Below, one piece after another: positions 1 to 64,000 of a stretch of 64,000 nucleotides of DNA (positions are counted from its first letter, which is position 1; every line of letters begins with the position of its first letter). The notes under the pieces are model-generated. The model was not told where the DNA came from and did no database searches. It saw nothing but the letters and a program-made list of their open reading frames with translations. The DNA comes from a virus, in IMG/VR virus record IMGVR_UViG_3300020183_000015, positions 69,947 to 133,946 of that record. One strand, written 5' to 3'. The position numbers were made by a program, and so were the translations under genes.

Positions 1-1866
1 TATACAAGAACAATTAAACCACAGGCAGAAGTTAACATTGAACAAAAAATAAAAGACGGAATATCAAAAAAAGTTTTAAGACATTTATTTTCTGAATGTG
101 ATTATTTTGAACTTATAAAAGAAAATAACCCTATGGTGTATGATACCATAAAAGAAAAAATAAAATACTTTAATCCTGCTTTCCACTCGATGACACCTGA
201 AGGTCTCAATTCAAGACTTACATTTTTACAACAATGTATGAGACCTGGTCAAACAATACCTGTTATAGGACCCGATGGTAGACCAAAATATAACGACGCT
301 TTAAATACGGCATTTGGTTCACCACCAATTTTGGTTTTAAGGGTTGGTGACTTCTATCATACTAAGATTGTACCAACAAATTTAGGTATACAGTATGAAC
401 CTCTAATATACGACATCAATCCCGAGGGTATAGGGGTACAACCGATGATTGCAAAAATCTCAATGGGTTTCAATATAATTGGAGGAATGGGTCTTAAAGA
501 ACCTGTTGAAGAATTACAAAATGCTTTATCATTTAATTTTTATGCAAATACAGAAATATACGACGAGAGAGCAACATCAACCGACAAACAAAGTGTTGAA
601 AAATTAGACAAATATGTTGTAAGTAAAATTGCTGCAAACCAACCTACAGTATCACCACCAGTGAACACACAACAACCAAAAAAAGGACAATCTACTATCG
701 GAACCTTAGGAGGTACCAATGATTCTAATTATCAGGTATTATTTACAGAGTTGGATGCCAATTTAAAATCATACATAAATGCATATTTTGATTACATGTC
801 AAGTGTACAACAACAAAATAATTTAGGTATTGTACAATTAGCAAACAAATCAGTAAACTATTCGAAGGGAAATTTGGCAAACCTTACCACACCAAAAGAA
901 GTAATAATCTATGGTAAACCAAGTAACCCCGAACAATTGGTAGGAGCTTTAATAAGTAATGTTTCAAAAGATGTAAAACAAAGAGAAGACCCAATTATGA
1001 AATCGTTGAAAAACAATACAAACGAATTTAAAAATAAAGTACTTAGAGAGATAGAGGAAAAATTAATAATTCAAGTAGAAAAAAGAAGTGGTGAAATATC
1101 AAATTCTGTTAATCTTCTAATAAACACGTTTGTAACAAATCAACAGAACCTCAACTACACTTTTAGAAAAATGGACTTAGTATGTAATAAGTTAGATGGA
1201 GTATTGGTTGACACTAATAATCCTGTTATTTACGACTTGAGTGGTGATACTTTCTTTGGGGATGCTGTTAATAAAGAAAGTATAAATTATCTTTATTTGG
1301 GTGATTTTGTTCCCGAAGCTCAAATTGCAAGTTGTTATACAATACTTAAAAAATTTGACGATTGGGCAAAAATGAAATTGAATAGACCTGACACATTTAA
1401 CGATTCTCTTACAACATTAAATTGGGATGGGTTATTAACCGATGTTGGTGGAAGTTCTAGTGAACCATCATTTACAAACGTTGAGGACGATAGATTTTAT
1501 TTAGCAATGTCATCTATTTTAACAGACAAAACAAAAAAAGAAACCTTTCTAACCGAACTTTCAAACGGAGAAGAAGTTAAAAAAGAACCAAAGGTTTTGG
1601 TTGCCTTGACCAACGTTGTAAATACTTTGAGTACTAGATACACTGAGATTTTTGAAAAAGAAAAGAAATATTTTGATGATCTTAAAACATCTCAAGATTT
1701 CAAAACCTTAACTGAGTATACACTACCAGTTATACCAAACGTTGCTAAATGGACATCACCACCAACTGTAGACGTTGAACAGAAAAAAGTTAAAATTAAA
1801 GATCTATATGCAAATCAAAATTTGAATACGGACACAACATTTAATGGTAAAGTTACATTTTTATAA
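1..1866 (+). CDS. 5'-truncated tail/baseplate structural protein (possible tail tube initiator-like)
   Basis: The frame is open from base 1 (YTRTIKPQ...ENNPM), so the gene begins upstream of the window. The motif FNPAFHS...RLTFLQQC...PILVLRVGDFYHTKIV and its position before LysM/gp53-like and hub genes suggest a tail role. Confidence 0.5.
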   Translation, partial: YTRTIKPQAEVNIEQKIKDGISKKVLRHLFSECDYFELIKENNPMVYDTIKEKIKYFNPAFHSMTPEGLNSRLTFLQQCMRPGQTIPVIGPDGRPKYNDALNTAFGSPPILVLRVGDFYHTKIVPTNLGIQYEPLIYDINPEGIGVQPMIAKISMGFNIIGGMGLKEPVEELQNALSFNFYANTEIYDERATSTDKQSVEKLDKYVVSKIAANQPTVSPPVNTQQPKKGQSTIGTLGGTNDSNYQVLFTELDANLKSYINAYFDYMSSVQQQNNLGIVQLANKSVNYSKGNLANLTTPKEVIIYGKPSNPEQLVGALISNVSKDVKQREDPIMKSLKNNTNEFKNKVLREIEEKLIIQVEKRSGEISNSVNLLINTFVTNQQNLNYTFRKMDLVCNKLDGVLVDTNNPVIYDLSGDTFFGDAVNKESINYLYLGDFVPEAQIASCYTILKKFDDWAKMKLNRPDTFNDSLTTLNWDGLLTDVGGSSSEPSFTNVEDDRFYLAMSSILTDKTKKETFLTELSNGEEVKKEPKVLVALTNVVNTLSTRYTEIFEKEKKYFDDLKTSQDFKTLTEYTLPVIPNVAKWTSPPTVDVEQKKVKIKDLYANQNLNTDTTFNGKVTFL

Positions 1867-1868
1867 AC

Positions 1869-2192
1869 ATGATATATCAATATACAAATAGGTACTCAGA
1901 TTTTCTAATCAATGGACAACAAACTGTTGTTCCGTTCATACCATTACAAAGTAAAAGTAGTGACATGAATCATATCTATATTGTTGGCCAATCAAGATTA
2001 GATAAAATATCACAACAATATTATAACAGTCCTTTTTTTGGGTGGTTGATAATGCAAGGTAATCCACAATATAGTGGATTGGAACAAAACATTCCTGATG
2101 GTGCAATATTGACAATACCATATCCTTTGATAGCTTCATTACAGGACTATAAAAATGGTTTAGATAACTATTTCTTTTATTATGGTAGATAG
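1869..2192 (+). CDS. LysM/gp53-like baseplate wedge protein
   Basis: RLDKISQQYYNSPFFGWLIMQGNP...IPDGAILTIP matches the LysM-like pattern of gp53/tail X proteins. Confidence 0.7.
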   Translation: MIYQYTNRYSDFLINGQQTVVPFIPLQSKSSDMNHIYIVGQSRLDKISQQYYNSPFFGWLIMQGNPQYSGLEQNIPDGAILTIPYPLIASLQDYKNGLDNYFFYYGR

Positions 2193-5100
2193 TAATGAAA
2201 ATATTTTAGTAGAGTTTGATTATGATAACATAACGATAATTGACCCAAACAAAGTTGTTGACAATTTGGGAAACGTTAATGAAAGATTAGTTAAACAAGA
2301 AAACTTAGTTTACTACGCTAATTTAGAGTGTAGTGTTTTACCTAGAACAAAATTGGCGGTTGGTAGTTCTTTTGGTGATAACCAAAGAACAATATCCGTT
2401 GGAAAAATTAATTTTTTAAATCCAGGGTTCAAAGACTTTTTGGATACAAGATGGTCCAATGAATTAACAGGAAAAGATACTATACAAGGTAGAGGACAAA
2501 ATCAACCAAGAATTACTGCGGTCAAAGAATCTGATAAGTCACCTGAGTATTACTACACACAAAGAACTTACTCTGATGGAAAACCTGGGGCAACCGACAA
2601 CGGACTTTTAGGTATGAAAGACATCAATATGAGTATGGGTCAAGATTTTCTACCTGTGGTTGAAATAACTTTAGAGGACGTAAAAGGAAGAGCCCTTTTC
2701 GAATCAGGAAATAACTCTCCTTACGCCGCCTTCTTCCAACTACCATACCCTTTATTTACTTTAACAATGAAGGGATATTTTGGAAAGGCGGTAAAGTATC
2801 CTTTGATGTTGAAATCTTTTACTTCGAATTTTGATCCGTCGTCACATAATTTTATTATAAGACTGAAATTCTTTGGTTACAAGTATACTTTATTGTCTGC
2901 TGTTAATTTTGGTTCTTTAACAGCGGTTCCACACATGTATAAAAATTTGGTGACAATACCCGCAAAAATTAACGAAACAAATCAAACTGCGAAAAACACA
3001 AACCAAACTTCATTTCTGAGTAGTAAAGGTTATGAAAAAATGAGGGAAATATATTCAGATTATAAATCAAAAGGAATGATTGCTGAAGATTTTCCTGAAC
3101 TGACATTAAATCAATTGAGATATCGTTTAGATGAATTTATCAAAAAAGTTTTGTCGGAGTTTACAAAAGAAAACTTGGGAGTACTAACAGAAATAAATAA
3201 TTATCTAAATTCGTTGTTGAATTACCAACAAGTTATTTATACGTACACCACAACATCATGGTTCAACCAATTTATGGATGTTAAAGAACCTTTTGTTCTT
3301 ACCAACGGTGAAAAAATGTATCAATTCAAACCAACATTAACACCTGAAAACAAAGACAAATGGTTTTCAGAGTTGACAGGTAGAATACAAAAATATAACA
3401 CACAATTGAATACTAATAGTGTTTTTGGAAAAACTCCTGGAACTTACAGCGTTGGTGGTACAATATACCCAAGTAGAATAGAGTTCTCAATCAAAGACAC
3501 GACTTTTATTAGAAAGATAAATCCCGAAACGGATATTGATTGGGAAAAAACATATAGATTAAAAAACCCAACCCAAAGTGTCTTTGGTAATTTATATCCT
3601 GAAAAAGTAAGAGCATTTAAAACTAGTAAACTTGCCGAAATTGAACTATTGAAAGGTAACTTGTTTTATTTTGAAGGACCTGGTTCTTTCATGTACATTA
3701 CAACCAAAATGGGTAAACAAGTAGAAAGTTTTAAAAGAGAAATAGAAACAAGAATAACAGAAAACCTACGTTCACAATTTAATAATAAACAATATGGTTT
3801 AGGATTTATTCCTACCGTAAGAAATATATTGGCAGTTTTCTTTTGTCAAGGAGAGGCGTTTTTAAGATTGATGGATGAAGTTCACACCAAAGCTTGGGAC
3901 GTAAGACAAGAACCTTATAGAAAACAAGCAATTTTTGGAAACGCATCTACCGCCCCGAGTGTTGATATCAAAACCTCAACACAAAACGATGAACCAATAT
4001 ATCCTTGGCCGCAAGTCATTAGAGAAATCACCGAAGATGATAATAAAGAAAAATTTGAAATTGTTTATCCCGGAGCTCCAGATGTTGCATTTTTATACAG
4101 GTCGTATCTTCCTGAAATTTGGCCTGAAGTACAGTTTGTTGAAGAGTTTATAAAAGGATATACTCACCGTGATGACGACTTCAAAGAGTTGAGCGATAAT
4201 CAAACAAATTTATTAAACAAACCAAGAAGAGTATCTCTTAATTCAATAGATTTCCCAACATCAAATCAAATATTTCAGAACAAACAACAAGTCAAATACA
4301 TGTATGAAATATATGAAAGAGTAATTCTTAACGCATACTACAGCAAATTAAATAGACAAAGTGGATATCCTTTCAGTGTTTACAACGTTGAGGCGGAAAA
4401 TGAAACGTTGAATATTTTAGAAAGTCTAAGTTCCTCAAGTCCATACATGTCAAAAATATTAAAAGAATATAATATAGATCAAACCAACTTTGAAATATTC
4501 TTAAGACACATATCTAACGAAGGACAAGGGGAGAGTTGGCAAGATTTTATTAGAGGAATTTTTGTTACACCATACATTAGAAATGAAGTTGAAAACCCAA
4601 GTAGACTATTCAATCAAGACATTTTAGTCAACACAAAATCACAACCTGATATTGAGTTAACAATTGAAACAAACAAAATAAACATTGAAAAGTATATTGC
4701 CGACTCAAGTGCTAGTAACGTCTTTGACTTTACAGACATTTATCCTTTATTGGATTTAAATTGGGATAAAAGTAATTTGGCGAATGGAGATACATTAAAT
4801 GCTGCTGAAGAGGCTTTTGATACACAAAAAGTTTTGGAATACAATGACAACCAAAAAACTATTGCAAGCTTTGAAGCCGGAGAAGACCAAACAATCAAAA
4901 GACCAATATCTAACTTCAATTATTTCAATTTAACTGACGTACTACAACCTGTTAATTTCTCATTGTTTTATACGTCAAGAACTATTCCAAAACAATTAAC
5001 CACTGAAGGTAACTTAAAGTATACAAACTACAATGGATATTTAGAACCCAATCAAACAATATCAATGTTAAACACACCGTATTTTATAAATGCAATTCAA

Positions 5101-8100
5101 GACGGGGTTTTTAAATTTAGGTTCAGATCGGGAGAAACAAGTCCATATAAGTCTGCCGCGTATTTGTTTTTGGATAGTTTACCATTGGCAACAACTAAAG
5201 AAAAATTTAAGACATATGGAGAAGGTGGGGCTAGTGTTGATTTAAATTATATTTTGGCAACACTAAAAAAGTTTGGGGCAATTCATAAATTACCATACGC
5301 TTGGGTTTTAAAGTATGGTGGTATTTGGCATAGATATAAAACATGGAAAGATACTGGAATTGACTTTTTGGATGATGTATGGAAGGACTTTAATGCGGTT
5401 AGAAACTTTGACCCAATCAATTCGGCAACAACTTACAACTACCCACTTACGGTCGGTAACAATTTATACAATATTGTTTTAGACCAAACAACAAATACCC
5501 CAACACCAAACACAAACATGAACGTTGGGTTTTACCCTCAATTAATTGACGACTTTAATGTATTTTTACAAGGGACAAAATTACTCACAGGGTCAAGTTT
5601 AGTACAAGGTGTTTGTTCAATAAGCGGTTCTGTGATGAATGTATCTACTGTAAGTAGTAATAATTTATTCATTGGTGCAATTATAACTGGTTTGGGTATA
5701 CTACCAAACACAACAATTTTGAGTCAGATAGCAGGAACTACAGGTGGTATAGGTCAATATGTTGTTTCATTATCACAAAGTGCTTCGACCACACCATTTA
5801 CAGTACAAAATTTAATTGTTAATGGACCGAGTTCCGTAGACATACAACAGTTGATAAATGATGATATTTTACTTCTATTTAATAATAGTACCGCAAACAT
5901 AGAAGGATCCATTGGATTTGACCCTAACAATTTGACCAGAACTTTAACACTAAGAACTTGGTCAGTTTTAGTCAAATCACAAAAAACCGATAACTATTTT
6001 GTATTCCCATCATTTGGTTATGATCAGAACCAAACGTATTCTGAATGTTTCAAAAACGGGTCTATGAGAATTGAATTATCACAAAACCCCGCAGTCTTCA
6101 ATGGGTCGGTAAGATTATTTTGGAATGCACCAACTTACGGATATTACAACAACTCTTTTGTCGTTAAAAACAATCCTGACACGTATTTAAAAAACATATT
6201 GAACAACTCGAACACCCAACAAAATTTCTTGATCTCAGGACAAAAAAGTGATTATTCTTATTTGGACGATATGTTTAGCGCTTTTGATAAGAATGTTTTA
6301 GATTTGTTTGAACTTCAATTTCTGAACTTCAGTAAATCAATTTATGATTATACCGACTTGATTCCACCAACATTACAAAATAATTTGGCGGATCTTTCTC
6401 AACCAAACTTACAAAATCTAAGTAGTACTGAAACTCCAAGCGAACAATATTATAAAAACTTCCAAGGGTTGATGAGAGAATTGTTAAAGATAAGAAATCC
6501 AATAAAAACTTCTCCAAAGGAAACACTCAATGATGTAATATCAGCACAAAACCAAGTTTTCCAAACCGTACTAAAAAACTTTTTAGAATACGATGTTGTT
6601 TTTAAATACGGAAACCCTTCAGGATTTGACAGAAAAACATTTTTCACTTTTTCGACTCAATTTATTGAGGAACCTATAGTGTTGGATCAATACATAAAAG
6701 GTAATCTACCTGGTGACGGAACCGTTCCGAACTTATCTTTGGCAAATTCAAAAACACAAAATCCTGATGTTTGGAAAGCTCTTGAAACATATGTAGGTTT
6801 TTCTAAAATACCACAGTTAGAATATACAAATAGTGGGTCTTATATTACTGATTTCTTTATTGATATGAATGTTGGATTTAACGAAAAAAATGTTAAAGAT
6901 TTTGCACCAATTATTAAAATATTTGCCACTCAAAAACTTTTGGACCCAAACATAGATATAACATCTTTTTATTCGGGTATGGATAATTACCTATTGGCAT
7001 CAAAAGAATATCTTAATAATGTCATAAGTGTTTTAATGCCAACAGTCAGAAATACTTTACCAACAGTAATCATCAGTCCACAAGAAGGTTCGGTACGTGC
7101 AGACTTAGAAGCAGGTTTTACAGAACAGACAAGAACTGAATTGTGGGAAATGTTCAAGGCTTTGAACGACACATGGATTTCTGGTTACGACTTTTCGAAC
7201 AAAACATTGTTTGAAGATGTTCTTTTAATGGACAGAGCCTCAAGAGATATTGGAGACAAAATATTAGTAGACATATTTGAGGTTAAAGAATTGATTGAAG
7301 ACGGGGCTTATAAAAACACTCTTTTAGGTATGATAGAAACTATACTTAAGAACAATAATTTTGTAACATACATGTTACCTTCTTATATTAATTTTTATAA
7401 TGTACAGGACGCACAACTTAACCCAACACCGAGATTTGAAGGTACCACTGAATTTGCAAGAAATTTGTTTGGTACATATCTAAATGTGGATTACCGAGAC
7501 AGTTCACCAAAATACGTTTGTGTTTACGCTAACAAACCAAGTGAACATTTGGCGATGAATGAAAATGTTGATTATAGATATAGAGATGACGCTTTTGATC
7601 TAAGAAGGGCTAGTGACAACCCATTAGTTGAGAGTCAAGAAAATAAAACAGATTGGGCCAGATCGAATAAACTTGTTGGGTTTAATGTCGACATGACACT
7701 ACAAAACCAACAAATATTTAAACAATTTGACGTGGCTCAAGATCCTGGAAAACCAACGTCTGAATCATTGGAAGTTTTGAACCAATTGGCCAATCTTTCT
7801 AAAAATAGAAGAAGCTCAACACAAAACGTTTCATTATACAATCTATACAAAAATAGAAGTTACAGATGTTCCGTTGATATGATGGGAAATGCGTTGATAC
7901 AACCAACAATGTATTTTAATGTTAGAAACATACCGATGTTTTCGGGTCCTTACATGATAACAACTGTGAGACATAGAATTAGTGAAAATGGATTTGATAC
8001 ATTCTTCGAAGGAATTAGACAACCTTTTTATTCTTTACCTAAGATAGATAATTTTATACAGTCACTCAATCAAAACATATTGAAAAGTATACAACAAACC

Positions 8101-8763
8101 ATACAACAAAATGAAACAAAAAAATTATCAGATCCAGCAACCATAGAACAAGAAAAGGCAAATGTGTTGTCAAACGTTGTTGCAGAAGACAAATTAACAT
8201 CAAATCAAGATTGTAATTCGGAAATTAACCCGAAATATCTTGGATTTACGCAAACCGAATTTCCTGCAGTGACAAGAACTACATTCAAACAAATGCAAAC
8301 AAGTATAGGTACATTCTTAGTTAGTAAAAACTATACGGGTGACAGTCTTAAACAATACACTAGTTTATTATTTTCTTTCCTATATGTTGATTCATCCACA
8401 AACACAGGATTTGAGACTTATGAAAATAACTATAGTACTATAGATTTAAGACAATACTTCACAAACTACTCCAACTATTTCAACAAAAAATATTATTGTA
8501 TAAACAGAGGTCAAAATGTTAACTTTCCAATAGTTAGTTTCATCGATTTGAATTCGTTTATTGATTTTGCTTTTAATAAAGTTAGTGGATTGATACAAAA
8601 TACAACTCCGTCAAGTACACTAGCCGAATATTTTGCAGAACTTTATGTGACAAAATACCCTGTACCAAGAGATCCAAAAGTTTGGACTGAAATGACTAAT
8701 GAAGATAAAGCGATACTTGTTGCGAAATTTAATGATGCGATTAGAGTTTACAGATCATTATAA
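2182..8763 (+). CDS. Very large baseplate hub-like protein (gp27/GpD-type signature near C-terminus)
   Basis: 2193 aa. SYRCSVDMMGNALIQPTMYF...SGPYMITTVRHRISENGFDTFFEG resembles the hub C-terminal strands. Follows the LysM-like gene. Confidence 0.55.
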   Translation: MVDSNENILVEFDYDNITIIDPNKVVDNLGNVNERLVKQENLVYYANLECSVLPRTKLAVGSSFGDNQRTISVGKINFLNPGFKDFLDTRWSNELTGKDTIQGRGQNQPRITAVKESDKSPEYYYTQRTYSDGKPGATDNGLLGMKDINMSMGQDFLPVVEITLEDVKGRALFESGNNSPYAAFFQLPYPLFTLTMKGYFGKAVKYPLMLKSFTSNFDPSSHNFIIRLKFFGYKYTLLSAVNFGSLTAVPHMYKNLVTIPAKINETNQTAKNTNQTSFLSSKGYEKMREIYSDYKSKGMIAEDFPELTLNQLRYRLDEFIKKVLSEFTKENLGVLTEINNYLNSLLNYQQVIYTYTTTSWFNQFMDVKEPFVLTNGEKMYQFKPTLTPENKDKWFSELTGRIQKYNTQLNTNSVFGKTPGTYSVGGTIYPSRIEFSIKDTTFIRKINPETDIDWEKTYRLKNPTQSVFGNLYPEKVRAFKTSKLAEIELLKGNLFYFEGPGSFMYITTKMGKQVESFKREIETRITENLRSQFNNKQYGLGFIPTVRNILAVFFCQGEAFLRLMDEVHTKAWDVRQEPYRKQAIFGNASTAPSVDIKTSTQNDEPIYPWPQVIREITEDDNKEKFEIVYPGAPDVAFLYRSYLPEIWPEVQFVEEFIKGYTHRDDDFKELSDNQTNLLNKPRRVSLNSIDFPTSNQIFQNKQQVKYMYEIYERVILNAYYSKLNRQSGYPFSVYNVEAENETLNILESLSSSSPYMSKILKEYNIDQTNFEIFLRHISNEGQGESWQDFIRGIFVTPYIRNEVENPSRLFNQDILVNTKSQPDIELTIETNKINIEKYIADSSASNVFDFTDIYPLLDLNWDKSNLANGDTLNAAEEAFDTQKVLEYNDNQKTIASFEAGEDQTIKRPISNFNYFNLTDVLQPVNFSLFYTSRTIPKQLTTEGNLKYTNYNGYLEPNQTISMLNTPYFINAIQDGVFKFRFRSGETSPYKSAAYLFLDSLPLATTKEKFKTYGEGGASVDLNYILATLKKFGAIHKLPYAWVLKYGGIWHRYKTWKDTGIDFLDDVWKDFNAVRNFDPINSATTYNYPLTVGNNLYNIVLDQTTNTPTPNTNMNVGFYPQLIDDFNVFLQGTKLLTGSSLVQGVCSISGSVMNVSTVSSNNLFIGAIITGLGILPNTTILSQIAGTTGGIGQYVVSLSQSASTTPFTVQNLIVNGPSSVDIQQLINDDILLLFNNSTANIEGSIGFDPNNLTRTLTLRTWSVLVKSQKTDNYFVFPSFGYDQNQTYSECFKNGSMRIELSQNPAVFNGSVRLFWNAPTYGYYNNSFVVKNNPDTYLKNILNNSNTQQNFLISGQKSDYSYLDDMFSAFDKNVLDLFELQFLNFSKSIYDYTDLIPPTLQNNLADLSQPNLQNLSSTETPSEQYYKNFQGLMRELLKIRNPIKTSPKETLNDVISAQNQVFQTVLKNFLEYDVVFKYGNPSGFDRKTFFTFSTQFIEEPIVLDQYIKGNLPGDGTVPNLSLANSKTQNPDVWKALETYVGFSKIPQLEYTNSGSYITDFFIDMNVGFNEKNVKDFAPIIKIFATQKLLDPNIDITSFYSGMDNYLLASKEYLNNVISVLMPTVRNTLPTVIISPQEGSVRADLEAGFTEQTRTELWEMFKALNDTWISGYDFSNKTLFEDVLLMDRASRDIGDKILVDIFEVKELIEDGAYKNTLLGMIETILKNNNFVTYMLPSYINFYNVQDAQLNPTPRFEGTTEFARNLFGTYLNVDYRDSSPKYVCVYANKPSEHLAMNENVDYRYRDDAFDLRRASDNPLVESQENKTDWARSNKLVGFNVDMTLQNQQIFKQFDVAQDPGKPTSESLEVLNQLANLSKNRRSSTQNVSLYNLYKNRSYRCSVDMMGNALIQPTMYFNVRNIPMFSGPYMITTVRHRISENGFDTFFEGIRQPFYSLPKIDNFIQSLNQNILKSIQQTIQQNETKKLSDPATIEQEKANVLSNVVAEDKLTSNQDCNSEINPKYLGFTQTEFPAVTRTTFKQMQTSIGTFLVSKNYTGDSLKQYTSLLFSFLYVDSSTNTGFETYENNYSTIDLRQYFTNYSNYFNKKYYCINRGQNVNFPIVSFIDLNSFIDFAFNKVSGLIQNTTPSSTLAEYFAELYVTKYPVPRDPKVWTEMTNEDKAILVAKFNDAIRVYRSL

Positions 8764-8795
8764 ATGTGAAATGAAACTTTTTTTACAAAACTTTA

Positions 8796-8802
8796 TATTT
8801 AT
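8796..8802 (+). promoter_or_regulatory. TATTTAT motif, putative late promoter
   Basis: The same 7-mer lies 5-30 nt upstream of starts at 13510, 17052, 17874, 20241, 29929, 37347, 39439, 54950 and 59085, and on the minus strand at 45920, 62846 and 63987. Confidence 0.55.
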
Positions 8803-8819
8803 TATAAAAACAACACAAG

Positions 8820-9044
8820 ATGAATGTAAAACTTATATTAGATAATTATTTGGGTAAAAACACCCGAGTAAGTGAAAAAGACAAAGGAAACGGATATAAA
8901 GAAGTCTGTGATTTGGACACTGGAGATTGTTACACAGTTAGAATGAAAGATGGGTTGATTGAAAGAGTAGACAATACCATGAAAACCTTCAGAAAAATTC
9001 AAGTAGAAACCAACAATGGTATAAAAACATTATTAAACGGGTAA
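8820..9044 (+). CDS. Hypothetical protein
   Basis: 74-aa ORF with an A-rich leader and TATTTAT upstream; abuts the next gene. Confidence 0.75.
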   Translation: MNVKLILDNYLGKNTRVSEKDKGNGYKEVCDLDTGDCYTVRMKDGLIERVDNTMKTFRKIQVETNNGIKTLLNG

Positions 9045-9045
9045 A

Positions 9046-9735
9046 ATGGCAATTGATAAGAAAATTCTCCAAGAGATACAACGATATAGATCCATTACAA
9101 ATTATATCAACGAACAAGGTGTTGAAGCTTTAGCCCCACCACCAGCACCAGACGACGCCGCTGGAGCAATACTACCGGCAGGTGATGCGGCAACGGGAGC
9201 ACCACCGGCAGAAGGGGCATTACCACCGCCACCTGTACCACCATCTACAGGAGACACTCCCGAAATAGTTGATGTATCACAAGACGATGAAGTTGAAGAA
9301 ATTGGTGCGGAGGGAAAAGAAGGTGATGAAGAAGTTGAAGAGGTAGATATTACCGATTTAATCGATACTCAAAAATCTATGTCAGATAAACAAGAAGAGT
9401 ACTTCAACAACCTATTTAGTCAATTAGAAACTCTACAAAGTAAACTTGGAGAAATGGATCAATTAGTTCAAAAATTAGACTCGCTTGAGGCCAAAGTTGA
9501 AAAATACAAACCCAAGACTCCCGAAGAAAAACTTGAACTCAGAACTCTAGACTCTGGACCATTCAAACAAAAACTTTCAGACTTTTTTGATGATAAAAAA
9601 ATTGAGATGGAAAAATCAGGTAAAAATGAATACGTTTTAACTTCTGATGAGATTGATAACTATAGTCCTTCTGAAGTAGCGAAATCTTTTGACAAAGGTA
9701 TAGAACCTTTTGACCCTGAAATATATTATAAATAA
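9046..9735 (+). CDS. Acidic Pro-rich/coiled-coil protein, possibly a head/scaffold component
   Basis: N-terminal ...YINEQ, a Pro/Ala-rich linker, an acidic run and a coiled coil. Confidence 0.45.
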   Translation: MAIDKKILQEIQRYRSITNYINEQGVEALAPPPAPDDAAGAILPAGDAATGAPPAEGALPPPPVPPSTGDTPEIVDVSQDDEVEEIGAEGKEGDEEVEEVDITDLIDTQKSMSDKQEEYFNNLFSQLETLQSKLGEMDQLVQKLDSLEAKVEKYKPKTPEEKLELRTLDSGPFKQKLSDFFDDKKIEMEKSGKNEYVLTSDEIDNYSPSEVAKSFDKGIEPFDPEIYYK

Positions 9736-9737
9736 TG

Positions 9738-9771
9738 ATTAAGGTCGATTAATTCAACCTTGATTTTTTTT
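9738..9771 (+). terminator. Rho-independent terminator
   Basis: Imperfect stem ATTAAGGTCGA / TCAACCTTGAT followed by a T run, just after the stop codon. Confidence 0.6.
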
Positions 9772-9782
9772 GGCGACACTAT

Positions 9783-9811
9783 TTGACTATAACTTTTTAT
9801 ACACTTATAAT
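9783..9811 (+). promoter_or_regulatory. sigma70-type promoter TTGACT-N17-TATAAT
   Basis: Near-consensus -35/-10 with a 17-nt spacer, upstream of the SSB gene. Confidence 0.75.
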
Positions 9812-9842
9812 TTTAACATAAACCTTTAATTTTTATTTACAC

Positions 9843-10715
9843 ATGGCGACAAATTCATTAGACGCAGTACTTGCACAGTACGAAAAATCAACTCAGAACA
9901 GCGCTTCGAGCGGTTCTAAAATGTCTCAAGAAGACCGAATGAAAAAATATTTCGCGGCTCTTTTGAAAGACAATGAAAAACAAGGACAGAGACGAGTACG
10001 TATTCTTCCTACAACTGACGGATCTTCACCGTTCAAAGAAGTATGGTTCCACGAAATCCTTGTGGACGGTAAATACCAAAAATTTTACGATCCAGGAAAA
10101 AATGACAATGAGCGTTCACCCTTGAATGAAGTTTATGAAGAACTTATGTCAACGGGTAAAGAGGCGGATAAAGAACTTGCAAAACAATACAAAGCTCGTA
10201 AGTTTTATATTGTTAAAGTGGTTGACCGTGACAACGAACAAGACGGAGTTAAATTCTGGCGTTTTAAACACAATTACAAACAAGAAGGGATCCTTGATAA
10301 AATTATTCCAATTTGGAAAGCAAAAGGTGACATCACAGATCCTGACACAGGACGCGATTTGATTCTTGAACTTACCAAAGCAAAAACTCCAAAAGGGGCT
10401 TTTTACACCGTAATTCAAACTGTGATGTATGATGATCCAGCGGCAATTTCTAAAGACAATGATCAGATGTCTGAATGGGTTTCTGATGAATTGACTTGGG
10501 AGGACGTATATTCTAAAAAACCTGTCGAGTATCTTGAAGCGATAGCAAGAGGAGAAACTCCACGTTGGGACTCAGAAAAAGGTGGTTACGTTTATCCAAA
10601 CGATGAAACATCTGAAGTTTCTATGGGTGGTTCCACAAAGGCACAACCAAAATCAATTAATGAAGTTGATGATCCTCAAGTAAATGATGAGGTAGAAGAA
10701 GAATTACCATTCTAA
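9843..10715 (+). CDS. T4 gp32-like single-stranded DNA-binding protein
   Basis: RVRILP...PFKEVWFH, VVDRDNEQDGVKFW, DITDPDTGRDL, and an acidic C-terminal tail ending EELPF. Confidence 0.85.
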   Translation: MATNSLDAVLAQYEKSTQNSASSGSKMSQEDRMKKYFAALLKDNEKQGQRRVRILPTTDGSSPFKEVWFHEILVDGKYQKFYDPGKNDNERSPLNEVYEELMSTGKEADKELAKQYKARKFYIVKVVDRDNEQDGVKFWRFKHNYKQEGILDKIIPIWKAKGDITDPDTGRDLILELTKAKTPKGAFYTVIQTVMYDDPAAISKDNDQMSEWVSDELTWEDVYSKKPVEYLEAIARGETPRWDSEKGGYVYPNDETSEVSMGGSTKAQPKSINEVDDPQVNDEVEEELPF

Positions 10716-10733
10716 TTTATTAAAAAAATTATG

Positions 10734-10764
10734 ACGGGAGCAGTTTATTGTTCCCGTTTTTTTA
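10734..10764 (+). terminator. Rho-independent terminator
   Basis: Stem ACGGGAGCA / TGTTCCCGT followed by a T run. Confidence 0.8.
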
Positions 10765-10787
10765 TTTATATTTTTAAAAAACAAATT

Positions 10788-11009
10788 ATGAACCCTTTCA
10801 TGGTAGAAAAATTACAAGAAGCCCTTGTAAAAAAATATGAGGCAGAAATTGCAGATGCAGAAGCAAGACTTTATGTTTATTTCACAAATCCTGTTGGTAT
10901 TGGAGAACATCCACAACACACAGAAGAAATGGACAAATTAGTCGAACAACTCACCGATGCAAAAGACAAATTAAAAACAATTACAAACTTTAAAATTTAC
11001 GGACTATAA
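10788..11009 (+). CDS. Small conserved phage protein (GIGEH motif)
   Basis: YFTNPVGIGEHPQHTEEMDK coiled hairpin. Start moved to ATG 10788 because the ORF-track start overlaps the terminator. Confidence 0.7.
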   Translation: MNPFMVEKLQEALVKKYEAEIADAEARLYVYFTNPVGIGEHPQHTEEMDKLVEQLTDAKDKLKTITNFKIYGL

Positions 11010-12016
11010 TGGCTCTTAAGAAAAATGACTTCACTTCGATAAAGAAGAAGTTCTCTGCGGACGCAAAATATAAACCACAAAGATTTTTTGATCTTGGATC
11101 AGAATTTCTTGATGCGGTTGGATTACCTGGTCCTGCAATAGGACACCTGAATATGTTGCTTGGTCACTCGGATACAGGAAAAACTACGGCCCTTATCAAA
11201 ACTGCAGTTGACTCTCAAAAGAAGGGAATTCTTCCTGTTTTTATTATTACTGAACAGAAGTGGTCTTTTGAACACCCCAAACTTATGGGACTCGAATGTG
11301 AGGAGGTGGTAGATGAAGAAACGGGTGAGTTGACTTGGGATGGATTCTTCTTATTCAATAACAATTTTGATTATATTGAACAAATCACTGAATATATCAA
11401 CGGTCTGTTGGACGCACAAGAAAAGGGTGAGTTGGATTATTCACTTTGTATTATGTGGGATTCAGTTGGATCAGTTCCTTGTAAAATGACATATGAAGGT
11501 AAAGGAGGTAAACAACACAATGCAAGTGTTTTAGCAGACAAAATTGGTATGGGTATTAACCAACGTATATCAGGATCTCGTAAAGCGGATTCTAAATACG
11601 AAAATACCTTAATCATTGTTAACCAACCCTGGGTAGAGTTACCTGACAATCCATTTGGTCAACCTAAGATCAAGGCAAAAGGTGGTGAAGCAATTTGGTT
11701 AAACTCTTCTTTGGTTTTCTTATTTGGTAATCAAAAAGGCGCGGGTACAACAAAGATCACTGCAACAAAAGACAAGAGAACCGTAAAATTCGCTTCGAGA
11801 ACAAAAGTTTCGGTTATGAAAAATCACATTAATGGTCTTGGTTTTGAAGATGGAAGAATTATTGTAACCCCACACGGATTCTTACCAGGTAAAGATACAA
11901 CCGAAGAAAAAGTATCAATAGAAAGGTATAAGAAAGAATATGCTGACTATTGGAAAAATATTATCGGAGTTGATGGTGACTTCGATTTGAAAACAGAAAA
12001 AGAAGAAGTAGAGTAG
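11009..12016 (+). CDS. uvsX: RecA/UvsX-like recombinase
   Basis: Walker A GHSDTGKT, Walker B IMWDSVG, IIVNQ, KGGEA, VMKNH. Confidence 0.85.
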   Translation: MALKKNDFTSIKKKFSADAKYKPQRFFDLGSEFLDAVGLPGPAIGHLNMLLGHSDTGKTTALIKTAVDSQKKGILPVFIITEQKWSFEHPKLMGLECEEVVDEETGELTWDGFFLFNNNFDYIEQITEYINGLLDAQEKGELDYSLCIMWDSVGSVPCKMTYEGKGGKQHNASVLADKIGMGINQRISGSRKADSKYENTLIIVNQPWVELPDNPFGQPKIKAKGGEAIWLNSSLVFLFGNQKGAGTTKITATKDKRTVKFASRTKVSVMKNHINGLGFEDGRIIVTPHGFLPGKDTTEEKVSIERYKKEYADYWKNIIGVDGDFDLKTEKEEVE

Positions 12017-12037
12017 AAATCATTTAAGTTTTAGGAA

Positions 12038-13048
12038 GTGTCCAATACATTATTAGTAGACGGGAATAATTTATTAAAGATTGGTTTTCATGGTGTTAGA
12101 GAATTCTATCACAATGGTAAACATGTTGGTGGGGTTTGGCACTTTCTAAACACTCTTCGTAAATTCTTAGAGGAACACAACTTCAATAAGGTTGTAGTTC
12201 TTTGGGATTCTAAAACCTCTTCTTCCAAAAGAAGATTGATTTATCCCAAATATAAATTAAATCGTAAAACTTCTGAATCTGAATCTAAAGAAGAATCTTT
12301 TTTAGAACAAAAACAAAGGGTTAAACAATACCTTGAAGAGATGTTTGTAAGACAAATAGAGACAGAACACGCAGAAGCCGATGACTTAATTGCTCATTAC
12401 TGTAAAGTATCATTAGATGAGGACAAAACAATCTTCTCAAGTGATAGAGATCTGACACAATTAATCAGTGAGAAAGTTTCAATTTATTCACCATCTACAA
12501 AACAATATTATAAGTCTGGAGATAAGATAAAACTACATGATGTTGAGATTCCACACTATAACGTTAAAATGGTCAAAATTCTTACCGGTGATAATTCAGA
12601 TAACATAGATGGTATCTTTTATTTAGGTGAGAAGACATTGATCAAATTATTTCCCGAACTCCTTGAACAAAGGGTTGAATTATCTTATATTTTAGAAAAG
12701 AGTGAACAACTCTTGAATGAGGAAAAATGGAATGTTGCTCTTCAGAATCTTTTGAGTGGTAAAACAAAAGAAGGTATCTTTGGTAATGAGTTTTTTGAAA
12801 TAAATAAAAAACTAGTTGACTTGGACAATCCACTTTTGAGTGAAGAAGACAAAGAGTTGGTTAGATTATATTATTCTGAGTCGATGGATCCCGACGGAAG
12901 AGGACATAGAAACTTAATCAGACTTATGATGGAGGACGGGTTTTTCAAATACTTACCAAAGGGTGACGACGCTTGGGTTAGTTTTTTAAAACCTTTTCTC
13001 AAACTTACAAGAAAAGAAAAAACAAAATTCAGAAACAAAAAAAACTAA
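12038..13048 (+). CDS. 5'-3' exonuclease/flap endonuclease (T4 RNase H / PolI N-terminal family)
   Basis: LLVDGNN, YKLNR, EADDLIA, SSDRDL, GDNSDNIDG, GEKT. Confidence 0.92.
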   Translation: MSNTLLVDGNNLLKIGFHGVREFYHNGKHVGGVWHFLNTLRKFLEEHNFNKVVVLWDSKTSSSKRRLIYPKYKLNRKTSESESKEESFLEQKQRVKQYLEEMFVRQIETEHAEADDLIAHYCKVSLDEDKTIFSSDRDLTQLISEKVSIYSPSTKQYYKSGDKIKLHDVEIPHYNVKMVKILTGDNSDNIDGIFYLGEKTLIKLFPELLEQRVELSYILEKSEQLLNEEKWNVALQNLLSGKTKEGIFGNEFFEINKKLVDLDNPLLSEEDKELVRLYYSESMDPDGRGHRNLIRLMMEDGFFKYLPKGDDAWVSFLKPFLKLTRKEKTKFRNKKN

Positions 13049-13056
13049 AAAATAAA

Positions 13057-13506
13057 ATGAGAGAACAAGATATAACAAAAGTAGAATTTTTGTTAATGTG
13101 TAATGAGAACATTGTCGTTCAAAGATTTTTTAACGTTAGAGGATTCAATAAAAACGCATCCAAATCTGAAGACTTACATTATTATATCACAAGTTTTTGT
13201 GAAGAAATGAAGTATAATTTAAAGATGAGATCAGTAATTTACATGTTGGAAAATCAATATGAGATTATCGAAAATCCTGAGGTCTTAAATACATCAATTA
13301 CAGACGGACCTGAAAAATTTAATCTGTTAATTAAGGTGGGAGACATGACAGTTTGTCATAGACAGTTTGATGCAAAACCATACCCTCCAAAGGTCAGATA
13401 TACCGTAGACCTACGCCCAAAGTTAAAATCAGTACTTGCTAGGTTGACTGACATTTTTTCAGACAAAAATTTAATTTATTTTTACCCCAAACTTATCAAA
13501 AACTAG
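13057..13506 (+). CDS. Hypothetical protein in replication cluster
   Basis: 149-aa ORF tightly packed between the exonuclease and helicase genes. Confidence 0.75.
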   Translation: MREQDITKVEFLLMCNENIVVQRFFNVRGFNKNASKSEDLHYYITSFCEEMKYNLKMRSVIYMLENQYEIIENPEVLNTSITDGPEKFNLLIKVGDMTVCHRQFDAKPYPPKVRYTVDLRPKLKSVLARLTDIFSDKNLIYFYPKLIKN

Positions 13507-13539
13507 TACTATTTATCATTACTAAATAAAAGAAAAAAT

Positions 13540-14922
13540 ATGGCGACAGGTAAAAATTTTGAGTATCTCGGACAACAGTTTCAGTTACAATTATTAAATC
13601 AAATTATTGTAGATAAAGATTTTTCTCACTCAATAATTAATGTAATCGAGAACAACTATTTCGAAAATAAGTATTTTAAAATCATAATTCAGATGGTTAA
13701 AGAATACTACAAAAAATTTGACCACACACCATCATTTGAAACCTTAGAACAAGTAACTAAATCCGAACTTCAACAAGAAATTGCATCAAAAATAGTTCTT
13801 GATACAATCAAAAAAATTAAGGATGTAACTATCGATGGAGTAGGTTTTGTTCAAGAAAAGGCATTGAAATTCTGTAAACAACAAGAGTTACAAAGGGTAA
13901 TGACTAAAGCTCAAAAGATCATTGACGGAGGGGAGTTTGAAAACTACGACACCTTAGAAGAATTGGTTAGAGAAGCATTACTTGTTGGGAACAAAGACAC
14001 ATCTATGATGGACGTGTTCTCTAACTTAGAACAAGTACTTGAGGAAGATTACAGACATCCAATTCCAATGGGAATACCAGGAATTGACAGATTGCTTAAA
14101 GGTGGACTGGCTAAGGGTGAAATTGGAGTAATTTTAGCACCAACAGGGGTAGGTAAATCTACCGTGTTAACTAAAATATCTAATCACGCTTACAATTTAG
14201 GATTTAATGTTCTACAAATCTTTTTCGAAGATAACCCAAAGGTCATTCAGAGAAAACATTTTACACTTTGGACAGGAATACATCCTGACGACTTGTCAGA
14301 TCAAAAAGAAGAAGTATTTTCCAAAGTTAAAGAAATCAATGAAACGATGGAAAATCGTTTGATTATGAAAAAACTACCGTCAGATACTATGACCATGTTG
14401 CAAATCAAAAACCAAATCAGAAAGATGGTTGCAGATGGTGTCAAAGTGGATATGATTGTTTTGGATTACATTGATTGTGTTGTTCCTGATAAAAATTTGG
14501 GTGACGAATGGAAAAGTGAGGGATCGGTGATGAGAGCATTTGAGGCGATGTGTCACGAAATGAATTTAGTTGGTTGGACCGCAACACAAGGGAACCGATC
14601 ATCAATATCTTCAGAAGTGGTAACTACAGATCAAATGGGTGGATCAATTAAAAAGGCACAAGTCGGACACGTTATTATTTCGGTGGCTAAAACATTACAA
14701 CAGAAAGAAATGAAGTTGGCAACCATTGCAATAACAAAGTCTCGAATAGGTGACGACGGAATAGTGTTTGAAAATTGTAAATTTGATAACGCAATGATAG
14801 AGATAGACACAGAAAGTACGACAACGTTCTTGGGTCTTGAAGAACAAAAAGAAGAAAGACAACGACAAAGGGTTAAAGAGCTACTCGAAAAGAGAAAGCA
14901 AAGGGAATCTCAAACTAATTAA
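13540..14922 (+). CDS. dnaB: DnaB/gp41-like replicative helicase
   Basis: APTGVGKS, IVLDYID, WTATQGNR, ITKSRIG. Confidence 0.92.
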   Translation: MATGKNFEYLGQQFQLQLLNQIIVDKDFSHSIINVIENNYFENKYFKIIIQMVKEYYKKFDHTPSFETLEQVTKSELQQEIASKIVLDTIKKIKDVTIDGVGFVQEKALKFCKQQELQRVMTKAQKIIDGGEFENYDTLEELVREALLVGNKDTSMMDVFSNLEQVLEEDYRHPIPMGIPGIDRLLKGGLAKGEIGVILAPTGVGKSTVLTKISNHAYNLGFNVLQIFFEDNPKVIQRKHFTLWTGIHPDDLSDQKEEVFSKVKEINETMENRLIMKKLPSDTMTMLQIKNQIRKMVADGVKVDMIVLDYIDCVVPDKNLGDEWKSEGSVMRAFEAMCHEMNLVGWTATQGNRSSISSEVVTTDQMGGSIKKAQVGHVIISVAKTLQQKEMKLATIAITKSRIGDDGIVFENCKFDNAMIEIDTESTTTFLGLEEQKEERQRQRVKELLEKRKQRESQTN

Positions 14923-14942
14923 CAAAAATAAATTTTACAAAA

Positions 14943-16802
14943 ATGGATATATCACAAAGAATATTGAGTGACATTACGGTGTACATGAAATACGCCAAGT
15001 TTCTTCCTGAGAAAAACAGACGGGAAACTTGGGAAGAATTGGTAACAAGAAACAAAAAAATGCACCAAAAGAAATACCCACAAATCAAAGATGATATTGA
15101 AGAAGTTTACCAAATGGTGTACGATAAAAAAATTCTTCCTTCAATGAGATCTTTACAATTCGGTGGAAAACCAATTGAAATTTCACCAAACCGAGTTTAT
15201 AACTGTGCATACATGCCTATTGACCATTTTGATGCATTTTCTGAAACAATGTTCTTGTTGTTAGGTGGTACAGGTGTTGGATTCTCAGTTCAAAAACATC
15301 ACGTAGAAAAACTACCTGAAATTAAAAAACCAAACCCAAGTAGAACAAGAAGATATTTGATTGGTGATAGTATTGAAGGATGGGCAGATGCAATTAAAGT
15401 TCTTATCGAATCTTATTTAGGTGTTAAATCATCAACACCAATTTTTGACTTTTCAGATATTCGTCAAAAAGGAGCCCTATTGGTTACTTCAGGTGGAAAA
15501 GCTCCTGGTCCACAACCATTAAAAGATTGTATTCATAACATTACCAAAGTATTTGAAAACAAAGTTGACGGTGAAAAACTTTCACCTATTGAAACTCACG
15601 ATATTGTTTGTCATATTGCAGATGCAGTACTAGCAGGTGGTATTCGTAGAGCGGCTTTGATTTCATTATTTTCTGCTGATGATGATGAAATGATTTCTTG
15701 TAAGTCAGGAAATTGGTGGGAATCAAATCCACAAAGAGGTAGAGCAAACAACTCGGCAGTTCTTCTTCGTCACAAAGTAACTAAAGAATACTTCATGGAT
15801 CTTTGGAAACGAATTGAATTGTCAGGAGCTGGAGAACCAGGAATTTACTTATCTAATGATAAGGACTGGGGGACAAACCCTTGTTGTGAAATCGGTCTTC
15901 GACCATATCAATTTTGTAACTTGTGTGAGGTAAATGCGTCTGACATTGAATCCCAAGAGGATTTTGAAAAACGAGTTAAAGGTGCCGCATTTATTGGAAC
16001 ACTACAAGCAGGATATACTGACTTCCATTATCTTCGTGATGTTTGGAAAAGAACGACTGAAAAAGATGCTCTTATTGGTGTTGGTATGACAGGTATTGGA
16101 TCAGGTGTTGTTTTGGGTTATGATATGAAGGCAGCCGCAATTGCAGTGAAAGAAGAAAACGAAAGAGTTGCAAACCTTATCGGTATTAACAAGGCCGCAA
16201 GAACTACTACCGTTAAACCATCAGGAACCTCATCTTTGGTTTTAGGTACATCTTCAGGTATTCACGCTTGGCATAATGATTTCTATTTAAGAAGAATTCG
16301 TGTTGGTAAAAACGAAGCAATCTATTCTTACTTAACAATCAACCACCCTGAATTAGTGGAGGATGAGTTCTTTAGACCTCATGACACTGCGGTAATTACA
16401 ATCCCACAAAAGTCACCTGAAGGATCTATTCTTCGATACGAGTCAGTATTCCAAATGCTGGAACGTGTCAAAAAGGTATCACAAGAGTGGATCAAATTTG
16501 GACACAGAGGAGGTCAAAACTCACACAACGTATCTGCTACAGTTTCAATCAAAGAAGATGAGTGGGAACTGGTAGGTGATTGGATGTGGAATAATAGAAA
16601 ATTCTATAATGGACTTTCAGTATTACCCTACTCAAACCATACTTACAAACAAGCACCTTATGAAGATTGTAGTAAAGAAGAATACGAAAAATTACTTAAA
16701 ACATTAACAAATGTTGATCTCACGAAAGTAATTGAACTACAAGATAATACTAACTTATCTGGTGAAGCCGCTTGTGCGGGTGGAGCTTGTGAAATAGTAT
16801 AA
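14943..16802 (+). CDS. nrdJ: Class II (adenosylcobalamin-dependent) ribonucleotide reductase, monomeric type
   Basis: RRETWEE, LPSMR, YNCAY, GTGVGFS, TNPCCEI, CNLCE, TVKPSGT and C-terminal CAGGACE; no ATP cone evident. Confidence 0.92.
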   Translation: MDISQRILSDITVYMKYAKFLPEKNRRETWEELVTRNKKMHQKKYPQIKDDIEEVYQMVYDKKILPSMRSLQFGGKPIEISPNRVYNCAYMPIDHFDAFSETMFLLLGGTGVGFSVQKHHVEKLPEIKKPNPSRTRRYLIGDSIEGWADAIKVLIESYLGVKSSTPIFDFSDIRQKGALLVTSGGKAPGPQPLKDCIHNITKVFENKVDGEKLSPIETHDIVCHIADAVLAGGIRRAALISLFSADDDEMISCKSGNWWESNPQRGRANNSAVLLRHKVTKEYFMDLWKRIELSGAGEPGIYLSNDKDWGTNPCCEIGLRPYQFCNLCEVNASDIESQEDFEKRVKGAAFIGTLQAGYTDFHYLRDVWKRTTEKDALIGVGMTGIGSGVVLGYDMKAAAIAVKEENERVANLIGINKAARTTTVKPSGTSSLVLGTSSGIHAWHNDFYLRRIRVGKNEAIYSYLTINHPELVEDEFFRPHDTAVITIPQKSPEGSILRYESVFQMLERVKKVSQEWIKFGHRGGQNSHNVSATVSIKEDEWELVGDWMWNNRKFYNGLSVLPYSNHTYKQAPYEDCSKEEYEKLLKTLTNVDLTKVIELQDNTNLSGEAACAGGACEIV

Positions 16803-16804
16803 TA

Positions 16805-17032
16805 ATGACAGTAAGTGCATCAAACGATTGGATACAACAGTTATATGTTCAGGAGACAACAAAAAAATCTCCTGAACCTGACTTTTATAAAGATGAAAAT
16901 GGTAGGTTTGTAATGACCAAATCTTTTCACATTAAAAGAGGAAGTTGTTGCGGGTCCAAGTGTAAACACTGTCCTTACAAACCAAAATACCAAAAAGGTA
17001 CTCAACAAATACAAAAATCACTACTTAGGTAG
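16805..17032 (+). CDS. Small Cys-rich protein (DUF5522-like)
   Basis: FYKDENGRFVMTKSFHIKRGSCCGSKCKHCPY. Confidence 0.7.
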   Translation: MTVSASNDWIQQLYVQETTKKSPEPDFYKDENGRFVMTKSFHIKRGSCCGSKCKHCPYKPKYQKGTQQIQKSLLR

Positions 17033-17044
17033 TGATTTTTTTTT
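17013..17044 (+). terminator. Terminator hairpin (possibly bidirectional)
   Basis: Perfect 12-bp stem AAAAATCACTAC-TTAG-GTAGTGATTTTT. Confidence 0.8.
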
Positions 17045-17072
17045 ATGGGTGTATTTATCTAATAAAGATGTC

Positions 17073-17822
17073 ATGAAGATTAAGATAACAGAAAGTCAAT
17101 TAAAAAATATCGTTAAAAAAATACAAGATAGTAAAAACATCAATGAGTCTTGGTATGATGACGCATTAGATTTTGTTAAGTCTTCTTATGAAACTATCGC
17201 GGGTAAAACTAAAGAAATCTTCAAAGACATAACTGGAATTAATTATGGTGATAAAGATAATGTTAAAAGTGGTGAAATACCAACAAAAAAAGAAATAGAA
17301 AAAAATATTAACAAATTCGAAAAAGACAAAGGACCCGACAATACTGACGGTAAATTAAAAAATATAATCATAGGAGACTCAACTGTTCCCTATTTAGATA
17401 ACGCGATACAAAAGGCGAGTAGGATAAATAAAAAAGGTGGAGAAAGTTCCTTGTGGTTGGGGGGTATGAGTGTAATTTGGTTGATTGGAGCCCTTAGAAA
17501 ATTTCCTGTAAACACAGATGTTGAGAATGTTATTATTAGTATGGGAACTAACGGTGGATTTGGAAAATATTTGAAATACGATGTTGGTGAACTGTTCAGT
17601 TTGTTAAGAAAAAAATTCCCTAATTCGAAATTTATTGTTGTACAAGGATCTTGGGGTTGGGGATCTTTAAAAAATATTGATGAAAAAGACGTTAAAAACT
17701 ATTACAAAAAGTACAAAAGAGAAGGGGCGACCGTTATTGAGCCACCAATAGGGGATGTTGAACCACACGGAGACAGACCTGTTTATCAAAAAATCGCAAA
17801 AGTTATTGACGGAATGTTATAA
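17073..17822 (+). CDS. SGNH/GDSL hydrolase-domain protein with N-terminal leader
   Basis: IIGDS, LGG, SMGTNG and terminal DVEPH blocks. Start moved to ATG 17073 (MKIKITESQL), downstream of TATTTAT. Confidence 0.65.
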   Translation: MKIKITESQLKNIVKKIQDSKNINESWYDDALDFVKSSYETIAGKTKEIFKDITGINYGDKDNVKSGEIPTKKEIEKNINKFEKDKGPDNTDGKLKNIIIGDSTVPYLDNAIQKASRINKKGGESSLWLGGMSVIWLIGALRKFPVNTDVENVIISMGTNGGFGKYLKYDVGELFSLLRKKFPNSKFIVVQGSWGWGSLKNIDEKDVKNYYKKYKREGATVIEPPIGDVEPHGDRPVYQKIAKVIDGML

Positions 17823-17885
17823 AAACAAAAAAGATAGTTACCACAATTATTTATTCAAAATTACTATGATGTATATTTATTTGAT

Positions 17886-18344
17886 ATGTCACAAGGTATT
17901 ACATACGGTATAACATTTCCATTCAGAGATTCATTTACAGGTGTGTATTTGGACGTTTCTGATACAAACCAACAAGAGATTAGAAATTCACTAATACATT
18001 TATTATTGACAAGAAAAGGGTCAAGATATTATCTACCAAGTTTTGGTACAAGACTTTATGAATATATTTTTGAACCCTTGGACGGACCAACATTTTCGGA
18101 GATTGAGTCTGACATAAGAGACGCGATTGGTGAGTTCATGCCTAATTTACTTGTGACCGAAATAAAAATAGAATCGGGATCGACAGGTTTAGAAAATAAA
18201 GGTTACACAATTAATGAGTATGATCAAAAGGAATTTAAAGTTTCGGGTATTTCAGAATTAGAACACACCGCTAAAATCACAATAAATTACAGAATTACAA
18301 ATCAATCATTTAATGAAAGTGATTTTGTAATCATTAATATTTAA
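17886..18344 (+). CDS. Baseplate wedge protein, gp25/GPW family
   Basis: IRNSLIHLLLTRKGSRYYLPSFGTRLYEYIFEP. Confidence 0.9.
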   Translation: MSQGITYGITFPFRDSFTGVYLDVSDTNQQEIRNSLIHLLLTRKGSRYYLPSFGTRLYEYIFEPLDGPTFSEIESDIRDAIGEFMPNLLVTEIKIESGSTGLENKGYTINEYDQKEFKVSGISELEHTAKITINYRITNQSFNESDFVIINI

Positions 18345-18348
18345 TAAT

Positions 18349-20190
18349 ATGGCAGAGAAAAAAATATCCTATACAACTAGAGATTTCCAAGGCACAAGGA
18401 CCGAGTTAATAAATTTCACAAGAACATACTATCCTGACCTTGTTCAAAATTTTAATGATGCCGGAATTTTCTCGGTATTATTAGATTTGAACGCTGCGGT
18501 GACAGACAACCTACAATTTCAAATTGACAGAAGTATACAAGAGACCGTTTTACAATTTGCACAACAAAAATCGTCAATTTATAACATAGCAAGAACCTAC
18601 GGTTTAAAAATACCGGGACAAAGACCATCAGTCGCTTTGGTAGACTTTTCAATAACTGTTCCCGCTTTTGGAGACAAAGAGGATTTGAGATATTGTGGTA
18701 TACTCTCAAGAGGGTCACAGGTGAACGGTGCTGGCCAAACATTTGAGACAGTATACGATATTGACTTTGCTTCAGCAATAAACGTTGAAGGAACCCCAAA
18801 CAGACTTAAAATCCCAAATTTTGATGCTAATGGTAACCTATTGAATTATACAATTAAAAAAAGAGAGGTTGTTGTTAATGGATCAACAAAAGTTTTCAAA
18901 AGAGTTATCACACCCAACGACATTATACCGTATTTCCAATTATTTTTACCTGAAAAAAATGTTTTAGGTGTAACCAGTGTGATTTTAAAAGATGGAACAC
19001 AATATACAACAATTCCACCCGCTCAAGATTTTATAACATTAGGTCCTGATAGATTGTATGAAGTGAAAGCCTTAGTCGAGGATAGAGTTTTTGTTGAAGA
19101 TCCAACCAAACCTTCTGACCAACCAGGAATAAAAGTTGGTAGGTACATATCAACTTCTCAAAAGTTTATAACCGAATATACTCCTGAAGGATTTTTAAAA
19201 ATGACTTTTGGTGGTGGTAATGTATCTGCTGAAGAACAACTAAGAGAGTTCGCAAGAGACGGAAAAGGAATGGATATATCAAGATACATAAATAACTTGG
19301 GACTTGGAAGTGCGCTTAAATCCAATAGTACATTATTCGTTCAATATAGAGTTGGAGGAGGATTAGCAACAAATGTTGGTGTTGACGCAATAAACCAAAT
19401 CGGTACCGTAGTATTTTCTGTGAATGGTCCGTCCGAAACCATAAATAGAACTGTAATCAACAGTCTAAGATGTAATAACGTAACTGCCGCAATAGGAGGG
19501 GCAAACGCACCTACTACGGAAGATATCAGACAAATGGTATCCTTTAACTTTGCCGCTCAAAACAGAGCGGTAACCGTAAATGATTATGAGTCCGTTATTA
19601 GAACAATGCCGTCTATATTTGGTGCACCAGCAAAAGTTTCAATAGTTGAAGAAAATAACAAAGTTAAAATTAAAATGTTGTCTTTTGATACAAGTGGAAA
19701 CTTAACAGATGTTATATCTAACACCTTGAAACAAAACGTGGCTAACTACTTATCTAATTATCGGATGATCAACGACTACATTTCAATTGAAAGTGCTGAA
19801 CCAATAGACTTAGCGGTTTCGTGTGATGTGGTGTTGGATAACTCACAAACACAAGGAGCTGTGGTAGCTAAAATCATTGAAATTATATCAAACTATTTCA
19901 ACCCACTAACAAGACAGTTAGGACAAAATGTTGTGGTTTCAGAACTAAGAAGACTGATACAATCTCAAAACGGGGTAATTAGTATTTCTGAAATGAAGTT
20001 TTTCAATTTAGTTGGAGGACAATATTCATCATTCGAAACTTCACAAACATATTCAGATCCAGTAACAAAAGAGATATACTTATATGCTGACGTTATTTAC
20101 GCCGAACCATCTCAAATTTATCAAATTAGATTTCCAAAAAAAGATATCAACGTTAGAGTCTTGAATTATAAGACAGTTAGTTTTTCTTAG
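18349..20190 (+). CDS. Baseplate wedge protein, gp6/baseplate J family
   Basis: YTTRDF, YRVGGG, AAIGGA, AQNRAVTVNDY. Confidence 0.88.
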   Translation: MAEKKISYTTRDFQGTRTELINFTRTYYPDLVQNFNDAGIFSVLLDLNAAVTDNLQFQIDRSIQETVLQFAQQKSSIYNIARTYGLKIPGQRPSVALVDFSITVPAFGDKEDLRYCGILSRGSQVNGAGQTFETVYDIDFASAINVEGTPNRLKIPNFDANGNLLNYTIKKREVVVNGSTKVFKRVITPNDIIPYFQLFLPEKNVLGVTSVILKDGTQYTTIPPAQDFITLGPDRLYEVKALVEDRVFVEDPTKPSDQPGIKVGRYISTSQKFITEYTPEGFLKMTFGGGNVSAEEQLREFARDGKGMDISRYINNLGLGSALKSNSTLFVQYRVGGGLATNVGVDAINQIGTVVFSVNGPSETINRTVINSLRCNNVTAAIGGANAPTTEDIRQMVSFNFAAQNRAVTVNDYESVIRTMPSIFGAPAKVSIVEENNKVKIKMLSFDTSGNLTDVISNTLKQNVANYLSNYRMINDYISIESAEPIDLAVSCDVVLDNSQTQGAVVAKIIEIISNYFNPLTRQLGQNVVVSELRRLIQSQNGVISISEMKFFNLVGGQYSSFETSQTYSDPVTKEIYLYADVIYAEPSQIYQIRFPKKDINVRVLNYKTVSFS

Positions 20191-20265
20191 TAATTTATTT
20201 TTTGAATTACAGACCTACTTTTTGAAAATAGGAAATAAACTATTTATCAAAAAACGAAAATTGTA

Positions 20266-23200
20266 ATGCCAAAATCAATTAGAATAAGGACTGAAGTAGG
20301 GGTTGACAAATACATAAACTTAGATTTAGAACAAGATTTTGAGTTAATAGAAATATTATCTTTAAAAATTCTTACAAATGATCTCTATACAAGATATTGT
20401 TCTGATTATGGTGTAATCGTTGGGCGTGTAAGTGTAAACAACGGTTACGGTGTACCAAATGCTAGAGTATCTGTTTTTATTCCATTACAAGGTGAAGATG
20501 TAAATAATCCTGTAATTGCCGAATTATATCCTTACGTAAATCTAAGTAGTAGAAACGAACAAGGTTATAGATATAATTTATTACCTGAAGAACCTTCTTA
20601 TATTGGACACCAAGCCACAGGAACTTTCCCAACAAGGGATGATGTTCTAATGAATTCATCCTACGTTGAGGTTTACGACAGATATTATAGATTTACAGTA
20701 AAAACAAACGAAAGTGGAGACTTCATGATTTTTGGGGTTCCGATTGGAGAACAAACAGTTGTAATGGATGTTGATTTATCCGACATTGGTTGTTTTTCAC
20801 TTTCACCACAAGACTTGATTCAAGAAGGTGTTGCAACCGAATCTCAAGTGGATAGTGCACAATTTAAAACTTCAACCAACTTAGACTCTCTACCACAAAT
20901 TGTTAATTTAAATTTCAATGTTGATGTAAGACCACTATGGGGGGATTTAGATTTATGTCAATTAGGTATTACTAGATTAGATTTTGATTTAACAAAATTT
21001 GCAAACATTGTAATTAAACCCTATGCTGTTTTTATGGGATCTCTTGTGTCGACAACTGATGATGATTCTTTGTCAATTGCTTGTAGACCAAAAAATGATA
21101 CGGGAAACTTTTGTGAGTTAATTGCAGGACCAGGACAGATCTTAGCAATTCGACAAACAATTTTTTCAGACCAAACAGGTAAACCTGTTTTAGAAGAATA
21201 TGTCTTTGAAAATGATGGAAAAATAATTGACAACAATGGTACTTTTGTTGCTAGCGTACCAATGAATCTCGATTACATAGTAACAAATGAGTTTGGAGAT
21301 CAGATAATATCTAACGATCCATCGAAAGGTATTCCAACAAAAGGCAAATACAGATTTAAGTTTAGATGGATTAACAAAGAAAAAACTTTGTCACTCAACA
21401 GATTCCAACAACAAATTGGACAACTGAAAAAAGAGGTAGGTTTATCAGATGATGAATATAGTGGTCAATATCAAAGAGCATCATTTTTAGTGCCAAATAT
21501 TAAAGAGTATGGGTGGCAAAACTCAGGAGTTGACCCTCTGACATTACAAAGTCAAACAGTTACTTACTCAATACCATCACCACCTCCAATTCAACCACCA
21601 TATCCAGCACAAACAGGACCAACAATTGTTATACCTAACAGTGTTGGTTGGCAATTTGTTTTGGCAACTAATAACATCTCTTATGAGATATGGATCGACA
21701 CTGGATCAGGATTTCAACCTTATTTTGGTGGAGTCGAATCAATTTTTTTACCAGCGGGTTCCCAAGTTTACATTGTAGGAACTCCTTTGAGTATAAACCC
21801 ACAGACATTTACTTTTAACGAAATACCACAAGATAAATTTAACCTTTATAGGTCATATGCATTTTCATTAGATTGGGATGACTATGCCGATTTTCAGTCG
21901 GCAATAGATTGTGAAGATACATTCTATCAATTTAATTACAACAAAGTTTATACAACAGCATTATTTTTGGACAGGTATAAAAATGGGTTAGGAAGAGCTA
22001 AACATTTGGGTATTAAAGAAATAGATAATAGAACTTGTAAAACTGAAAACAATACATTTCCTGTAAACGATATTATAAGAAACTTTGATTTGATATTTTT
22101 TGTATTCAATTTACTAATGATAATCATATTACCATTGGCAATTCTCATATTGTTTTTGGCACATTTTTTAGCTTGGTTGTGGCCATATATTAAAGCCGTA
22201 ATAGTATTACTTTATATTTTTCTTGTGGGATATCAAGGATATCAAGCTTATTTAGCATACCAAGATTATTCGGAATGCCAGCAGAGTGCTATTGGAATAG
22301 GAGCCGTAAACCCAGCATTAGGTGCCAGCATGACTGCTGCGTGTTTACAACTATTCCTTGCGGCATTAGGACAAGCGGCTTTCATGATTGCTGTTGTTAC
22401 CGCCTTCGGGTTGTTTTTACTAGACGCTATTCGAAGGATAACATTCTTTCCAAGGATACCACTACCAATGATAAATTATCCAGATTGTGCGGCATGTGAA
22501 TGTCAATGTGGAACTGCAGAATTGGATGATAATTTTAATATACAATCAGTACAAGGAGATATTAATAGTGCCGCTGAAGTAGCTTCCCAAACTCTGTCAA
22601 ACCCTACCAACATACAATTGACAATTTCCGCAGGATTCTTAGCCCCTGTAGGTATTTCTGGATCATATACTTCAACACACCCAAATTATTATCAAAATCC
22701 TCAGGGATCAACAAACGTTAATGACGGACCTTTTTATTGTGGGTTTCCGTTATCAGATTTCCAATCAATAGAATATTCTTTACAACAGGGAACAATTGAT
22801 GGTAACGTCGCAGCTAGAGCCTCTCAAGATTACTTAAGGTTGTTTTCAGGATATGACATACTTTCATCTTCGAATACAATAAAAATGACTATTAATGAGA
22901 AAGATTTAATACACGCTCCACAACCTTTCTTGTTTGCAGCAAATCAAACTTTTGGTATTAATCCTGATAGAAGATGGTTTGCATTTCCACTTTCTGAGAC
23001 TTATCCACAAAGATTAAATCAATTTAATACTAGAGATAAGTATTTTTCAGGTGTAAATAGAATAAAAACCACCGTAAATCCACAAATTGTAGGATCACAA
23101 CCTTTTGATGACCAAGTGATAGTGATGTTAGCAAAACCAGAAGTTTCACAACAATTAACCCCAGGCAAAGTATTCACATTCCAAAATCCGGATTATTTTG

Positions 23201-26151
23201 ATTTAAATTCACCAATTAGATTGGTTAACCTTACGGGGGCATCTTTTAATGATTTTGGAACAAACTCGATCACAGGAGTTACATTTACAGGAACCACTGG
23301 TATAACTATCAACTACGCAAACCCTTTAGTACCAAACGGATCGGTAGTCTCAACTGCTAACATTTTCTTGACTGCAAATCCTGTTACCCAAGTTGTGTCT
23401 TTAGCAAACAATGGACCCACAACGGCAGGCGTCAATGGGTATGAACAATCTTATCTTAGATTTCCGACCGACTTGGAATACTTTCAGGCAATCACAGGTC
23501 TTACGGTTACTAACTTTTTAAATCAGGCCAGTACCTTTAACTCCAATTTATTTCCAAAAGGATATTTGTTACATCAAATAAAGTATTTAAGACCCAATTG
23601 TGGTTTAGTAAATCCGCCAGGAACAAACTATTTTGTAGAAACCATCACAACACCAGCATTACAATTAATGCAAAATTTTGGAAACTATGAAGTTATAATT
23701 TGTACAAGAGGTGTAGATCCACACTCACAAACACAAAACATACAATACGATCTCTCAACAATTTTTGGTAATCCATCAAACACTAATGTTGTGGCTGGAC
23801 CATATTACCCAAATGTTCCAATACAAGCATACCCACCGAGTATTGTGACCAACACTTCAGAAAACCCAATTACTCATTATACACCTGATAATAATGGATA
23901 TGATTTATATTTTCCATCATTATCATTTACAGTATCGCCTCAGTCCGCCATAAATCCAAACTACACTGGATTCACTTCGAACCTACCATATTATTATTTG
24001 TCAACTGATGATGATTCAATTTATGTTGGAAACACATTTTCGCAACTTTACAATCCTGGAGGTTTTAACTCATTCACGACGGGTTTCATTTCACAAAATA
24101 TGATTTGGGTAAATAGTAATTTTGGAGTTCCATGGAATCCTGTTCCCCCATTACCAACAACATATTTTGTTGGGGGATCCTTTATTGGAACAAATCATGA
24201 CCAAGATTCTGCAAACCTATTTTCACTTAATTATTTCGGTTATTCGACATTACCCGGATTTTTAAATTTTACCAAAACACAATACTTTTGGCCCCCATTT
24301 TCAAATACCCCACTACCATTCCCAAGATTAAACTTCTTATATTCGGCTGCGTACTACAAAGTTTATCTCACATCGCCTGTGAATTTTAGTCAAAGAAATT
24401 ATCATTTGATGAGAAGTGATAGAATTCCTACATCAACAAAAGTACAAAACGGAACCGCGGCTGAGAGTGGTTATGGTTTACATCAAAACGACAATTTTTT
24501 CTATTATGGTTTTGAAGATGAAGACGCGTCGGTGTACACTACTGGTGGAGATATTATTGATGGATCAGGTTTAGATACTTCTAACATTATAACAGCACTT
24601 ACAGAAACTTTACAATGTGAAGGGATTGTACCTTTATCTTGTTATAGCGGTGATGGTTATACTTGGGGTATAATACCTTACAGTAAATGTTCAGTACCGG
24701 CAAATATAGTTGTAAATGGTTGTTATTGTCTTTTAAACGAAAAAGATCATCCATTAGGCCCACCAATTACAAAAACTATTCTTGGAATTAAGTTTACAAT
24801 AAGAAAACGTAAATATTTAGTCTACGGAGCATTCCAATCAGATTTAGCATTACTTTACGAATGGAAGGTTAGGTTTACAATGAATTTTGCTCTTTGTCGA
24901 GGAGTATTTGCTCAAGTATTTCAAAACAACTGGGTAAATGGGGTGTTATACATGTTCTCATTTAATACTAGAAAAATATTTGGATTTGACCCTAATCAAC
25001 CATTATACAACACTCAATTTTATAAATCATACTGTGATGACGTAATAGTTTATAATGATATAACCAACAATTTTTATTATAGATCCTCACCTTGGAACTA
25101 TGTAATTTCTGAATTCATTGGAAAAAACCCACCCTCAACAAACATGTACCCTGCATCTTTATTAAATTTGTTTCCTCCAGGGTATAACAAAAAACAAATA
25201 CAATTCCCAACAACTGTAGTCGACTTGGGCCCAAGAGATAGTTTTATTAAAGAAATTTGTTCTAATCCTGCATTTGGAAGTTACTACGCAGATCAACTTG
25301 ACACGACATCATACCAAGATAACTCAAACATATTGTTATTAGGGTTCTTATCAAGATTGTTAAACCAAGAAGTTTCTAACACCATTCAACCATCTGGATC
25401 ACAAAATGCGCTAAAGGAAGGTTACAGTATCACTCAATTTTTCGATAACAATAGGCAGTCTGCGAGAATAGATGGTGACATTGCACAAATGTTATCAATA
25501 AATTCAGAATGGAAAGTTTCGCCATTTATCACAGAAAATTTAGATCCCGCGACGGCAAACGATTATATTTTCTTTGGTACAGAAATACCCGGGGCTCCTA
25601 CCAAACCGGTTTTTGGGGTTTTCTTTTCTTCATCAACACAAGAGTTAAGATATAGAAAAATTATGTCACCAGGTATTGAAACTTACTCACAAACTCCTTT
25701 GATTCAAGAAGTTTTTGGATATCCAAAATCTCAAGAGGTGCCTCATTACAGATGGCTAATTTCACAAAGTCCTTGGATTTTCGGAACTGAAAATAACAAT
25801 TGGTATACAGATGTTTTAACTGCAGGTTTTTTCAAAAAACAATATCAAGATTTAAACTTTTTCTCACTTAATGAAAAATATTTAACACAATATAACCAAT
25901 CACAAGCTGGATTTGGGTTCATAACTAACTTTGATGGTACAGTTATACCTCCACTTCCCGAACCAAAGCCTGCTTTTCCACCGGCAGGGACATCAGGTGT
26001 TATACAAGGTCAACCGATTGGGTCACCAACACAAACAACAGGTAAACAACAATCATTTGTCGTTGGTGCACCATACCATTTTTATTTTGGTTTGAAAAAC
26101 GGAGCCACGGCAATAGATAAATTCTATAAACTTTATGTACCAGAATTTTAA
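20266..26151 (+). CDS. Giant putative virion protein with N-terminal beta-sandwich and internal membrane-spanning region
   Basis: 1961 aa. The N-terminal GVIVGRVSVNNGYGVPNARVS...TNESGDFMIFGVP is carboxypeptidase-regulatory-like. Long hydrophobic helices at about aa 610-720. Follows gp6. Confidence 0.55.
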   Translation: MPKSIRIRTEVGVDKYINLDLEQDFELIEILSLKILTNDLYTRYCSDYGVIVGRVSVNNGYGVPNARVSVFIPLQGEDVNNPVIAELYPYVNLSSRNEQGYRYNLLPEEPSYIGHQATGTFPTRDDVLMNSSYVEVYDRYYRFTVKTNESGDFMIFGVPIGEQTVVMDVDLSDIGCFSLSPQDLIQEGVATESQVDSAQFKTSTNLDSLPQIVNLNFNVDVRPLWGDLDLCQLGITRLDFDLTKFANIVIKPYAVFMGSLVSTTDDDSLSIACRPKNDTGNFCELIAGPGQILAIRQTIFSDQTGKPVLEEYVFENDGKIIDNNGTFVASVPMNLDYIVTNEFGDQIISNDPSKGIPTKGKYRFKFRWINKEKTLSLNRFQQQIGQLKKEVGLSDDEYSGQYQRASFLVPNIKEYGWQNSGVDPLTLQSQTVTYSIPSPPPIQPPYPAQTGPTIVIPNSVGWQFVLATNNISYEIWIDTGSGFQPYFGGVESIFLPAGSQVYIVGTPLSINPQTFTFNEIPQDKFNLYRSYAFSLDWDDYADFQSAIDCEDTFYQFNYNKVYTTALFLDRYKNGLGRAKHLGIKEIDNRTCKTENNTFPVNDIIRNFDLIFFVFNLLMIIILPLAILILFLAHFLAWLWPYIKAVIVLLYIFLVGYQGYQAYLAYQDYSECQQSAIGIGAVNPALGASMTAACLQLFLAALGQAAFMIAVVTAFGLFLLDAIRRITFFPRIPLPMINYPDCAACECQCGTAELDDNFNIQSVQGDINSAAEVASQTLSNPTNIQLTISAGFLAPVGISGSYTSTHPNYYQNPQGSTNVNDGPFYCGFPLSDFQSIEYSLQQGTIDGNVAARASQDYLRLFSGYDILSSSNTIKMTINEKDLIHAPQPFLFAANQTFGINPDRRWFAFPLSETYPQRLNQFNTRDKYFSGVNRIKTTVNPQIVGSQPFDDQVIVMLAKPEVSQQLTPGKVFTFQNPDYFDLNSPIRLVNLTGASFNDFGTNSITGVTFTGTTGITINYANPLVPNGSVVSTANIFLTANPVTQVVSLANNGPTTAGVNGYEQSYLRFPTDLEYFQAITGLTVTNFLNQASTFNSNLFPKGYLLHQIKYLRPNCGLVNPPGTNYFVETITTPALQLMQNFGNYEVIICTRGVDPHSQTQNIQYDLSTIFGNPSNTNVVAGPYYPNVPIQAYPPSIVTNTSENPITHYTPDNNGYDLYFPSLSFTVSPQSAINPNYTGFTSNLPYYYLSTDDDSIYVGNTFSQLYNPGGFNSFTTGFISQNMIWVNSNFGVPWNPVPPLPTTYFVGGSFIGTNHDQDSANLFSLNYFGYSTLPGFLNFTKTQYFWPPFSNTPLPFPRLNFLYSAAYYKVYLTSPVNFSQRNYHLMRSDRIPTSTKVQNGTAAESGYGLHQNDNFFYYGFEDEDASVYTTGGDIIDGSGLDTSNIITALTETLQCEGIVPLSCYSGDGYTWGIIPYSKCSVPANIVVNGCYCLLNEKDHPLGPPITKTILGIKFTIRKRKYLVYGAFQSDLALLYEWKVRFTMNFALCRGVFAQVFQNNWVNGVLYMFSFNTRKIFGFDPNQPLYNTQFYKSYCDDVIVYNDITNNFYYRSSPWNYVISEFIGKNPPSTNMYPASLLNLFPPGYNKKQIQFPTTVVDLGPRDSFIKEICSNPAFGSYYADQLDTTSYQDNSNILLLGFLSRLLNQEVSNTIQPSGSQNALKEGYSITQFFDNNRQSARIDGDIAQMLSINSEWKVSPFITENLDPATANDYIFFGTEIPGAPTKPVFGVFFSSSTQELRYRKIMSPGIETYSQTPLIQEVFGYPKSQEVPHYRWLISQSPWIFGTENNNWYTDVLTAGFFKKQYQDLNFFSLNEKYLTQYNQSQAGFGFITNFDGTVIPPLPEPKPAFPPAGTSGVIQGQPIGSPTQTTGKQQSFVVGAPYHFYFGLKNGATAIDKFYKLYVPEF

Positions 26152-27962
26152 TGAGTTCAGATTCAACAAGTATAATAATAGGTAGAGAAAGATTTAAAGG
26201 TGCTGTTGACGTTGACAGTTTTGTAAACCTTTCAGTTGATCAAACTACAAAATTACTAACAGAATATGATAGGTCTGTTAATTTAAATTTGGAAAATTTG
26301 TTTGATGAAGAAAGACAAAACTCAACAATATTCAGACCATCTACAAAATATACCGTATTGTTTAGTAATGCATTAACTGGCACAACAACCTATGTACCGT
26401 TCAGAGATTATCTTTATTATACAAACGAATTACAAAATACTATAACGGCATTTCCTGGAGGTAACGTAACTGCAGTACCACCATTTCCGCCTGTTGCGTC
26501 TGCGTGGGAAGGACACCCACAATACTTCGAGTTTGACTTTATAAGAACAGACAACAATGTTCCAGGTTACACCCAACCCCCAAACCAACACGTTTTATTT
26601 AAAAATGTAAGTGCGAGTACTTACAATTGGACACACTACGTAAGTTACCCATACAAAAATGATTATAAAAAACAACTTCAGTTGTATAGTGGTGATACTC
26701 AAGTTTTTTGGAATTGGCAGGCATCTTTAGGAATACCATTTGTTATTGAAATTGGGTCTAACCAAAACACAAGGATAATTTCTTTCAAATGTCCTTTGAT
26801 GCATGGACTTAACGCTACTGAGTATGTGGAGTTATACAATAGTTTAGGCGGACCACTAAACTACAACGGGAACAACATATTTCAAGTGACAAGTTTAGGA
26901 GACGCTGGTTATGGGTCAGATAATTACATATTTAATATATCGAACGTAGGATTTATTGGGGCAACATTTAACTCATCTGTGTTAGGTTTTTTCAAAAGAA
27001 TTATAAATATTAACAATATAAATGAAACAAAAAGTGAATACTATGTTAGAAGACATAAAATAATCACCGATTTGGATTGTGCGGTTTTAACTAACTCAGG
27101 TTTTGAACAAAATATATTCAACGCAAACCCTAAATTCATGTCCTATGCACTTACACCAACTCAAGTTTTCAAATCGACAATTAAAGAAAATAGTCAATCT
27201 TATAATTTGACTTTTAATTGTGATATAGATGTAAGTTTGTATAGAGACAATCAAAAAAGACCAATAACACAATTATTTTTTACAACCGTTTGGAGGGGAT
27301 ATTTTGGGTGGACAAGAAACATGAAACAAGGTTGGCAATTTAACATACCATTAAGGACAAACGCAAATCCACAACCATGGTGGGATCAAGCAAACCTTTT
27401 GTCTTTTACTAATATACCACAATCATCATATAACTCCAACGGAACCGGTCCTTTTTTCTATAATACAACTTTAAGTTCGGGTGATACTTTGGATGGTGAT
27501 TATTGTGAATGGAACGATTACGATCAAACCGAAAGAGTTATTTCTGAGTATGTTCACAAAATCAAATTTAATGGTAATTGGTTTTTAGTTTCTTCCAACT
27601 ATATTCCACCATCTAATCAATACGGTTATTTTTATTCACCACACTCACCAATACAAATAAGACAATTTTCTAGTTACGTAGAAGAAGGTAGTGCCACTGT
27701 TGTGTCAAATATACCTGATTGGGCGTATTTCTCTCAATTATCAAATAGTTTTAGATGGAGAGATATTTACTCATATGGTATTGTGGATGAGGATGGATTG
27801 GGGGTTGATTTTCCATTTTTGAACGGAAAACATTATCCTTATGTGAATACAATTTTTAGAATTACTCCTGAAAATTACAATATTTTATCGCGATATCAAC
27901 AAGGTGTGGTAGGACCAAACATAACAACAATAGAAGATCCAACAATAGATGAGTGTGAATAA
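26151..27962 (+). CDS. Putative structural protein
   Basis: 603 aa, translationally coupled within the baseplate operon. Confidence 0.55.
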   Translation: MSSDSTSIIIGRERFKGAVDVDSFVNLSVDQTTKLLTEYDRSVNLNLENLFDEERQNSTIFRPSTKYTVLFSNALTGTTTYVPFRDYLYYTNELQNTITAFPGGNVTAVPPFPPVASAWEGHPQYFEFDFIRTDNNVPGYTQPPNQHVLFKNVSASTYNWTHYVSYPYKNDYKKQLQLYSGDTQVFWNWQASLGIPFVIEIGSNQNTRIISFKCPLMHGLNATEYVELYNSLGGPLNYNGNNIFQVTSLGDAGYGSDNYIFNISNVGFIGATFNSSVLGFFKRIININNINETKSEYYVRRHKIITDLDCAVLTNSGFEQNIFNANPKFMSYALTPTQVFKSTIKENSQSYNLTFNCDIDVSLYRDNQKRPITQLFFTTVWRGYFGWTRNMKQGWQFNIPLRTNANPQPWWDQANLLSFTNIPQSSYNSNGTGPFFYNTTLSSGDTLDGDYCEWNDYDQTERVISEYVHKIKFNGNWFLVSSNYIPPSNQYGYFYSPHSPIQIRQFSSYVEEGSATVVSNIPDWAYFSQLSNSFRWRDIYSYGIVDEDGLGVDFPFLNGKHYPYVNTIFRITPENYNILSRYQQGVVGPNITTIEDPTIDECE

Positions 27963-28752
27963 GTTTAAAATACTACAGGATGACATTAACAAGTATTTGA
28001 ACATACCTGTTGAAATGACTTGGGACTTTACAGGAAGAGATCAAGCAATTGAGGAGTATGAAAAAACAATTCTAAATGAAGTTATAGGACAACCAAAAGA
28101 CTTCGAAGTTTTGAGATTTTCACACAAACCAAATCTTCAAGCATTTACAGACATAAATTACGAGTTCAACTTTTTTGACAACACGGTACCTGTTTTAATC
28201 GCAACCCCTTTGAATTGGGCGTCTACATATTTGAATACAGGGTTTAATGTTCAAGACATATATTACTATACAAAGCCTTTTACGAAGTCGTTTTTCAAGT
28301 TGGATTTTTATGACACACCTAATGAACCAACCCAAAAAAATTATTTTACTGTAATAATACCAGTACAACAAGGTTTAAGTCAAACGGCGTTGTTAAGTAC
28401 TTTTGTACCATCTGTAGATATAAGAATACCAACCTTCAAATTAGATTTTATTGGAGACAAAGAGGGATTTTTTCTTTATTGGTTGAGAGAAAGAAATTAC
28501 ATCGATATAAACACATTCTACATGAGTGCTAAGTTTTTTGATGCCAGAACAGGAGTATTTGTTAGAATGACAAACAGATTACAAACTTTAATTCTACCGA
28601 ACGAATTTACTTTTGATAACTCAAATTATTTTTATTACGAAGTAACTTTGGATTATCCGTCTTTCACTTATAAAGTGAATGATGTGATTAGTAATATTGA
28701 AGTTGGAAATGCAACACAACCGATAAAATGGTATGAATATGTAAACCCATAA
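27949..28752 (+). CDS. Putative structural protein
   Basis: 267 aa, overlapping both neighbours in the structural operon. Confidence 0.55.
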   Translation: MSVNKFKILQDDINKYLNIPVEMTWDFTGRDQAIEEYEKTILNEVIGQPKDFEVLRFSHKPNLQAFTDINYEFNFFDNTVPVLIATPLNWASTYLNTGFNVQDIYYYTKPFTKSFFKLDFYDTPNEPTQKNYFTVIIPVQQGLSQTALLSTFVPSVDIRIPTFKLDFIGDKEGFFLYWLRERNYIDINTFYMSAKFFDARTGVFVRMTNRLQTLILPNEFTFDNSNYFYYEVTLDYPSFTYKVNDVISNIEVGNATQPIKWYEYVNP

Positions 28753-29927
28753 TGGAACAACAATATTATAAATTTAGAATATCACCCGAGAACATAAAAG
28801 GTGATTTAATATATGTACCGTTTACTGGCGAAACTGATATTACCACATATATTGACCCTTGTTGTTATACAACAGCACAAACCATCAATACTTTAACAGG
28901 TACTACAGGATATTATTTACCGATGAATTTGGTTTTAAGTGGGGGAACTAATGGTAGTTCATTATTGGAATGTCTCTCGATTAATTTGTTTTTTCAACAA
29001 ACAGCAATTGATATTGGATATTATTCTGTGTTTGATGGGGCTGTAATTCAAAAAGACGTTATTACAAATTTTATAATCACTGCTGACACAACAACAAACC
29101 CACTTGGGTATACATATTCTTTTTATAATACATCTAATTTAGAACTTATAAAGTTTCTCTCTTTGATTGCTTTCACGGTTGATTGGGGTGACGGGTTTAC
29201 CCAACCTATAACTTCAACATTACCTTTATCACACACATATCCGGCAGGATACAATGTGTACACTGTAAAATTGACCGCAAACTCACCTTGGGGTATATCT
29301 TACGTTGAAAAAGATGTTGTAGTTCCATTTACAGGAACTACGATACCAAACCCAAATGGTACCGCAATTTTTGTTCCTGCAGGAATTTGTAGCGGAACTC
29401 CCGTAAGTTATGATTACATTTTTAGTGGAGACTCAAATTGGGATATCAACGACTTTTATAGTTACAACTACACAACAATACCTTTTACGGTTTCGGGGTA
29501 CACAACCTCAACTTTAAATGACCTTCAACAGTATGGACCCGTAACTAATTTGATAGGTGGTAAATTTATCTACGGACCAGTCACTGGTGGTACTGGTGTA
29601 ATAGGGGAGTTTTTGGGTGTTGCACCAAATGGTGAGTACACCGCATACACAATAGATAACATTGTTTACTATGATTATGCTGATTATACAATATACTTAG
29701 TTCAGTCCTCAGGATTTACTAAAAACGATCTTATACTATCGGCAATAACAAAAAATGAAGTTCTTCTAAACGTTATAGATGAACCCCAAGTTATTACAGA
29801 TGTCTATGTAGAAAGGGGAAAATATGCCCCTTTAGAGAGTATAATGAGACTTGGTGAGGTAGACAATTTGGGTGATTTGGAAAAATATGGATATAAATTC
29901 TTTAACGTTATAAAAGAACCAACTTAA
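28752..29927 (+). CDS. Putative structural protein with PKD-like domain
   Basis: VDWGDG...SHTY...YTVKLTANSPWG PKD motif. Confidence 0.65.
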   Translation: MEQQYYKFRISPENIKGDLIYVPFTGETDITTYIDPCCYTTAQTINTLTGTTGYYLPMNLVLSGGTNGSSLLECLSINLFFQQTAIDIGYYSVFDGAVIQKDVITNFIITADTTTNPLGYTYSFYNTSNLELIKFLSLIAFTVDWGDGFTQPITSTLPLSHTYPAGYNVYTVKLTANSPWGISYVEKDVVVPFTGTTIPNPNGTAIFVPAGICSGTPVSYDYIFSGDSNWDINDFYSYNYTTIPFTVSGYTTSTLNDLQQYGPVTNLIGGKFIYGPVTGGTGVIGEFLGVAPNGEYTAYTIDNIVYYDYADYTIYLVQSSGFTKNDLILSAITKNEVLLNVIDEPQVITDVYVERGKYAPLESIMRLGEVDNLGDLEKYGYKFFNVIKEPT

Positions 29928-29951
29928 CTATTTATTTAAAAAAGAAACAAA

Positions 29952-30860
29952 ATGGCAACAGGTAATTATGGTACAATTAGAGGGGCGGATGTAAGTCCCG
30001 AAGATGTTGAAATAATAATGACTTATACCCCAAGTAGGGATGATACAAATAACTTTGTTTTGACAACTTTGAATGCTCAAGATATATTACGTCCATACTT
30101 TCACAATGTTGAAACAGGTGGAAACGCTGGCGTTGAGATATTGGGTGGTCTTTATAATTTAAAATTACCCGCTACTGAGTTTAATAAATTAGGAATTTAT
30201 ACTTTATTAATAAGACCTGCAGAAATCAGAACAAGAATAAATGACTGTGGTGTTTTATCGGCATTACCCAATGTAAAAGGTATTGTAATTGATATAAATC
30301 AAGTACCGATACAATATAGAAACAAATTTGTAAATCAAGGTCTTGTTGGTTTCAGAGTTGAATACCTTAATCCTGATGGTACCAAAATACCTAATTTCTT
30401 TAGAATAATAACTTCGTCATTTTATTGTGAACCTGTTGTACAGAATTTGACAAACACAACTCAAAAGTCAATCAGATATAGATATGTAGAAGGGGCAACA
30501 AACTTAATGTTTTGTACATTGTCTCCTTCATCATCACCAACGAACAAACCTAATGCAACACCATATATTGGACAACCAAACCAAAATATTATTATTACTA
30601 ACACATATTTCAATCCAATTACAACTGAAATAGAAATGGTTGACCAAGATATATCCACATTGGCAATTGCCCTTTATGGAAATCAAACTAAGTCTATTGA
30701 TGATGGTATCTATACAATATACGATTCTACAAATAATATCTACAAACAGTACAATTTATACGAAATTAAAGATCAATTCAACAACCTATTGTATGAAGTA
30801 AGACAGGATAGAGGTATAAACATAGATTTCAGTAAGAGTTTTTCTAACATAACAGGATAA
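29952..30860 (+). CDS. Putative structural protein
   Basis: 302 aa, TATTTAT upstream, coupled to the next gene. Confidence 0.55.
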   Translation: MATGNYGTIRGADVSPEDVEIIMTYTPSRDDTNNFVLTTLNAQDILRPYFHNVETGGNAGVEILGGLYNLKLPATEFNKLGIYTLLIRPAEIRTRINDCGVLSALPNVKGIVIDINQVPIQYRNKFVNQGLVGFRVEYLNPDGTKIPNFFRIITSSFYCEPVVQNLTNTTQKSIRYRYVEGATNLMFCTLSPSSSPTNKPNATPYIGQPNQNIIITNTYFNPITTEIEMVDQDISTLAIALYGNQTKSIDDGIYTIYDSTNNIYKQYNLYEIKDQFNNLLYEVRQDRGINIDFSKSFSNITG

Positions 30861-33800
30861 TGGCAAAACAAAAATTTACCTGCCCACCACAAACTGCAAG
30901 CGGACAAGGAACATTTTCTGACAATTTAGTTGGATTACAATTACTTGATGGAGGAGGTTTCACGCAGGCGAATTTTTCATTTACAACATCGATTAGTGAA
31001 AAACAAAATAGGAATTTTGATTTAGGATCGTTTTCAAATCCAATGAACTTGGATTCAATGAAGATTGAAAACCTAATCGAAACACAATCAATACTATCGA
31101 ATAACTTCAAAGTTTATCCAAACTACGACTTAAGTCAAGTAACAAACTTTACTGAATATGGATCGTTAACAAAAAGAATCTCAACATCAGTTACCAAAAT
31201 AATTAACTTCTTTCCTGCTGGTTTAGAAATTCAAAAGATTTCCTCGAAGTTTCTCACACAAACAACCGCCTTTAACTGTGTTTACAATGGACAAGAGAAT
31301 GAAACGACATTCGAAATATATCTTTCATCAATCAGAAACCCATTTGACATTGATTTTAGTCAAAATGCAACAAGAAACATTTTATTAAAAGAAATTGAGG
31401 TATCTCCTTTGAGGGACATGACAGTTAATTTCCAAAAGTATAGTTTGTATATTAATGGTGGTGAATATCCTCTTAATTATATTTACCCAATAACCGATTC
31501 ATCTATAACTTTTACAATTATTGTTGAGGGTAACCCCTTTTCAGGTAATAATATATCTTATGACTATTTGGTAATCAGACCAAACGATTCTCAAGTTAAT
31601 AAAGTTTTCCAAGATAACTTCGATCCCGTTGAAAACTTCTTATTGAATAGAAATGTAAGACCTATCTACACCGCAAACTTTAAAGTTGCAACAATAAATG
31701 ATTCTGGTAATTATACTTACACGAACGAACTAATAACATTTCCACTTTCAGGGGTTTGGAACTTAGATATTTCTTCTCAAAACTTCGAGGTTTATTTAGA
31801 GAAATTAAGTATTTATACGACCAGTTTAGATGAATATAAAACAAACTTATTATCACGATTTTTAACCACAGGTGCTCTAAAAGAATTTGATACACCTGAT
31901 CAAAAGTTTGAAAAAGTTTTACAAATATATGGGAGAAGTTTTGACCAAACTAAAACTTTTATCACAGCATTGTCAAACATGACAAACGTAAATTACGTTG
32001 TTAAAAATGACATACCAAATATATTACTCAAAAATTTGGCAGAAACTTTAGGTTGGAAGATTAACATTTCACCTATTTCAAACGAAGAGTTATTAAGTAG
32101 TGTGTTTTCACCAACAACAAATTTATTTCCCGGACTTTCTAAAGGTCAAACTCCTGAAGAACTCAATTATCAATATTATAGAAATTTGGTAATGAACTCC
32201 GCATACCTATTCAAATCTAAAGGTACAAGAAAATCTATAGAGTGTTTGTTGAGATTGATAGGTGCGCCAGAAATGTTAGTCGAATTCAACGAATATGTTT
32301 ATGTTGCGGATCAAAGAATCAACATGCAAGATTTTCAACAACAATATGTGTTATTGACGGGAGGTACACTCACACAACAAATTCCAGTTCTTCAGTCAAA
32401 CAATGTGTTTTCGATTTTGGGAAATAGTGTAACAGGATTCACAACAACAACCGTAACCGTTCCTGTAACAACTGAAAGACAAGACTACCCTGTTGATTTG
32501 ATTGGTTGTCCACAAATGCCGGAAGTTTCTCAAAATTATTTCTTCCAAATTGGAGGAGGTTGGTTTGAGTCAACACCACAACACAGAATGCCCGAAGAAG
32601 TAAACATTACACAAAGTGTGTTTACAGGTAACAACCCAACATATCAAACCAAACTATTACCTTTTAACTACGGTCAGTTTTATTTAGACAGATACAGATA
32701 TTTCCCATACATGAGTTTGGGTTATAACCTAAGAAAAGTTGCGGACAACAAGAAAAGTTGGGCGGATTTCCAACCTGATCTAAGAAACGTATCTGATGCT
32801 AACATGAATGCTTATTACCGTACTGACGAAGAGTGTTTAGTATTGAATGTCAAAAACGTTGATATTTTTATGAATCCTTCTCAAGGGTTGGTCTACGATG
32901 TATGGCACATGTCAAGACAATATAACTTTCCAATACCAGAACAAGGTTTAAATTACGTAGAACCAAGTCCTTGTAATATACCAAACCCCTATCCCAAAAT
33001 AGGAGGTGTGGATTGGACAGTTATTCAACCAAAACCAAAACAAAAAAGTTTCTTTGAATTTGCCCAAACTTTTTGGCACAACATGATCAATGTAAGAAAC
33101 AGACAATTCATAACAGATGGTAAAACAGGCGGTTACCCAACCTTATCATCAATATATTGGAACTACTTGGAGTCACAACAATTAATAGGAGTTCAGAACG
33201 GTAACTTCAATTACCAAACAATGATCGACTATGTTAATGGATTAGGAACTTATTGGGTAAGATTAATTGAACAAATGATACCCGCCACAACAATTTGGAC
33301 AACTGGTGTGAGATTAGAAAATTCAATTTTTCATAGACAAAAATTTGGATGGAGAAGACAAACAGTTTGTAAAATTTTACCACCGGCTTGTAAACCTTGT
33401 GGTATTACAACACAAGTTTTTGTACACGATTGTCCAGGATTATACATTCAATGTGGACTTTACCCGTGGACATCCAATCCTACAATACCTTCTTTTGGTT
33501 CATTATTATCTTATCTATTGAATCAGTACTACATAGACAATGGAATAAACCCTGCAGATTGTTTGGATTTAACAATACAAAGTCAGTGGTACATAGATAT
33601 AAGAATTAATGGGGTTGTTATAAGTCAAGATCAATTCTTCAGTGGTTCAGGTCCTGTTGGAGTTCCGACAAACTCCGATTGGATTGATGCTTTAGAATTG
33701 GGATTAGGTAATTTACAAAGTTCTGGATATAGTTATGTTATTAATGAAAACGAAGAGGAATTCTTTGTGTTCAACAATAATTGTGTTCCGATAAACGAAG

Positions 33801-33874
33801 AATTTTCAGTGAATATTGGAGTTGACTTCCAAGTGAAGTGTAACGCGATAGAACCTGAACTTCCAAATGAATAA
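30860..33874 (+). CDS. Baseplate wedge protein, gp7/P2 gpI-like
   Basis: LLKNLAETLGW...AYLFKSKGTRKSIECLLRLIG is the Tail_P2_I-type motif. Confidence 0.65.
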   Translation: MAKQKFTCPPQTASGQGTFSDNLVGLQLLDGGGFTQANFSFTTSISEKQNRNFDLGSFSNPMNLDSMKIENLIETQSILSNNFKVYPNYDLSQVTNFTEYGSLTKRISTSVTKIINFFPAGLEIQKISSKFLTQTTAFNCVYNGQENETTFEIYLSSIRNPFDIDFSQNATRNILLKEIEVSPLRDMTVNFQKYSLYINGGEYPLNYIYPITDSSITFTIIVEGNPFSGNNISYDYLVIRPNDSQVNKVFQDNFDPVENFLLNRNVRPIYTANFKVATINDSGNYTYTNELITFPLSGVWNLDISSQNFEVYLEKLSIYTTSLDEYKTNLLSRFLTTGALKEFDTPDQKFEKVLQIYGRSFDQTKTFITALSNMTNVNYVVKNDIPNILLKNLAETLGWKINISPISNEELLSSVFSPTTNLFPGLSKGQTPEELNYQYYRNLVMNSAYLFKSKGTRKSIECLLRLIGAPEMLVEFNEYVYVADQRINMQDFQQQYVLLTGGTLTQQIPVLQSNNVFSILGNSVTGFTTTTVTVPVTTERQDYPVDLIGCPQMPEVSQNYFFQIGGGWFESTPQHRMPEEVNITQSVFTGNNPTYQTKLLPFNYGQFYLDRYRYFPYMSLGYNLRKVADNKKSWADFQPDLRNVSDANMNAYYRTDEECLVLNVKNVDIFMNPSQGLVYDVWHMSRQYNFPIPEQGLNYVEPSPCNIPNPYPKIGGVDWTVIQPKPKQKSFFEFAQTFWHNMINVRNRQFITDGKTGGYPTLSSIYWNYLESQQLIGVQNGNFNYQTMIDYVNGLGTYWVRLIEQMIPATTIWTTGVRLENSIFHRQKFGWRRQTVCKILPPACKPCGITTQVFVHDCPGLYIQCGLYPWTSNPTIPSFGSLLSYLLNQYYIDNGINPADCLDLTIQSQWYIDIRINGVVISQDQFFSGSGPVGVPTNSDWIDALELGLGNLQSSGYSYVINENEEEFFVFNNNCVPINEEFSVNIGVDFQVKCNAIEPELPNE

Positions 33875-33888
33875 TATAATAGTTAATA

Positions 33889-36072
33889 ATGATTGATTTA
33901 GTTAATTTTGGTCTTACAGGGGATTGTACATCATCAAACATTGGTGAAGTATACATTGAGGTAACAGGAACAAGCCCATCGTGGACATTTAGTGAAGTAA
34001 CCACTACGGGATTTCTACCAACCTCTGCAACCACATATTTTTACTATGTAAATAACCTACCACCAAATTATTATGTTGTTTTAATTCAAGACAGTGCTGG
34101 GGGTACACAATTAATACCTTTCTATATTTCATCAGGAACCTCAGTATCAATGTCAGTTACAGGGACAACCTGTGGTTTAGACAATGGAATTATAAACGGT
34201 TCAACAACAAACGTGTACGGACAAGGAACCTATTGGTTGTACGATTCTATGAATAATCTTGTGACAACAGCAACATCAATCGATACCAATTACATTTTTT
34301 ATGGGTTGAGTGCAGATACATATTATGTAATTGCCGATGATGGGGGTGGATGCACTGGAATGTCAGCAACCGTCTTAGTACAACCATCAACTGAGTTTGA
34401 CTTTGGATATTACGTTGTTGGAGACTCAAGTTGTGATCCTTTAGGACTAGGAAAAATATTTTTAACAGGTCTAACACCATCGAGCGCATATACTATAAAT
34501 TGGATAAGTAATGTCGGGGGTCAAACAGGATCAACAATTACAGGACTTACACAAGGATTTTACTCTGTTGAGGTCACAAATTCTTTTGGTTGTATAAAAG
34601 CAAAACAAATTTTTGTACCTGACGTGCCTTTAGTGGGAATCGCATCAATTCAAGTAACAAACACACCAACATGTTTCCAAGATGACGGAATTGTTGAGGT
34701 AATTGTTACGGGAGGTACTGTACCATATTATTTTAGTGGTAGTACAGGACAAGTTGGTATTACTTTTGGTTCGTCTTTCACTTTTACAAACGTATCTAGC
34801 GGATTATTTTATGCGACAGTTACAGATGCAGGCTTATGTACCTCAATAAATTCTGTTTCAGTACAAACCCCAAATAGCTTTTCAACAGTTCAATTCAATG
34901 TTACAAACTCAACTTGCTCGACCTTGAATGGTGCGGTACAAGTTTTAATTGACAATGGTCTACCACCTCTTAGTACATATACTTTTGTTCTTTCTGGAGA
35001 CAATGGAACTTATAGTACAATTACTTCAGGACCTGCTAATCAACAATTTACGGGTTTAGAATCAGGAAATTATATGATTACCGTAACTGATGTTGCAGGA
35101 TGTACATTTACAGGTTATACTACAGTAAATAACACGAATCTCTTTACATTTACCGCAAGTACAACAGGTACAACCTGTGGATTTGATAATGGGATTTGTC
35201 AGGTACTTACATCATCTGGTGGAACATTACCTTACTCATATAAACTTGTTGGACCTTCCACACATGCTGAAAAGTACTTTAATGAGATTGGATTTTTTAA
35301 TTATTTAAAGTCAGGTAATTACACATTGGAGGTTACAGATAGCGGTACGCCGCAATGTAGTCAAATCAGATCGGTTTATATTTCACCTTCTACAGGTACT
35401 TATTTTGATCTTTATCCAATACAACCTTCAAAAGGTTATGATGGGCAAATAAGTGTACTTATTACAAGTGGAATCCCTCCATTTACATTTAGTTGGAGTG
35501 GAGATGTTTCAGGTCAGACAGGTACAATTTTGACGGGACTAACTAGTGGTGACTATACGTTAGAGTTGACTGATAAACTTGATTGTACATACAAAAAAAC
35601 CATTACTTTAAAAGGGACTAAAAATTTTGTAAATTATTCTGTATTCACAGTTTGTGAACAACAATTTCAACCAAATACAAACTTATCAAGACGAGGTATC
35701 AGACAAATGTATTGGGAAGGATTCTCAGACTTAACAACTGGTAACACCAATTGTATTATAAATTCCGCAGTGTTTACAATACAAGTAAACATAGGTGGTG
35801 AAACGAAAGAAGTTGACTTCTACACCTCAACAGGATTCGACGACTACCCTAATGATTTACTATGGGCCGAAACAATAATCGATACACTAAAATCTTTTGG
35901 TGGAATAGACGATGTGTCCATAGACTTGGTTCAAAATAAATTGAAAATTATTGCGGGTTGTGCCAATTTTCCTAAAAATTGTTCAGAAGAAATTTTAAAT
36001 TTATTGCAAGATGAACTTGTAATTGTCAATCTAAAAATAGATTATGACATTGCTTGTGTAGAATGTGATTGA
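33889..36072 (+). CDS. SprB-like repeat protein, putative fibre/adhesin
   Basis: Repeats of TCGxDNGxI...GGTxPYxF...GLxxGxYxVxVTDxxGC. Confidence 0.75.
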   Translation: MIDLVNFGLTGDCTSSNIGEVYIEVTGTSPSWTFSEVTTTGFLPTSATTYFYYVNNLPPNYYVVLIQDSAGGTQLIPFYISSGTSVSMSVTGTTCGLDNGIINGSTTNVYGQGTYWLYDSMNNLVTTATSIDTNYIFYGLSADTYYVIADDGGGCTGMSATVLVQPSTEFDFGYYVVGDSSCDPLGLGKIFLTGLTPSSAYTINWISNVGGQTGSTITGLTQGFYSVEVTNSFGCIKAKQIFVPDVPLVGIASIQVTNTPTCFQDDGIVEVIVTGGTVPYYFSGSTGQVGITFGSSFTFTNVSSGLFYATVTDAGLCTSINSVSVQTPNSFSTVQFNVTNSTCSTLNGAVQVLIDNGLPPLSTYTFVLSGDNGTYSTITSGPANQQFTGLESGNYMITVTDVAGCTFTGYTTVNNTNLFTFTASTTGTTCGFDNGICQVLTSSGGTLPYSYKLVGPSTHAEKYFNEIGFFNYLKSGNYTLEVTDSGTPQCSQIRSVYISPSTGTYFDLYPIQPSKGYDGQISVLITSGIPPFTFSWSGDVSGQTGTILTGLTSGDYTLELTDKLDCTYKKTITLKGTKNFVNYSVFTVCEQQFQPNTNLSRRGIRQMYWEGFSDLTTGNTNCIINSAVFTIQVNIGGETKEVDFYTSTGFDDYPNDLLWAETIIDTLKSFGGIDDVSIDLVQNKLKIIAGCANFPKNCSEEILNLLQDELVIVNLKIDYDIACVECD

Positions 36073-36292
36073 TATGACACAAGTATTAGTCACACAAATA
36101 ACTGGAATTACTACACCGTTTAGTGGTATAGCTTGTGATGTTTACGGAAATAATTGTGGAGATTTAGGGGTTGCAAATACAATACCGTTTTTATTTAATT
36201 TACCACCTCAATTTGATACCGCACCTGCGGTAAGATTGACACTGATTGACAACACAGGTTGTGAAACTACAGAAATAATTTACTGTACATGA
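36065..36292 (+). CDS. Small Cys-containing beta protein, paralog of 45683..45904
   Basis: Shares QVx(V/I)xxIxG...C-x6-C...PxxFNxP...IDxxGC with the minus-strand ORF. Confidence 0.7.
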   Translation: MIDMTQVLVTQITGITTPFSGIACDVYGNNCGDLGVANTIPFLFNLPPQFDTAPAVRLTLIDNTGCETTEIIYCT

Positions 36293-36365
36293 GACTTTTT
36301 AGAATAGTTACTGTCACACAAGTTTAACTAATTCACTTTGAAAATATTTAAATTAAATTTTGAAC

Positions 36366-37355
36366 ATGGAAAATTTAATTTTTGTGTCGGCACAGCCTGA
36401 TCTTCCTTATTTTCATTGGCAAATAAAGTTATACATACATAACTTTGTAAAACACGGTATTAACCCTAAAAATATTCATGTCATCTTAGGTATTTTACAA
36501 GGTCAAATAGAACCATCTGATGGTGCTATTGAAATTTTAAAACAAGGCGTTAATTTACATTTTTATAAAGATGAAAGAGAAAAAAAACTTTATATCCCAA
36601 GTATAAAACCTTACCTAATACATAAATGGATAGAACAAGATGAATCAAGAGGAAAACAATTTTTCTTACATGACTCTGACATAATTTTAACAAAAGAATC
36701 AAATTTCAAAAATTTATTGAATGACGATATAATTTATCTTTCTGACACCAAAAATTACATTGGGTACGATTACCTAAAAAGTTGTTCTACTAAATACGAA
36801 AAAAACTTTCCTAATTGTAAAACAGAACAATTAATAGACGATATGTGTGAAGTCATTGGTGTTGATAAAGAATTAATTATCAAAAACAAAGAAAATTCAG
36901 GAGGTGCCCAATACATTATAAAAAATACAGATTCTAATTTTTGGAAAAAAGTATACGAAGACTCGACAGAGATGTATCACAAAATGACGATCTTTCAAAA
37001 AAGATACCCACTCAAAAAGGGTAGTGTCCAAACATGGACCGCAGAAATGTGGTCTCTATTATGGAATCTGTGGAAATTAGGACATGAAACAAAAATATCT
37101 GAAGAGTTAGATTTTGTTTGGGGAACAGACAACATTCAAAAATTTTTCGAAAAACCAATATTACACATGGCTGGCGTGACCGAAGATATGAAATATAGAA
37201 AATTTTTTAAAGGGGATTTTATAAATAAAAATCCAATACAATTATTAAAAGAGGACATAAATTACTTTAATTTTATCGAACCTAAAAGTATAACAATAAA
37301 ATACGTCGATAACATGAAGTCTTTTATACAAAAACCAAAAATCGATTATTTATAA
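36366..37355 (+). CDS. GT-A glycosyltransferase resembling peptidyl-Ser/Hyp O-glycosyltransferases (GT96/GT95)
   Basis: YFHWQ, YIPSIKPYLIHKW, DxD motif LHDSDII, GGAQY, WTAEMW and ILH, in the same order as in SGT1/HPAT as recalled. Confidence 0.7.
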   Translation: MENLIFVSAQPDLPYFHWQIKLYIHNFVKHGINPKNIHVILGILQGQIEPSDGAIEILKQGVNLHFYKDEREKKLYIPSIKPYLIHKWIEQDESRGKQFFLHDSDIILTKESNFKNLLNDDIIYLSDTKNYIGYDYLKSCSTKYEKNFPNCKTEQLIDDMCEVIGVDKELIIKNKENSGGAQYIIKNTDSNFWKKVYEDSTEMYHKMTIFQKRYPLKKGSVQTWTAEMWSLLWNLWKLGHETKISEELDFVWGTDNIQKFFEKPILHMAGVTEDMKYRKFFKGDFINKNPIQLLKEDINYFNFIEPKSITIKYVDNMKSFIQKPKIDYL

Positions 37356-37361
37356 AGAAGT

Positions 37362-39428
37362 ATGGAAGATTGTTATATTTTATATTCTTGTGACAGGACT
37401 GAACAACCAGTAATCTCCAATGACGCCCAACTTAGTGGATATGTTGGAAATTTTGTTGCGGTTAGATTATTAGACCCAATAAATGTTCCAACAAAGTGTT
37501 ATTTTGTTTTTTATTTGGGAGGATTAGATTGCCCTCCTACCTCAACCATAGCTTTAGAACCTGATATTATATGTGATTGTTCGAATTTATGTTATTTTGT
37601 TAAATACGGAACTAAATTTCAAACAACAACATACATCGATTCAAAAAACGATTTAATACTAAGAGATTTTACCACAGGTAAAACACAAAATTTTTGTTCA
37701 AAAATATATCCCGTTTTTGAAATTTCAGGTGATACACAAGTAACCGTAAAAAGTGCTTGTATTGGAGACAGTTGTCCTGCAAGTTTAGCAACCGTTAAAA
37801 ACGTAAATGAATGTGACGTACTAACAATATTTCCAATGGGTGTTGATTGTATTGTTATTAATCCAAAATCGCAAGTTAGTTTTGATGGGTCTGCTCAATT
37901 AGCAATAACAGGAGGAACTCCACCTTACACAATAGAATGGGAGATAGGTAGTTTTGCTCCGGCACTAACAAACTTACCGCCAGGAGAATATAACGCAACC
38001 GTATCTGATTATTATGGTGATTTTGTAATTGACACAACATGTGTTCTAACAGCAGAAACAATCTACTATTCAGGAATGTGTTTTGTGTTAGACGGAGGAA
38101 AAGGTCAACCTGATCAATACTTTACCGTAGAATCTTCAGGTGTAGAAAATGGTAAACCAAGTTATGTAATATCAACACCACTTTTATCTTATGGTGTTGT
38201 ATTTTGGGATGAGGCACAAGGAATTTGGGTGTTCTGTTTAAATTATAGTTGTGGTAACAGTACATATTACAACTACTTGGATAATAACTACGGGGACTAT
38301 CCCTCAACTTACGGTACGTTTTATTGGTCGGCAGGGACAAACACAACACATAAAATAATAGATTCTTATTTAGGACCTTGTGAACCCCCTGTAACACCTG
38401 TTTCTTACGGTCCTCTTTGCGCATTTTACCTTTTAAACACAAATGATCCTGAAAACCCTTATACGGAAGTTTTTGTTACACTATATTATAACGGTCAAGT
38501 TAACGGACAAGCCAGTTGGCAGTCTACCGGTACAACATATGACATATATTGGAACACAGGTTCTACACCAAACCAATGGGTTCTTACTGGATATGGCGGC
38601 ACACCATCAAGTTTGGTGGCAAGTAATAATTCAGCAACACCACCTTTATCGAATTGGTTAGTTTACGGTGACCCATCTATTGACACTATAAGCGTTTTTT
38701 CTGGGGTTTGTTCTAACACAACGACTGTTGGATTTACTGTACAAACAAACGACGCACAATGTAATTTAGGTGGAGGTAGTATTATGATAAACGCTTACGG
38801 AGGGACCCCACCTTATCTATATTCAATAGACGGAGGATTAAATTTTTATGGAAGTCCATATTTTCCAAACCTATTGGGTGGAACTTACTTAGTACAAGTT
38901 TCAGACATAAATGGAGTTAGTTCACAATCATCTGTGACCGTCGCAATATTGAATTCAACAGTTTATCAATTAGCCTTTGGATTCAGTTTGGCAACTAACA
39001 GTTTTACAATAGCAACACCACCGTTACCTCCAGGAGTTACAATCTCTTTTCAAGTGGCACATACAAATGTATTTAATTATTCACCAAACACGTTACAAAC
39101 AAGTCCAACACCACCATCATATAATAACATAGCAACCTTGATTGGTATTGGTCCTTTGGCTTTATATCAAACAATAAACAGTTTCCAAAACATTGGTGGT
39201 CCTTGTACTTCGGTATTCACACCACTAATACAAAATCAGTCGAATAGTGCTTATTTTGCCAACCTCACATTGCCGGGGTCACAAACAATAAACGGAACAG
39301 TAACAAATACAATAGTAAACCCACCAACTGGGGATTGTGAAAATGCATCGGGAAGTTACAACATTCAAATAATTAACTTACAAATCAATAATTGTACTTG
39401 TTGTGAAGTCGAATTATTTGGAATTTAA
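37362..39428 (+). CDS. Cys-rich fibre/adhesin-like protein with SprB-like repeats
   Basis: GGTPPYTIEW...LPPGEY and GGTPPYLYSIDGG...GTYLVQVSDING, plus two NGxxxY/W...W modules. Confidence 0.65.
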   Translation: MEDCYILYSCDRTEQPVISNDAQLSGYVGNFVAVRLLDPINVPTKCYFVFYLGGLDCPPTSTIALEPDIICDCSNLCYFVKYGTKFQTTTYIDSKNDLILRDFTTGKTQNFCSKIYPVFEISGDTQVTVKSACIGDSCPASLATVKNVNECDVLTIFPMGVDCIVINPKSQVSFDGSAQLAITGGTPPYTIEWEIGSFAPALTNLPPGEYNATVSDYYGDFVIDTTCVLTAETIYYSGMCFVLDGGKGQPDQYFTVESSGVENGKPSYVISTPLLSYGVVFWDEAQGIWVFCLNYSCGNSTYYNYLDNNYGDYPSTYGTFYWSAGTNTTHKIIDSYLGPCEPPVTPVSYGPLCAFYLLNTNDPENPYTEVFVTLYYNGQVNGQASWQSTGTTYDIYWNTGSTPNQWVLTGYGGTPSSLVASNNSATPPLSNWLVYGDPSIDTISVFSGVCSNTTTVGFTVQTNDAQCNLGGGSIMINAYGGTPPYLYSIDGGLNFYGSPYFPNLLGGTYLVQVSDINGVSSQSSVTVAILNSTVYQLAFGFSLATNSFTIATPPLPPGVTISFQVAHTNVFNYSPNTLQTSPTPPSYNNIATLIGIGPLALYQTINSFQNIGGPCTSVFTPLIQNQSNSAYFANLTLPGSQTINGTVTNTIVNPPTGDCENASGSYNIQIINLQINNCTCCEVELFGI

Positions 39429-39452
39429 TAAAAACAAATATTTATAAAATAA

Positions 39453-42400
39453 ATGGGATATATCATTAAAAATACTTCAGGTCTTGTGAACACAAGAATT
39501 ACCGACACAGGTAGACAAAAACTATCTCAAGGTAATTTTAAAATTTCATATTTCCAAGTTGGGGATAGTGAAGTGTCTTATGATAAATTACCCAACTCAT
39601 ACAATCAAGCAAATAGTTTTGTTTTAGAACCTCAGTTTAACGCACAAAACAGTTCAGGAGCTCCACAATCAAATAAACAATATGTTAAATATCCATATTT
39701 GGTTGATCAAGGTGAAACAAACACCTACGGAATACCTTTTATGGACTCAGCAATAGAATCTGTATACAACAGAGCAGCAATGAGGGGATTTTTTGATGGA
39801 ATTACCACAGGAACAACAATAAATTGGAGGGTTTTAACCGGTGATTACTATGTTGTTACGGCAAACTACGAAGTCCCAATGAATCAATTTGTTGGCGATA
39901 ACAAAATTTTATTGGAGTATTCACCTTGTAACGGTCAAAACACAAGAAAACCAAGTGTTGGTGATTTCATAACCATATTCTACGATGGGAATGGATGTAG
40001 TAATTGTTATTGTGAAAATGTTCCAACCCCAACACCAACAACATCACCAAACTCAACAGGAGTACCAGTTACACCAACCCCAACACCAAGTGCAACTGTC
40101 GGAACTATAAATTGCGCAAGCCCAACCCCGACACCTACACCAACTCATACTCCTTGTCTTAGCCCAACTCCACAACCTGCGTGTCCACCAACACCTCTTC
40201 CTGAGTGTTATATGTCGATGAACAGTTGTTATCTAATTTTGACTTATAGAATTATTGATGTTTGTGATAATTTAATAACTCTTGATAGGAACACACCTGA
40301 CTATTGTGAAATATCTCCTGATTGTTGTGCAAGAGTTATTATTTATCCACCAAATATGACCACTCAATACGATAGTTATACCCCAAGACCACATTGGGCA
40401 GATAACGTTATTGATTTTGAATCTGTTTGTGATCTTGACCAATTCAATGTTAAGATTTGGAATATGAATATTCCTTGGACTGAAAATCCAGCTGGATTAA
40501 TATCAACACAGTATAAAGGATATCAGGACTTTGGATCTATAAATTATATTGGAAGTAAAGAATATTTTGGGTACAATAGTTCTAGTGGACAGACATCAAC
40601 AGATCCTGTTTACTATTTCAATTCTTTTAGTGAAAAAATTATAGTAACACCTGAAGAACAAAAGGCGATTGCAATAATTCACTATACAAATCAAACTATT
40701 GATTTCTTCTACGGTGAAAAATTTGCACTAGAACCATACGACCCAACAAACCCGTTAGACACCATCGGTCAAGCTAGAAACTTCAAACTACACGTTCCAT
40801 GGTTGATGTGGCACAAAAATAGAGAATGTTGTTTTGGTGTAACATTTTGGGTAGATCCTCCTGGATTTGATGGAAAAGACTTGTTTCAAGTACAGTATAT
40901 CAAATCAACAAAAAATTCTGATATGAATGAACCGGGATTGAGATATTACAATCTATGGGACACGTATCCAAATGCAAACGGAATTCCAAATAGAGTCGGT
41001 AAAGTTTTTCCTGACTCACACATAGTGGTTATTGATGATGAAGAATTGGTTGCCGCGATGTCATATAAGTCAAACAGAAACTTTACATTACCTGCACCTC
41101 AACTTTCTTTAATTACACCTAATATATGTGACACAACAACCTCATTGAATGGTGTTTTGTCTAGCCATACCGAAACAATGTACATTACCTATCAATTGGA
41201 AAACGATTATTGTTTTACAAATTGGTTACATAGTAATTATTACTCAAAGATTGTCGGAAACAATAATATATGTACTCCTGATGTTAGTAAAAACGTAGCA
41301 ATTAGATTTGGTCCTGAGTTTCCATGTTTGAATCAACCAGGGTATACACCAACAACAACTACTACAACATTCCCAACCACAACTACTACAACAACAGTTA
41401 ATCCACCATGTTGGGAGAATGGATTCAAATTTACATTTTTATTTGGAAGTAATGTTGTTGAGTTGTTTTTACAAAACACAGGTTCGTATCTAAATGGTCA
41501 ACCAATATTTAGTGCAACTTTAGGGACTCATGCACTGAACGTTTATTGGAATGGATTGGCTTGGATAATAATAGCGGTGGATAGTCCTGAAATTGAAACA
41601 ATTCTTTTTACAACAATTGACCCAATTGGAGGATTTGATACAAATGTGACAGGAGGTGTTTTACAAGTTTCAGGCTATACAAGTTGTGGAAATGATAACA
41701 CAATTTGTGCTACTATTTGTCAAATTGCTGGATCATGTTACAATGACACTTTTGTTCCTATTAATAGTGGAGGCACAACAGTTTATCTTTCTTTTACAAC
41801 AAATTCACAAATATATTATAATCAAATCGCAGGAGATTGGGTGATGGAAATTGCAGGAACTGTGGAAGGAAAATTAATCGGTTTATCGCCCAATGATATA
41901 CCAATAGGATCGTACATAACAAGTACATACGATTCGATTTCAACAACCCCTGGAAGTTGTCCACTTACTTGTAATTGTGTGAACTTTAGTGCTCAAACAA
42001 CCACACAGGTTAATTATTTGGAGTGTAACGGAGTGTTATCTTTTATTACACTCCAAGTCGGAGACCAAATGGATGTTTGTGTTGCAAACAACATATTTAA
42101 TTTGGGTCCGGGATCAGTGGTTGTTAATCATTGTACACTTCCTTGCCCAACACCAATCATGATGTCTAGTATGTCAAACATGTCATTACAAAACACTGTA
42201 CAGAATTTTACTTCGTTAAATCAAAATTTTAACGTCAATCAAGTTACAACTACAACAACAGCATGTCCAGTTTGTAATATTGAAAATGGTTTTTGGGCTA
42301 CAAAATTTAAAGTTTTAGCACAAAAAGTAGTGACAGGAGAAAGACCAGATCCTGCAAAATGGAAAGTCATCGACTTCACAACTAAAATAGAATCTCAATT

Positions 42401-42800
42401 TATAAATGGTTATGTTACCGAAAAATCACTTACAGGAACAACCTTTATAATTACACCCGATAATTATGATTCGGCACCATACTATAAATTGAACAACTAC
42501 ATAAATTTAGTTCCTATTTCAGAAACAGGACCAACATTGAATTTTGGAGATGAGTATTACTTTTACGGGAATATCGAAACCGACATCCAGGCAACAATTT
42601 ATGAAATGAAATATAAAATCAATTTGGGACAAACTGAGTTTTTAATCTCACAAAACCCAAGTTGGTCGACAGCTAAACAGCCTTACATTACTGAAATTGG
42701 ATTGTTTGACGATCAAAAAGACTTGTTAGTAATTTCTAAATTACAGTCACCCACATTAAGACAAGGAATCCAACAATACGTGGTAAAATTAGATTTGTAG
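39453..42800 (+). CDS. Tail collar/fibre-anchoring protein with Pro-Thr stalks
   Basis: N-terminal RITDTGRQKLSQGNFKISYFQVGDSE and C-terminal ITEIGLFDDQKDLLVISKL resemble tail-collar fibre motifs; PT and poly-T inserts lie between them. Confidence 0.6.
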   Translation: MGYIIKNTSGLVNTRITDTGRQKLSQGNFKISYFQVGDSEVSYDKLPNSYNQANSFVLEPQFNAQNSSGAPQSNKQYVKYPYLVDQGETNTYGIPFMDSAIESVYNRAAMRGFFDGITTGTTINWRVLTGDYYVVTANYEVPMNQFVGDNKILLEYSPCNGQNTRKPSVGDFITIFYDGNGCSNCYCENVPTPTPTTSPNSTGVPVTPTPTPSATVGTINCASPTPTPTPTHTPCLSPTPQPACPPTPLPECYMSMNSCYLILTYRIIDVCDNLITLDRNTPDYCEISPDCCARVIIYPPNMTTQYDSYTPRPHWADNVIDFESVCDLDQFNVKIWNMNIPWTENPAGLISTQYKGYQDFGSINYIGSKEYFGYNSSSGQTSTDPVYYFNSFSEKIIVTPEEQKAIAIIHYTNQTIDFFYGEKFALEPYDPTNPLDTIGQARNFKLHVPWLMWHKNRECCFGVTFWVDPPGFDGKDLFQVQYIKSTKNSDMNEPGLRYYNLWDTYPNANGIPNRVGKVFPDSHIVVIDDEELVAAMSYKSNRNFTLPAPQLSLITPNICDTTTSLNGVLSSHTETMYITYQLENDYCFTNWLHSNYYSKIVGNNNICTPDVSKNVAIRFGPEFPCLNQPGYTPTTTTTTFPTTTTTTTVNPPCWENGFKFTFLFGSNVVELFLQNTGSYLNGQPIFSATLGTHALNVYWNGLAWIIIAVDSPEIETILFTTIDPIGGFDTNVTGGVLQVSGYTSCGNDNTICATICQIAGSCYNDTFVPINSGGTTVYLSFTTNSQIYYNQIAGDWVMEIAGTVEGKLIGLSPNDIPIGSYITSTYDSISTTPGSCPLTCNCVNFSAQTTTQVNYLECNGVLSFITLQVGDQMDVCVANNIFNLGPGSVVVNHCTLPCPTPIMMSSMSNMSLQNTVQNFTSLNQNFNVNQVTTTTTACPVCNIENGFWATKFKVLAQKVVTGERPDPAKWKVIDFTTKIESQFINGYVTEKSLTGTTFIITPDNYDSAPYYKLNNYINLVPISETGPTLNFGDEYYFYGNIETDIQATIYEMKYKINLGQTEFLISQNPSWSTAKQPYITEIGLFDDQKDLLVISKLQSPTLRQGIQQYVVKLDL
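40023..40202 (+). repeat. Pro-Thr coding repeat
   Basis: PTPTPTTSP...TPTPTPS...SPTPTPTPTHTP. Confidence 0.9.
41346..41396 (+). repeat. Poly-Thr coding repeat
   Basis: TPTTTTTTFPTTTTTTT. Confidence 0.9.
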
Positions 42801-42852
42801 TCGAAAACCTTCAAATTTCAAAAAATTATCTTATTATCTTAATAAAAAAAAT

Positions 42853-43455
42853 ATGACCAAGAATTTGAAAAACTCACCAAAAGTTTTGGGTTTGGATATA
42901 TCCACCAAAACGATAGGATGGGCCTTGTTTGACATCCGATCTCAAGATCTTTTGGAACTCACACACATATCCCCAAGACCTAAAAATACGGATGATGATA
43001 AACTAAAAGAATTAATTCTTAAGTCTGAAATATTTGCAGAAAAGCTTAAACTATACAAAGATTTAGGTATTGTAAGAGTTGTAATTGAGGAACCACTATT
43101 AAACTCGAATAATATTTATACAATACAAACATTACTTAGATTTAATAGTTTTGTTTTTAAGGAAATCTATAATATTTTGGAAATTGTACCCGAATTTATC
43201 TCAACTTATAACTCAAGAAAGTTTGCCTTCCCCGAATTAGTTCAAGAAAATGAAAAAAAAAAGTTTGTCCTTTTTGGAGGATTACCCAAAGACATTGACA
43301 AAAAAATGATCATTTGGGAAAAGGTTGCTAAAAGAGAACCTCAAATCACTTGGCATTATACAAGAAACAATACTTTGAAAAAGGAAAACTTTGACCAAAC
43401 AGATGCCTATACTTCTGTGTTAGGGTTAATGAGATCAAAAGGAATTTGGAAATAA
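42853..43455 (+). CDS. ruvC: RuvC-like Holliday junction resolvase
   Basis: LGLDISTKTIGW, VVIEE, DQTDAY. Confidence 0.8.
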   Translation: MTKNLKNSPKVLGLDISTKTIGWALFDIRSQDLLELTHISPRPKNTDDDKLKELILKSEIFAEKLKLYKDLGIVRVVIEEPLLNSNNIYTIQTLLRFNSFVFKEIYNILEIVPEFISTYNSRKFAFPELVQENEKKKFVLFGGLPKDIDKKMIIWEKVAKREPQITWHYTRNNTLKKENFDQTDAYTSVLGLMRSKGIWK

Positions 43456-43505
43456 TATCTTCTGAAATAACAATAATTTAAAACATCCTACAAATGAAGA
43501 TATTT

Positions 43506-45683
43506 TTATGCAATCACGTCAAATCCACATATATCAAACTTAATACCACCTAAAGCGTAGGATAATTGGTTTGATGATAATGTTAATGAATTGAAACCTG
43601 ATGGAGTATAAATTGTAAAAATACCGCTTCCACTATGATATGGTAAAGAAGAATTACCAATACAACCTGATAATGGAAACGCCTCAACTGATTGGCCAAC
43701 TATCTGATAACAACAAGCGTCACACTCAGTAACCGTCATCTGAGGTTGTCCATTATTAACACTGAATTGAACGGATTCTGTTGAAACTAAAACTCCTGTT
43801 GCGGTGTCAATTTTAAACGTATAGTCAAAAAGTCTTATTCTTACGTTGTTTACTAAACCATTGAATGTTACTGTATAACTCCAATTACCTAATAGAGTGG
43901 CACCTCCTTGAATTAAATCGGTTACAGTGATTGTTTGACTGTAACACGCTGGAGAAAACGTCTGAGGTCCAGTAAAGGTTATATCGCCAAATCCTGTTCC
44001 AGCCAATGTTATACCGTTAATAACTAAAGACTGACCAATTCTAGGAAGTGGACCACCAATTGGACAACAATCCTCAACACAATTTTGATCAACAAAACTT
44101 ATGACAAGAGCAGTAGAATTACTAATTGGAGAAAACGAAGAACACCAGTAAGAATCACCAGGGGTTGCGGCAACGTCTATAACATTACCATTACAATCAC
44201 CAACCTGAACTTCTTGATTAACAGGACCATTGTTTGTAATTAACCAAGTTGATGTTATACATTGGTTAGGGGTTGGTGTTGGTGTTGGCATAGGTGTTGG
44301 GGTCATAGACGGACAAATTGTAGGTAATTCAATTGTGTTGAATGACGCAAAACTTAGTAAACAATTAATTGCCGTACAATCGTTAGGGTATCCACAAGTC
44401 ACATCAACCCAATCACCGACTGCTCCAATAGGGGTTATTGTGTCAAATGGTAGATATGAACCTATTAAGTTTGTTGTTGTTTCTTCTGCAACCCACCTAA
44501 CGTTAATTGGGTCCCAATAAATTGAATACACATATGTATTATTAAGTGGTAAATTAGGGTAAGTCCAAGTATATGAAGGTCTTCCATTAATTATTGGACC
44601 TGCATTTACTTGTTCAGAACCACATTCAGAATTAACAACTAAACAATTGTAAACTGGTATAGGTGTTTCTTCAGGACAATACAGACAAGCTCCCGAAGCA
44701 GAATCACCAACAACCAAAATAATCTGAATGTTATCGATACCACTTAAGTTTTGAACAAGACCTTCAAAAATAGCACAAGTTTTAGTACCATTTATTACAA
44801 CTTGGTAAACAAATCCTTCAGATAATTGATTGTTATAAGGATCTAAAACAGATTCTGTTGTGTAATAATCAAAACCTGTAAAACAATCTTTGAATTTTTT
44901 ACTATCACCACAAATGATTTTTTCTGACACTCCATTAAAAATTGCACTCCCACTAAAAATACAAGGTCTAATAATTGTTGGTGATTGTGTTGGTGTTGGT
45001 GTAGGTGTTGTCGATGGACTTGGCGTCACTTTAATTCCTGAAATAGTTGCCGAATACCCACCACACGGATTAGTTTGTGTTGGTGTAGGAGTTGGTGTAG
45101 GAGTCGGAGTCGATGTCGGAGATGCCTCGGGTACTGGAACAAAAAAACAATCAAAAATCGCCTCAAAATTAAAATCCTCACATGGATCTGTTGTAATTGG
45201 TGTTGTTTGACAAGCACCTGAGTAAAATAAACTACTGTCCAAATCAGGACATGGCGATGAAGACCCCATTGGACCAAAAAGATCACAAACTCCACCTAAA
45301 GATGAAGATAAACACCACTGTAAATTTGTGAGGTTATAATAAATAAAGTAAGGCCAAGTAGAACCCTCGAAATACACTTCATTATTGAATGTACCTGCGA
45401 CTTCATATGTATCATCGTAAAAATTAGTTCCATCAACACAGTATTCATCCGCACAATTACAAGAAGTAAAATACCTGAAACCACCCAAATAATAAAAGGC
45501 AACTACACCATTTGAATAAAACCCAGTTGTCAACTCACTTGGTGCGGTACATAGCGCACTTGTATAAAGACTTTCCCCAACAGACAAACTATTACCGTAA
45601 ATTGTTATACCAACAGACGCACCACAAGCATCTGTTTTGGTTGCTTGAACTGATGACCATAAACCTAAATTACTACAGGGCAT
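43506..45683 (-). CDS. Cys-rich, Pro-Thr-repeat fibre/decoration-like protein
   Basis: 725 aa, three PT tracts, many Cys, NGRPSY...IYWD...W module. Confidence 0.6.
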   Translation of the reverse strand: MPCSNLGLWSSVQATKTDACGASVGITIYGNSLSVGESLYTSALCTAPSELTTGFYSNGVVAFYYLGGFRYFTSCNCADEYCVDGTNFYDDTYEVAGTFNNEVYFEGSTWPYFIYYNLTNLQWCLSSSLGGVCDLFGPMGSSSPCPDLDSSLFYSGACQTTPITTDPCEDFNFEAIFDCFFVPVPEASPTSTPTPTPTPTPTQTNPCGGYSATISGIKVTPSPSTTPTPTPTQSPTIIRPCIFSGSAIFNGVSEKIICGDSKKFKDCFTGFDYYTTESVLDPYNNQLSEGFVYQVVINGTKTCAIFEGLVQNLSGIDNIQIILVVGDSASGACLYCPEETPIPVYNCLVVNSECGSEQVNAGPIINGRPSYTWTYPNLPLNNTYVYSIYWDPINVRWVAEETTTNLIGSYLPFDTITPIGAVGDWVDVTCGYPNDCTAINCLLSFASFNTIELPTICPSMTPTPMPTPTPTPNQCITSTWLITNNGPVNQEVQVGDCNGNVIDVAATPGDSYWCSSFSPISNSTALVISFVDQNCVEDCCPIGGPLPRIGQSLVINGITLAGTGFGDITFTGPQTFSPACYSQTITVTDLIQGGATLLGNWSYTVTFNGLVNNVRIRLFDYTFKIDTATGVLVSTESVQFSVNNGQPQMTVTECDACCYQIVGQSVEAFPLSGCIGNSSLPYHSGSGIFTIYTPSGFNSLTLSSNQLSYALGGIKFDICGFDVIA
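44984..45137 (-). repeat. Pro-Thr coding repeats (a further tract at about 44270-44305)
   Basis: SPTSTPTPTPTPTPT and TPSPSTTPTPTPTQSP. Confidence 0.85.
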
Positions 45684-45904
45684 TAAAAATGTATTACTTG
45701 ATTTATTACACAGCCCGCATCGTCAATAATCTTAACCACAACACTATTCAAATTATTATATGGAAAAGGTACGTTGAAAACATAAGGTAATTGACCTGCG
45801 TTTATAGTGGAAATATAAATGCAATTTGTAAAAATTAAATTACAAACATAGATGTCGTAATTTGGTGTTCCATTTATTGTAGATATCGTAACTTGATTGG
45901 GCAT
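45683..45904 (-). CDS. Small beta protein, paralog of 36065..36292
   Basis: VCNLIFTNC...PYVFNVP...IIDDAGC; TATTTAT upstream on the minus strand. Confidence 0.7.
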   Translation of the reverse strand: MPNQVTISTINGTPNYDIYVCNLIFTNCIYISTINAGQLPYVFNVPFPYNNLNSVVVKIIDDAGCVINQVIHF

Positions 45905-45951
45905 TAAAAGTACTTTTAGATAAATATAGAATATGAAAAAAACTTGTGAAG

Positions 45952-45980
45952 TTGAGAAATTATTTATTATTTCCTATATT
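45952..45980 (+). promoter_or_regulatory. Possible sigma70-type promoter TTGAGA-N17-TATATT
   Basis: 17-nt spacer, directly before the primase gene. Confidence 0.45.
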
Positions 45981-45982
45981 GT

Positions 45983-46885
45983 ATGTATATGGAAGAAAAT
46001 GATGCTTTAGTTGAGTTGTTAGAGTCGCTTTTGGGGGATCATGGACTCCATTACCCCAACCGAGGCCAAATCTCCTTCAATTGCCCCGTGTGTGATGACG
46101 GAAGAAACAAACACAACCTCGAAGTAAACTACATAGAAAATGTTTTCAAATGTTGGTCTTGTGGTGATAGTGAAAATACTCACGGATCTTTAACCAAACT
46201 TTTTGACAAATATGGAAATAGAAAACAAAAAAAACTTTATTCTGTTTTCAGACCAGAGACAATAGTAAAAAGAGAAAAGAAGAAAAAAACACTAAAATTA
46301 CCCGAAGGATTCACCCTCTTTAAAGACTCAAGCCCCGTTTATCCCGTAAGAAGATCTGCTAAAAATTATTTAGATAATCGGGGAATTTCCGAATATATGA
46401 TCGAAAAATATCAAATTGGATTTTGCGACAAAGGAGACCACGCAGGACGTATAGTTATACCATCATATAATTCTAACGGTGAGTTAAATTATTATATTGC
46501 GAGAAGTTGGAGTCCTATGTCTAAAGCAAAATACAAAAATCCTGAGGCAGAAAAAGACAAAATAATATTTTGGGAAAGTTTAATTGATTGGACAAAAGAC
46601 ATTTATTTAGTAGAAGGTGCGTTTGATGGTTTGTTTTTAGATAACGCAATCCCAATGTTAGGTAAACACATGTCAGAACTTTTATTTGAAACAATCTACA
46701 AAAAGGCTAAGGCTAACGTTATTATTTGTTTGGATGGTGATGCGTGGGAAAACGCTGTAAAACTTTACCATGAATTAAACGGTGGAGACCTATATGATAA
46801 AATTAAAATTTTGAAACTACCAATTGATCAAGATGTTTGTGATCTTAAGGGTAGAATTGATGATTACTATACTATAATAAGATAA
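45983..46885 (+). CDS. dnaG: DNA primase (Zn finger + TOPRIM)
   Basis: CPVC...CWSC, RIVIP, KYKNP, LVEGAFD, LDGDA. Confidence 0.9.
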   Translation: MYMEENDALVELLESLLGDHGLHYPNRGQISFNCPVCDDGRNKHNLEVNYIENVFKCWSCGDSENTHGSLTKLFDKYGNRKQKKLYSVFRPETIVKREKKKKTLKLPEGFTLFKDSSPVYPVRRSAKNYLDNRGISEYMIEKYQIGFCDKGDHAGRIVIPSYNSNGELNYYIARSWSPMSKAKYKNPEAEKDKIIFWESLIDWTKDIYLVEGAFDGLFLDNAIPMLGKHMSELLFETIYKKAKANVIICLDGDAWENAVKLYHELNGGDLYDKIKILKLPIDQDVCDLKGRIDDYYTIIR

Positions 46886-47748
46886 TGGATTTAAAAAAAA
46901 TAGCACAAGAAATACGAGATATCTTGTCTGAAAGACAAAAAGAGTTTCAGATAACTTTTGAAGAAGAAAGTCACAAATATACTATGTTGGACGATAAAGG
47001 AAATTTAAGAAGTGATTTCCCATCAGTATCCAAAGTTATGAAGTTATTTTACGAGGAATTCCCAACAGAACAAGCTGCTTATAGTAAGGCTGGTGGAGAT
47101 CCTGATGAAGCTGAAAGACTTATGGAAGAATGGGCCGAAGCAGGTAGAAAATCAACTAACCTTGGTTCTCGTTGTCACTTCTTTTTGGAAGAACATACAT
47201 TAAAAGAGTTTGGTATTGAAAAAGAAGTTCGTCAACCAATTTTTGAATGTGATGCAGAACAACTTATTAAAAGTGATACAATGATTATCACTGGAAAAAG
47301 ATATATTGATCTAATTAAAGATAGAGGATGTGTCTTGATTGATACGGAAATGGTATTAGGTCATCCTGAACTTGGGTATACTGGTCAACCCGATAAGGTT
47401 TGGTTGGTTGTTGGAACTAACGGTAAGTTGGGTATCTTAATTACTGATTGGAAAACAAACAAACCAAAAAACTTTGCGGTTACCAAATACACTAAAAACA
47501 TGAAAAAACCATTTCAGGATCTACCTGATAATGCTTTAGGTCACTACCAAACTCAATTACCTTTTTATGGTAAATTGTTACTCAAAATGTTAGAAGGAAC
47601 TAAGTATGAAGGTATACCACTTTTGGGTTGTATTGTGGTTTTACTAACCGAAGAGAGGGAATTTCACGAGTACCGAGTTTCAAAGAAAACAATGAATACG
47701 ATACTTGAAATGGACATGAAAGAATATTTGACTAAATCTAAAAAATAA
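46885..47748 (+). CDS. PD-(D/E)XK exonuclease (Cas4/RecB-like)
   Basis: PSVS, GSRCH, E...GQPD...ITDWKT, YQTQLPFY. Confidence 0.8.
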   Translation: MDLKKIAQEIRDILSERQKEFQITFEEESHKYTMLDDKGNLRSDFPSVSKVMKLFYEEFPTEQAAYSKAGGDPDEAERLMEEWAEAGRKSTNLGSRCHFFLEEHTLKEFGIEKEVRQPIFECDAEQLIKSDTMIITGKRYIDLIKDRGCVLIDTEMVLGHPELGYTGQPDKVWLVVGTNGKLGILITDWKTNKPKNFAVTKYTKNMKKPFQDLPDNALGHYQTQLPFYGKLLLKMLEGTKYEGIPLLGCIVVLLTEEREFHEYRVSKKTMNTILEMDMKEYLTKSKK

Positions 47749-47756
47749 ACTATAAT
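47728..47756 (+). promoter_or_regulatory. sigma70-type promoter TTGACT-N17-TATAAT
   Basis: Same hexamers and spacing as the promoter at 9783. Confidence 0.75.
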
Positions 47757-47769
47757 ACAAATAAAAAAA

Positions 47770-47988
47770 ATGGAAGATGAAATTATAAAACCAAGAATCG
47801 ATCTTAGACAACAAGAAACAATAAAATGTGAAAGTTGCGGATCTAAGTACTTTAAAGAAATAACAATGTTAAAAAAAGTACTCAAATTATTAACAGGAAG
47901 TCATGAAGATACACTTGTACCATTCCCAACATATATGTGTAATGATTGTGGTCATGTGAATAAAGAATTCGAACTATTTATTGACTAA
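47770..47988 (+). CDS. Zinc-ribbon protein
   Basis: CESCG...CNDCGH. Confidence 0.75.
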   Translation: MEDEIIKPRIDLRQQETIKCESCGSKYFKEITMLKKVLKLLTGSHEDTLVPFPTYMCNDCGHVNKEFELFID

Positions 47989-48134
47989 TGGAAATAGGAA
48001 AAATGACGATATCTCAAGTTACCCCTTATTTGGAGAATATCGCAAAAAACTACGGATTAAAATTAAATCGGGTTAAAGAATTCAAGTTGGCAAGAATTAT
48101 TTTGATAAACCTTTATTGTAGAGAAATGGTATGA
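47988..48134 (+). CDS. 48-aa hypothetical protein (absent from ORF track)
   Basis: MEIGKMTISQ...LYCREMV; TAATG and ATGA overlaps with both neighbours. Confidence 0.65.
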   Translation: MEIGKMTISQVTPYLENIAKNYGLKLNRVKEFKLARIILINLYCREMV

Positions 48135-48370
48135 CACACAAAGAATTTTATATCTGGTTAGAAGGATACCTCTATGGTAAACTCGAAAATAAACATATTG
48201 ATATAACACCAATAGTTGAGAAGATGGGTGAAGTGAAAGACGAACCAAAGTTTGGTATTGCCGAACCGTATAGAGTACCCATGCCAGTAAACCCATTCCC
48301 AATCACAGACGACCCTTACAGACCGCCATATGAAGTATATTGCGGAGACAAAACACAATTAAATGATTAA
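48131..48370 (+). CDS. Hypothetical protein
   Basis: MTHKEFYIWLEGYL; overlaps both neighbours. Confidence 0.7.
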   Translation: MTHKEFYIWLEGYLYGKLENKHIDITPIVEKMGEVKDEPKFGIAEPYRVPMPVNPFPITDDPYRPPYEVYCGDKTQLND

Positions 48371-49142
48371 AAAACTTATACACTTTTCAGATTTACACAT
48401 CCGTCTCTTCAAAGACCACGATCTTTACAAGTCAATTTTAGAGAATGCTATCAAACAATGGAGAGAATTGAATCCGGATCGTATTGTCTTTACCGGAGAT
48501 TTGGTACATTCTAAAAATCAAATGACTCCTGAACTTATTGAAATGGTTAGTTGGATTTTAACCGAATGTTCATTTGTTGCAAAAACAATTATTATTCCTG
48601 GAAATCACGACTTCTTGGTTAATAATACTGAAAGATTGGACGCACTATCACCAATTATCAATTCACTTAATAGTAAAAATATTGTTTACTACAAAGACCG
48701 TGGTGTATATGAGGACGATAATGTTAGTTGGTGTGTATATTCACAATACCAAGGAAATATTCCACCTGACATAACAGAATCTAAAGGAACTCGAATTGGT
48801 TTATTCCATGGGCCAATCCAAGGAATGAAAACCGATCTTGGATTTGACTTTGGTGAAGAGGCGTACGATGTTGAAAAGTTTGATGGGCTTGAAACCGTAT
48901 TATGTGGTGACATTCACAAACGACAAGAATTCAAGTTCAAAACAGGTAAAGGATATATGATCGGATCACCAATCCAACAAAATATTGGTGAGAGTATTGG
49001 ACGACATGGATATGGAATTTATGATGTTGACACTAAAGAATATTTTTATGTTGATCTACCAAACCCAAAACCTTTTATGAAATTCTCGATAAAATCATTT
49101 GAAGATATTGAAAATGGAATTGAAAAAATCCAAAATCTTTAA
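48363..49142 (+). CDS. Mre11/SbcD/gp47-like metallophosphoesterase (short form)
   Basis: SDLH, GD, GNHD, HG, GDIH motifs. Confidence 0.85.
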   Translation: MIKKLIHFSDLHIRLFKDHDLYKSILENAIKQWRELNPDRIVFTGDLVHSKNQMTPELIEMVSWILTECSFVAKTIIIPGNHDFLVNNTERLDALSPIINSLNSKNIVYYKDRGVYEDDNVSWCVYSQYQGNIPPDITESKGTRIGLFHGPIQGMKTDLGFDFGEEAYDVEKFDGLETVLCGDIHKRQEFKFKTGKGYMIGSPIQQNIGESIGRHGYGIYDVDTKEYFYVDLPNPKPFMKFSIKSFEDIENGIEKIQNL

Positions 49143-49734
49143 TAAAGAAATAATGCAGGCGGTGTCTGCATTTTGTGAATCCCAAGAAATTGAGGATGTT
49201 GATAATTTTATGTACTTATGCTTTAAGCAGGGTTTTGATATTAAGAAGTACGGACTTTTAGGAAAACCACTTAATGATGGTGAAAAAGACTTAAAAATAG
49301 GTGGAGAACAAGAAAAATGGGTGGAAAAAGAGGTAATTGTTGAAAAACGAGTGGAAATACCTGTTGAGGTTATCAAAGAGGTGGAAAAAATTGTTGAGGT
49401 TATCAAAGAAGTACCTGTTGAAAAAGTTGTCACAAAAATCGAATATATTAGTGACAAAACAACAGAAGATGAACTTGGTGAAATAATTACCAACTTGAAA
49501 AATGAAATGTCTAAAAAAGATAAAGAGTTAGATGAACTTAGACAAAATTTAGACATTTTAAAAGAAAATGATAAAACAAAACTCTTACAAGAAACTCTTC
49601 AGAATTTAAGAAATGAATTACATAAAAAAAATCAACAATTAATTGAATTAGAAAAAATAAACCGAGACCTTTTGAACGGTAATCAAAACCAAGCTTACCT
49701 TCTAAAGGGATCAAATTTAAAAGATAGAATATGA
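49099..49734 (+). CDS. Coiled-coil protein with VEK/VPV repeats
   Basis: VEKEVIVEKRVEIPVEVIKEVEKIVEVIKEVPVEKVV. Confidence 0.7.
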   Translation: MKILKMELKKSKIFNKEIMQAVSAFCESQEIEDVDNFMYLCFKQGFDIKKYGLLGKPLNDGEKDLKIGGEQEKWVEKEVIVEKRVEIPVEVIKEVEKIVEVIKEVPVEKVVTKIEYISDKTTEDELGEIITNLKNEMSKKDKELDELRQNLDILKENDKTKLLQETLQNLRNELHKKNQQLIELEKINRDLLNGNQNQAYLLKGSNLKDRI

Positions 49735-50078
49735 ATATTTTAATGTGGATTATCGCAGCTTACGGAATGACAAACATTTTGGTCTATGGATCAATTTTTA
49801 ACGGACTAAGAAATTGGATACATAAAAATGCCCAACCAAACGTTGGGTGGGTGTTGTTTAGACCAATTTTTACATTTGTATCAGACTTAATTCAGTGTGT
49901 CCTATGTACAAGTACTTGGGTTGGTTTTTTTCTTTCTTTGACTCTTTTTGCACCATGGCATGAGATCATTGGACTTAATAAATATTTTTCAATATTCTTT
50001 GATGGAATGTTGTCTGCAGGTGCCGTATGGGCCATTAACAGTGTGGTTGAGTGGTTCGAAGAAAATAGACCAAAATGA
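49731..50078 (+). CDS. Membrane protein, DUF1360-like
   Basis: Hydrophobic helices with CVLCTSTWVG. Confidence 0.6.
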   Translation: MNILMWIIAAYGMTNILVYGSIFNGLRNWIHKNAQPNVGWVLFRPIFTFVSDLIQCVLCTSTWVGFFLSLTLFAPWHEIIGLNKYFSIFFDGMLSAGAVWAINSVVEWFEENRPK

Positions 50079-50227
50079 AAAAAGTAAAGTTTGTATATTC
50101 GGATACAATCCAAGAATCAATTATTTTTTATGATGATTTATTCTTAGGTGGAAAAAAAGTTGTGCAAATTTTTGAAAATGGTATTACTGGTTATACCTCA
50201 ATAAAACTTGTAAAAATTATAAAATAA
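50075..50227 (+). CDS. 50-aa hypothetical protein (absent from ORF track)
   Basis: MKKVKFVYSD...LVKIIK; ATGA overlap, fills the gap exactly. Confidence 0.5.
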   Translation: MKKVKFVYSDTIQESIIFYDDLFLGGKKVVQIFENGITGYTSIKLVKIIK

Positions 50228-50232
50228 ATAAA

Positions 50233-50523
50233 ATGGGAAAAAGAGCAAAAGAACACAGAAAAAAAGTTGCAAAAAGGAATGCACAAATAGAAATTCAGAA
50301 AAAAAACATGAGAAAAGTTTTTGATGATTTGTTGAAAAAACAACAAGACTTAATGTTGAATGAAGAAAACACCAAAGTAAAAATGGGTGATAAAGAGATA
50401 AATTTTGAGGTTTTAGGTGAGGTAGAAAATAAACCAGAAAGTGGTATTAGAATTACTTTAGATCCTGAAGAATCTGCAAAAATCAACAAAGAATTCGAAG
50501 AAGAACTACCGACAGAAGAATAA
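50233..50523 (+). CDS. Hypothetical protein, basic N-terminus
   Basis: MGKRAKEHRKKVAKRN; acidic C-terminus. Confidence 0.7.
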   Translation: MGKRAKEHRKKVAKRNAQIEIQKKNMRKVFDDLLKKQQDLMLNEENTKVKMGDKEINFEVLGEVENKPESGIRITLDPEESAKINKEFEEELPTEE

Positions 50524-50525
50524 AA

Positions 50526-52901
50526 ATGGATTTATTCAATCCACCAAAAATATTTAACTACGAAATTATGATAAAAGATTTGGACTTTTCTTCATACGAA
50601 AACCCAATTATACAAGTTGTTTGGGAAGATTTGCCAGAAAACTTTACACAAGACAAAATAAAAAGTGTTAAACATTACTTTTCAAAAAAGTATAACACAA
50701 CTAACGTAAATGTTTTAACTAAAGCAAAACAAACCCAAACTGAAGAAATGCAATCAATTGATGTTTCAGTAAACATTAGTGATGTAAACTATCAGTTGGA
50801 CTTGTTAAAAAACTTCATTGAATCAAAAGGAAACAAAGATAAGACTGATGATATTTTGTCAATCAACAGAATGGTTGAAAACAAAATGAATGGTGATGAG
50901 GAAAACCAATCTCTTTTTAATAAGTGGTATATTAGAAACATCGAGTTCTCGAACTTTTTATCATACGGTGAAAATCAAAAATTAGATTTTGATAAATTAA
51001 ATGGTATTGTAGTGGTAGAGTCAGATCCACCAAACTTCGGTGGTAAAACCGTACTAACGGTAGATCTTTTAATGTTCTTGTTCTTTAACGAAACAACAAA
51101 GACAACAAAGGTGGAAGAAATATTCAACAGGTTTTCGAACAAAGACAAAGTTCATGTTAAAGGTGAAATCACAATTGACGGTGAAGAATATGTTATTGTT
51201 AGAAACATTGAAAGAAAAATGTCTAAAAAAGGGGAATGGAATGTTAAAACTGAACTAGACTTCTTTAAAAAACTATCTGACGGAACATTATTAAACTTTA
51301 CGGGAGAACAACGAAGAGAAACTGAAGCGTTTATCAAAACTTCAATTGGGACCAAAGAAGACTTTTTAATGACCATTCTAACAACAGGGTCAAACCTTGA
51401 AGAGTTGTTGGAGTCAAAACCAACGGCCCGTGGTCAGGTTCTATCAAGATTTATGGGTCTTGAGTTTTTGAAAAAGAAAGAGGAGGTTGCTAAAGAAATC
51501 TACGGTGAATTTTCAAAACAAAAGTTGTCAAACATATATTCATCTGAACAATTAAAAGATGATATTACTACTCACGAAGAGTCAATTCAAACACTTACAA
51601 CTCAAATTGAGGAAAGTCAAAAAGAATTAACAAATGTTGAGGACGCAATTACGAAAGGTAAAAACTATCGTGATGACATGTTAAAAAAGAAACATACAAA
51701 TATTGATCAAGAAATTAGTAGATTAAACCCAACCAACACTCAAGAAGAAATCAACACGATTGATTTTGAAAAGAAGGGTTACATTTCTAAAATCAACGAA
51801 CTTAAAGTTGTTGAACCAAGTGAGTTTTACCATGAGGACAAACACGATGAGGTTAAAGAACAATATAATGAGGTCTACAAAGAGATCGTTCAGATTGATA
51901 CAAAGATTTCATCAATCAACAAATTAAAGTCTCAAGTAGAAGGTGGAATCAAGTGTGAACACTGTGGTATTGAGTTAATGAACGCAGCAATCACAAACGC
52001 AAAGATTGCGGAGTTAGATGGATTAATCGTGCAAAAAACCACAAAAACGACACTTATGCAGGATTTATCCGACAAAGAACAAAGTTTTGTTAAATTGAAA
52101 AAAGAATTTGACGAGTACGAAAAGAACAAATTGGTTAAGGAAAAATACGAGGTATCAGTTGAAAGTTGTGATTTGAAGATAAGTGTGTTGAAAGACAAAC
52201 TTAAAAGGTGGGAAGAAATTCAAGACAAGATCCAAGAAAACCAAAAGATTGACGGACAACTAATTAAGGCCGATTTGAGACTTGAGGAACTCGAGAGAGA
52301 AAAAACAAGAATTAATACTGTAATTTCAGGAAACAAAGTTTCAATTACTTTGTTAAATGAAAAGATCGATAATAACAAAAAAATGATTGTCAAAATAAAA
52401 GACGAAGAGGAGAAGGAAAAATTTTATAAGATATACTTGGAGGCTTATGGTAAAAATGGGGTTTCTAAAATTATAATGAAAACAATGATGCCACTAATCA
52501 ACTCAGAACTACAAAGACTGATGGAAGATTCTTGCTACTTCAAACTTGAAATCAGGATTAATGATAAGAATGAGGTTGAGTTCATTATGATAGATAATAG
52601 TACTGGTATTGAAAAACTTATGACAAGTGGGTCAGGTTATGAAAAGACTATTGCTTCACTAGCATTAAGATCGGTATTAACGAAGATATGTACTTTACCA
52701 AAACCAAACCTTGTCGTAATGGATGAGGTGTTTGGTAAGATCTCAAATGAAAATTTAGAAATGGTGTCTGAATTTTTCATCAAGATTAAAGAATACTTTG
52801 AAAAAGTTTTTGTAATTTCGCATAACCCTTTAATTAACAATTGGGCGGACAACATACTTAAAATAAAAAAAGAAAACAATGTATCAAAAATAAATTTATG
52901 A
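50526..52901 (+). CDS. Rad50/SbcC/gp46-like ATPase with N-terminal extension
   Basis: FSNFLSYG, NFGGKT, coiled coils, zinc hook CEHC, SGYEK, VMDEVFG, ISH. Confidence 0.9.
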   Translation: MDLFNPPKIFNYEIMIKDLDFSSYENPIIQVVWEDLPENFTQDKIKSVKHYFSKKYNTTNVNVLTKAKQTQTEEMQSIDVSVNISDVNYQLDLLKNFIESKGNKDKTDDILSINRMVENKMNGDEENQSLFNKWYIRNIEFSNFLSYGENQKLDFDKLNGIVVVESDPPNFGGKTVLTVDLLMFLFFNETTKTTKVEEIFNRFSNKDKVHVKGEITIDGEEYVIVRNIERKMSKKGEWNVKTELDFFKKLSDGTLLNFTGEQRRETEAFIKTSIGTKEDFLMTILTTGSNLEELLESKPTARGQVLSRFMGLEFLKKKEEVAKEIYGEFSKQKLSNIYSSEQLKDDITTHEESIQTLTTQIEESQKELTNVEDAITKGKNYRDDMLKKKHTNIDQEISRLNPTNTQEEINTIDFEKKGYISKINELKVVEPSEFYHEDKHDEVKEQYNEVYKEIVQIDTKISSINKLKSQVEGGIKCEHCGIELMNAAITNAKIAELDGLIVQKTTKTTLMQDLSDKEQSFVKLKKEFDEYEKNKLVKEKYEVSVESCDLKISVLKDKLKRWEEIQDKIQENQKIDGQLIKADLRLEELEREKTRINTVISGNKVSITLLNEKIDNNKKMIVKIKDEEEKEKFYKIYLEAYGKNGVSKIIMKTMMPLINSELQRLMEDSCYFKLEIRINDKNEVEFIMIDNSTGIEKLMTSGSGYEKTIASLALRSVLTKICTLPKPNLVVMDEVFGKISNENLEMVSEFFIKIKEYFEKVFVISHNPLINNWADNILKIKKENNVSKINL

Positions 52902-53389
52902 ATCCTCAGGAACTGTTTGATATTATAAAAGATGAACCGAATAAGTTACAACTTTTATTGGACACTCTTAATCTTTTAAAAAAATCTAAAAGTTTCGAAC
53001 AAGATTTGTTGACACCAGGATTTTTAAAAGAATGGTTGACATCCGAAATATTGGGTCATGAGTGTCATAAAACAAAACATGGTCCCGATGCATATTCTTT
53101 GGATGGAAGTGAAAAATACGAATACCTTTCTTGTAAAGAAGCAGGAAGTTTCCAATTCGACAGAATACATGAAGATAACTTACATAGAATTCAAAGAAAT
53201 AACTCATTCTTTTTTGCGTTATTTGACAAAGAAGACGGGTTAAAATGTGTAAAAATTTGGAAATGTGATACCGACAAAGTGTTAGAAGAGGCAAAAGTGA
53301 AAATTTCAAGAATGTCTGAAAGTTCAAAACACATTGGATTTGGTGTTAAGTGGGTTGAAGAAAATTCACAATTAGTTTATTCTGTCTAA
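52898..53389 (+). CDS. Restriction endonuclease-like (PD-(D/E)XK) protein
   Basis: E...LGH...HGPDAYSLDGSEKYEYLSCK...GSFQF. Confidence 0.45.
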   Translation: MNPQELFDIIKDEPNKLQLLLDTLNLLKKSKSFEQDLLTPGFLKEWLTSEILGHECHKTKHGPDAYSLDGSEKYEYLSCKEAGSFQFDRIHEDNLHRIQRNNSFFFALFDKEDGLKCVKIWKCDTDKVLEEAKVKISRMSESSKHIGFGVKWVEENSQLVYSV

Positions 53390-53430
53390 AAAATATTATT
53401 ATATTTGTCAAAAAATAAAAAAACATATAA

Positions 53431-53964
53431 ATGAATTACTTACTTTTTGTCTATTACGACAGTACAGTTGAAAACTCAGAAACATCCACAAATGAAATTG
53501 CAAGTAGAATTGCAGAACAAATGACATCTAAAGAAGCGAAGTTTATGTTCGGAGATAAACACGCGATATTTCACTTTGCGTCAGACATTTCAATCGAAGA
53601 AATGTCAGGGTGGGTTGATATTATCAACTACGAGTTAGATTGTTTTCAGTATTTTTTAATTCAAAAACCAAGAAGTTCTGCATCAAATATGCCAAAAGAC
53701 AACTTAGATCATTTATTATCGTTAAAGAAAACCAAACCAACAAAACTAAAACCATTAGAACCAAAGATAAATTGGGATTTCAAACCAACAAAAGATAATG
53801 GTGAAAGTTTTATGGACATCGTAGACATAGTCATAAACTCAAAAAGACCAAAAGTTTGTAACATGACTTTGGACGAGTTACTTGACAAAATCAGCTTAGA
53901 GGGAATGGAGTCTTTGACTCAGATTGAAAAACAAAAACTGGAAGAATATTCAAAATCAATATAA
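53431..53964 (+). CDS. Hypothetical protein with C-terminal DUF6576-like helix pair
   Basis: LDELLDKISLEGMESLTQIEKQKL. Confidence 0.6.
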   Translation: MNYLLFVYYDSTVENSETSTNEIASRIAEQMTSKEAKFMFGDKHAIFHFASDISIEEMSGWVDIINYELDCFQYFLIQKPRSSASNMPKDNLDHLLSLKKTKPTKLKPLEPKINWDFKPTKDNGESFMDIVDIVINSKRPKVCNMTLDELLDKISLEGMESLTQIEKQKLEEYSKSI

Positions 53965-53974
53965 TTAATAATAC

Positions 53975-54775
53975 ATGAAAGACAAAACACTAGGACCTCA
54001 CATCAATCAAGATGAAATACAATATTATCTTAAAGATATTAGAAAAATTAAAGTAATGACTCCTGAAAGGGAGAAAGAGTTAGCTAAACTAATGAAGTCG
54101 AATGAAACATCCACTTATCAAAGACAAAAAGTCGAAGAAGAACTATTAACGGGGAATCTACGATTTGTAATCACGGTTGCAAAACAATATCAGAATCAAG
54201 GATTAGACTTATCGGATTTGATTGCTGAAGGTAATTTAGGTCTTATGAAAGCGATCAAAAATTTTGATTGGAATAAAGATCTTAGATTTATATCTTACGC
54301 AGTCTGGTGGGTAAAGCAATCAATAATCCAATCTCTAAATGACAATTCACGAACAATTCGTCTTCCCGTCAATGTAGTCCAAGATTTACAGAAAGCAAAG
54401 AAAGAAGTTGAACAAACAGGAAAAAAACTTGAGGACAAGTTCGCATCTTTACCATCAATGATTGATTTAGACATGAACATCAATGAAGATGGTGATACTC
54501 TTATAGATATGATTATCAATAGAGATGCTGACGCTCCTGACGCAGTTTTTGACACAAAAGATTTGTTAAAAGAAAAATTGATTTCTTTGTTAGGTGTTCT
54601 TGATGACCGAGAAAAAATTATTGTGGAAGATTATTTTGGTTTGACTGGCACACCAAGAACCTTAGAAGACATTGGATCTGATTTTGGTTTAACCAAAGAA
54701 CGTGTACGTCAGATTAAAGAAAAAGCCCTACGTCGATTAAGAAATGACTGTAGTGAATTGTTTGACTATCTATAA
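53975..54775 (+). CDS. RNA polymerase sigma70-family factor (RpoD/RpoS type, no region 1.1)
   Basis: YLKDI, NLRFVITVAKQY, DLIAEGNLGLMKA, RFISYAVWW, RTIRLP, TLEDIG...TKERVRQI. Confidence 0.95.
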   Translation: MKDKTLGPHINQDEIQYYLKDIRKIKVMTPEREKELAKLMKSNETSTYQRQKVEEELLTGNLRFVITVAKQYQNQGLDLSDLIAEGNLGLMKAIKNFDWNKDLRFISYAVWWVKQSIIQSLNDNSRTIRLPVNVVQDLQKAKKEVEQTGKKLEDKFASLPSMIDLDMNINEDGDTLIDMIINRDADAPDAVFDTKDLLKEKLISLLGVLDDREKIIVEDYFGLTGTPRTLEDIGSDFGLTKERVRQIKEKALRRLRNDCSELFDYL

Positions 54776-54776
54776 A

Positions 54777-54877
54777 AAGGGTTGAACCGAGATTACCCTT
54801 ACAACTCGGCAGAAGGTGCCTGAAGTCACCAGGGTGAAACCCCCCAATCCTATCTATATGGTAGGATGAAACCACAC
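54777..54877 (+). ncRNA. Candidate structured RNA (H-type pseudoknot + three hairpins)
   Basis: GC-rich island. AAGGGT/ACCCTT is crossed by CCGAG/CTCGG; further stems GGTG/CACC, GGGT/ACCC and ATCCTATC/GGTAGGAT. Confidence 0.5.
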
Positions 54878-54878
54878 T

Positions 54879-54904
54879 CCCCCACTGGTACCGGTGGGGG
54901 TTTT
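54879..54904 (+). terminator. Rho-independent terminator
   Basis: CCCCCACTG-GTAC-CGGTGGGGG followed by TTTT. Confidence 0.8.
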
Positions 54905-54969
54905 ATTGTTTTATAGGGTTTATATTTGGTATCAAATCAGTTATTTTGATATTTATCTAATAAACAAGT

Positions 54970-56148
54970 TTGATGAATAAAAAATTTTTACCTTGGTTTT
55001 TATTGTTTTGTGCAATAGGACTTTCGGGAACCGCAGCCTATTACAGTGTTATAGGATTATCAATTATTTTCTCGGCAGTTGCCATTCCTGTTATTATTAT
55101 GGGTTCTTTTTTAGAGATCTCAAAAATAGCAATCGCAACCTATCTCCACGATAAATGGAAAGAAACATATGGAATATTAAAGATATATTTGACCATAGCA
55201 TTAGTAACTTTATCTGTTTTAACATCGGTTGGAATTTATGGACTACTCTCGACAGGGTTTCAAAAAAACATTGCCGGTTTGGAGATCAATAACAAGAAAA
55301 TAGAAAATATCGAAGTTAAAAAAACAAGATTTGAAGAAATCAAAGGCGATTATCAAAAAGAAAAAACAACCCTCGATAAAGACATAACAAGTCTTAGAAC
55401 CGCACTTTCAACTAACACTACCACACAAACAGTAGATAGAACAACAGGTCAAGTCATAACAAGAGCAAACGGTGGTAATCGAAAGGCATTTGAGACACAA
55501 TTAAAAGTTGCTCAGACAAATAGAGATACTTTATCTAAAAAAATTGAAGGACTTAATGACAGTATCACAAAGTTGGATTTAGAGATACTTGATCTAACTT
55601 CAAAGGAAATAGAATCTAGTGAGTTGGGTGCTATCAAATACCTTAGCGAAATTACAGGTTGGGATGTTAAAAAAACCGCAAACTTTTTCATTTTAACTTT
55701 GATTTTTGTTTTCGATCCACTAGCAATTGCTTTGGTGATATCAACCAATCAGGCCTTCAAAAATTATAGAAGAAAAGAAGAGGAAGAGATTTTTATCGAA
55801 CATGATGAGGTTGAAGTACCAGAAGGGTTATTGAGTTATGGAACTAGTGAGACAAACATTCCTGTGGAAACAGAACCGATAGTGAAATATGTAGAAGTTC
55901 CAATTGAAGTTGAAAAAATCGTTGAGGTCCCTGTTGAGGTAATCAAAGAAGTTGTTGTTGAAAAGGAAGTGATCAAAGAGGTGCCAGTTGATAGAATGGT
56001 TGAGGTAATAAGAGAAGTTCCAATAATGAAAGAGGTTGAAAAAAAATTATACATAAAAGAAAATGGTGAGATTTATGATGAAAATGGTGAATATTTTGGA
56101 TCTCAGGAACCCACACTATCAAAAAAAATATTAAAATACACTAAATAA
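54970..56148 (+). CDS. Multi-TM coiled-coil membrane protein with VEK/VPV repeats
   Basis: Three N-terminal TM helices, a long coiled coil, TM LIFVFDPLAIALV and a repeat tail. Likely start is ATG 54973. Confidence 0.7.
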   Translation: MMNKKFLPWFLLFCAIGLSGTAAYYSVIGLSIIFSAVAIPVIIMGSFLEISKIAIATYLHDKWKETYGILKIYLTIALVTLSVLTSVGIYGLLSTGFQKNIAGLEINNKKIENIEVKKTRFEEIKGDYQKEKTTLDKDITSLRTALSTNTTTQTVDRTTGQVITRANGGNRKAFETQLKVAQTNRDTLSKKIEGLNDSITKLDLEILDLTSKEIESSELGAIKYLSEITGWDVKKTANFFILTLIFVFDPLAIALVISTNQAFKNYRRKEEEEIFIEHDEVEVPEGLLSYGTSETNIPVETEPIVKYVEVPIEVEKIVEVPVEVIKEVVVEKEVIKEVPVDRMVEVIREVPIMKEVEKKLYIKENGEIYDENGEYFGSQEPTLSKKILKYTK

Positions 56149-56149
56149 T

Positions 56150-56743
56150 ATGGTCATAATTGATAACAAGTTTGAAAGAGGACTAAAAACCTCCAAAAGT
56201 AAAACTCAAATATTATTGACACACACTTCAAGAAACAAGTTAGATTACGTACAAAGTTTTAAATACAGATTGAATGGGATGTATTCCAAAATACCACATT
56301 TCATAGTTGATAGGGATGGTAAGATAATACAACTTTTGGAGACCGAAACGATCAGTAATTATTCGATAGAAAACAACATAAATAAAAACTCAATTATTAT
56401 TTCTTTAGAAAATTTGGGTTGGTTAGAAAAACAACCACTAAAAAACTATTACATTAATTGGATAGGTAATATTTATAAAGAAAAAGTTTTTGAAAAAAAG
56501 TGGAGGGATTATTTTTATTGGCAACCTTACACAGATGAACAAGTAAAACAATCTGTGAATTTGATTAAGGATTTAACAAAAAAATATGATATAAAGTTAA
56601 AATGTATCGGACATAATACAAAGTTAAAAGGTTCAGAAAAATTTCAAGGTATTTTATCTGAGTCTAATTTTGATGAGTTTTCAACCAACATGAGTCCTGC
56701 ATTTGATTATGAAAAATTTGAAAAATATTTAAAATATGAATAG
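56150..56743 (+). CDS. N-acetylmuramoyl-L-alanine amidase (Amidase_2-like), putative endolysin
   Basis: ILLTHT, PHFIVDRDGKIIQL, IIISLEN, YTDEQ, IGH, SPAFD. Confidence 0.75.
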   Translation: MVIIDNKFERGLKTSKSKTQILLTHTSRNKLDYVQSFKYRLNGMYSKIPHFIVDRDGKIIQLLETETISNYSIENNINKNSIIISLENLGWLEKQPLKNYYINWIGNIYKEKVFEKKWRDYFYWQPYTDEQVKQSVNLIKDLTKKYDIKLKCIGHNTKLKGSEKFQGILSESNFDEFSTNMSPAFDYEKFEKYLKYE

Positions 56744-57293
56744 TTACGAAGAAATAAAAAAAATTGTTGAAGCTTCAAGAAAGGCTTTAAAAAAACAAAA
56801 CATTAATGACATCTATCATATAAAAAAATCACAAGGTATTTTAAAAGAGGAAGATGAAAAGATTCAAATCGATAAGTTTTCGCAAGAAGATTTTACAAAA
56901 AATGAAGAACGAGATGAAACAAGATCTTTCAAGATTCAAGGATCAATAATAACAATACACGGATCGAAAAAATCAGAACTTCAACTAACATTAGACGAAA
57001 AAAATGCTTTCAAAGAAAGTATGGATGAATTTAGAAGTGAAATTTCAGAAATAGTTGATTTCGAACCTTTAAGTGTATACAGCAACAAGGTACAATGGTC
57101 AGGGAAAATTCCCGATAAAGAAATAAATTTTCATTTTTCAACTGACGAAACAAATGGAGTTTATATGGATGTAAAAATGTTAAAACTAGATGAGGAAATT
57201 GTTGACTTGATTGAGAAATTACAGAAATATTTTGAAAAATTTAAAATAAAATGGAATAAAATCTTGGGTACAAGAAAAGAAACAGATAAATGA
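56736..57293 (+). CDS. Hypothetical protein
   Basis: 185 aa, overlapping both neighbours. Confidence 0.7.
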   Translation: MNSYEEIKKIVEASRKALKKQNINDIYHIKKSQGILKEEDEKIQIDKFSQEDFTKNEERDETRSFKIQGSIITIHGSKKSELQLTLDEKNAFKESMDEFRSEISEIVDFEPLSVYSNKVQWSGKIPDKEINFHFSTDETNGVYMDVKMLKLDEEIVDLIEKLQKYFEKFKIKWNKILGTRKETDK

Positions 57294-57643
57294 AAGACTT
57301 TCTAAAATATAATTGGAAAACTATAACTTTTACAATCTTGGGAGTTATATTTGTTTATCTACTTGTTAGAACACTAACACCAGTGCCCGATAGATCTGAA
57401 TTGAACAAATACAAACTCGAACAATTAGATAAAAAAATAGATGAATTAAAAGGGTTACAAAAAAATTTAAATGATTCAATACAGTCTTATAATGAAAAGA
57501 TAAAAAATATTGATCAAAAAATTACAAATATCAAAGTAGAAAAAAAAGAAATTAACAATTACTACACGATAAAACAAGAAGAAATAAAAACCGCAGATAA
57601 ACAAAAAATTGATAGTTTATTAAGGGCACGATATAAATTTTAA
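57290..57643 (+). CDS. N-terminal TM + coiled-coil protein (i-spanin-like)
   Basis: Single TM helix followed by heptad repeats; near the amidase gene. Confidence 0.5.
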   Translation: MKDFLKYNWKTITFTILGVIFVYLLVRTLTPVPDRSELNKYKLEQLDKKIDELKGLQKNLNDSIQSYNEKIKNIDQKITNIKVEKKEINNYYTIKQEEIKTADKQKIDSLLRARYKF

Positions 57644-57646
57644 AAT

Positions 57647-58069
57647 ATGAAAAAACTCTTTTTAGTCTTAATGGTTTCAATGGTGACTTTAACTGTGTTT
57701 TCCCAACAAGGAAAAACAAATCCCGTAGATACTTCACAAATGTGTATACCATATTCAGTTGCCAAACAAATCCTTTTAGATTTGAATGATTATGATAAAT
57801 TGAAAGAGTTATCAAAATTGGATAAACAAGAAATTATAGAATTAAATAAAAAGATTTATTTTCTTGAGAAAACAAATTCTTCATTAGTCGTAAAAGATTC
57901 ATTAAACATTGAAGTTATAAAAGCAAAAGATGAAAAATATTCGATAGTTGATGGTGAAATAAAAGACTTAAAAAAAGAAAATAAGAGACTAAAAATTAAG
58001 AACGGTCTATTTAATATTATATCCGCTATAATAATAGTACCATTAACCTACATTGCAATAACTAAATAA
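57647..58069 (+). CDS. Signal peptide + coiled coil + C-terminal TM protein (spanin-like)
   Basis: MKKLFLVLMVSMVTLTVFS|Q and C-terminal LFNIISAIIIVPLTYIAI. Confidence 0.5.
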   Translation: MKKLFLVLMVSMVTLTVFSQQGKTNPVDTSQMCIPYSVAKQILLDLNDYDKLKELSKLDKQEIIELNKKIYFLEKTNSSLVVKDSLNIEVIKAKDEKYSIVDGEIKDLKKENKRLKIKNGLFNIISAIIIVPLTYIAITK

Positions 58070-58071
58070 AA

Positions 58072-58317
58072 ATGGCTCTTAGTCAATCAGAAAAAAGGGA
58101 AATCGAGTCTCTAATAAAAAAAGAGATGAAAGATTTTTTTGGATCAAACACAATGAAACAGTTTGAAGACAAGTTGATTGATAAAATTTCAAGGGACATG
58201 CAACGTGGTAAATTGGAAAAAGATGTAAAAGAATTAATAATAAAATCATTCCGAGAATTTTACACAGTAATGTATCAACAGAGAAGTTTTTGGGAATCTA
58301 AATTAAAAGGGATATAA
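58072..58317 (+). CDS. Hypothetical protein
   Basis: 81 aa, coupled to the next gene. Confidence 0.7.
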   Translation: MALSQSEKREIESLIKKEMKDFFGSNTMKQFEDKLIDKISRDMQRGKLEKDVKELIIKSFREFYTVMYQQRSFWESKLKGI

Positions 58318-59081
58318 TGGAAGATAATTTATCAAACAAACTCAAAGACAGTATAACAAGAGAGTTAGCTGGTTATCCCGATGCAAGAAGAGAGATCATA
58401 AATAAATTTCCCGTTAGTGAAGGAAAACATTTAGATTTTCTCAAAGACGTTGACAGTATTTCTGAAATAAGAAAATTAATAAGTAATAAAAAATTGTCTA
58501 ACAGACAAATAAAAAATCACATACGTGAATTTTTGAAAAATCCCGATGAACTAATACAGTTTTTAGAAACCATGTTAGAAAATACGGGTAGTAAAAAAGA
58601 AGAGTCTAAAGAGGCAACAGGAACAGGAGGTTCAGGGGCTTTTGTTACAAAAATGGGGTCTCAACCTGACGAATATGTAAATAAAGTACCCACCGTAAGA
58701 GAATCTGAAGAATATTGCGATTCTAGTGAAAGAGTTAAGTCAAAATGTGTTTGTGAAAAACCAAAAAAAACAGAGACTAAAGAAGCGACAGGATCGGCAT
58801 CTTCAGGGTCCTATTCTCAGCCAGCAATTTGGGCAAAATCAATGAATAAAAAAGATTTTGCTGGTTACAAAAAACCTTTATACAAAGGAGGTAAATTTGT
58901 ACAAGTTAAAAAAAAATGTAAAAAGTTCCCATATTGTAACCAAGGGGATATAAAGGCTCTCAAAATTTTCGAAAATGAGAACGTACAAAATGCTATAGAC
59001 AGTGTCTCGAGCAGGTTTAAAATTGATAAATCTATTATTTCGGAATTGGTGTTCCAAAAAATAAGAAAAAGCATAAAGTAA
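58317..59081 (+). CDS. Hypothetical protein with duplicated KEATGxxxSG motif
   Basis: KEATGTGGSGAF and KEATGSASSGSY; CKKFPYCNQG. Confidence 0.7.
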   Translation: MEDNLSNKLKDSITRELAGYPDARREIINKFPVSEGKHLDFLKDVDSISEIRKLISNKKLSNRQIKNHIREFLKNPDELIQFLETMLENTGSKKEESKEATGTGGSGAFVTKMGSQPDEYVNKVPTVRESEEYCDSSERVKSKCVCEKPKKTETKEATGSASSGSYSQPAIWAKSMNKKDFAGYKKPLYKGGKFVQVKKKCKKFPYCNQGDIKALKIFENENVQNAIDSVSSRFKIDKSIISELVFQKIRKSIK

Positions 59082-59105
59082 AGATATTTATTTAAAAAAG
59101 ATAAA

Positions 59106-60413
59106 ATGGAAAAAAAAGAATACATCAAAAACAGATTCAAAAAAATTCTTTCAGAAAATTTAGAGTCAAGAGCCGACAAGCTAATGGAAAGAATTAAATT
59201 GAATTTAGACAAAGAAGTCCCTTTCAGCAAACCTGGAAAATCTTTCGATTATGTTAAAGAAAGAGAAATATGTTCAGAGTGTGGGGGATATAAAGGTCGT
59301 GGCGAAATGATAGAAAAAGATATGTGTGAATGTGGATCTATGAATGAAAACTTAAAAGGGGGTCAAAAAAAATTGGACGTTGCTAAACCTTATGGTAAAC
59401 TTACTCGTGATGATTTTGACCAACTTAGAAAAGGTGTAAAAAAACACATGAAAGAATATACAATGGGTGATGATGACTCGGAGACGGTAAAATCATATGG
59501 GGATTTTTCCACCGATAGTCCGAAAAAAATTGGCAAGGTTAAAAATGTGGGAGACAGATTCCAAAGAAAAGTATCTAAAAAATTTGATGATTATGAATTA
59601 GAGGAAGAAATGGAAGAAGGTAATAAATTTTCAGGTGAACTATCAAAAGCTACAAAAGAAGGAAGAAAATCTTTTCAAGTTGATGGAAAAACATATCCCG
59701 TAAAGAAAAATAAAGTTGATGAAACTAAGTACAGAATAGTTTCTAATGGACAAAGTGCGATTTTTACTGAAAACGAAGTAATAGATATTATTGAAAACAT
59801 AGTAAATGAAGAGAAAGTGAAAAGTAATATAAAAAATCAAACAGTACCCAAAGGGTATACAGAATACGAAAGAGTACATAAAGAGGATAAAAGAGAAGAA
59901 GACAAGTACTTTAAAGATTTAGCTAAAAAAATGAAAGAGTATCTTAAGAATGGTTCTAAAGGAAAATATGAAATGAATCCTAAACATTTTCCTGTTGGTA
60001 ACGGTGAATTAGAAGAAATAGAAAAAATGGCATTTTCGTTAACAGACGATAACGAAGACTTTAATTATCAAATAGCTGGTTTACAAATACCAGTTCCTGA
60101 TGCTATTGAGTTTAATGATGAAAGGATGGATAAATATTATGAAGGTTCATCTGAAACCGGTAATGCTCCAGGTGGTAACGCTCTCGAGTCAAAGGCTAAT
60201 TCTCGTTTTAATAAGTTCAGAAAGAATCAAACTTTAGATAAACTAAAAAAACAAGCATATAATAAATCACCACAACCTGTGTTTAACGAGAAATCAGGAC
60301 AAGAAAAAGGTGAAGGAATTAAAATCAAATTAGAATCTATTGAAGATAAAAAAGTTATTTCAGAAATTGAAATAATGAGAAATCTAATAGGTTATAATCA
60401 AAAAACACAATAA
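59106..60413 (+). CDS. Charged protein, possibly a prohead core/internal protein
   Basis: Lys/Glu-rich, many (I/L/M/V)xE sites, CSECG...CECG, TATTTAT upstream. Confidence 0.5.
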   Translation: MEKKEYIKNRFKKILSENLESRADKLMERIKLNLDKEVPFSKPGKSFDYVKEREICSECGGYKGRGEMIEKDMCECGSMNENLKGGQKKLDVAKPYGKLTRDDFDQLRKGVKKHMKEYTMGDDDSETVKSYGDFSTDSPKKIGKVKNVGDRFQRKVSKKFDDYELEEEMEEGNKFSGELSKATKEGRKSFQVDGKTYPVKKNKVDETKYRIVSNGQSAIFTENEVIDIIENIVNEEKVKSNIKNQTVPKGYTEYERVHKEDKREEDKYFKDLAKKMKEYLKNGSKGKYEMNPKHFPVGNGELEEIEKMAFSLTDDNEDFNYQIAGLQIPVPDAIEFNDERMDKYYEGSSETGNAPGGNALESKANSRFNKFRKNQTLDKLKKQAYNKSPQPVFNEKSGQEKGEGIKIKLESIEDKKVISEIEIMRNLIGYNQKTQ

Positions 60414-60453
60414 TTTACAAAAATTGTTTTGTTGTTAATTTTTTTCATAGTGA

Positions 60454-60924
60454 ATGCTTATGGAAAATTTATACAATTATATTTCTAAACAGGTCGATCC
60501 TGAAGAAGTAGATATTTGGTTCAAAATCAATAACATCATACCAGAAAAACTTGAGTTGTATTATGACTTCTGTCATTCGTTATACCTATTGATAACCTCA
60601 ACATATTTAGGGGACGACGACAACAAAGAAACCAACATTCAAATGACCGAAGAAGATAACCTAAAACATTTTGTTTGGTGTTGGAACAAAAATTTAGAAA
60701 ACTTTTCAAAAGAAAATATTCTATTCGAATTAAATGGAAGTCATTTTGATTATTTCCATACCTTCTTCTATGATATTTTCTACAATCAAAAAGAAAAAAA
60801 AATTAAAGGATCAATCGAGTTTTTTTTCCACGATCTTTTCAGTCGTGAGAAACCTTTCACTCAAATAGATTTAGATCTGATATACAATATTTACAAATCC
60901 TTGGATAAAAACTTACTTGTTTAG
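60454..60924 (+). CDS. Hypothetical protein
   Basis: About 155-aa ORF; likely start ATG 60460. Confidence 0.7.
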   Translation: MLMENLYNYISKQVDPEEVDIWFKINNIIPEKLELYYDFCHSLYLLITSTYLGDDDNKETNIQMTEEDNLKHFVWCWNKNLENFSKENILFELNGSHFDYFHTFFYDIFYNQKEKKIKGSIEFFFHDLFSREKPFTQIDLDLIYNIYKSLDKNLLV

Positions 60925-60987
60925 ACTTTACTAATACATGCCCTAAATTTATTTTTAATTGAAATAAATCATTCAAAAAAAATTGAA

Positions 60988-61158
60988 ATGGAAACTTTAG
61001 AAAAAATCAAAGAATTAACTGAACAGTTAAGCGTTGACGTTAATAAATTTTTCGGGGGTAACAATAGTGCTGGAACAAGAGCAAGAAAAGTATCTCAAGA
61101 TTTGAAAAGTTTACTTCAACTACTTAGATCAGAAATTTTAGAAAAAAGAAAGAAATAA
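60988..61158 (+). CDS. Histone H1-like Hc1-family protein, 56 aa (absent from ORF track)
   Basis: METLEKIKELTEQLSVDVNKFFGGNNSAGTRARKVSQDLKSLLQLLRSEILEKRKK contains the GNxxAGTRARK signature. Confidence 0.85.
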   Translation: METLEKIKELTEQLSVDVNKFFGGNNSAGTRARKVSQDLKSLLQLLRSEILEKRKK

Positions 61159-61159
61159 G

Positions 61160-61354
61160 ATGAAGATAGATCTAAACACACTATTTTTATTTCTTTTTAT
61201 TCTTTCTTGTGTTTATGTCCTAAACTCAATTGTTAAACTGGTGGTGTCTGTTTTACAAACACCACCGAAACAATTAGTTTACTCAAACATTGAAAAAGTT
61301 TATAATTATTTATTTTTTACATATTTTATAACATACATAATACAAAATATTTAA
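61160..61354 (+). CDS. Small two-TM membrane protein
   Basis: Two hydrophobic stretches. Confidence 0.65.
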   Translation: MKIDLNTLFLFLFILSCVYVLNSIVKLVVSVLQTPPKQLVYSNIEKVYNYLFFTYFITYIIQNI

Positions 61355-61355
61355 C

Positions 61356-61790
61356 ATGGGATTATACTCAGATTTAGAAGATGTTTTCGAATACTTAATA
61401 TCAGTTAGAAAACTAAAAAACTATTTGTCGTTTGATATTGAGTTACCAAGAACATGGAAAATTCCTAAAAAATATGCAAACGAAGAAAAAGTAGTTGAAT
61501 TACAAAATAAAAATGAAAACAGAAGAAGTTTTTCATTTGTTTCAGAATTCCAACAGTCAGATGTAGATTTGATAGTCACAAATATCAAAAACATCATTGC
61601 TTACAACAAAGAAATTGAACAAAAAGAAAAACTTTTACAACAAAAAATACAAGAGCTAAAAAGTATATTTGATAAAACAAATTTAGATAATTTACAATCA
61701 CTTAAGTTTGAAATAATTGAACAATCACTAACAAATGGAGAAGAAGTATTCGACACAGATAGAAAAAGAAGTGGAGTTGTTCAGAAATGA
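61356..61790 (+). CDS. Hypothetical coiled-coil protein
   Basis: 144 aa in a tight operon. Confidence 0.7.
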   Translation: MGLYSDLEDVFEYLISVRKLKNYLSFDIELPRTWKIPKKYANEEKVVELQNKNENRRSFSFVSEFQQSDVDLIVTNIKNIIAYNKEIEQKEKLLQQKIQELKSIFDKTNLDNLQSLKFEIIEQSLTNGEEVFDTDRKRSGVVQK

Positions 61791-61935
61791 AGTAGAAAAA
61801 GACAAAATTGAACTTGATAGAGAAAAAAAAGAATTTATTGAGTCGATTAAACAAATTAAAAAGGATGAAATCATCCTTAAAGAAAATTCATTAACACTAT
61901 GGGAGAGGATCAAAAAAGTGATATCGGGATCTTAG
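61735..61935 (+). CDS. Hypothetical protein
   Basis: 66-aa charged helix ending LWERIKKV. Confidence 0.6.
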   Translation: MEKKYSTQIEKEVELFRNEVEKDKIELDREKKEFIESIKQIKKDEIILKENSLTLWERIKKVISGS

Positions 61936-62222
61936 AAAAATTGGCAATGATTACAGACGCAGCACAAACACTTTTTCCAAATGGAAGATGTTTGATTTTG
62001 TTTGAATTAGATTTAGAAGATTATAAGTTAGTACAAAACCATTTTAGAAAAATAGACAACGATCACAAAAAGTTCACAATTGACATTTCAGGGGTAGAGC
62101 TTGTCTTTATACTTAAAGGTTTCATTGAAGAAAATAAACCTGAGAAAGAAAATTCGTTAGTTACACCTGTTTGGAAAAAAATATTAAACACTTTGAGAAT
62201 ACGTAGTAAATCTCCGATATAG
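61899..62222 (+). CDS. Hypothetical protein
   Basis: 107 aa, overlapping the previous gene. Confidence 0.65.
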   Translation: MGEDQKSDIGILEKLAMITDAAQTLFPNGRCLILFELDLEDYKLVQNHFRKIDNDHKKFTIDISGVELVFILKGFIEENKPEKENSLVTPVWKKILNTLRIRSKSPI

Positions 62223-62831
62223 AGCTGATTTTTTGAAACCTTTATTTTTTAAGGTCTCGTAAAGATATTTTTTTTGTTCTTTTGAGGTGTCAGGTACAAT
62301 TAAAATATCAGACCTGTTGTTATTCACAGTTCGATAAGTCAATACCTCTAAAAATCTAGAAGAATCGGATTCACATTTGAAAGAAAATAAGTGACACTTA
62401 TCGTCATTTTGTACTACAACTTTGTTGTTCAGTTTAGATACCAATTTCAAACTACTTTCAGGCAAATATTCTTTTTCAAAAACAAAAAAAGTTATTTTTT
62501 GTTTTTTGGCAACGTCATAAAACTCCTCCTCAATATTGTAAGGATCCAAATTAATGATGTTGTAGCCGAAATCAATTTCTGTATTTATTAATCTACCCAA
62601 ATTATCTCTAACTGTAAATTTATTTTTATCATTTGAGGATACACCCAATAAACTTATCTCAAAATCACAACTTTTACCATTCTCTACAGATTTTTTAAAA
62701 ACAACTTCATTTGATTTTAACAAGTATTTGTAATATTTTTTTGCTCTATCTAAAGTCTTAAACTTGTTGATTATTTTCTTTCTTTCTTTATTTTTAAAAA
62801 GAACAATTAAATAGTTTCCTGAATTATTCAT
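62184..62831 (-). CDS. Hypothetical protein
   Basis: 215-aa minus-strand ORF with TATTTAT 14 nt upstream. Confidence 0.75.
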   Translation of the reverse strand: MNNSGNYLIVLFKNKERKKIINKFKTLDRAKKYYKYLLKSNEVVFKKSVENGKSCDFEISLLGVSSNDKNKFTVRDNLGRLINTEIDFGYNIINLDPYNIEEEFYDVAKKQKITFFVFEKEYLPESSLKLVSKLNNKVVVQNDDKCHLFSFKCESDSSRFLEVLTYRTVNNNRSDILIVPDTSKEQKKYLYETLKNKGFKKSALYRRFTTYSQSV

Positions 62832-62886
62832 AAAGTTGGGATATAATAAATAATAAATTACGGTTTCATATAATAAATAACACGGT

Positions 62887-63798
62887 ATGGTTGAAGAAAA
62901 TTTTTATCAGGTTTTGGGTGTAAGTGAAAATGCAACACAAGATGAAATAAAAAAGGCCTATAGAAAAATGGCAAAAGAAAATCATCCAGACACAGGAGGC
63001 GATGAAAACAAATTCAAAAAGATTTCTGAGGCCTACGAAACATTATGCGACGAAGGAAAAAAACAAGATTACGATTATAGAAGAAATAACCCATTCGATG
63101 GTGGATTCGACAGTTTTTTCAATAACATGTTCAATATGAACAACAGACGACCTAGAGCTCATACCACAACAATTACAATCAATATTGGTGTTGTTGAGTC
63201 ATACAGAGGAGGAAAAAAAACAATAAATTATCAAAGAAATACCATGTGCGAACCTTGTAATGGAACTGGTGGCGATAAAGTCACATGTTCTACCTGTAAA
63301 GGTAAAGGTTCGTTTGTTAGACAAGTAAACAACGGAATGTTTGTACAAATGGTTCAGGTTGAATGCCCATCTTGTAAAGGACAAGGAAAAATTATCACAA
63401 ACCCATGTTATCAATGTCAAGGATCAGGTCAGAAAAAAGAAGTAAAAAATGTGGACATATCATTACCACATGGTATAGATAACGGGCAGTTTTTAAGACT
63501 CCAAGGTATGGGTGATTTTATTAACGGAAGTTTTGGTGATTTAGTAGTTAAAGTTAACTTGGTGCCAGAAAACAATTTTGACAGAGTAAACCAACATTTA
63601 ATTTACAATTATTTTATGAATATGGAGGAATTAAAAGAAGGTAATTTGAAAATCCCACATCCTGATGGCGACCTATCTATAAAATTACCAATAAATGTAG
63701 ATACCTCAAAACCACTTAGAGTTAGAGGTAAAGGGTTCAAAAACGAAAGGGTTGGGGATTTAATTGTAAATCAATTCTTAAAATTTACTAGAGGTTAG
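62887..63798 (+). CDS. dnaJ: DnaJ chaperone (type I architecture)
   Basis: J domain with HPD, short G/F region, four CxxCxGxG repeats and C-terminal domain. Confidence 0.95.
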   Translation: MVEENFYQVLGVSENATQDEIKKAYRKMAKENHPDTGGDENKFKKISEAYETLCDEGKKQDYDYRRNNPFDGGFDSFFNNMFNMNNRRPRAHTTTITINIGVVESYRGGKKTINYQRNTMCEPCNGTGGDKVTCSTCKGKGSFVRQVNNGMFVQMVQVECPSCKGQGKIITNPCYQCQGSGQKKEVKNVDISLPHGIDNGQFLRLQGMGDFINGSFGDLVVKVNLVPENNFDRVNQHLIYNYFMNMEELKEGNLKIPHPDGDLSIKLPINVDTSKPLRVRGKGFKNERVGDLIVNQFLKFTRG

Positions 63799-63956
63799 AA
63801 TAAACCCACTAAAAAACTTATCAAAGAAACTAAACCCCAAATTGCTAAAGAAACTACTATACCTCCAGCAATGAAAACTGTGTTAACTACGCTTTTAACT
63901 TTGGGACTTTTTTTACATGCTTGACACCCAACTTTAGTTGCATTTTCTTTTTCCAT
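63795..63956 (-). CDS. 53-aa CxxC + TM protein (absent from ORF track)
   Basis: MEKENATKVGCQACKKSPKVKSVVNTVFIAGGIVVSLAIWGLVSLISFLVGLF. Confidence 0.6.
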   Translation of the reverse strand: MEKENATKVGCQACKKSPKVKSVVNTVFIAGGIVVSLAIWGLVSLISFLVGLF

Positions 63957-64000
63957 ACCTATAATTTAATTATCAGTTAGTTGAAAATAAATATCAAAAA

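Follow-up and report, generated by a model that had tools for sequence, protein, structure and literature searches.

Why does an uncultured giant phage carry the gene of a soluble, Lys-rich enzyme within a run of Cys- and Thr-rich genes, and what would that enzyme modify? The locus lies in a 64-kb window (the whole stretch of 64,000 nucleotides that was analysed, part of a 134-kb viral record), and a sequence-only reading had taken the gene at 36366-37355 for a plant-like glycosyltransferase that decorates the fibre stalks of its own phage. Because relatives of the enzyme in many unrelated phages come and go with Thr runs on particle proteins, we think that the phage enzyme probably coats the virus particle with sugar.

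The Enzyme Gene and Its Neighbours

The features of the locus are as follows.

33889..36072, plus strand: protein C, 727 aa, 5' of the enzyme gene; SprB repeat (PF13573, E 1.6e-7)
36065..36292, plus strand: 75-aa ORF inside the 290-bp "gap" 5' of the enzyme gene
36366..37355, plus strand: enzyme gene; 329-aa soluble GT-A glycosyltransferase of phrog_4417
36672-36680, plus strand: DxD motif of the enzyme, D103-S-D105 (H267, elsewhere in the enzyme, is invariant)
37362..39428, plus strand: protein D, 688 aa, 6 nt 3' of the enzyme gene; SprB repeat (PF13573, E 1e-8)
39453..42800, plus strand: protein E, 1115 aa, proposed acceptor, two genes 3' of the enzyme
40017..40157, plus strand: (Pro-Thr)n linker of E, aa 189-235, retained with or without the enzyme
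41337..41408, plus strand: main poly-Thr tract of E, aa 629-652, PGYTPTTTTTTFPTTTTTTTVNPP, proposed O-glycosylation tag
42246..42260, plus strand: second Thr run of E, aa 932-936, TTTTT, directly 5' of a conserved CPxC
43506..45683, minus strand: protein F, 725 aa, with three (PT)n tracts
44973-45131 and 44265-44312, minus strand: PT tracts of F, aa 185-237 and aa 458-473
45683..45904, minus strand: 73-aa ORF, paralog of the 75-aa ORF, directly upstream of F

The motifs listed in the sequence-only reading are all present in the 329-aa ORF (YFHWQ at residue 15, YIPSIKP at 76, HDSD at 102, WTAEMW at 224, and ILH at 265), and the enzyme is, as described there, Lys-rich (12.5%) and DxD-bearing (H102-D103-S104-D105). 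A TTG at 36360, two codons further 5', is an alternative start that would give a protein of 331 aa. The enzyme contains 4.0% Thr and 0.9% Cys, and the genes that flank it are Cys/Thr-rich, again as the earlier reading had it, with 10.6-14.0% Thr (C, 14.0% Thr and 2.6% Cys; D, 10.6% and 3.6%; E, 11.3% and 3.0%; F, 11.2% and 5.1%). The scan around the enzyme gene found no terminator and fewer promoter-like sites than in shuffled sequence, and no tRNA genes were found in the 64-kb window. The 75-aa ORF has paralogs at 45683-45904 and beyond the window. Some relatives have ORFs inserted between C and the enzyme gene; one of the nine inserted ORFs carries collagen repeats and eight gave no Pfam match, and the idea that they are glycosyltransferases was rejected, since none of the nine was so matched.

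The genes around the enzyme lie downstream of a baseplate wedge gene, C and D carry SprB repeats, and C has a single weak match to phrog_26672, "virion structural protein" (E 1.7e-6); from these points we infer that they are fibre-like. The structural-gene region of the earlier reading is thereby retained, and its "fibre genes" are better worded as probable fibre genes. No structural-protein family was matched by D, E, or F in Pfam or PHROGs, and tblastn of proteins B, D, E, and F against cultured phages gave no match. For protein E, PDB sequence and profile searches were empty, the ESM Atlas had no usable match, and the only PHROGs family reached by its homologs (19 of 44) was phrog_15511, of unassigned function. 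An AF2 model of E built with 44 homologs had a mean pLDDT of 46.8 and a pTM of 0.35, and the low confidence over its PT and poly-T segments is uninformative because most of E is modelled with low confidence. Protein E is presumed to be present in the virion.

Fold and Family of the Enzyme

The enzyme matches phrog_4417, a phage protein family without assigned function, over its full length (E 1.1e-71, 242 bits, residues 6-319 on positions 3-290 of the 293-position profile). The family comprises 855 cluster representatives at E ≤0.001 and at least 594 IMG/VR matches. Among 49 homologs, Y76, D105, Y131, G180, F250, H267, G270, and K282 are invariant, and D103, W18, Q19, W224, M228, and W229 are at least 90% conserved. 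The predicted model is a single Rossmann-like alpha/beta/alpha domain that can be superposed on solved GT-A enzymes, with the H102-D103-S104-D105 motif directly after strand 98-101. GT-A fold and DxD motif agree with the earlier assignment of the gene as a glycosyltransferase.

The closest solved folds are GT8-type, including glycogenin (1zcu and 3u2t), LgtC (1g9r), GlyE (5gvv), and Skp1 GlaT (6mw8), although sequence identity to GT8 enzymes is 6-12%, the Foldseek TM only 0.4-0.46, and the phage enzyme has additional helical material at residues 129-173 and 190-237. The enzyme matched no Pfam family, PF01501/GT8 included (E ≤0.1), and PF01501 is absent from the 20 Pfam families matched by its 49 relatives (E ≤1). 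Membership of GT8 by sequence was therefore rejected, the resemblance being confined to the fold. Pfam, NCBIfam, and PDB sequence searches with the enzyme returned nothing usable. The best solved fold matches have mixed acceptors (proteins, protein glycans, LOS, and O-antigen), so that the fold cannot name the acceptor.

The kinship to plant SGT1/HPAT enzymes claimed in the sequence-only reading turned out to be faint. Pfam PF23452 (HPAT) is the top, though weak, family among the relatives of the phage enzyme, being matched by 2 of 49 (best E 1.3e-4, model cut-off 23.9 bits) and by 1 of 109 representatives, and the enzyme itself had no PF23452 match by hmmscan. PF23452 also had no match when the whole record was searched in six frames (E ≤10), a result that says little because the control genomes gave none either. 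Of the 30 named matches of the enzyme in the ESM Atlas, 19 fell in clusters with 10% of members PF23452-bearing, and the motif order that the earlier reading had given for plant enzymes is kept across the 49 homologs of the phage family. We take GT95 and GT96 to be the CAZy numbers of the plant hydroxyproline O-arabinosyltransferase and peptidyl-serine galactosyltransferase, respectively. The acceptor of plant HPAT/SGT1 is Hyp or Ser, whereas the likely acceptor of the phage enzyme is Thr. Domains fused to the enzyme in the 109 representatives were Glyco_transf_7C (4), PF11397 (3; also the family of a second glycosyltransferase of this phage, see below), GT2 (3), GT6 (2), and GT25 (2), with single fusions to O-FucT, GDP-mannose dehydratase, epimerase, and sulfotransferase.

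Poly-Thr Runs and Not Pro-Thr Tracts Follow the Enzyme

The extensin/mucin-like tracts noticed earlier were found again, (PT)n in both E and F and pure poly-Thr in E. The poly-T runs of E are at aa 634-639, 642-648, and 932-936, and TRF detected an (ACA)-type array at 41346-41396 within the main tract. Protein E is the sole ORF of the 134-kb record with runs of five or more T (T ≥5); F has none. The main tract of E shares its block pattern (T6-8, then x-P) with the tails of cultured phages. When residues were shuffled, none of 20000 versions of E reached three T ≥5 runs or three (PT)3+ tracts, and none of 20000 versions of F reached three (PT)3+ tracts. Runs of T ≥5 also occur in homologs of F (28/62) and D (32/93).

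According to the earlier reading, every fibre protein nearby has its (Pro-Thr)n/SPTP stalks O-glycosylated by the enzyme in the style of plant extensins. PT tracts are indeed abundant beside the enzyme gene: they are present in 68/73 homologs of E and 57/62 homologs of F, and none were found in the other genes of the homologous loci (GT, RuvC-like, primase-like, and others). The weak PF23452 signal in a few relatives would fit such a role, and an enzyme that uses Thr runs could accept Thr inside PT repeats. Against it, this genome has six ORFs with PT tracts, four of them at a distance of 56-86 kb from the enzyme gene, and the two kinds of tract behave differently where the enzyme is absent. 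Among distinct E homologs of the jumbo lineage, a T ≥5 run was present in 72/80 from enzyme-bearing loci versus 0/7 from enzyme-less loci (Fisher p 1.1e-6, with rows that are not independent), whereas the PT linker was kept in 79/80 and 7/7, respectively. In the alignment the poly-T site is exactly deleted or replaced in the enzyme-less homologs and the PT linker is unaltered. As far as these homologs tell, the co-varying feature is the pure poly-Thr run and not the TPTPTP/SPTP tracts, and the PT tracts of E, present in all seven enzyme-less loci, do not depend on the enzyme.

Of the 8 enzyme-bearing E homologs (of 80) without a T ≥5 run, 6 come from loci with T runs in another ORF and 2 from incomplete loci. 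One enzyme-less jumbo locus (L190) is a counter-case, with a T5 run in its D homolog. No enzyme homolog was found anywhere in two complete relatives of 257 kb and 304 kb, in a search that recovered the homolog in 5/5 positive controls. Sites of six consecutive ACN codons numbered 0 and 1 in the two complete enzyme-less genomes versus 5-7 in three enzyme-bearing ones, a noisy count (14 reverse-control matches in one genome, G012) that carries little weight.

The same genome encodes a PF11397 enzyme (record positions 41280-42611, E 1.8e-69), about 64 kb upstream and outside the window. We take PF11397 to be the GT60 family of Skp1-hydroxyproline and mucin-Thr GlcNAc-transferases. It belongs to another family and another locus than the phrog_4417 enzyme, and its presence is independent of that enzyme and of the T runs: it was found in all 5 lineage genomes tested, including two complete ones without the phrog_4417 enzyme. 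This GT60-like enzyme is a rival candidate for modifying the PT tracts. Together with the use of T blocks, not PT repeats, by the cultured phages described below, these results make it unlikely that the PT stalks are the substrate of the phrog_4417 enzyme.

Co-Variation in Other Phage Lineages

Cultured phages that bear the enzyme exist. The homolog lies just 3' of the annotated major tail or tail tube gene in phiFL1A, 1706, phiCTP1, RQ1, TPWB06, and Bacchae, adjoining it in four of the six and separated from it by one small ORF in RQ1 and TPWB06; in 4995_1 it comes after the major capsid gene. The remaining neighbours of the Bacchae homolog are replication-type genes. T runs were present on ORFs near the homolog in 11/11 cultured phages opened, in every case as T blocks and not PT repeats, and in 8/11 these ORFs are annotated as head, head-protease, portal, or tail-tube. 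Poly-T tails are carried by the pair of capsid and tail-tube proteins in phiFL1-like, 1706-like, iLp84, and R3.3 phages. The tracts of these distant relatives are C-terminal tails of capsid or tail-tube proteins, whereas the tract here is internal to E, a protein whose AF2 model is poor.

Locus sets were anchored on a neighbouring gene and the tail was left out of the query. In phiFL1-like phages with the enzyme, both tail-tube and capsid proteins had poly-T tails in 12/12 loci; in the 15 loci without it, tails were present on 0/15 tail-tube and 0/12 capsid proteins. Poly-T with versus without the enzyme was 69/69 versus 0/5 in the 4995_1-like capsid set, 2/2 versus 0/25 in the 1706-like set, and 36/37 versus 0/1 in the R3.3-like capsid set. 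In the VPE25-like set, four enzyme-bearing loci had T-rich tails (two of them with T ≥5) versus 0/1 enzyme-less locus. Fisher values overstate the support, since rows within a lineage are kin, and contrasts were therefore counted on trees. The phiFL1-like tree gave three supported contrasts, all concordant, and the jumbo lineage three, of which two to three were concordant and none opposite; neither tree alone reaches p<0.05. Adding one further contrast, tree-untested, per lineage for three or four more lineages brings the tally to at least seven concordant and none opposite (sign test, p 0.016 for 7/7). For six lineages, these comparisons support the view that the enzyme family behaves as if tied to Thr-rich tags of virion proteins. 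Of the earlier proposal of virion protein O-glycosylation, the link to virion proteins thus gains from the enzyme/poly-Thr coupling, with poly-Thr runs in place of TPTPTP as the likely substrate.

A Proposed Role for the Enzyme

Direct observations are the fold and catalytic-type motifs of the enzyme and its joint gain and loss with the tag. In the light of these, the phrog_4417 enzyme is likely to be a GT8-like retaining GT-A glycosyltransferase that puts the first sugar on poly-Thr tracts of particle proteins. The enzyme would be cytoplasmic and metal-dependent, would take a nucleotide sugar of the host as donor, and would add the first sugar to the threonine hydroxyls of the tracts during particle assembly. 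The tract in this phage would be the T6-FP-T7 block and the T5 block of protein E, and in small Gram-positive phages the C-terminal tails of the major capsid and tail-tube proteins. Exposed, disordered tags of the virion would be covered by the glycan, which may serve in shielding, stability, or adhesion. We infer a protein threonine as the acceptor, and likewise the choice of sugar, the place of E in the virion, and the benefit to the phage.

A different account would have the poly-Thr tracts modified or used by something else, with the enzyme merely extending the glycan, or would have tail and enzyme travel together in a single mobile cassette, with the enzyme not acting on the tail. A complete 37.7-kb record without the enzyme (L319/G015) that retains the poly-T tail on its tail-tube protein, the exception in our sets, agrees with this, as does the fact that several GT8-type structural matches (GlyE, Skp1 GlaT, UGGT, and LARGE1) are glycan extenders and not initiators; moreover, the tail-coding and enzyme DNA adjoin in small phages, so that a single recombination can move both. 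However, the capsid gene of phiFL1-like phages lies 2 kb upstream with five genes between, and its tail still tracks the enzyme (12/12 versus 0/12), the tract in this window is within E at a distance of 4 kb from the enzyme gene, and the annotation tables of the small phages examined list no second glycosyltransferase near the homolog. We regard this account as highly unlikely.

To an action on non-protein acceptors, either phage DNA bases or host envelope glycans (LPS, teichoic acid, or capsule), such as are modified by known phage glucosyltransferases and serotype-converting enzymes, we give hardly any weight: solved folds of similar Z include LgtC (LOS) and WbbM (O-antigen), part of the homologs are in temperate phages, and phage glycosyltransferases are mostly discussed as DNA- or host-modifying in passages of PMC12619734 and PMC10955285, but such acceptors leave unexplained both the joint gain and loss with poly-T tags in six lineages and the placement in head-tail operons right after the tagged gene, and the family spans virulent and temperate Gram-positive phages and jumbo phages, with very different envelopes.

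Beyond the glycosylation of poly-Thr tracts by the enzyme itself, we are evenly divided on a wider reading, in which a dedicated GT8-like phrog_4417 enzyme and a portable poly-Thr tag, able to mark any particle protein for O-glycosylation in the cytoplasm, would form a widespread system, with at least two parallel protein-glycosylation codes in this jumbo phage. The tag would be used on the capsid and tail tube by siphophages of Enterococcus, Lactobacillus, Lactococcus, Staphylococcus, and Clostridium and on fibre-like proteins by freshwater-type jumbo phages. The two codes here would be T blocks, served by the phrog_4417 enzyme, and (PT)n, served by the GT60-like enzyme of an upstream glyco-island.

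If the tract is the substrate of the enzyme, glycosylation of virions is not confined to actinophages and would be common among phages that infect enterococci, staphylococci, and lactic acid bacteria and among abundant environmental jumbo phages. Such a result would bear on phage therapy (antibody recognition and clearance), dairy phage biology, and virion stability, and the large unnamed family phrog_4417 would gain a function. A short, genetically encodable T6-8 tag and a single soluble enzyme would also be at hand for site-directed O-glycosylation in bacteria.

Comparison with Known Systems

Our literature search, which covered sources other than subscription journals and supplementary files, found no paper on the pairing of enzyme and poly-Thr, and none, within the same scope, on DUF7164, PF23452, phrog_4417, or PF23741. 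As far as these searches show, the system of phrog_4417 enzyme and poly-Thr tag is unpublished.

PBCV-1 A64R (PDB 2p6w), a Chlorella virus glycosyltransferase for the major capsid protein, scores below the GT8 enzymes against the phage enzyme and, unlike it, comes from a eukaryotic virus. The glycans of PBCV-1 are N-linked at non-canonical sites and not on poly-Thr tags.

Virion glycosylation of mycobacteriophages was reportedly the subject of Freeman et al. in 2023 (Cell Host Microbe 31:1216). Glycosylation of mycobacteriophage virions by phage-encoded glycosyltransferases is described in passages of PMC12619734 and PMC13313380, and, to the extent that these passages show, capsid and tail-tube are the same protein pair as in the poly-T-tailed phages. 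The system proposed here would have as its acceptor tag a recognisable T6-8 block, which in this window is internal to the 1115-aa protein E, unlike the capsid and tube tails. Its enzyme belongs to the unnamed phrog_4417 family. The hosts of the mycobacteriophages are actinobacteria, whereas the phrog_4417 enzyme occurs in phages of Bacillota, in a phage of Chryseobacterium, and in jumbo phages that are uncultured.

Genome and Gene Neighbourhood

The whole record measures 133,946 bp, with a CheckV completeness of 46%, and complete relatives of the window phage measure 257-318 kb. The source of the window is a contractile-tailed jumbo phage. The features used here are as follows (window positions unless stated).

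Just upstream of the window, tail sheath gene (phrog_23, E 6.8e-55)
Just upstream of the window, baseplate hub gene
9-17 kb, SSB, UvsX-like, DnaB-like and ribonucleotide reductase genes
18349-20190, baseplate wedge gene
33889-36072 (+), ORF C
36065-36292 (+), small ORF of 75 aa in the apparent gap 5' of the enzyme gene
36366-37355 (+), the enzyme
37362-39428 (+), ORF D
39453-42800 (+), ORF E, 1115 aa
42853-43455 (+), RuvC-like Holliday-junction resolvase gene between E and F (phrog_159, E 3.8e-6)
43506-45683 (-), ORF F
45683-45904 (-), 73-aa paralog of the small ORF; its end at 45904 closes the interval marked in the sequence-only reading
Record 38971-39267, outside the window, 98-aa paralog of the small ORF

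The Thr/Cys-rich ORFs C, D, E and F surround the enzyme gene, and the large ORFs spanning 20 kb-45 kb have no relatives among cultured phages. Pro-Thr repeat (PT) tracts occur in both E and F, whereas runs of at least five Thr (T>=5) occur only in E; neither the T>=5 runs nor the PT tracts of E were reproduced in 20000 shuffles.

Several other observations concern this neighbourhood. The 75-, 73- and 98-aa paralogs share 27-35% identity, each abuts a large PT-tract or fibre-like gene, and a family search with them gave no match; possible roles are those of a fibre chaperone or an assembly factor. The RuvC-like gene is far better conserved (66-92% identity over 65 relatives) than the adjoining genes. 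The slot between the C and enzyme homologs, which holds just the 75-aa ORF in the window, is variable in six relatives (L005, L009, L024, L046, L061 and L077), with 1-3 added ORFs of 110-1296 aa, one with collagen triple-helix repeats and the others without a Pfam match. A 302-aa protein (29952-30860, +) is 76-95% identical across relatives, and the short motif SPSSSPTNKP(S) is retained in 46/54 of its homologs.

Enzyme Family

On re-checking the sequence, ORF 36366-37355 agreed exactly with its earlier description. The enzyme has no match in Pfam, NCBIfam or PDB sequences; PHROGs places it in phrog_4417 (function not annotated) with E 1.1e-71. The family comprises 1144 proteins at E<=0.001 by word-indexed search and 855 cluster representatives by exhaustive search. 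Homologs are present in 77 cultured-phage records, at less than 60% identity in all, and the hosts are mostly Bacillota. D103xD105 and H267 are conserved in the family, a sequence pattern like that of a GT8 metal site. Longer relatives are fused to Glyco_transf_7C, PF11397, GT2, GT6, GT25 or O-FucT, and also to GDP-mannose dehydratase, epimerase, sulfotransferase or methyltransferases. Such fusions to glycan-building domains are consistent with a role for the enzyme in initiating a glycan or contributing to its construction. Among the relatives we also observed P0156 (658 aa), fused to a radical SAM/SPASM domain, and P0194 (779 aa), fused to a class-I methyltransferase domain.

The sequence-only reading had described the enzyme as plant SGT1/HPAT-like. 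PF23452 (HPAT) is the commonest Pfam family among the relatives, yet it was matched in 2/49 (best E 1.3e-4) and 1/109 of them, with a similarly faint signal in the ESM Atlas. Since this signal is faint and limited to few relatives, and the enzyme itself does not match PF23452, we keep it out of that family; "HPAT/SGT1-like" would describe a distant possibility, not membership.

Poly-Thr Tags in Cultured and Small Phages

In cultured phages the homolog lies within the head-tail operon, often right behind the tail-tube gene. All 11 homolog-bearing records examined have blocks of 5-12 Thr on ORFs near the homolog, typically T6-8 with x-P spacers (VAP, KP, QP). The Thr-block ORFs are annotated as head, head-protease, portal or tail-tube in 8/11 records, the blocks being mostly a C-terminal tail. 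The ORF immediately 5' of the homolog in Lactobacillus phage iLp84 (L234 6504-6881; 125 aa, annotated "major tail protein") and that in Staphylococcus phage RQ1 (L231 11623-11934; 103 aa) consist mostly of five or six T7 blocks.

IMG/VR was queried with the structural protein adjoining the homolog, the tail being left out of the query so that relatives without the enzyme were able to appear.

C-terminal poly-Thr tails on structural proteins in loci with and without an enzyme homolog
Set and protein; with enzyme; without enzyme
phiFL1-like, tail tube; 12/12; 0/15
phiFL1-like, capsid; 12/12; 0/12
4995_1-like, capsid; 69/69; 0/5
1706-like, tail tube; 2/2; 0/25
R3.3-like, capsid; 36/37; 0/1
VPE25-like, tail tube; 4 T-rich tails, of which 2 carry T>=5; 0/1

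The tube-chaperone junction was covered in all 27 phiFL1-like tail-tube loci, where the enzyme-bearing loci form three identity classes with enzyme-less loci interspersed. A tube ORF was recognisable in 27/31 of the 1706-like loci, and downstream coverage reached at least 1.2 kb in 22/25 of those without the enzyme. The sole enzyme-bearing miss in the R3.3-like set is a frameshifted record (L354), in which the capsid tail is readable in another frame only. This record has many split ORFs, with the enzyme gene in two pieces (194 aa and 104 aa); it represents a prophage in decay or else an assembly of low quality. One exception is an R3.3-like prophage (L319; record G015, 37.7 kb, rated complete) that lacks an enzyme homolog and keeps a poly-Thr tail on its tail-tube protein, which ends in TTTTTTVAPTTTTTSHA; its capsid protein has another C-terminal domain (372 aa) in place of the tail.

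Poly-Thr and PT Tracts in the Jumbo Lineage

To 80 enzyme-anchored loci, syntenic with the window over 26-50 kb, we added 80 loci anchored on the RuvC-like gene, which brought in relatives without the enzyme. Among 95 distinct E homologs the enzyme slot was covered in 87, 80 with the enzyme and 7 without. A T>=5 run was found in E in 72/80 with the enzyme versus 0/7 without, and anywhere in the locus in 78/80 versus 1/7; a PT tract was present in E in 79/80 versus 7/7. In the alignment, the poly-Thr site follows a conserved ...RFGxEFxCLxQPGY, and the homologs without the enzyme, and these alone, have it deleted or replaced; their N-terminal PT linker is unaltered. No enzyme homolog was found in any of the ten enzyme-less records, two complete genomes among them, and in the positive control for this search the homolog was recovered in 5/5. 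The exceptions are the 8 enzyme-bearing E homologs that lack T>=5 and one enzyme-less locus with T5 in its D homolog.

Judging from these counts, what goes with the enzyme is the poly-Thr block, not the PT stalk. The earlier proposal, that it glycosylates the Thr/Ser-Pro stalks of neighbouring fibre genes, is unlikely for the PT stalks, with poly-Thr blocks as the more probable acceptor: PT tracts persist without the enzyme (7/7) and, of the six PT-tract ORFs among the 111 of the record, four are distant from the enzyme gene. The observation itself is confirmed and its interpretation partly supported, by wholly computational means.

E has an extra domain of ~280 aa (aa about 653-931, window 41409-42245) between its two poly-Thr tracts. 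It is shared with the nearest relative (L005) and missing from most homologs, which are about 830 aa long; L084 and L038 also have inserted sequence at this site. Since the two tracts flank a domain that most homologs lack, they behave as insertion points or inter-domain linkers.

Because the loci are related, contrasts were counted on trees, built without the tag. The phiFL1-like set gave three well-supported contrasts, all concordant (3/3), and the jumbo lineage three, with a mean of 2.6 concordant and 0 opposite; on either tree singly, p<0.05 is out of reach. The overall tally is at least 7 concordant contrasts and 0 opposite (sign test p 0.016 for 7 of 7), a conservative but informal count that adds one contrast apiece from three or four other lineages, counted without trees.

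A Second Glycosylation Island

Record 35851-47239 (L113 851-12239), outside and upstream of the window, second glycosylation island

The island holds a GT9 domain, a GT25 domain, a TylF methyltransferase fused to HtrL_YibB, a GT60-like PF11397 enzyme (E 1.8e-69) and a 663-aa collagen-repeat protein. The PF11397 enzyme is present in 5/5 lineage genomes, whether the window's enzyme is present or absent; it is thus a candidate for acting on the PT tracts. PT-tract ORFs adjoin the island at record positions 36826-38967, 47267-47941 and 47935-49899. A very large ORF (record 23617-31788) is built from numerous repeats that share 71-80% identity with the collagen-repeat protein (39283-41274).

Proposed Mechanism and Closest Known System

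The enzyme has no predicted N-terminal helix, and its model begins with a beta-strand. In the proposed mechanism it would be soluble and cytoplasmic and, with a host UDP-sugar as donor, would O-glycosylate freshly synthesised particle proteins at their Thr blocks. The acceptor in this window would be aa 634-648 and 932-936 of E.

We found no paper on the phrog_4417 family or on phage poly-Thr tails in a search of mostly open-access literature. The closest known system is mycobacteriophage virion glycosylation, which two citing papers place at the C-termini of capsid and tail-tube subunits (PMC12619734, PMC13313380). What this study adds is the discrimination between PT and poly-Thr tracts within the window phage's lineage, together with a second candidate enzyme (PF11397). 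The logic is like that of the mycobacteriophage system as those papers describe it, but the present case differs in host range, in its recognisable tag and probably in enzyme family.

Follow-up and report, generated by a model that had tools for sequence, protein, structure and literature searches.

Organisation of the locus

The window, that is the whole 64,000-nt stretch of viral DNA analysed here (positions 69,947 to 133,946 of IMG/VR record IMGVR_UViG_3300020183_000015), carries a gene for a phage sigma-70-like factor, followed on the same strand by a G+C-rich island and then by a gene for a membrane/coiled-coil protein (Table 1). Measured over 120-nt segments, the GC content of the island is 0.44-0.46 as compared to mostly 0.24-0.39 across the surrounding 3 kb, and it amounts to 0.50 for positions 54777-54877. 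The richness in G+C and the start of the island 2 nt past the sigma stop codon had both been pointed out in a sequence-only reading of this DNA, and every segment named there was found where it had been placed. This holds for the two interlocking helices AAGGGT/ACCCTT and CCGAG/CTCGG, for the hairpin arms GGTG/CACC and ATCCTATC/GGTAGGAT, and for the terminator stem with the TTTTATTGTT that follows it. For the hairpin described as GGGT-GAA-ACCC, the family as a whole favours a 3-bp stem enclosing the 7-nt loop UGAAACC.

The covariance model R1 built for this RNA family matches the window at 54777-54877 with 112.7 bits (E 6e-24), the sole genuine copy in the window. Positions 33316-33420, considered as a second copy (E 0.91 with the same model), were taken as a chance match. 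When the predicted fold was compared with that of shuffled sequences, the plus strand gave a z-score of -2.89 and was matched by none of 200 shuffles; for the minus strand the values were -1.40 and 20 of 200. It is conservation and covariation in relatives, not the single sequence of the window, that place the element beyond chance.

Table 1. Position of the RNA element, its parts and the flanking genes in the window
Feature	Positions	Strand	Description
Phage sigma-70-like gene	53975-54775	+	Pfam Sigma70_r2 7e-17, r4 3e-15, r1_2 2e-6
Whole RNA element	54777-54904	+	core 54777-54878, then terminator, then start of T-run
P1 hairpin	54777-54800	+	AAGGGU 54777-82 pairs with ACCCUU 54795-800; U54783 faces U54794 (non-standard pair)
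Pseudoknot 1	54787-54809	+	CCGAG 54787-91 (part of the P1 loop) paired to CUCGG 54805-09
Pseudoknot 2 (likely)	54810-54822	+	C54810 A54811 G54812 with C54820 U54821 G54822 in the P2 loop; from mutual information
P2 hairpin	54815-54830	+	GGUG 54815-18 / CACC 54827-30; 8-nt loop
P3 hairpin	54832-54844	+	GGG 54832-34 / CCC 54842-44; 7-nt loop UGAAACC
P4 hairpin	54847-54867	+	AUCCUAUC 54847-54 / GGUAGGAU 54860-67; loop UAUAU
Intrinsic terminator	54879-54910	+	9-bp G+C-rich stem 54879-54900, then TTTTATTGTT
392-aa membrane/coiled-coil protein gene	54970-56148	+	downstream ORF; no Pfam match

Architecture of the RNA

The element is best read as encoding a small, structured RNA about 125 nt long, and as an independent gene rather than an appendage of sigma. 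Its anatomy was deduced from an alignment of 111 distinct copies from IMG/VR phage contigs, JGI metagenomes and one bacterial contig. At the 5' end lies a predicted H-type pseudoknot with a core of about 32 nt that is almost invariant. The three G-C pairs of P1 are formed in 111, 111 and 110 of the 111 sequences, and the second pair of this helix is AU in 50, UA in 45 and something else in 16. A single G-U occurs (locus L238), and the facing U/U position is also found as C/A, A/A or C/U. The pseudoknot loops UGAA, AUU and (UU)ACAA are near-invariant. Pairing between CCGAG and CUCGG (duplex energy -6.1 kcal/mol) is a perfect 5-bp complement in all 111 sequences without any variation, a uniformity that leaves covariation powerless and is partly forced by the search pattern. 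With the ten bases of this helix left free, the pattern returned the same 93 IMG/VR loci and only three more, all of them unrelated.

A second pseudoknot, newly recognised here, is likely formed by the adjoining C-R-G and the loop of P2 and would stack on the first one. Its C-G pair is found in 109 of 111 sequences and its middle pair is GC in 70, AU in 30, GU in 9 and other in 2, a distribution that partly tracks two sequence classes; the third pair is formed in just 43. Besides the pseudoknot strand, the P2 loop holds a conserved (C/U)GA. Two-sided changes affect four of the five P2 pairs, such as GC 60 / AU 46 or GC 59 / UA 35 / AU 6, and five of the eight pairs of P4, such as CG 44 / UA 42 / UG 14 or UA 54 / CG 35 / AU 9 / GC 3. 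The P3 hairpin between them has an outer pair that is AU in 63, GU in 30 and GC in 17 sequences and two inner G-C pairs that are invariant or nearly so. Among sigma-linked members the loop has the sequence UGAAANN, and members of other lineages have a longer one; we take the 7-nt form to be T-loop-like. A conserved UGAAAC stretches from U54867, which also closes the P4 stem, to C54872. In a separate alignment of 59 sequences seven of the nine pairs of the terminator stem vary on both sides; the sequence of the terminator differs between lineages and that of the core is conserved.

Taken over all 111 sequences, 92.4% of the paired cells are complementary as compared to 84.3% in shuffled alignments, and the covariation score is 0.290 as compared to 0.146, neither value being reached in any of 500 shuffles; slid partners score 0.05-0.08. 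The sequence-only reading had named covariation in relatives as a check on the proposed structure. Such support was obtained for P2, P4 and the terminator and for one pair each in P1, P3 and pseudoknot 2, but CCGAG/CUCGG never varies. The frequent G-U pairs on the plus strand fix the strand of the RNA.

Distribution and novelty

Exact matches to the core were found at 93 IMG/VR loci and at no fewer than 117 loci in JGI metagenomes, the latter representing 96 distinct sequences of which 18 are GC-rich chance matches as judged by eye. The RNA is conserved in many freshwater Bacteroidota phages, and its core stays invariant across lineages in which the hairpins have diverged. At the same time it is accessory, as even close relatives differ in whether they carry it: model R1 matches 45 of 80 loci collected by their sigma gene and leaves 35 without the RNA, and three related genomes that are 93-100% complete all lack it. 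One further locus (L297, 18 bits) shares GUUGAACCGAGA without CUCGG and was set aside as a chance match or remnant.

An exact-core scan of 185,579 species genomes returned one bacterial contig. Under strict filters, with which weak matches may be lost, model R1 likewise found the RNA in one of 151 genomes of the bacterial family and one of 151 of the order, which are the same genome. Given this single occurrence, a general host RNA copied by phages was rejected as its source. The bacterial copy sits in a sporadic two-ORF island, an ORF of which is present in one of 401 genomes of the family. For these neighbouring ORFs there was no Pfam match, only a chance-level match in PADLOC, nothing usable in the Atlas and just five homologous clusters.

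The RNA matches no described family. With the gathering scores of Rfam 15, no match is obtained anywhere in the window. At E values up to 10 the region 54600-55100 returned only three sub-threshold rows: NsiR1 (18.5 versus 39 bits) and rimP (16.5 versus 47) lie on the terminator or extend across it, and snoU19 (15.2 versus 45) falls at 54943-55048, downstream of the element. Six divergent members and locus L007 likewise gave nothing on the element in Rfam. ARAGORN predicts no tRNA or tmRNA gene in the window or in five related loci. In a blastn comparison with named phage records the element is unmatched, and the two short matches obtained both lie inside the sigma gene. Full-text literature searches with core strings and related terms met no relevant paper, supplementary motif lists lying outside their reach; our statement that the RNA is absent from print rests on these searches and on Rfam. 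The earlier proposal of an unrecognised sRNA is therefore supported: no Rfam family is reached by covariance models, the helices covary, an intrinsic terminator is present and a promoter-like box precedes the RNA in 23 of 90 relatives.

Relationship with the sigma gene

The box in question is of the Bacteroidetes type (TAnnTTTG) and ends 11-23 nt upstream of P1; 17 of the 23 loci also have TTG or TTTG at -33. No such box is seen ahead of the RNA in the window, so that this phage probably produces it as the 3'-terminal part of the sigma mRNA. Contigs from two metatranscriptome runs cover 54774-54884 at a depth of 2.4-2.7 with the flanks mostly uncovered, a weak hint drawn from Logan contigs of four runs, two of them probably DNA, which give neither ends nor strand nor level. 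The shares found are small and give no evidence of habitat.

The arrangement in the window, with the RNA 2 nt past the sigma stop, sharing the sole terminator and lacking a promoter-like box of its own, would suit a cis-acting element in the 3'-untranslated region that stabilizes the sigma mRNA, blocks exonucleases or tunes sigma expression. In 34 of the 80 sigma-anchored loci, too, the RNA directly follows the sigma stop. We nevertheless consider such a function very unlikely. Inserted genes separate sigma and RNA by 390-2900 nt in many loci, or lie between the RNA and the membrane gene, and at ten of the 93 IMG/VR loci neither the sigma gene nor the neighbouring membrane gene is found near the RNA. 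The RNA is absent from the 35 sigma loci and the three near-complete genomes mentioned above, some RNA-less sigma genes being followed by a plain terminator alone, and the 23 loci with a box of their own argue in the same direction. The idea of a sigma-regulating RNA, put forward from the sequence, is not supported, on the same grounds. Nor does any finding speak for the two further suggestions made there, a ribozyme or a nuclease-blocking element.

Co-transcription with sigma would require 5' processing of the RNA, and a compact fold with several pseudoknots and an invariant core is what might be expected of a ribozyme that cuts itself to release either the RNA or the sigma mRNA 3' terminus from a longer transcript. 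Self-cleaving ribozymes are common in phage DNA. On the other hand, no Rfam ribozyme model matched even at E values up to 10, copies with their own promoter need no cleavage, and the strand order P1a-S2a-P1b-S2b, compared by inspection with what we take to be the layouts of HDV-like, twister, pistol and hatchet ribozymes, is unlike all of them. Cleavage activity appears slightly less probable still than a function in cis.

The least probable of the readings considered is a riboswitch or attenuator acting on the downstream gene via the terminator. A structured domain, an intrinsic terminator and a same-strand gene do follow each other in the window, but the downstream gene varies by lineage and the next gene lies on the opposite strand at 35 of the 93 IMG/VR loci. 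Furthermore, inspection by eye shows no conserved antiterminator, in which the core would pair with a terminator arm, and the terminator, unlike the core, is not conserved in sequence between lineages.

A convergent RNase-like protein

In these 35 loci the next gene is convergent and belongs to a family encoding proteins of 127-155 aa; six of the 93 loci are too short downstream to tell. The 35 include nine of the ten loci that lack the sigma gene. Over all loci collected the protein occurs 99 times, and in 83 of these cases the RNA is convergent with it within 250 nt. Of the remaining occurrences, eight show at the corresponding position another RNA that is conserved and promoter-driven, six have the RNA at the 5' side of the protein gene (divergent) and two have one intervening ORF. 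The protein family is in none of its 99 occurrences without an adjacent RNA of either type; most co-occurrence loci were chosen for holding the RNA, and it is only this direction, the protein never being without RNA, that carries weight, its basis being the loci collected by their sigma gene and a single subfamily of the protein. A protein-anchored sample of ten loci had the RNA in all eight that were informative. The RNA without the protein is present at 135 loci with at least 750 nt downstream. In the record from which the window is taken, which is 46% complete, the convergent protein gene was not found. The ORF lists of the inspected loci hold no conserved ORF beside the protein gene that could be a candidate protein antitoxin.

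The AF2 model of the protein (pLDDT 81.5) is of mixed alpha/beta type. Among the 50 best VIA rows, about 20 are by their entry titles RelE, ParE, BrnT, HigB, YafQ, YoeB, colicin E5/D, T4 RegB or CdiA-CT with Z-scores of 3.1-5.7. The best of them is CdiA-CT (5e3e_B, Z 5.7) and RelE, ParE, BrnT, RegB and colicin E5/D reach 3.1-4.9, all below the confidence line of Z 6. The nearest named cluster in the Atlas is PBECR3 (0.77). One of 27 members matched DUF4258 (E 0.0011), a match that was absent when five members were scanned singly; the available text of PMC11980606 treats DUF4258 as a BECR-fold toxin family. Foldseek with the protein model gave no match at E 0.001 or better (best E 0.12), and neither Pfam at its cut-offs nor PHROG, PADLOC or PDB sequences gave a match of value; weak Pfam matches, among them Toxin_R_bind_C (E 0.011) and GHL6, were dismissed as chance-level. 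In its predicted fold the convergent protein would weakly resemble RNases of the RelE/BECR type.

The terminator of the RNA lies within about 30 nt of the stop codon of the convergent protein, and an analogous 'type 2' RNA has no terminator ahead of that stop. Such a tail-to-tail layout could allow the RNA or its read-through product to act by antisense pairing, either on the convergent mRNA at its 3' end or on further transcripts, in the manner of type I toxin-antitoxin systems. This appears improbable to us, if less so than the functions tied to the sigma gene: a plain antisense RNA needs neither heavy covarying structure nor an invariant folded core, orphan copies stay conserved where no gene overlaps them, and the protein is soluble-looking and of 127-155 aa, not a small hydrophobic peptide. 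Convergent RNA and protein genes may also merely share a terminator.

A different partner is conceivable for an RNA of this kind. As a decoy or aptamer it could act in trans, its invariant double-pseudoknot core binding a small molecule or a protein of the host such as a defence nuclease, with the RNase-like gene then being separate cargo of the same hot spot. The gap between the sigma and membrane genes is an insertion hot spot, and the adjacency of RNA and protein could partly be coincidence. We know of no host partner of the RNA, and the ORFs next to its bacterial copy have no recognisable function. Several observations are compatible with a host target, namely the clear constraint on the RNA at 135 or more loci without the protein, a core that remains invariant where the hairpins have diverged between lineages, the accessory occurrence among close relatives and the sporadic island that harbours the bacterial copy. 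A phage RNA that mimics a host antitoxin RNA provides a precedent in the available part of PMC3475682. The constant adjacency of the protein to the RNA or its analogue is left unexplained by this proposal, and we regard it as unlikely, albeit worth keeping in mind.

Proposed function and significance

We prefer, at a probability of roughly 40%, a trans-acting, protein-binding RNA that neutralizes the convergent RNase family and is represented in the window by an orphan copy. By binding the protein in trans, the RNA would neutralize a small RelE/BECR-like RNase, acting as its RNA antitoxin or 'immunity' RNA; this RNase, without a protein antitoxin, would be encoded tail-to-tail with the RNA in about a third of the relatives. 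The copy in the window, whose record has yielded no RNase gene, would be an orphan immunity RNA that may be kept as protection against the same RNase family arriving with co-infecting phages or residing in the host. Most RNA copies, that of the window included, have no such protein nearby, an observation that speaks against the pairing with the RNase.

A more far-reaching version is rather doubtful in our eyes. It would see in the two genes a new toxin-antitoxin or immunity pair, in which a single-copy, double-pseudoknotted RNA is directed against a RelE/BECR-fold RNase devoid of a protein antitoxin. The orphans would be immunity RNAs of jumbo phages against RNases of rivals or of host abortive-infection systems, and the 'type 2' RNA, which accompanies divergent representatives of the protein, would represent a second specificity class.

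To our knowledge few structured phage non-coding RNAs have been described and almost none from large freshwater Bacteroidota phages. The RNA is abundant, with more than 100 distinct copies in public data, and has a core of a kind usually confined to riboswitch aptamers, ribozymes and tight RNA-protein interfaces. If its target is indeed a RelE-like RNase that it neutralizes, the largest of the toxin superfamilies would be added to those with RNA antitoxins, and the orphan copies would be the first 'immunity RNAs' of this sort in phage-phage or phage-host conflict. Even if the RNase reading fails, a well-defined family is available for structure probing, for ligand and partner searches and for an Rfam entry.

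Comparison with known systems

The core presumably resembles the pseudoknotted aptamers preQ1-I and SAM-II/V, with a short first stem, a loop that pairs downstream, an A-rich ACAA connector and near-invariant loops. It differs from them in that there is no sequence or covariance-model match and no regulated downstream gene, and in that three more hairpins and a second pseudoknot follow in what is predicted to be a stand-alone RNA. P3, with its short G-C-closed stem and the loop UGAAANN, is in our estimation akin to the GGUGAAAUUCC T-loop of FMN and cobalamin elements, and tRNA and TPP elements likewise have T-loops. Such RNAs have this one module in common with the element; ARAGORN found no tRNA, and Rfam no FMN, cobalamin or TPP match.

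Type I toxin-antitoxin systems combine an antisense RNA with a small hydrophobic toxin peptide, whereas the protein here has 127-155 aa and a mixed alpha/beta model. Its predicted fold and the one weak DUF4258 match point to the RelE/ParE toxins of the BECR fold, as far as these are covered by the available text of PMC11980606. The phage and conflict-system setting is shared with RelE/ParE toxins and with the phage PBECR domains dealt with in the accessible part of PMC5512222. Known BECR members come with a protein antitoxin or form part of large polyvalent proteins. The family described here has no conserved protein partner, its constant neighbour being the gene of a structured RNA.

ToxI-like antitoxins consist of tandem repeats of 34-36 nt and are encoded upstream of the toxin in the same orientation, the two genes being separated by a terminator. 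The RNA described here combines two pseudoknots and three hairpins in one unit of about 100 nt, which shows no repeats in the alignments and is present once in the window. Unlike the type III gene order, RNA and protein genes are convergent in 83 of the 99 protein occurrences and divergent in six, same-strand ORFs downstream of the RNA in that order being confined to the single bacterial copy. Its putative partner may also differ from the endoRNases ToxN/AbiQ, CptN and TenpN, looking RelE/BECR-like by predicted fold and having no match in Pfam or PADLOC. What the system has in common with type III toxin-antitoxin systems, judging from the accessible parts of the papers on ToxI, CptI, TenpI and the phage 'pseudo-ToxI' mimic (PMC5086642; PMC3475682; PMC8860590), is a pseudoknotted non-coding RNA beside a small RNase gene (here RNase-like) without a protein antitoxin, together with phage-borne RNA copies that can occur without the toxin.

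A conserved structured RNA downstream of a sigma factor gene

The 64-kb window (~32% GC) forms the 3' part of an IMG/VR virus record of 134 kb, whose completeness is put at 46%, and an R1 scan, R1 being the covariance model of the RNA family, finds one copy of the RNA in it, 3' of a sigma-70-like ORF that ends at 54775. The stems and pseudoknot strands proposed in the sequence-only reading were all found in place, as were the terminator and the GC-rich island, whose core reaches 50% GC against mostly 24-39% in surrounding 120-nt windows. The plus strand of the element folds better than shuffled sequences (z -2.89; 0/200 shuffles as good) and the minus strand shows no such advantage (z -1.40). 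The RNA is encoded on the plus strand, because many G-U pairs would become A-C mismatches on the other strand.

Relatives of the sigma protein in IMG/VR number 361; in the sigma-anchored sample of 80 retained loci the same element lies directly 3' of the sigma stop codon in 34. A scan of IMG/VR with an exact pattern of the 5' core recovered 93 loci, and one of JGI/ENA metagenomes with a looser pattern at least 117, with 96 distinct sequences among the matches listed; 18 of these 96 were judged by eye to be GC-rich chance matches in coding DNA and were rejected. No similar element was found in named phage records.

Covariation, which the sequence-only reading had named as a check, bears out hairpins P2 and P4 and the terminator. 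In an alignment of 59 sequences with terminator, 86.9% of paired cells are complementary compared with 79.5% in shuffles, and the covariation score is 0.276 compared with 0.147 (each reached by 0/500 shuffles); seven of the nine terminator pairs have changes on both sides. For 111 distinct core sequences the corresponding values are 92.4% and 84.3%, and 0.290 and 0.146 (0/500), the score falling to 0.05-0.08 once the partners are shifted against each other by 1-3 columns. Changes on both sides affect 4/5 pairs in P2 and 5/8 in P4; P1 contributes a single swapping pair (AU 50, UA 45) and one G-U variant, P3 a single varying pair (AU 63, GU 30, GC 17).

A search of Rfam 15, which the sequence-only reading had advised, gave no match over the whole window at gathering scores, and at E up to 10 sub-threshold matches appeared exclusively on or beside the terminator; ARAGORN found neither tRNA nor tmRNA. 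A ribozyme, one of the options raised initially, appears improbable.

Coordinates of the RNA, its copies and accompanying features (L-numbers are individual related loci)
Feature	Location	Remark
RNA element	window 54777-54904 (+)	
GC-rich core	window 54777-54877	
Terminator stem	window 54879-54900	9 bp, then T run
ORF upstream of sigma	window 53431-53964	C-terminal DUF6576 match, E 1.7e-11
791-aa ORF	window 50526-52901	weak SbcC/Rad50 Walker B match
Metatranscriptome contigs	window 54774-54872; 54778-54884	depth 2.4-2.7
Core variant	L068 and L070, 4645-4746	
Bacterial RNA copy	L178 3022-3122 (= G001:C363)	chromosomal-looking contig; sole bacterial copy
Weak R1 match	L297 1501-1573 (G156)	18 bits
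'Type 2' RNA	L005 about 3840-3965; L054 about 5500-5648	
Third RNA	L007 about 4040-4185	own terminator
GUCAGAAUAC/UUAGAAUAC motif	L151 about 2175-2250	
GUCAGAAUAC/UUAGAAUAC motif	L286	
GUCAGAAUAC/UUAGAAUAC motif	L006 3801-3870	

A nearly invariant core with two predicted pseudoknots

The pseudoknot 1 helix CCGAG/CUCGG (duplex energy -6.1 kcal/mol) is a plausible candidate pairing, complementary in 111/111 sequences with zero variation, part of which was forced by the search patterns. With its ten bases left free, the pattern yielded three extra loci, all unrelated. The sigma-anchored loci were chosen without regard to the RNA sequence, and of their 45 copies 43 match the core exactly and the remaining two differ by a single A-to-U change in loop 1. 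The sole core variant seen has GUUGUACC in place of GUUGAACC in this loop; the RNA is otherwise intact, and the convergent protein is encoded there too. A match in L297 that shares GUUGAACCGAGA and has no CUCGG partner was set aside as a remnant or chance.

Mutual information points to a further contact, pseudoknot 2, between C-R-G just after CUCGG and C/A-Y-G in the P2 loop. Its middle pair is GC in 70, AU in 30, GU in 9 and other in 2 of 111 sequences; part of the signal tracks two sequence classes. Pairing is compatible with the mixed cases, namely class-A stems with G-U, a class-B stem with A-U, and a G-C that follows a U-to-C change. Were both pseudoknots to form, one continuous stack would be lined by the strand CUCGGCRG.

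Position and expression

The interval from the sigma to the membrane-protein gene is the usual place of the RNA across the 93 IMG/VR loci; in some, extra genes set it apart from sigma (by 390-2900 nt) or from the membrane gene, and in ten, from other phage lineages, neither gene is nearby. R1 detects the RNA in 45/80 sigma-anchored loci; three related genomes (274-296 kb, 93-100% complete) gave no hit. The RNA is an accessory element. The earlier idea of a sigma-regulating RNA is not supported, given the inserted genes, the 10/93 loci without sigma and the 35/80 sigma loci without RNA.

A TAnnTTTG box, which we take to be the Bacteroidetes-type -7 box, ends 11-23 nt before P1 in 23/90 loci, 17 of which also have TTG/TTTG at -33. 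No such box precedes P1 in the window, and the sigma transcript therefore probably carries the RNA as its 3' end here; a function as sigma 3'-UTR element is hardly probable. Assembled contigs from two metatranscriptome runs cover the element and leave most of the flanks uncovered, except for a generic match to sigma region 4, a weak hint of expression. Taken together, the RNA is conserved, structured, independently expressible and accessory, with an almost invariant core predicted to form two pseudoknots.

The gap between sigma stop codon and membrane gene is an insertion hot spot (L010-L013, L037, L054-L057, L063-L067, L116), whose cargo, judged by eye from N-terminal sequences, includes a zinc-ribbon-like ORF, Dcm-like C5 methyltransferase genes, a GIY-YIG-like ORF and a 155-aa ORF.

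A single exact copy of the core turned up among 185,579 species genomes. It lies in a Crocinitomicaceae MAG, on a contig of 5.7 kb that hints at the host group. This copy, flanked by genes for a T9SS-tailed hydrolase and a ComM-like protein, keeps P1, both predicted pseudoknots, P2 and P3 but not P4 or the terminator; downstream, with no terminator in between, the same strand encodes two orphan ORFs of 256 and 243 aa. The idea of a general host RNA is rejected because of this rarity, R1 finding the RNA in 1/151 genomes of the family and 1/151 of the order, and the first orphan ORF occurring in 1/401 genomes.

A convergent, possibly RNase-like protein

A family of 127-155 aa ORFs is encoded tail-to-tail with the RNA in 35/93 IMG/VR loci (six were too short to judge), including nine of the ten without sigma, its stop codon at most ~30 nt from the RNA terminator. 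Of 99 occurrences of the protein across the loci collected, 83 have this RNA convergent, eight have at that position another RNA, 'type 2', which is conserved and promoter-driven, six this RNA 5' and a short hairpin RNA 3' of the protein, and two one intervening ORF. A protein-anchored scan of one subfamily found the RNA in 8/8 informative loci, of 10. The converse fails: 135 loci carry the RNA and at least 750 nt downstream without such a protein, and the family was not found in the window's own record (46% complete). These numbers refer to loci rather than genomes, since the collections share loci.

Pfam, PHROG and PADLOC contain no family for the protein, its relatives form 189 clusters of hypothetical proteins, and Foldseek matched nothing to its AF2 model (pLDDT 81.5) with an E-value of 0.001 or lower. 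In an exhaustive VIA search, small RNase toxins (RelE, ParE, BrnT, HigB, YafQ, YoeB, colicin E5 and D, T4 RegB, CdiA-CT), judged from entry titles, account for ~20 of the top 50 rows, with Z 3.1-5.7, under the tool's confidence line. The closest named Atlas cluster is PBECR3 (0.77), and one of 27 members matches DUF4258 (E 0.0011), a family listed among BECR-fold toxins in PMC11980606. Model and sequence are thus weakly consistent with a RelE/BECR-like RNase.

The 'type 2' RNA, without match in Rfam, comprises AGUAGAAGUG, a hairpin showing compensatory changes, and then GAUAGGA and ACGAUUNAGAUAC. It is encoded tail-to-tail with divergent family members, with no terminator ahead of the protein stop codon, occurs also in L008, L055, L056, L059, L063 and L064, and is found without the protein in L007, L009, L134 and L174. 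A third promoter-driven structured RNA (GUCGGGUUUAAAUUCC..GAAUCGGACC, then GGGUGAG/CUCACCC), neither called as tRNA by ARAGORN nor matched in Rfam, resembles a piece that directly precedes the RNA in two loci, L138 and L143. The motif GUCAGAAUAC (or UUAGAAUAC) recurs in terminator-hairpin loops (L247, L082, L090), and a short promoter-driven RNA contains it twice; the window shows no enrichment of the motif (1 match, 0.64 expected).

Function of the RNA and comparison with known systems

One-sided associations classically mark antitoxins and immunity factors. Since, in the loci collected, the RNase-like gene never occurs without a structured RNA gene, the RNA often stands alone, and no conserved ORF fit to be a protein antitoxin was found beside the protein in the ORF lists, we tentatively favor, at a probability of roughly 0.4, a trans-acting RNA that would bind a protein and serve as antitoxin or immunity factor against the RNase-like protein. 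The main rival, a host-directed decoy or aptamer, appears unlikely and an antisense regulator more unlikely still. A riboswitch is very improbable because the next gene lies on the opposite strand in 35/93 loci. The putative antitoxin or immunity RNA may work like the RNAs of type III systems, yet it would not be a member of these, because it is present as a single copy, its gene and that of the protein converge, and the predicted toxin fold differs.
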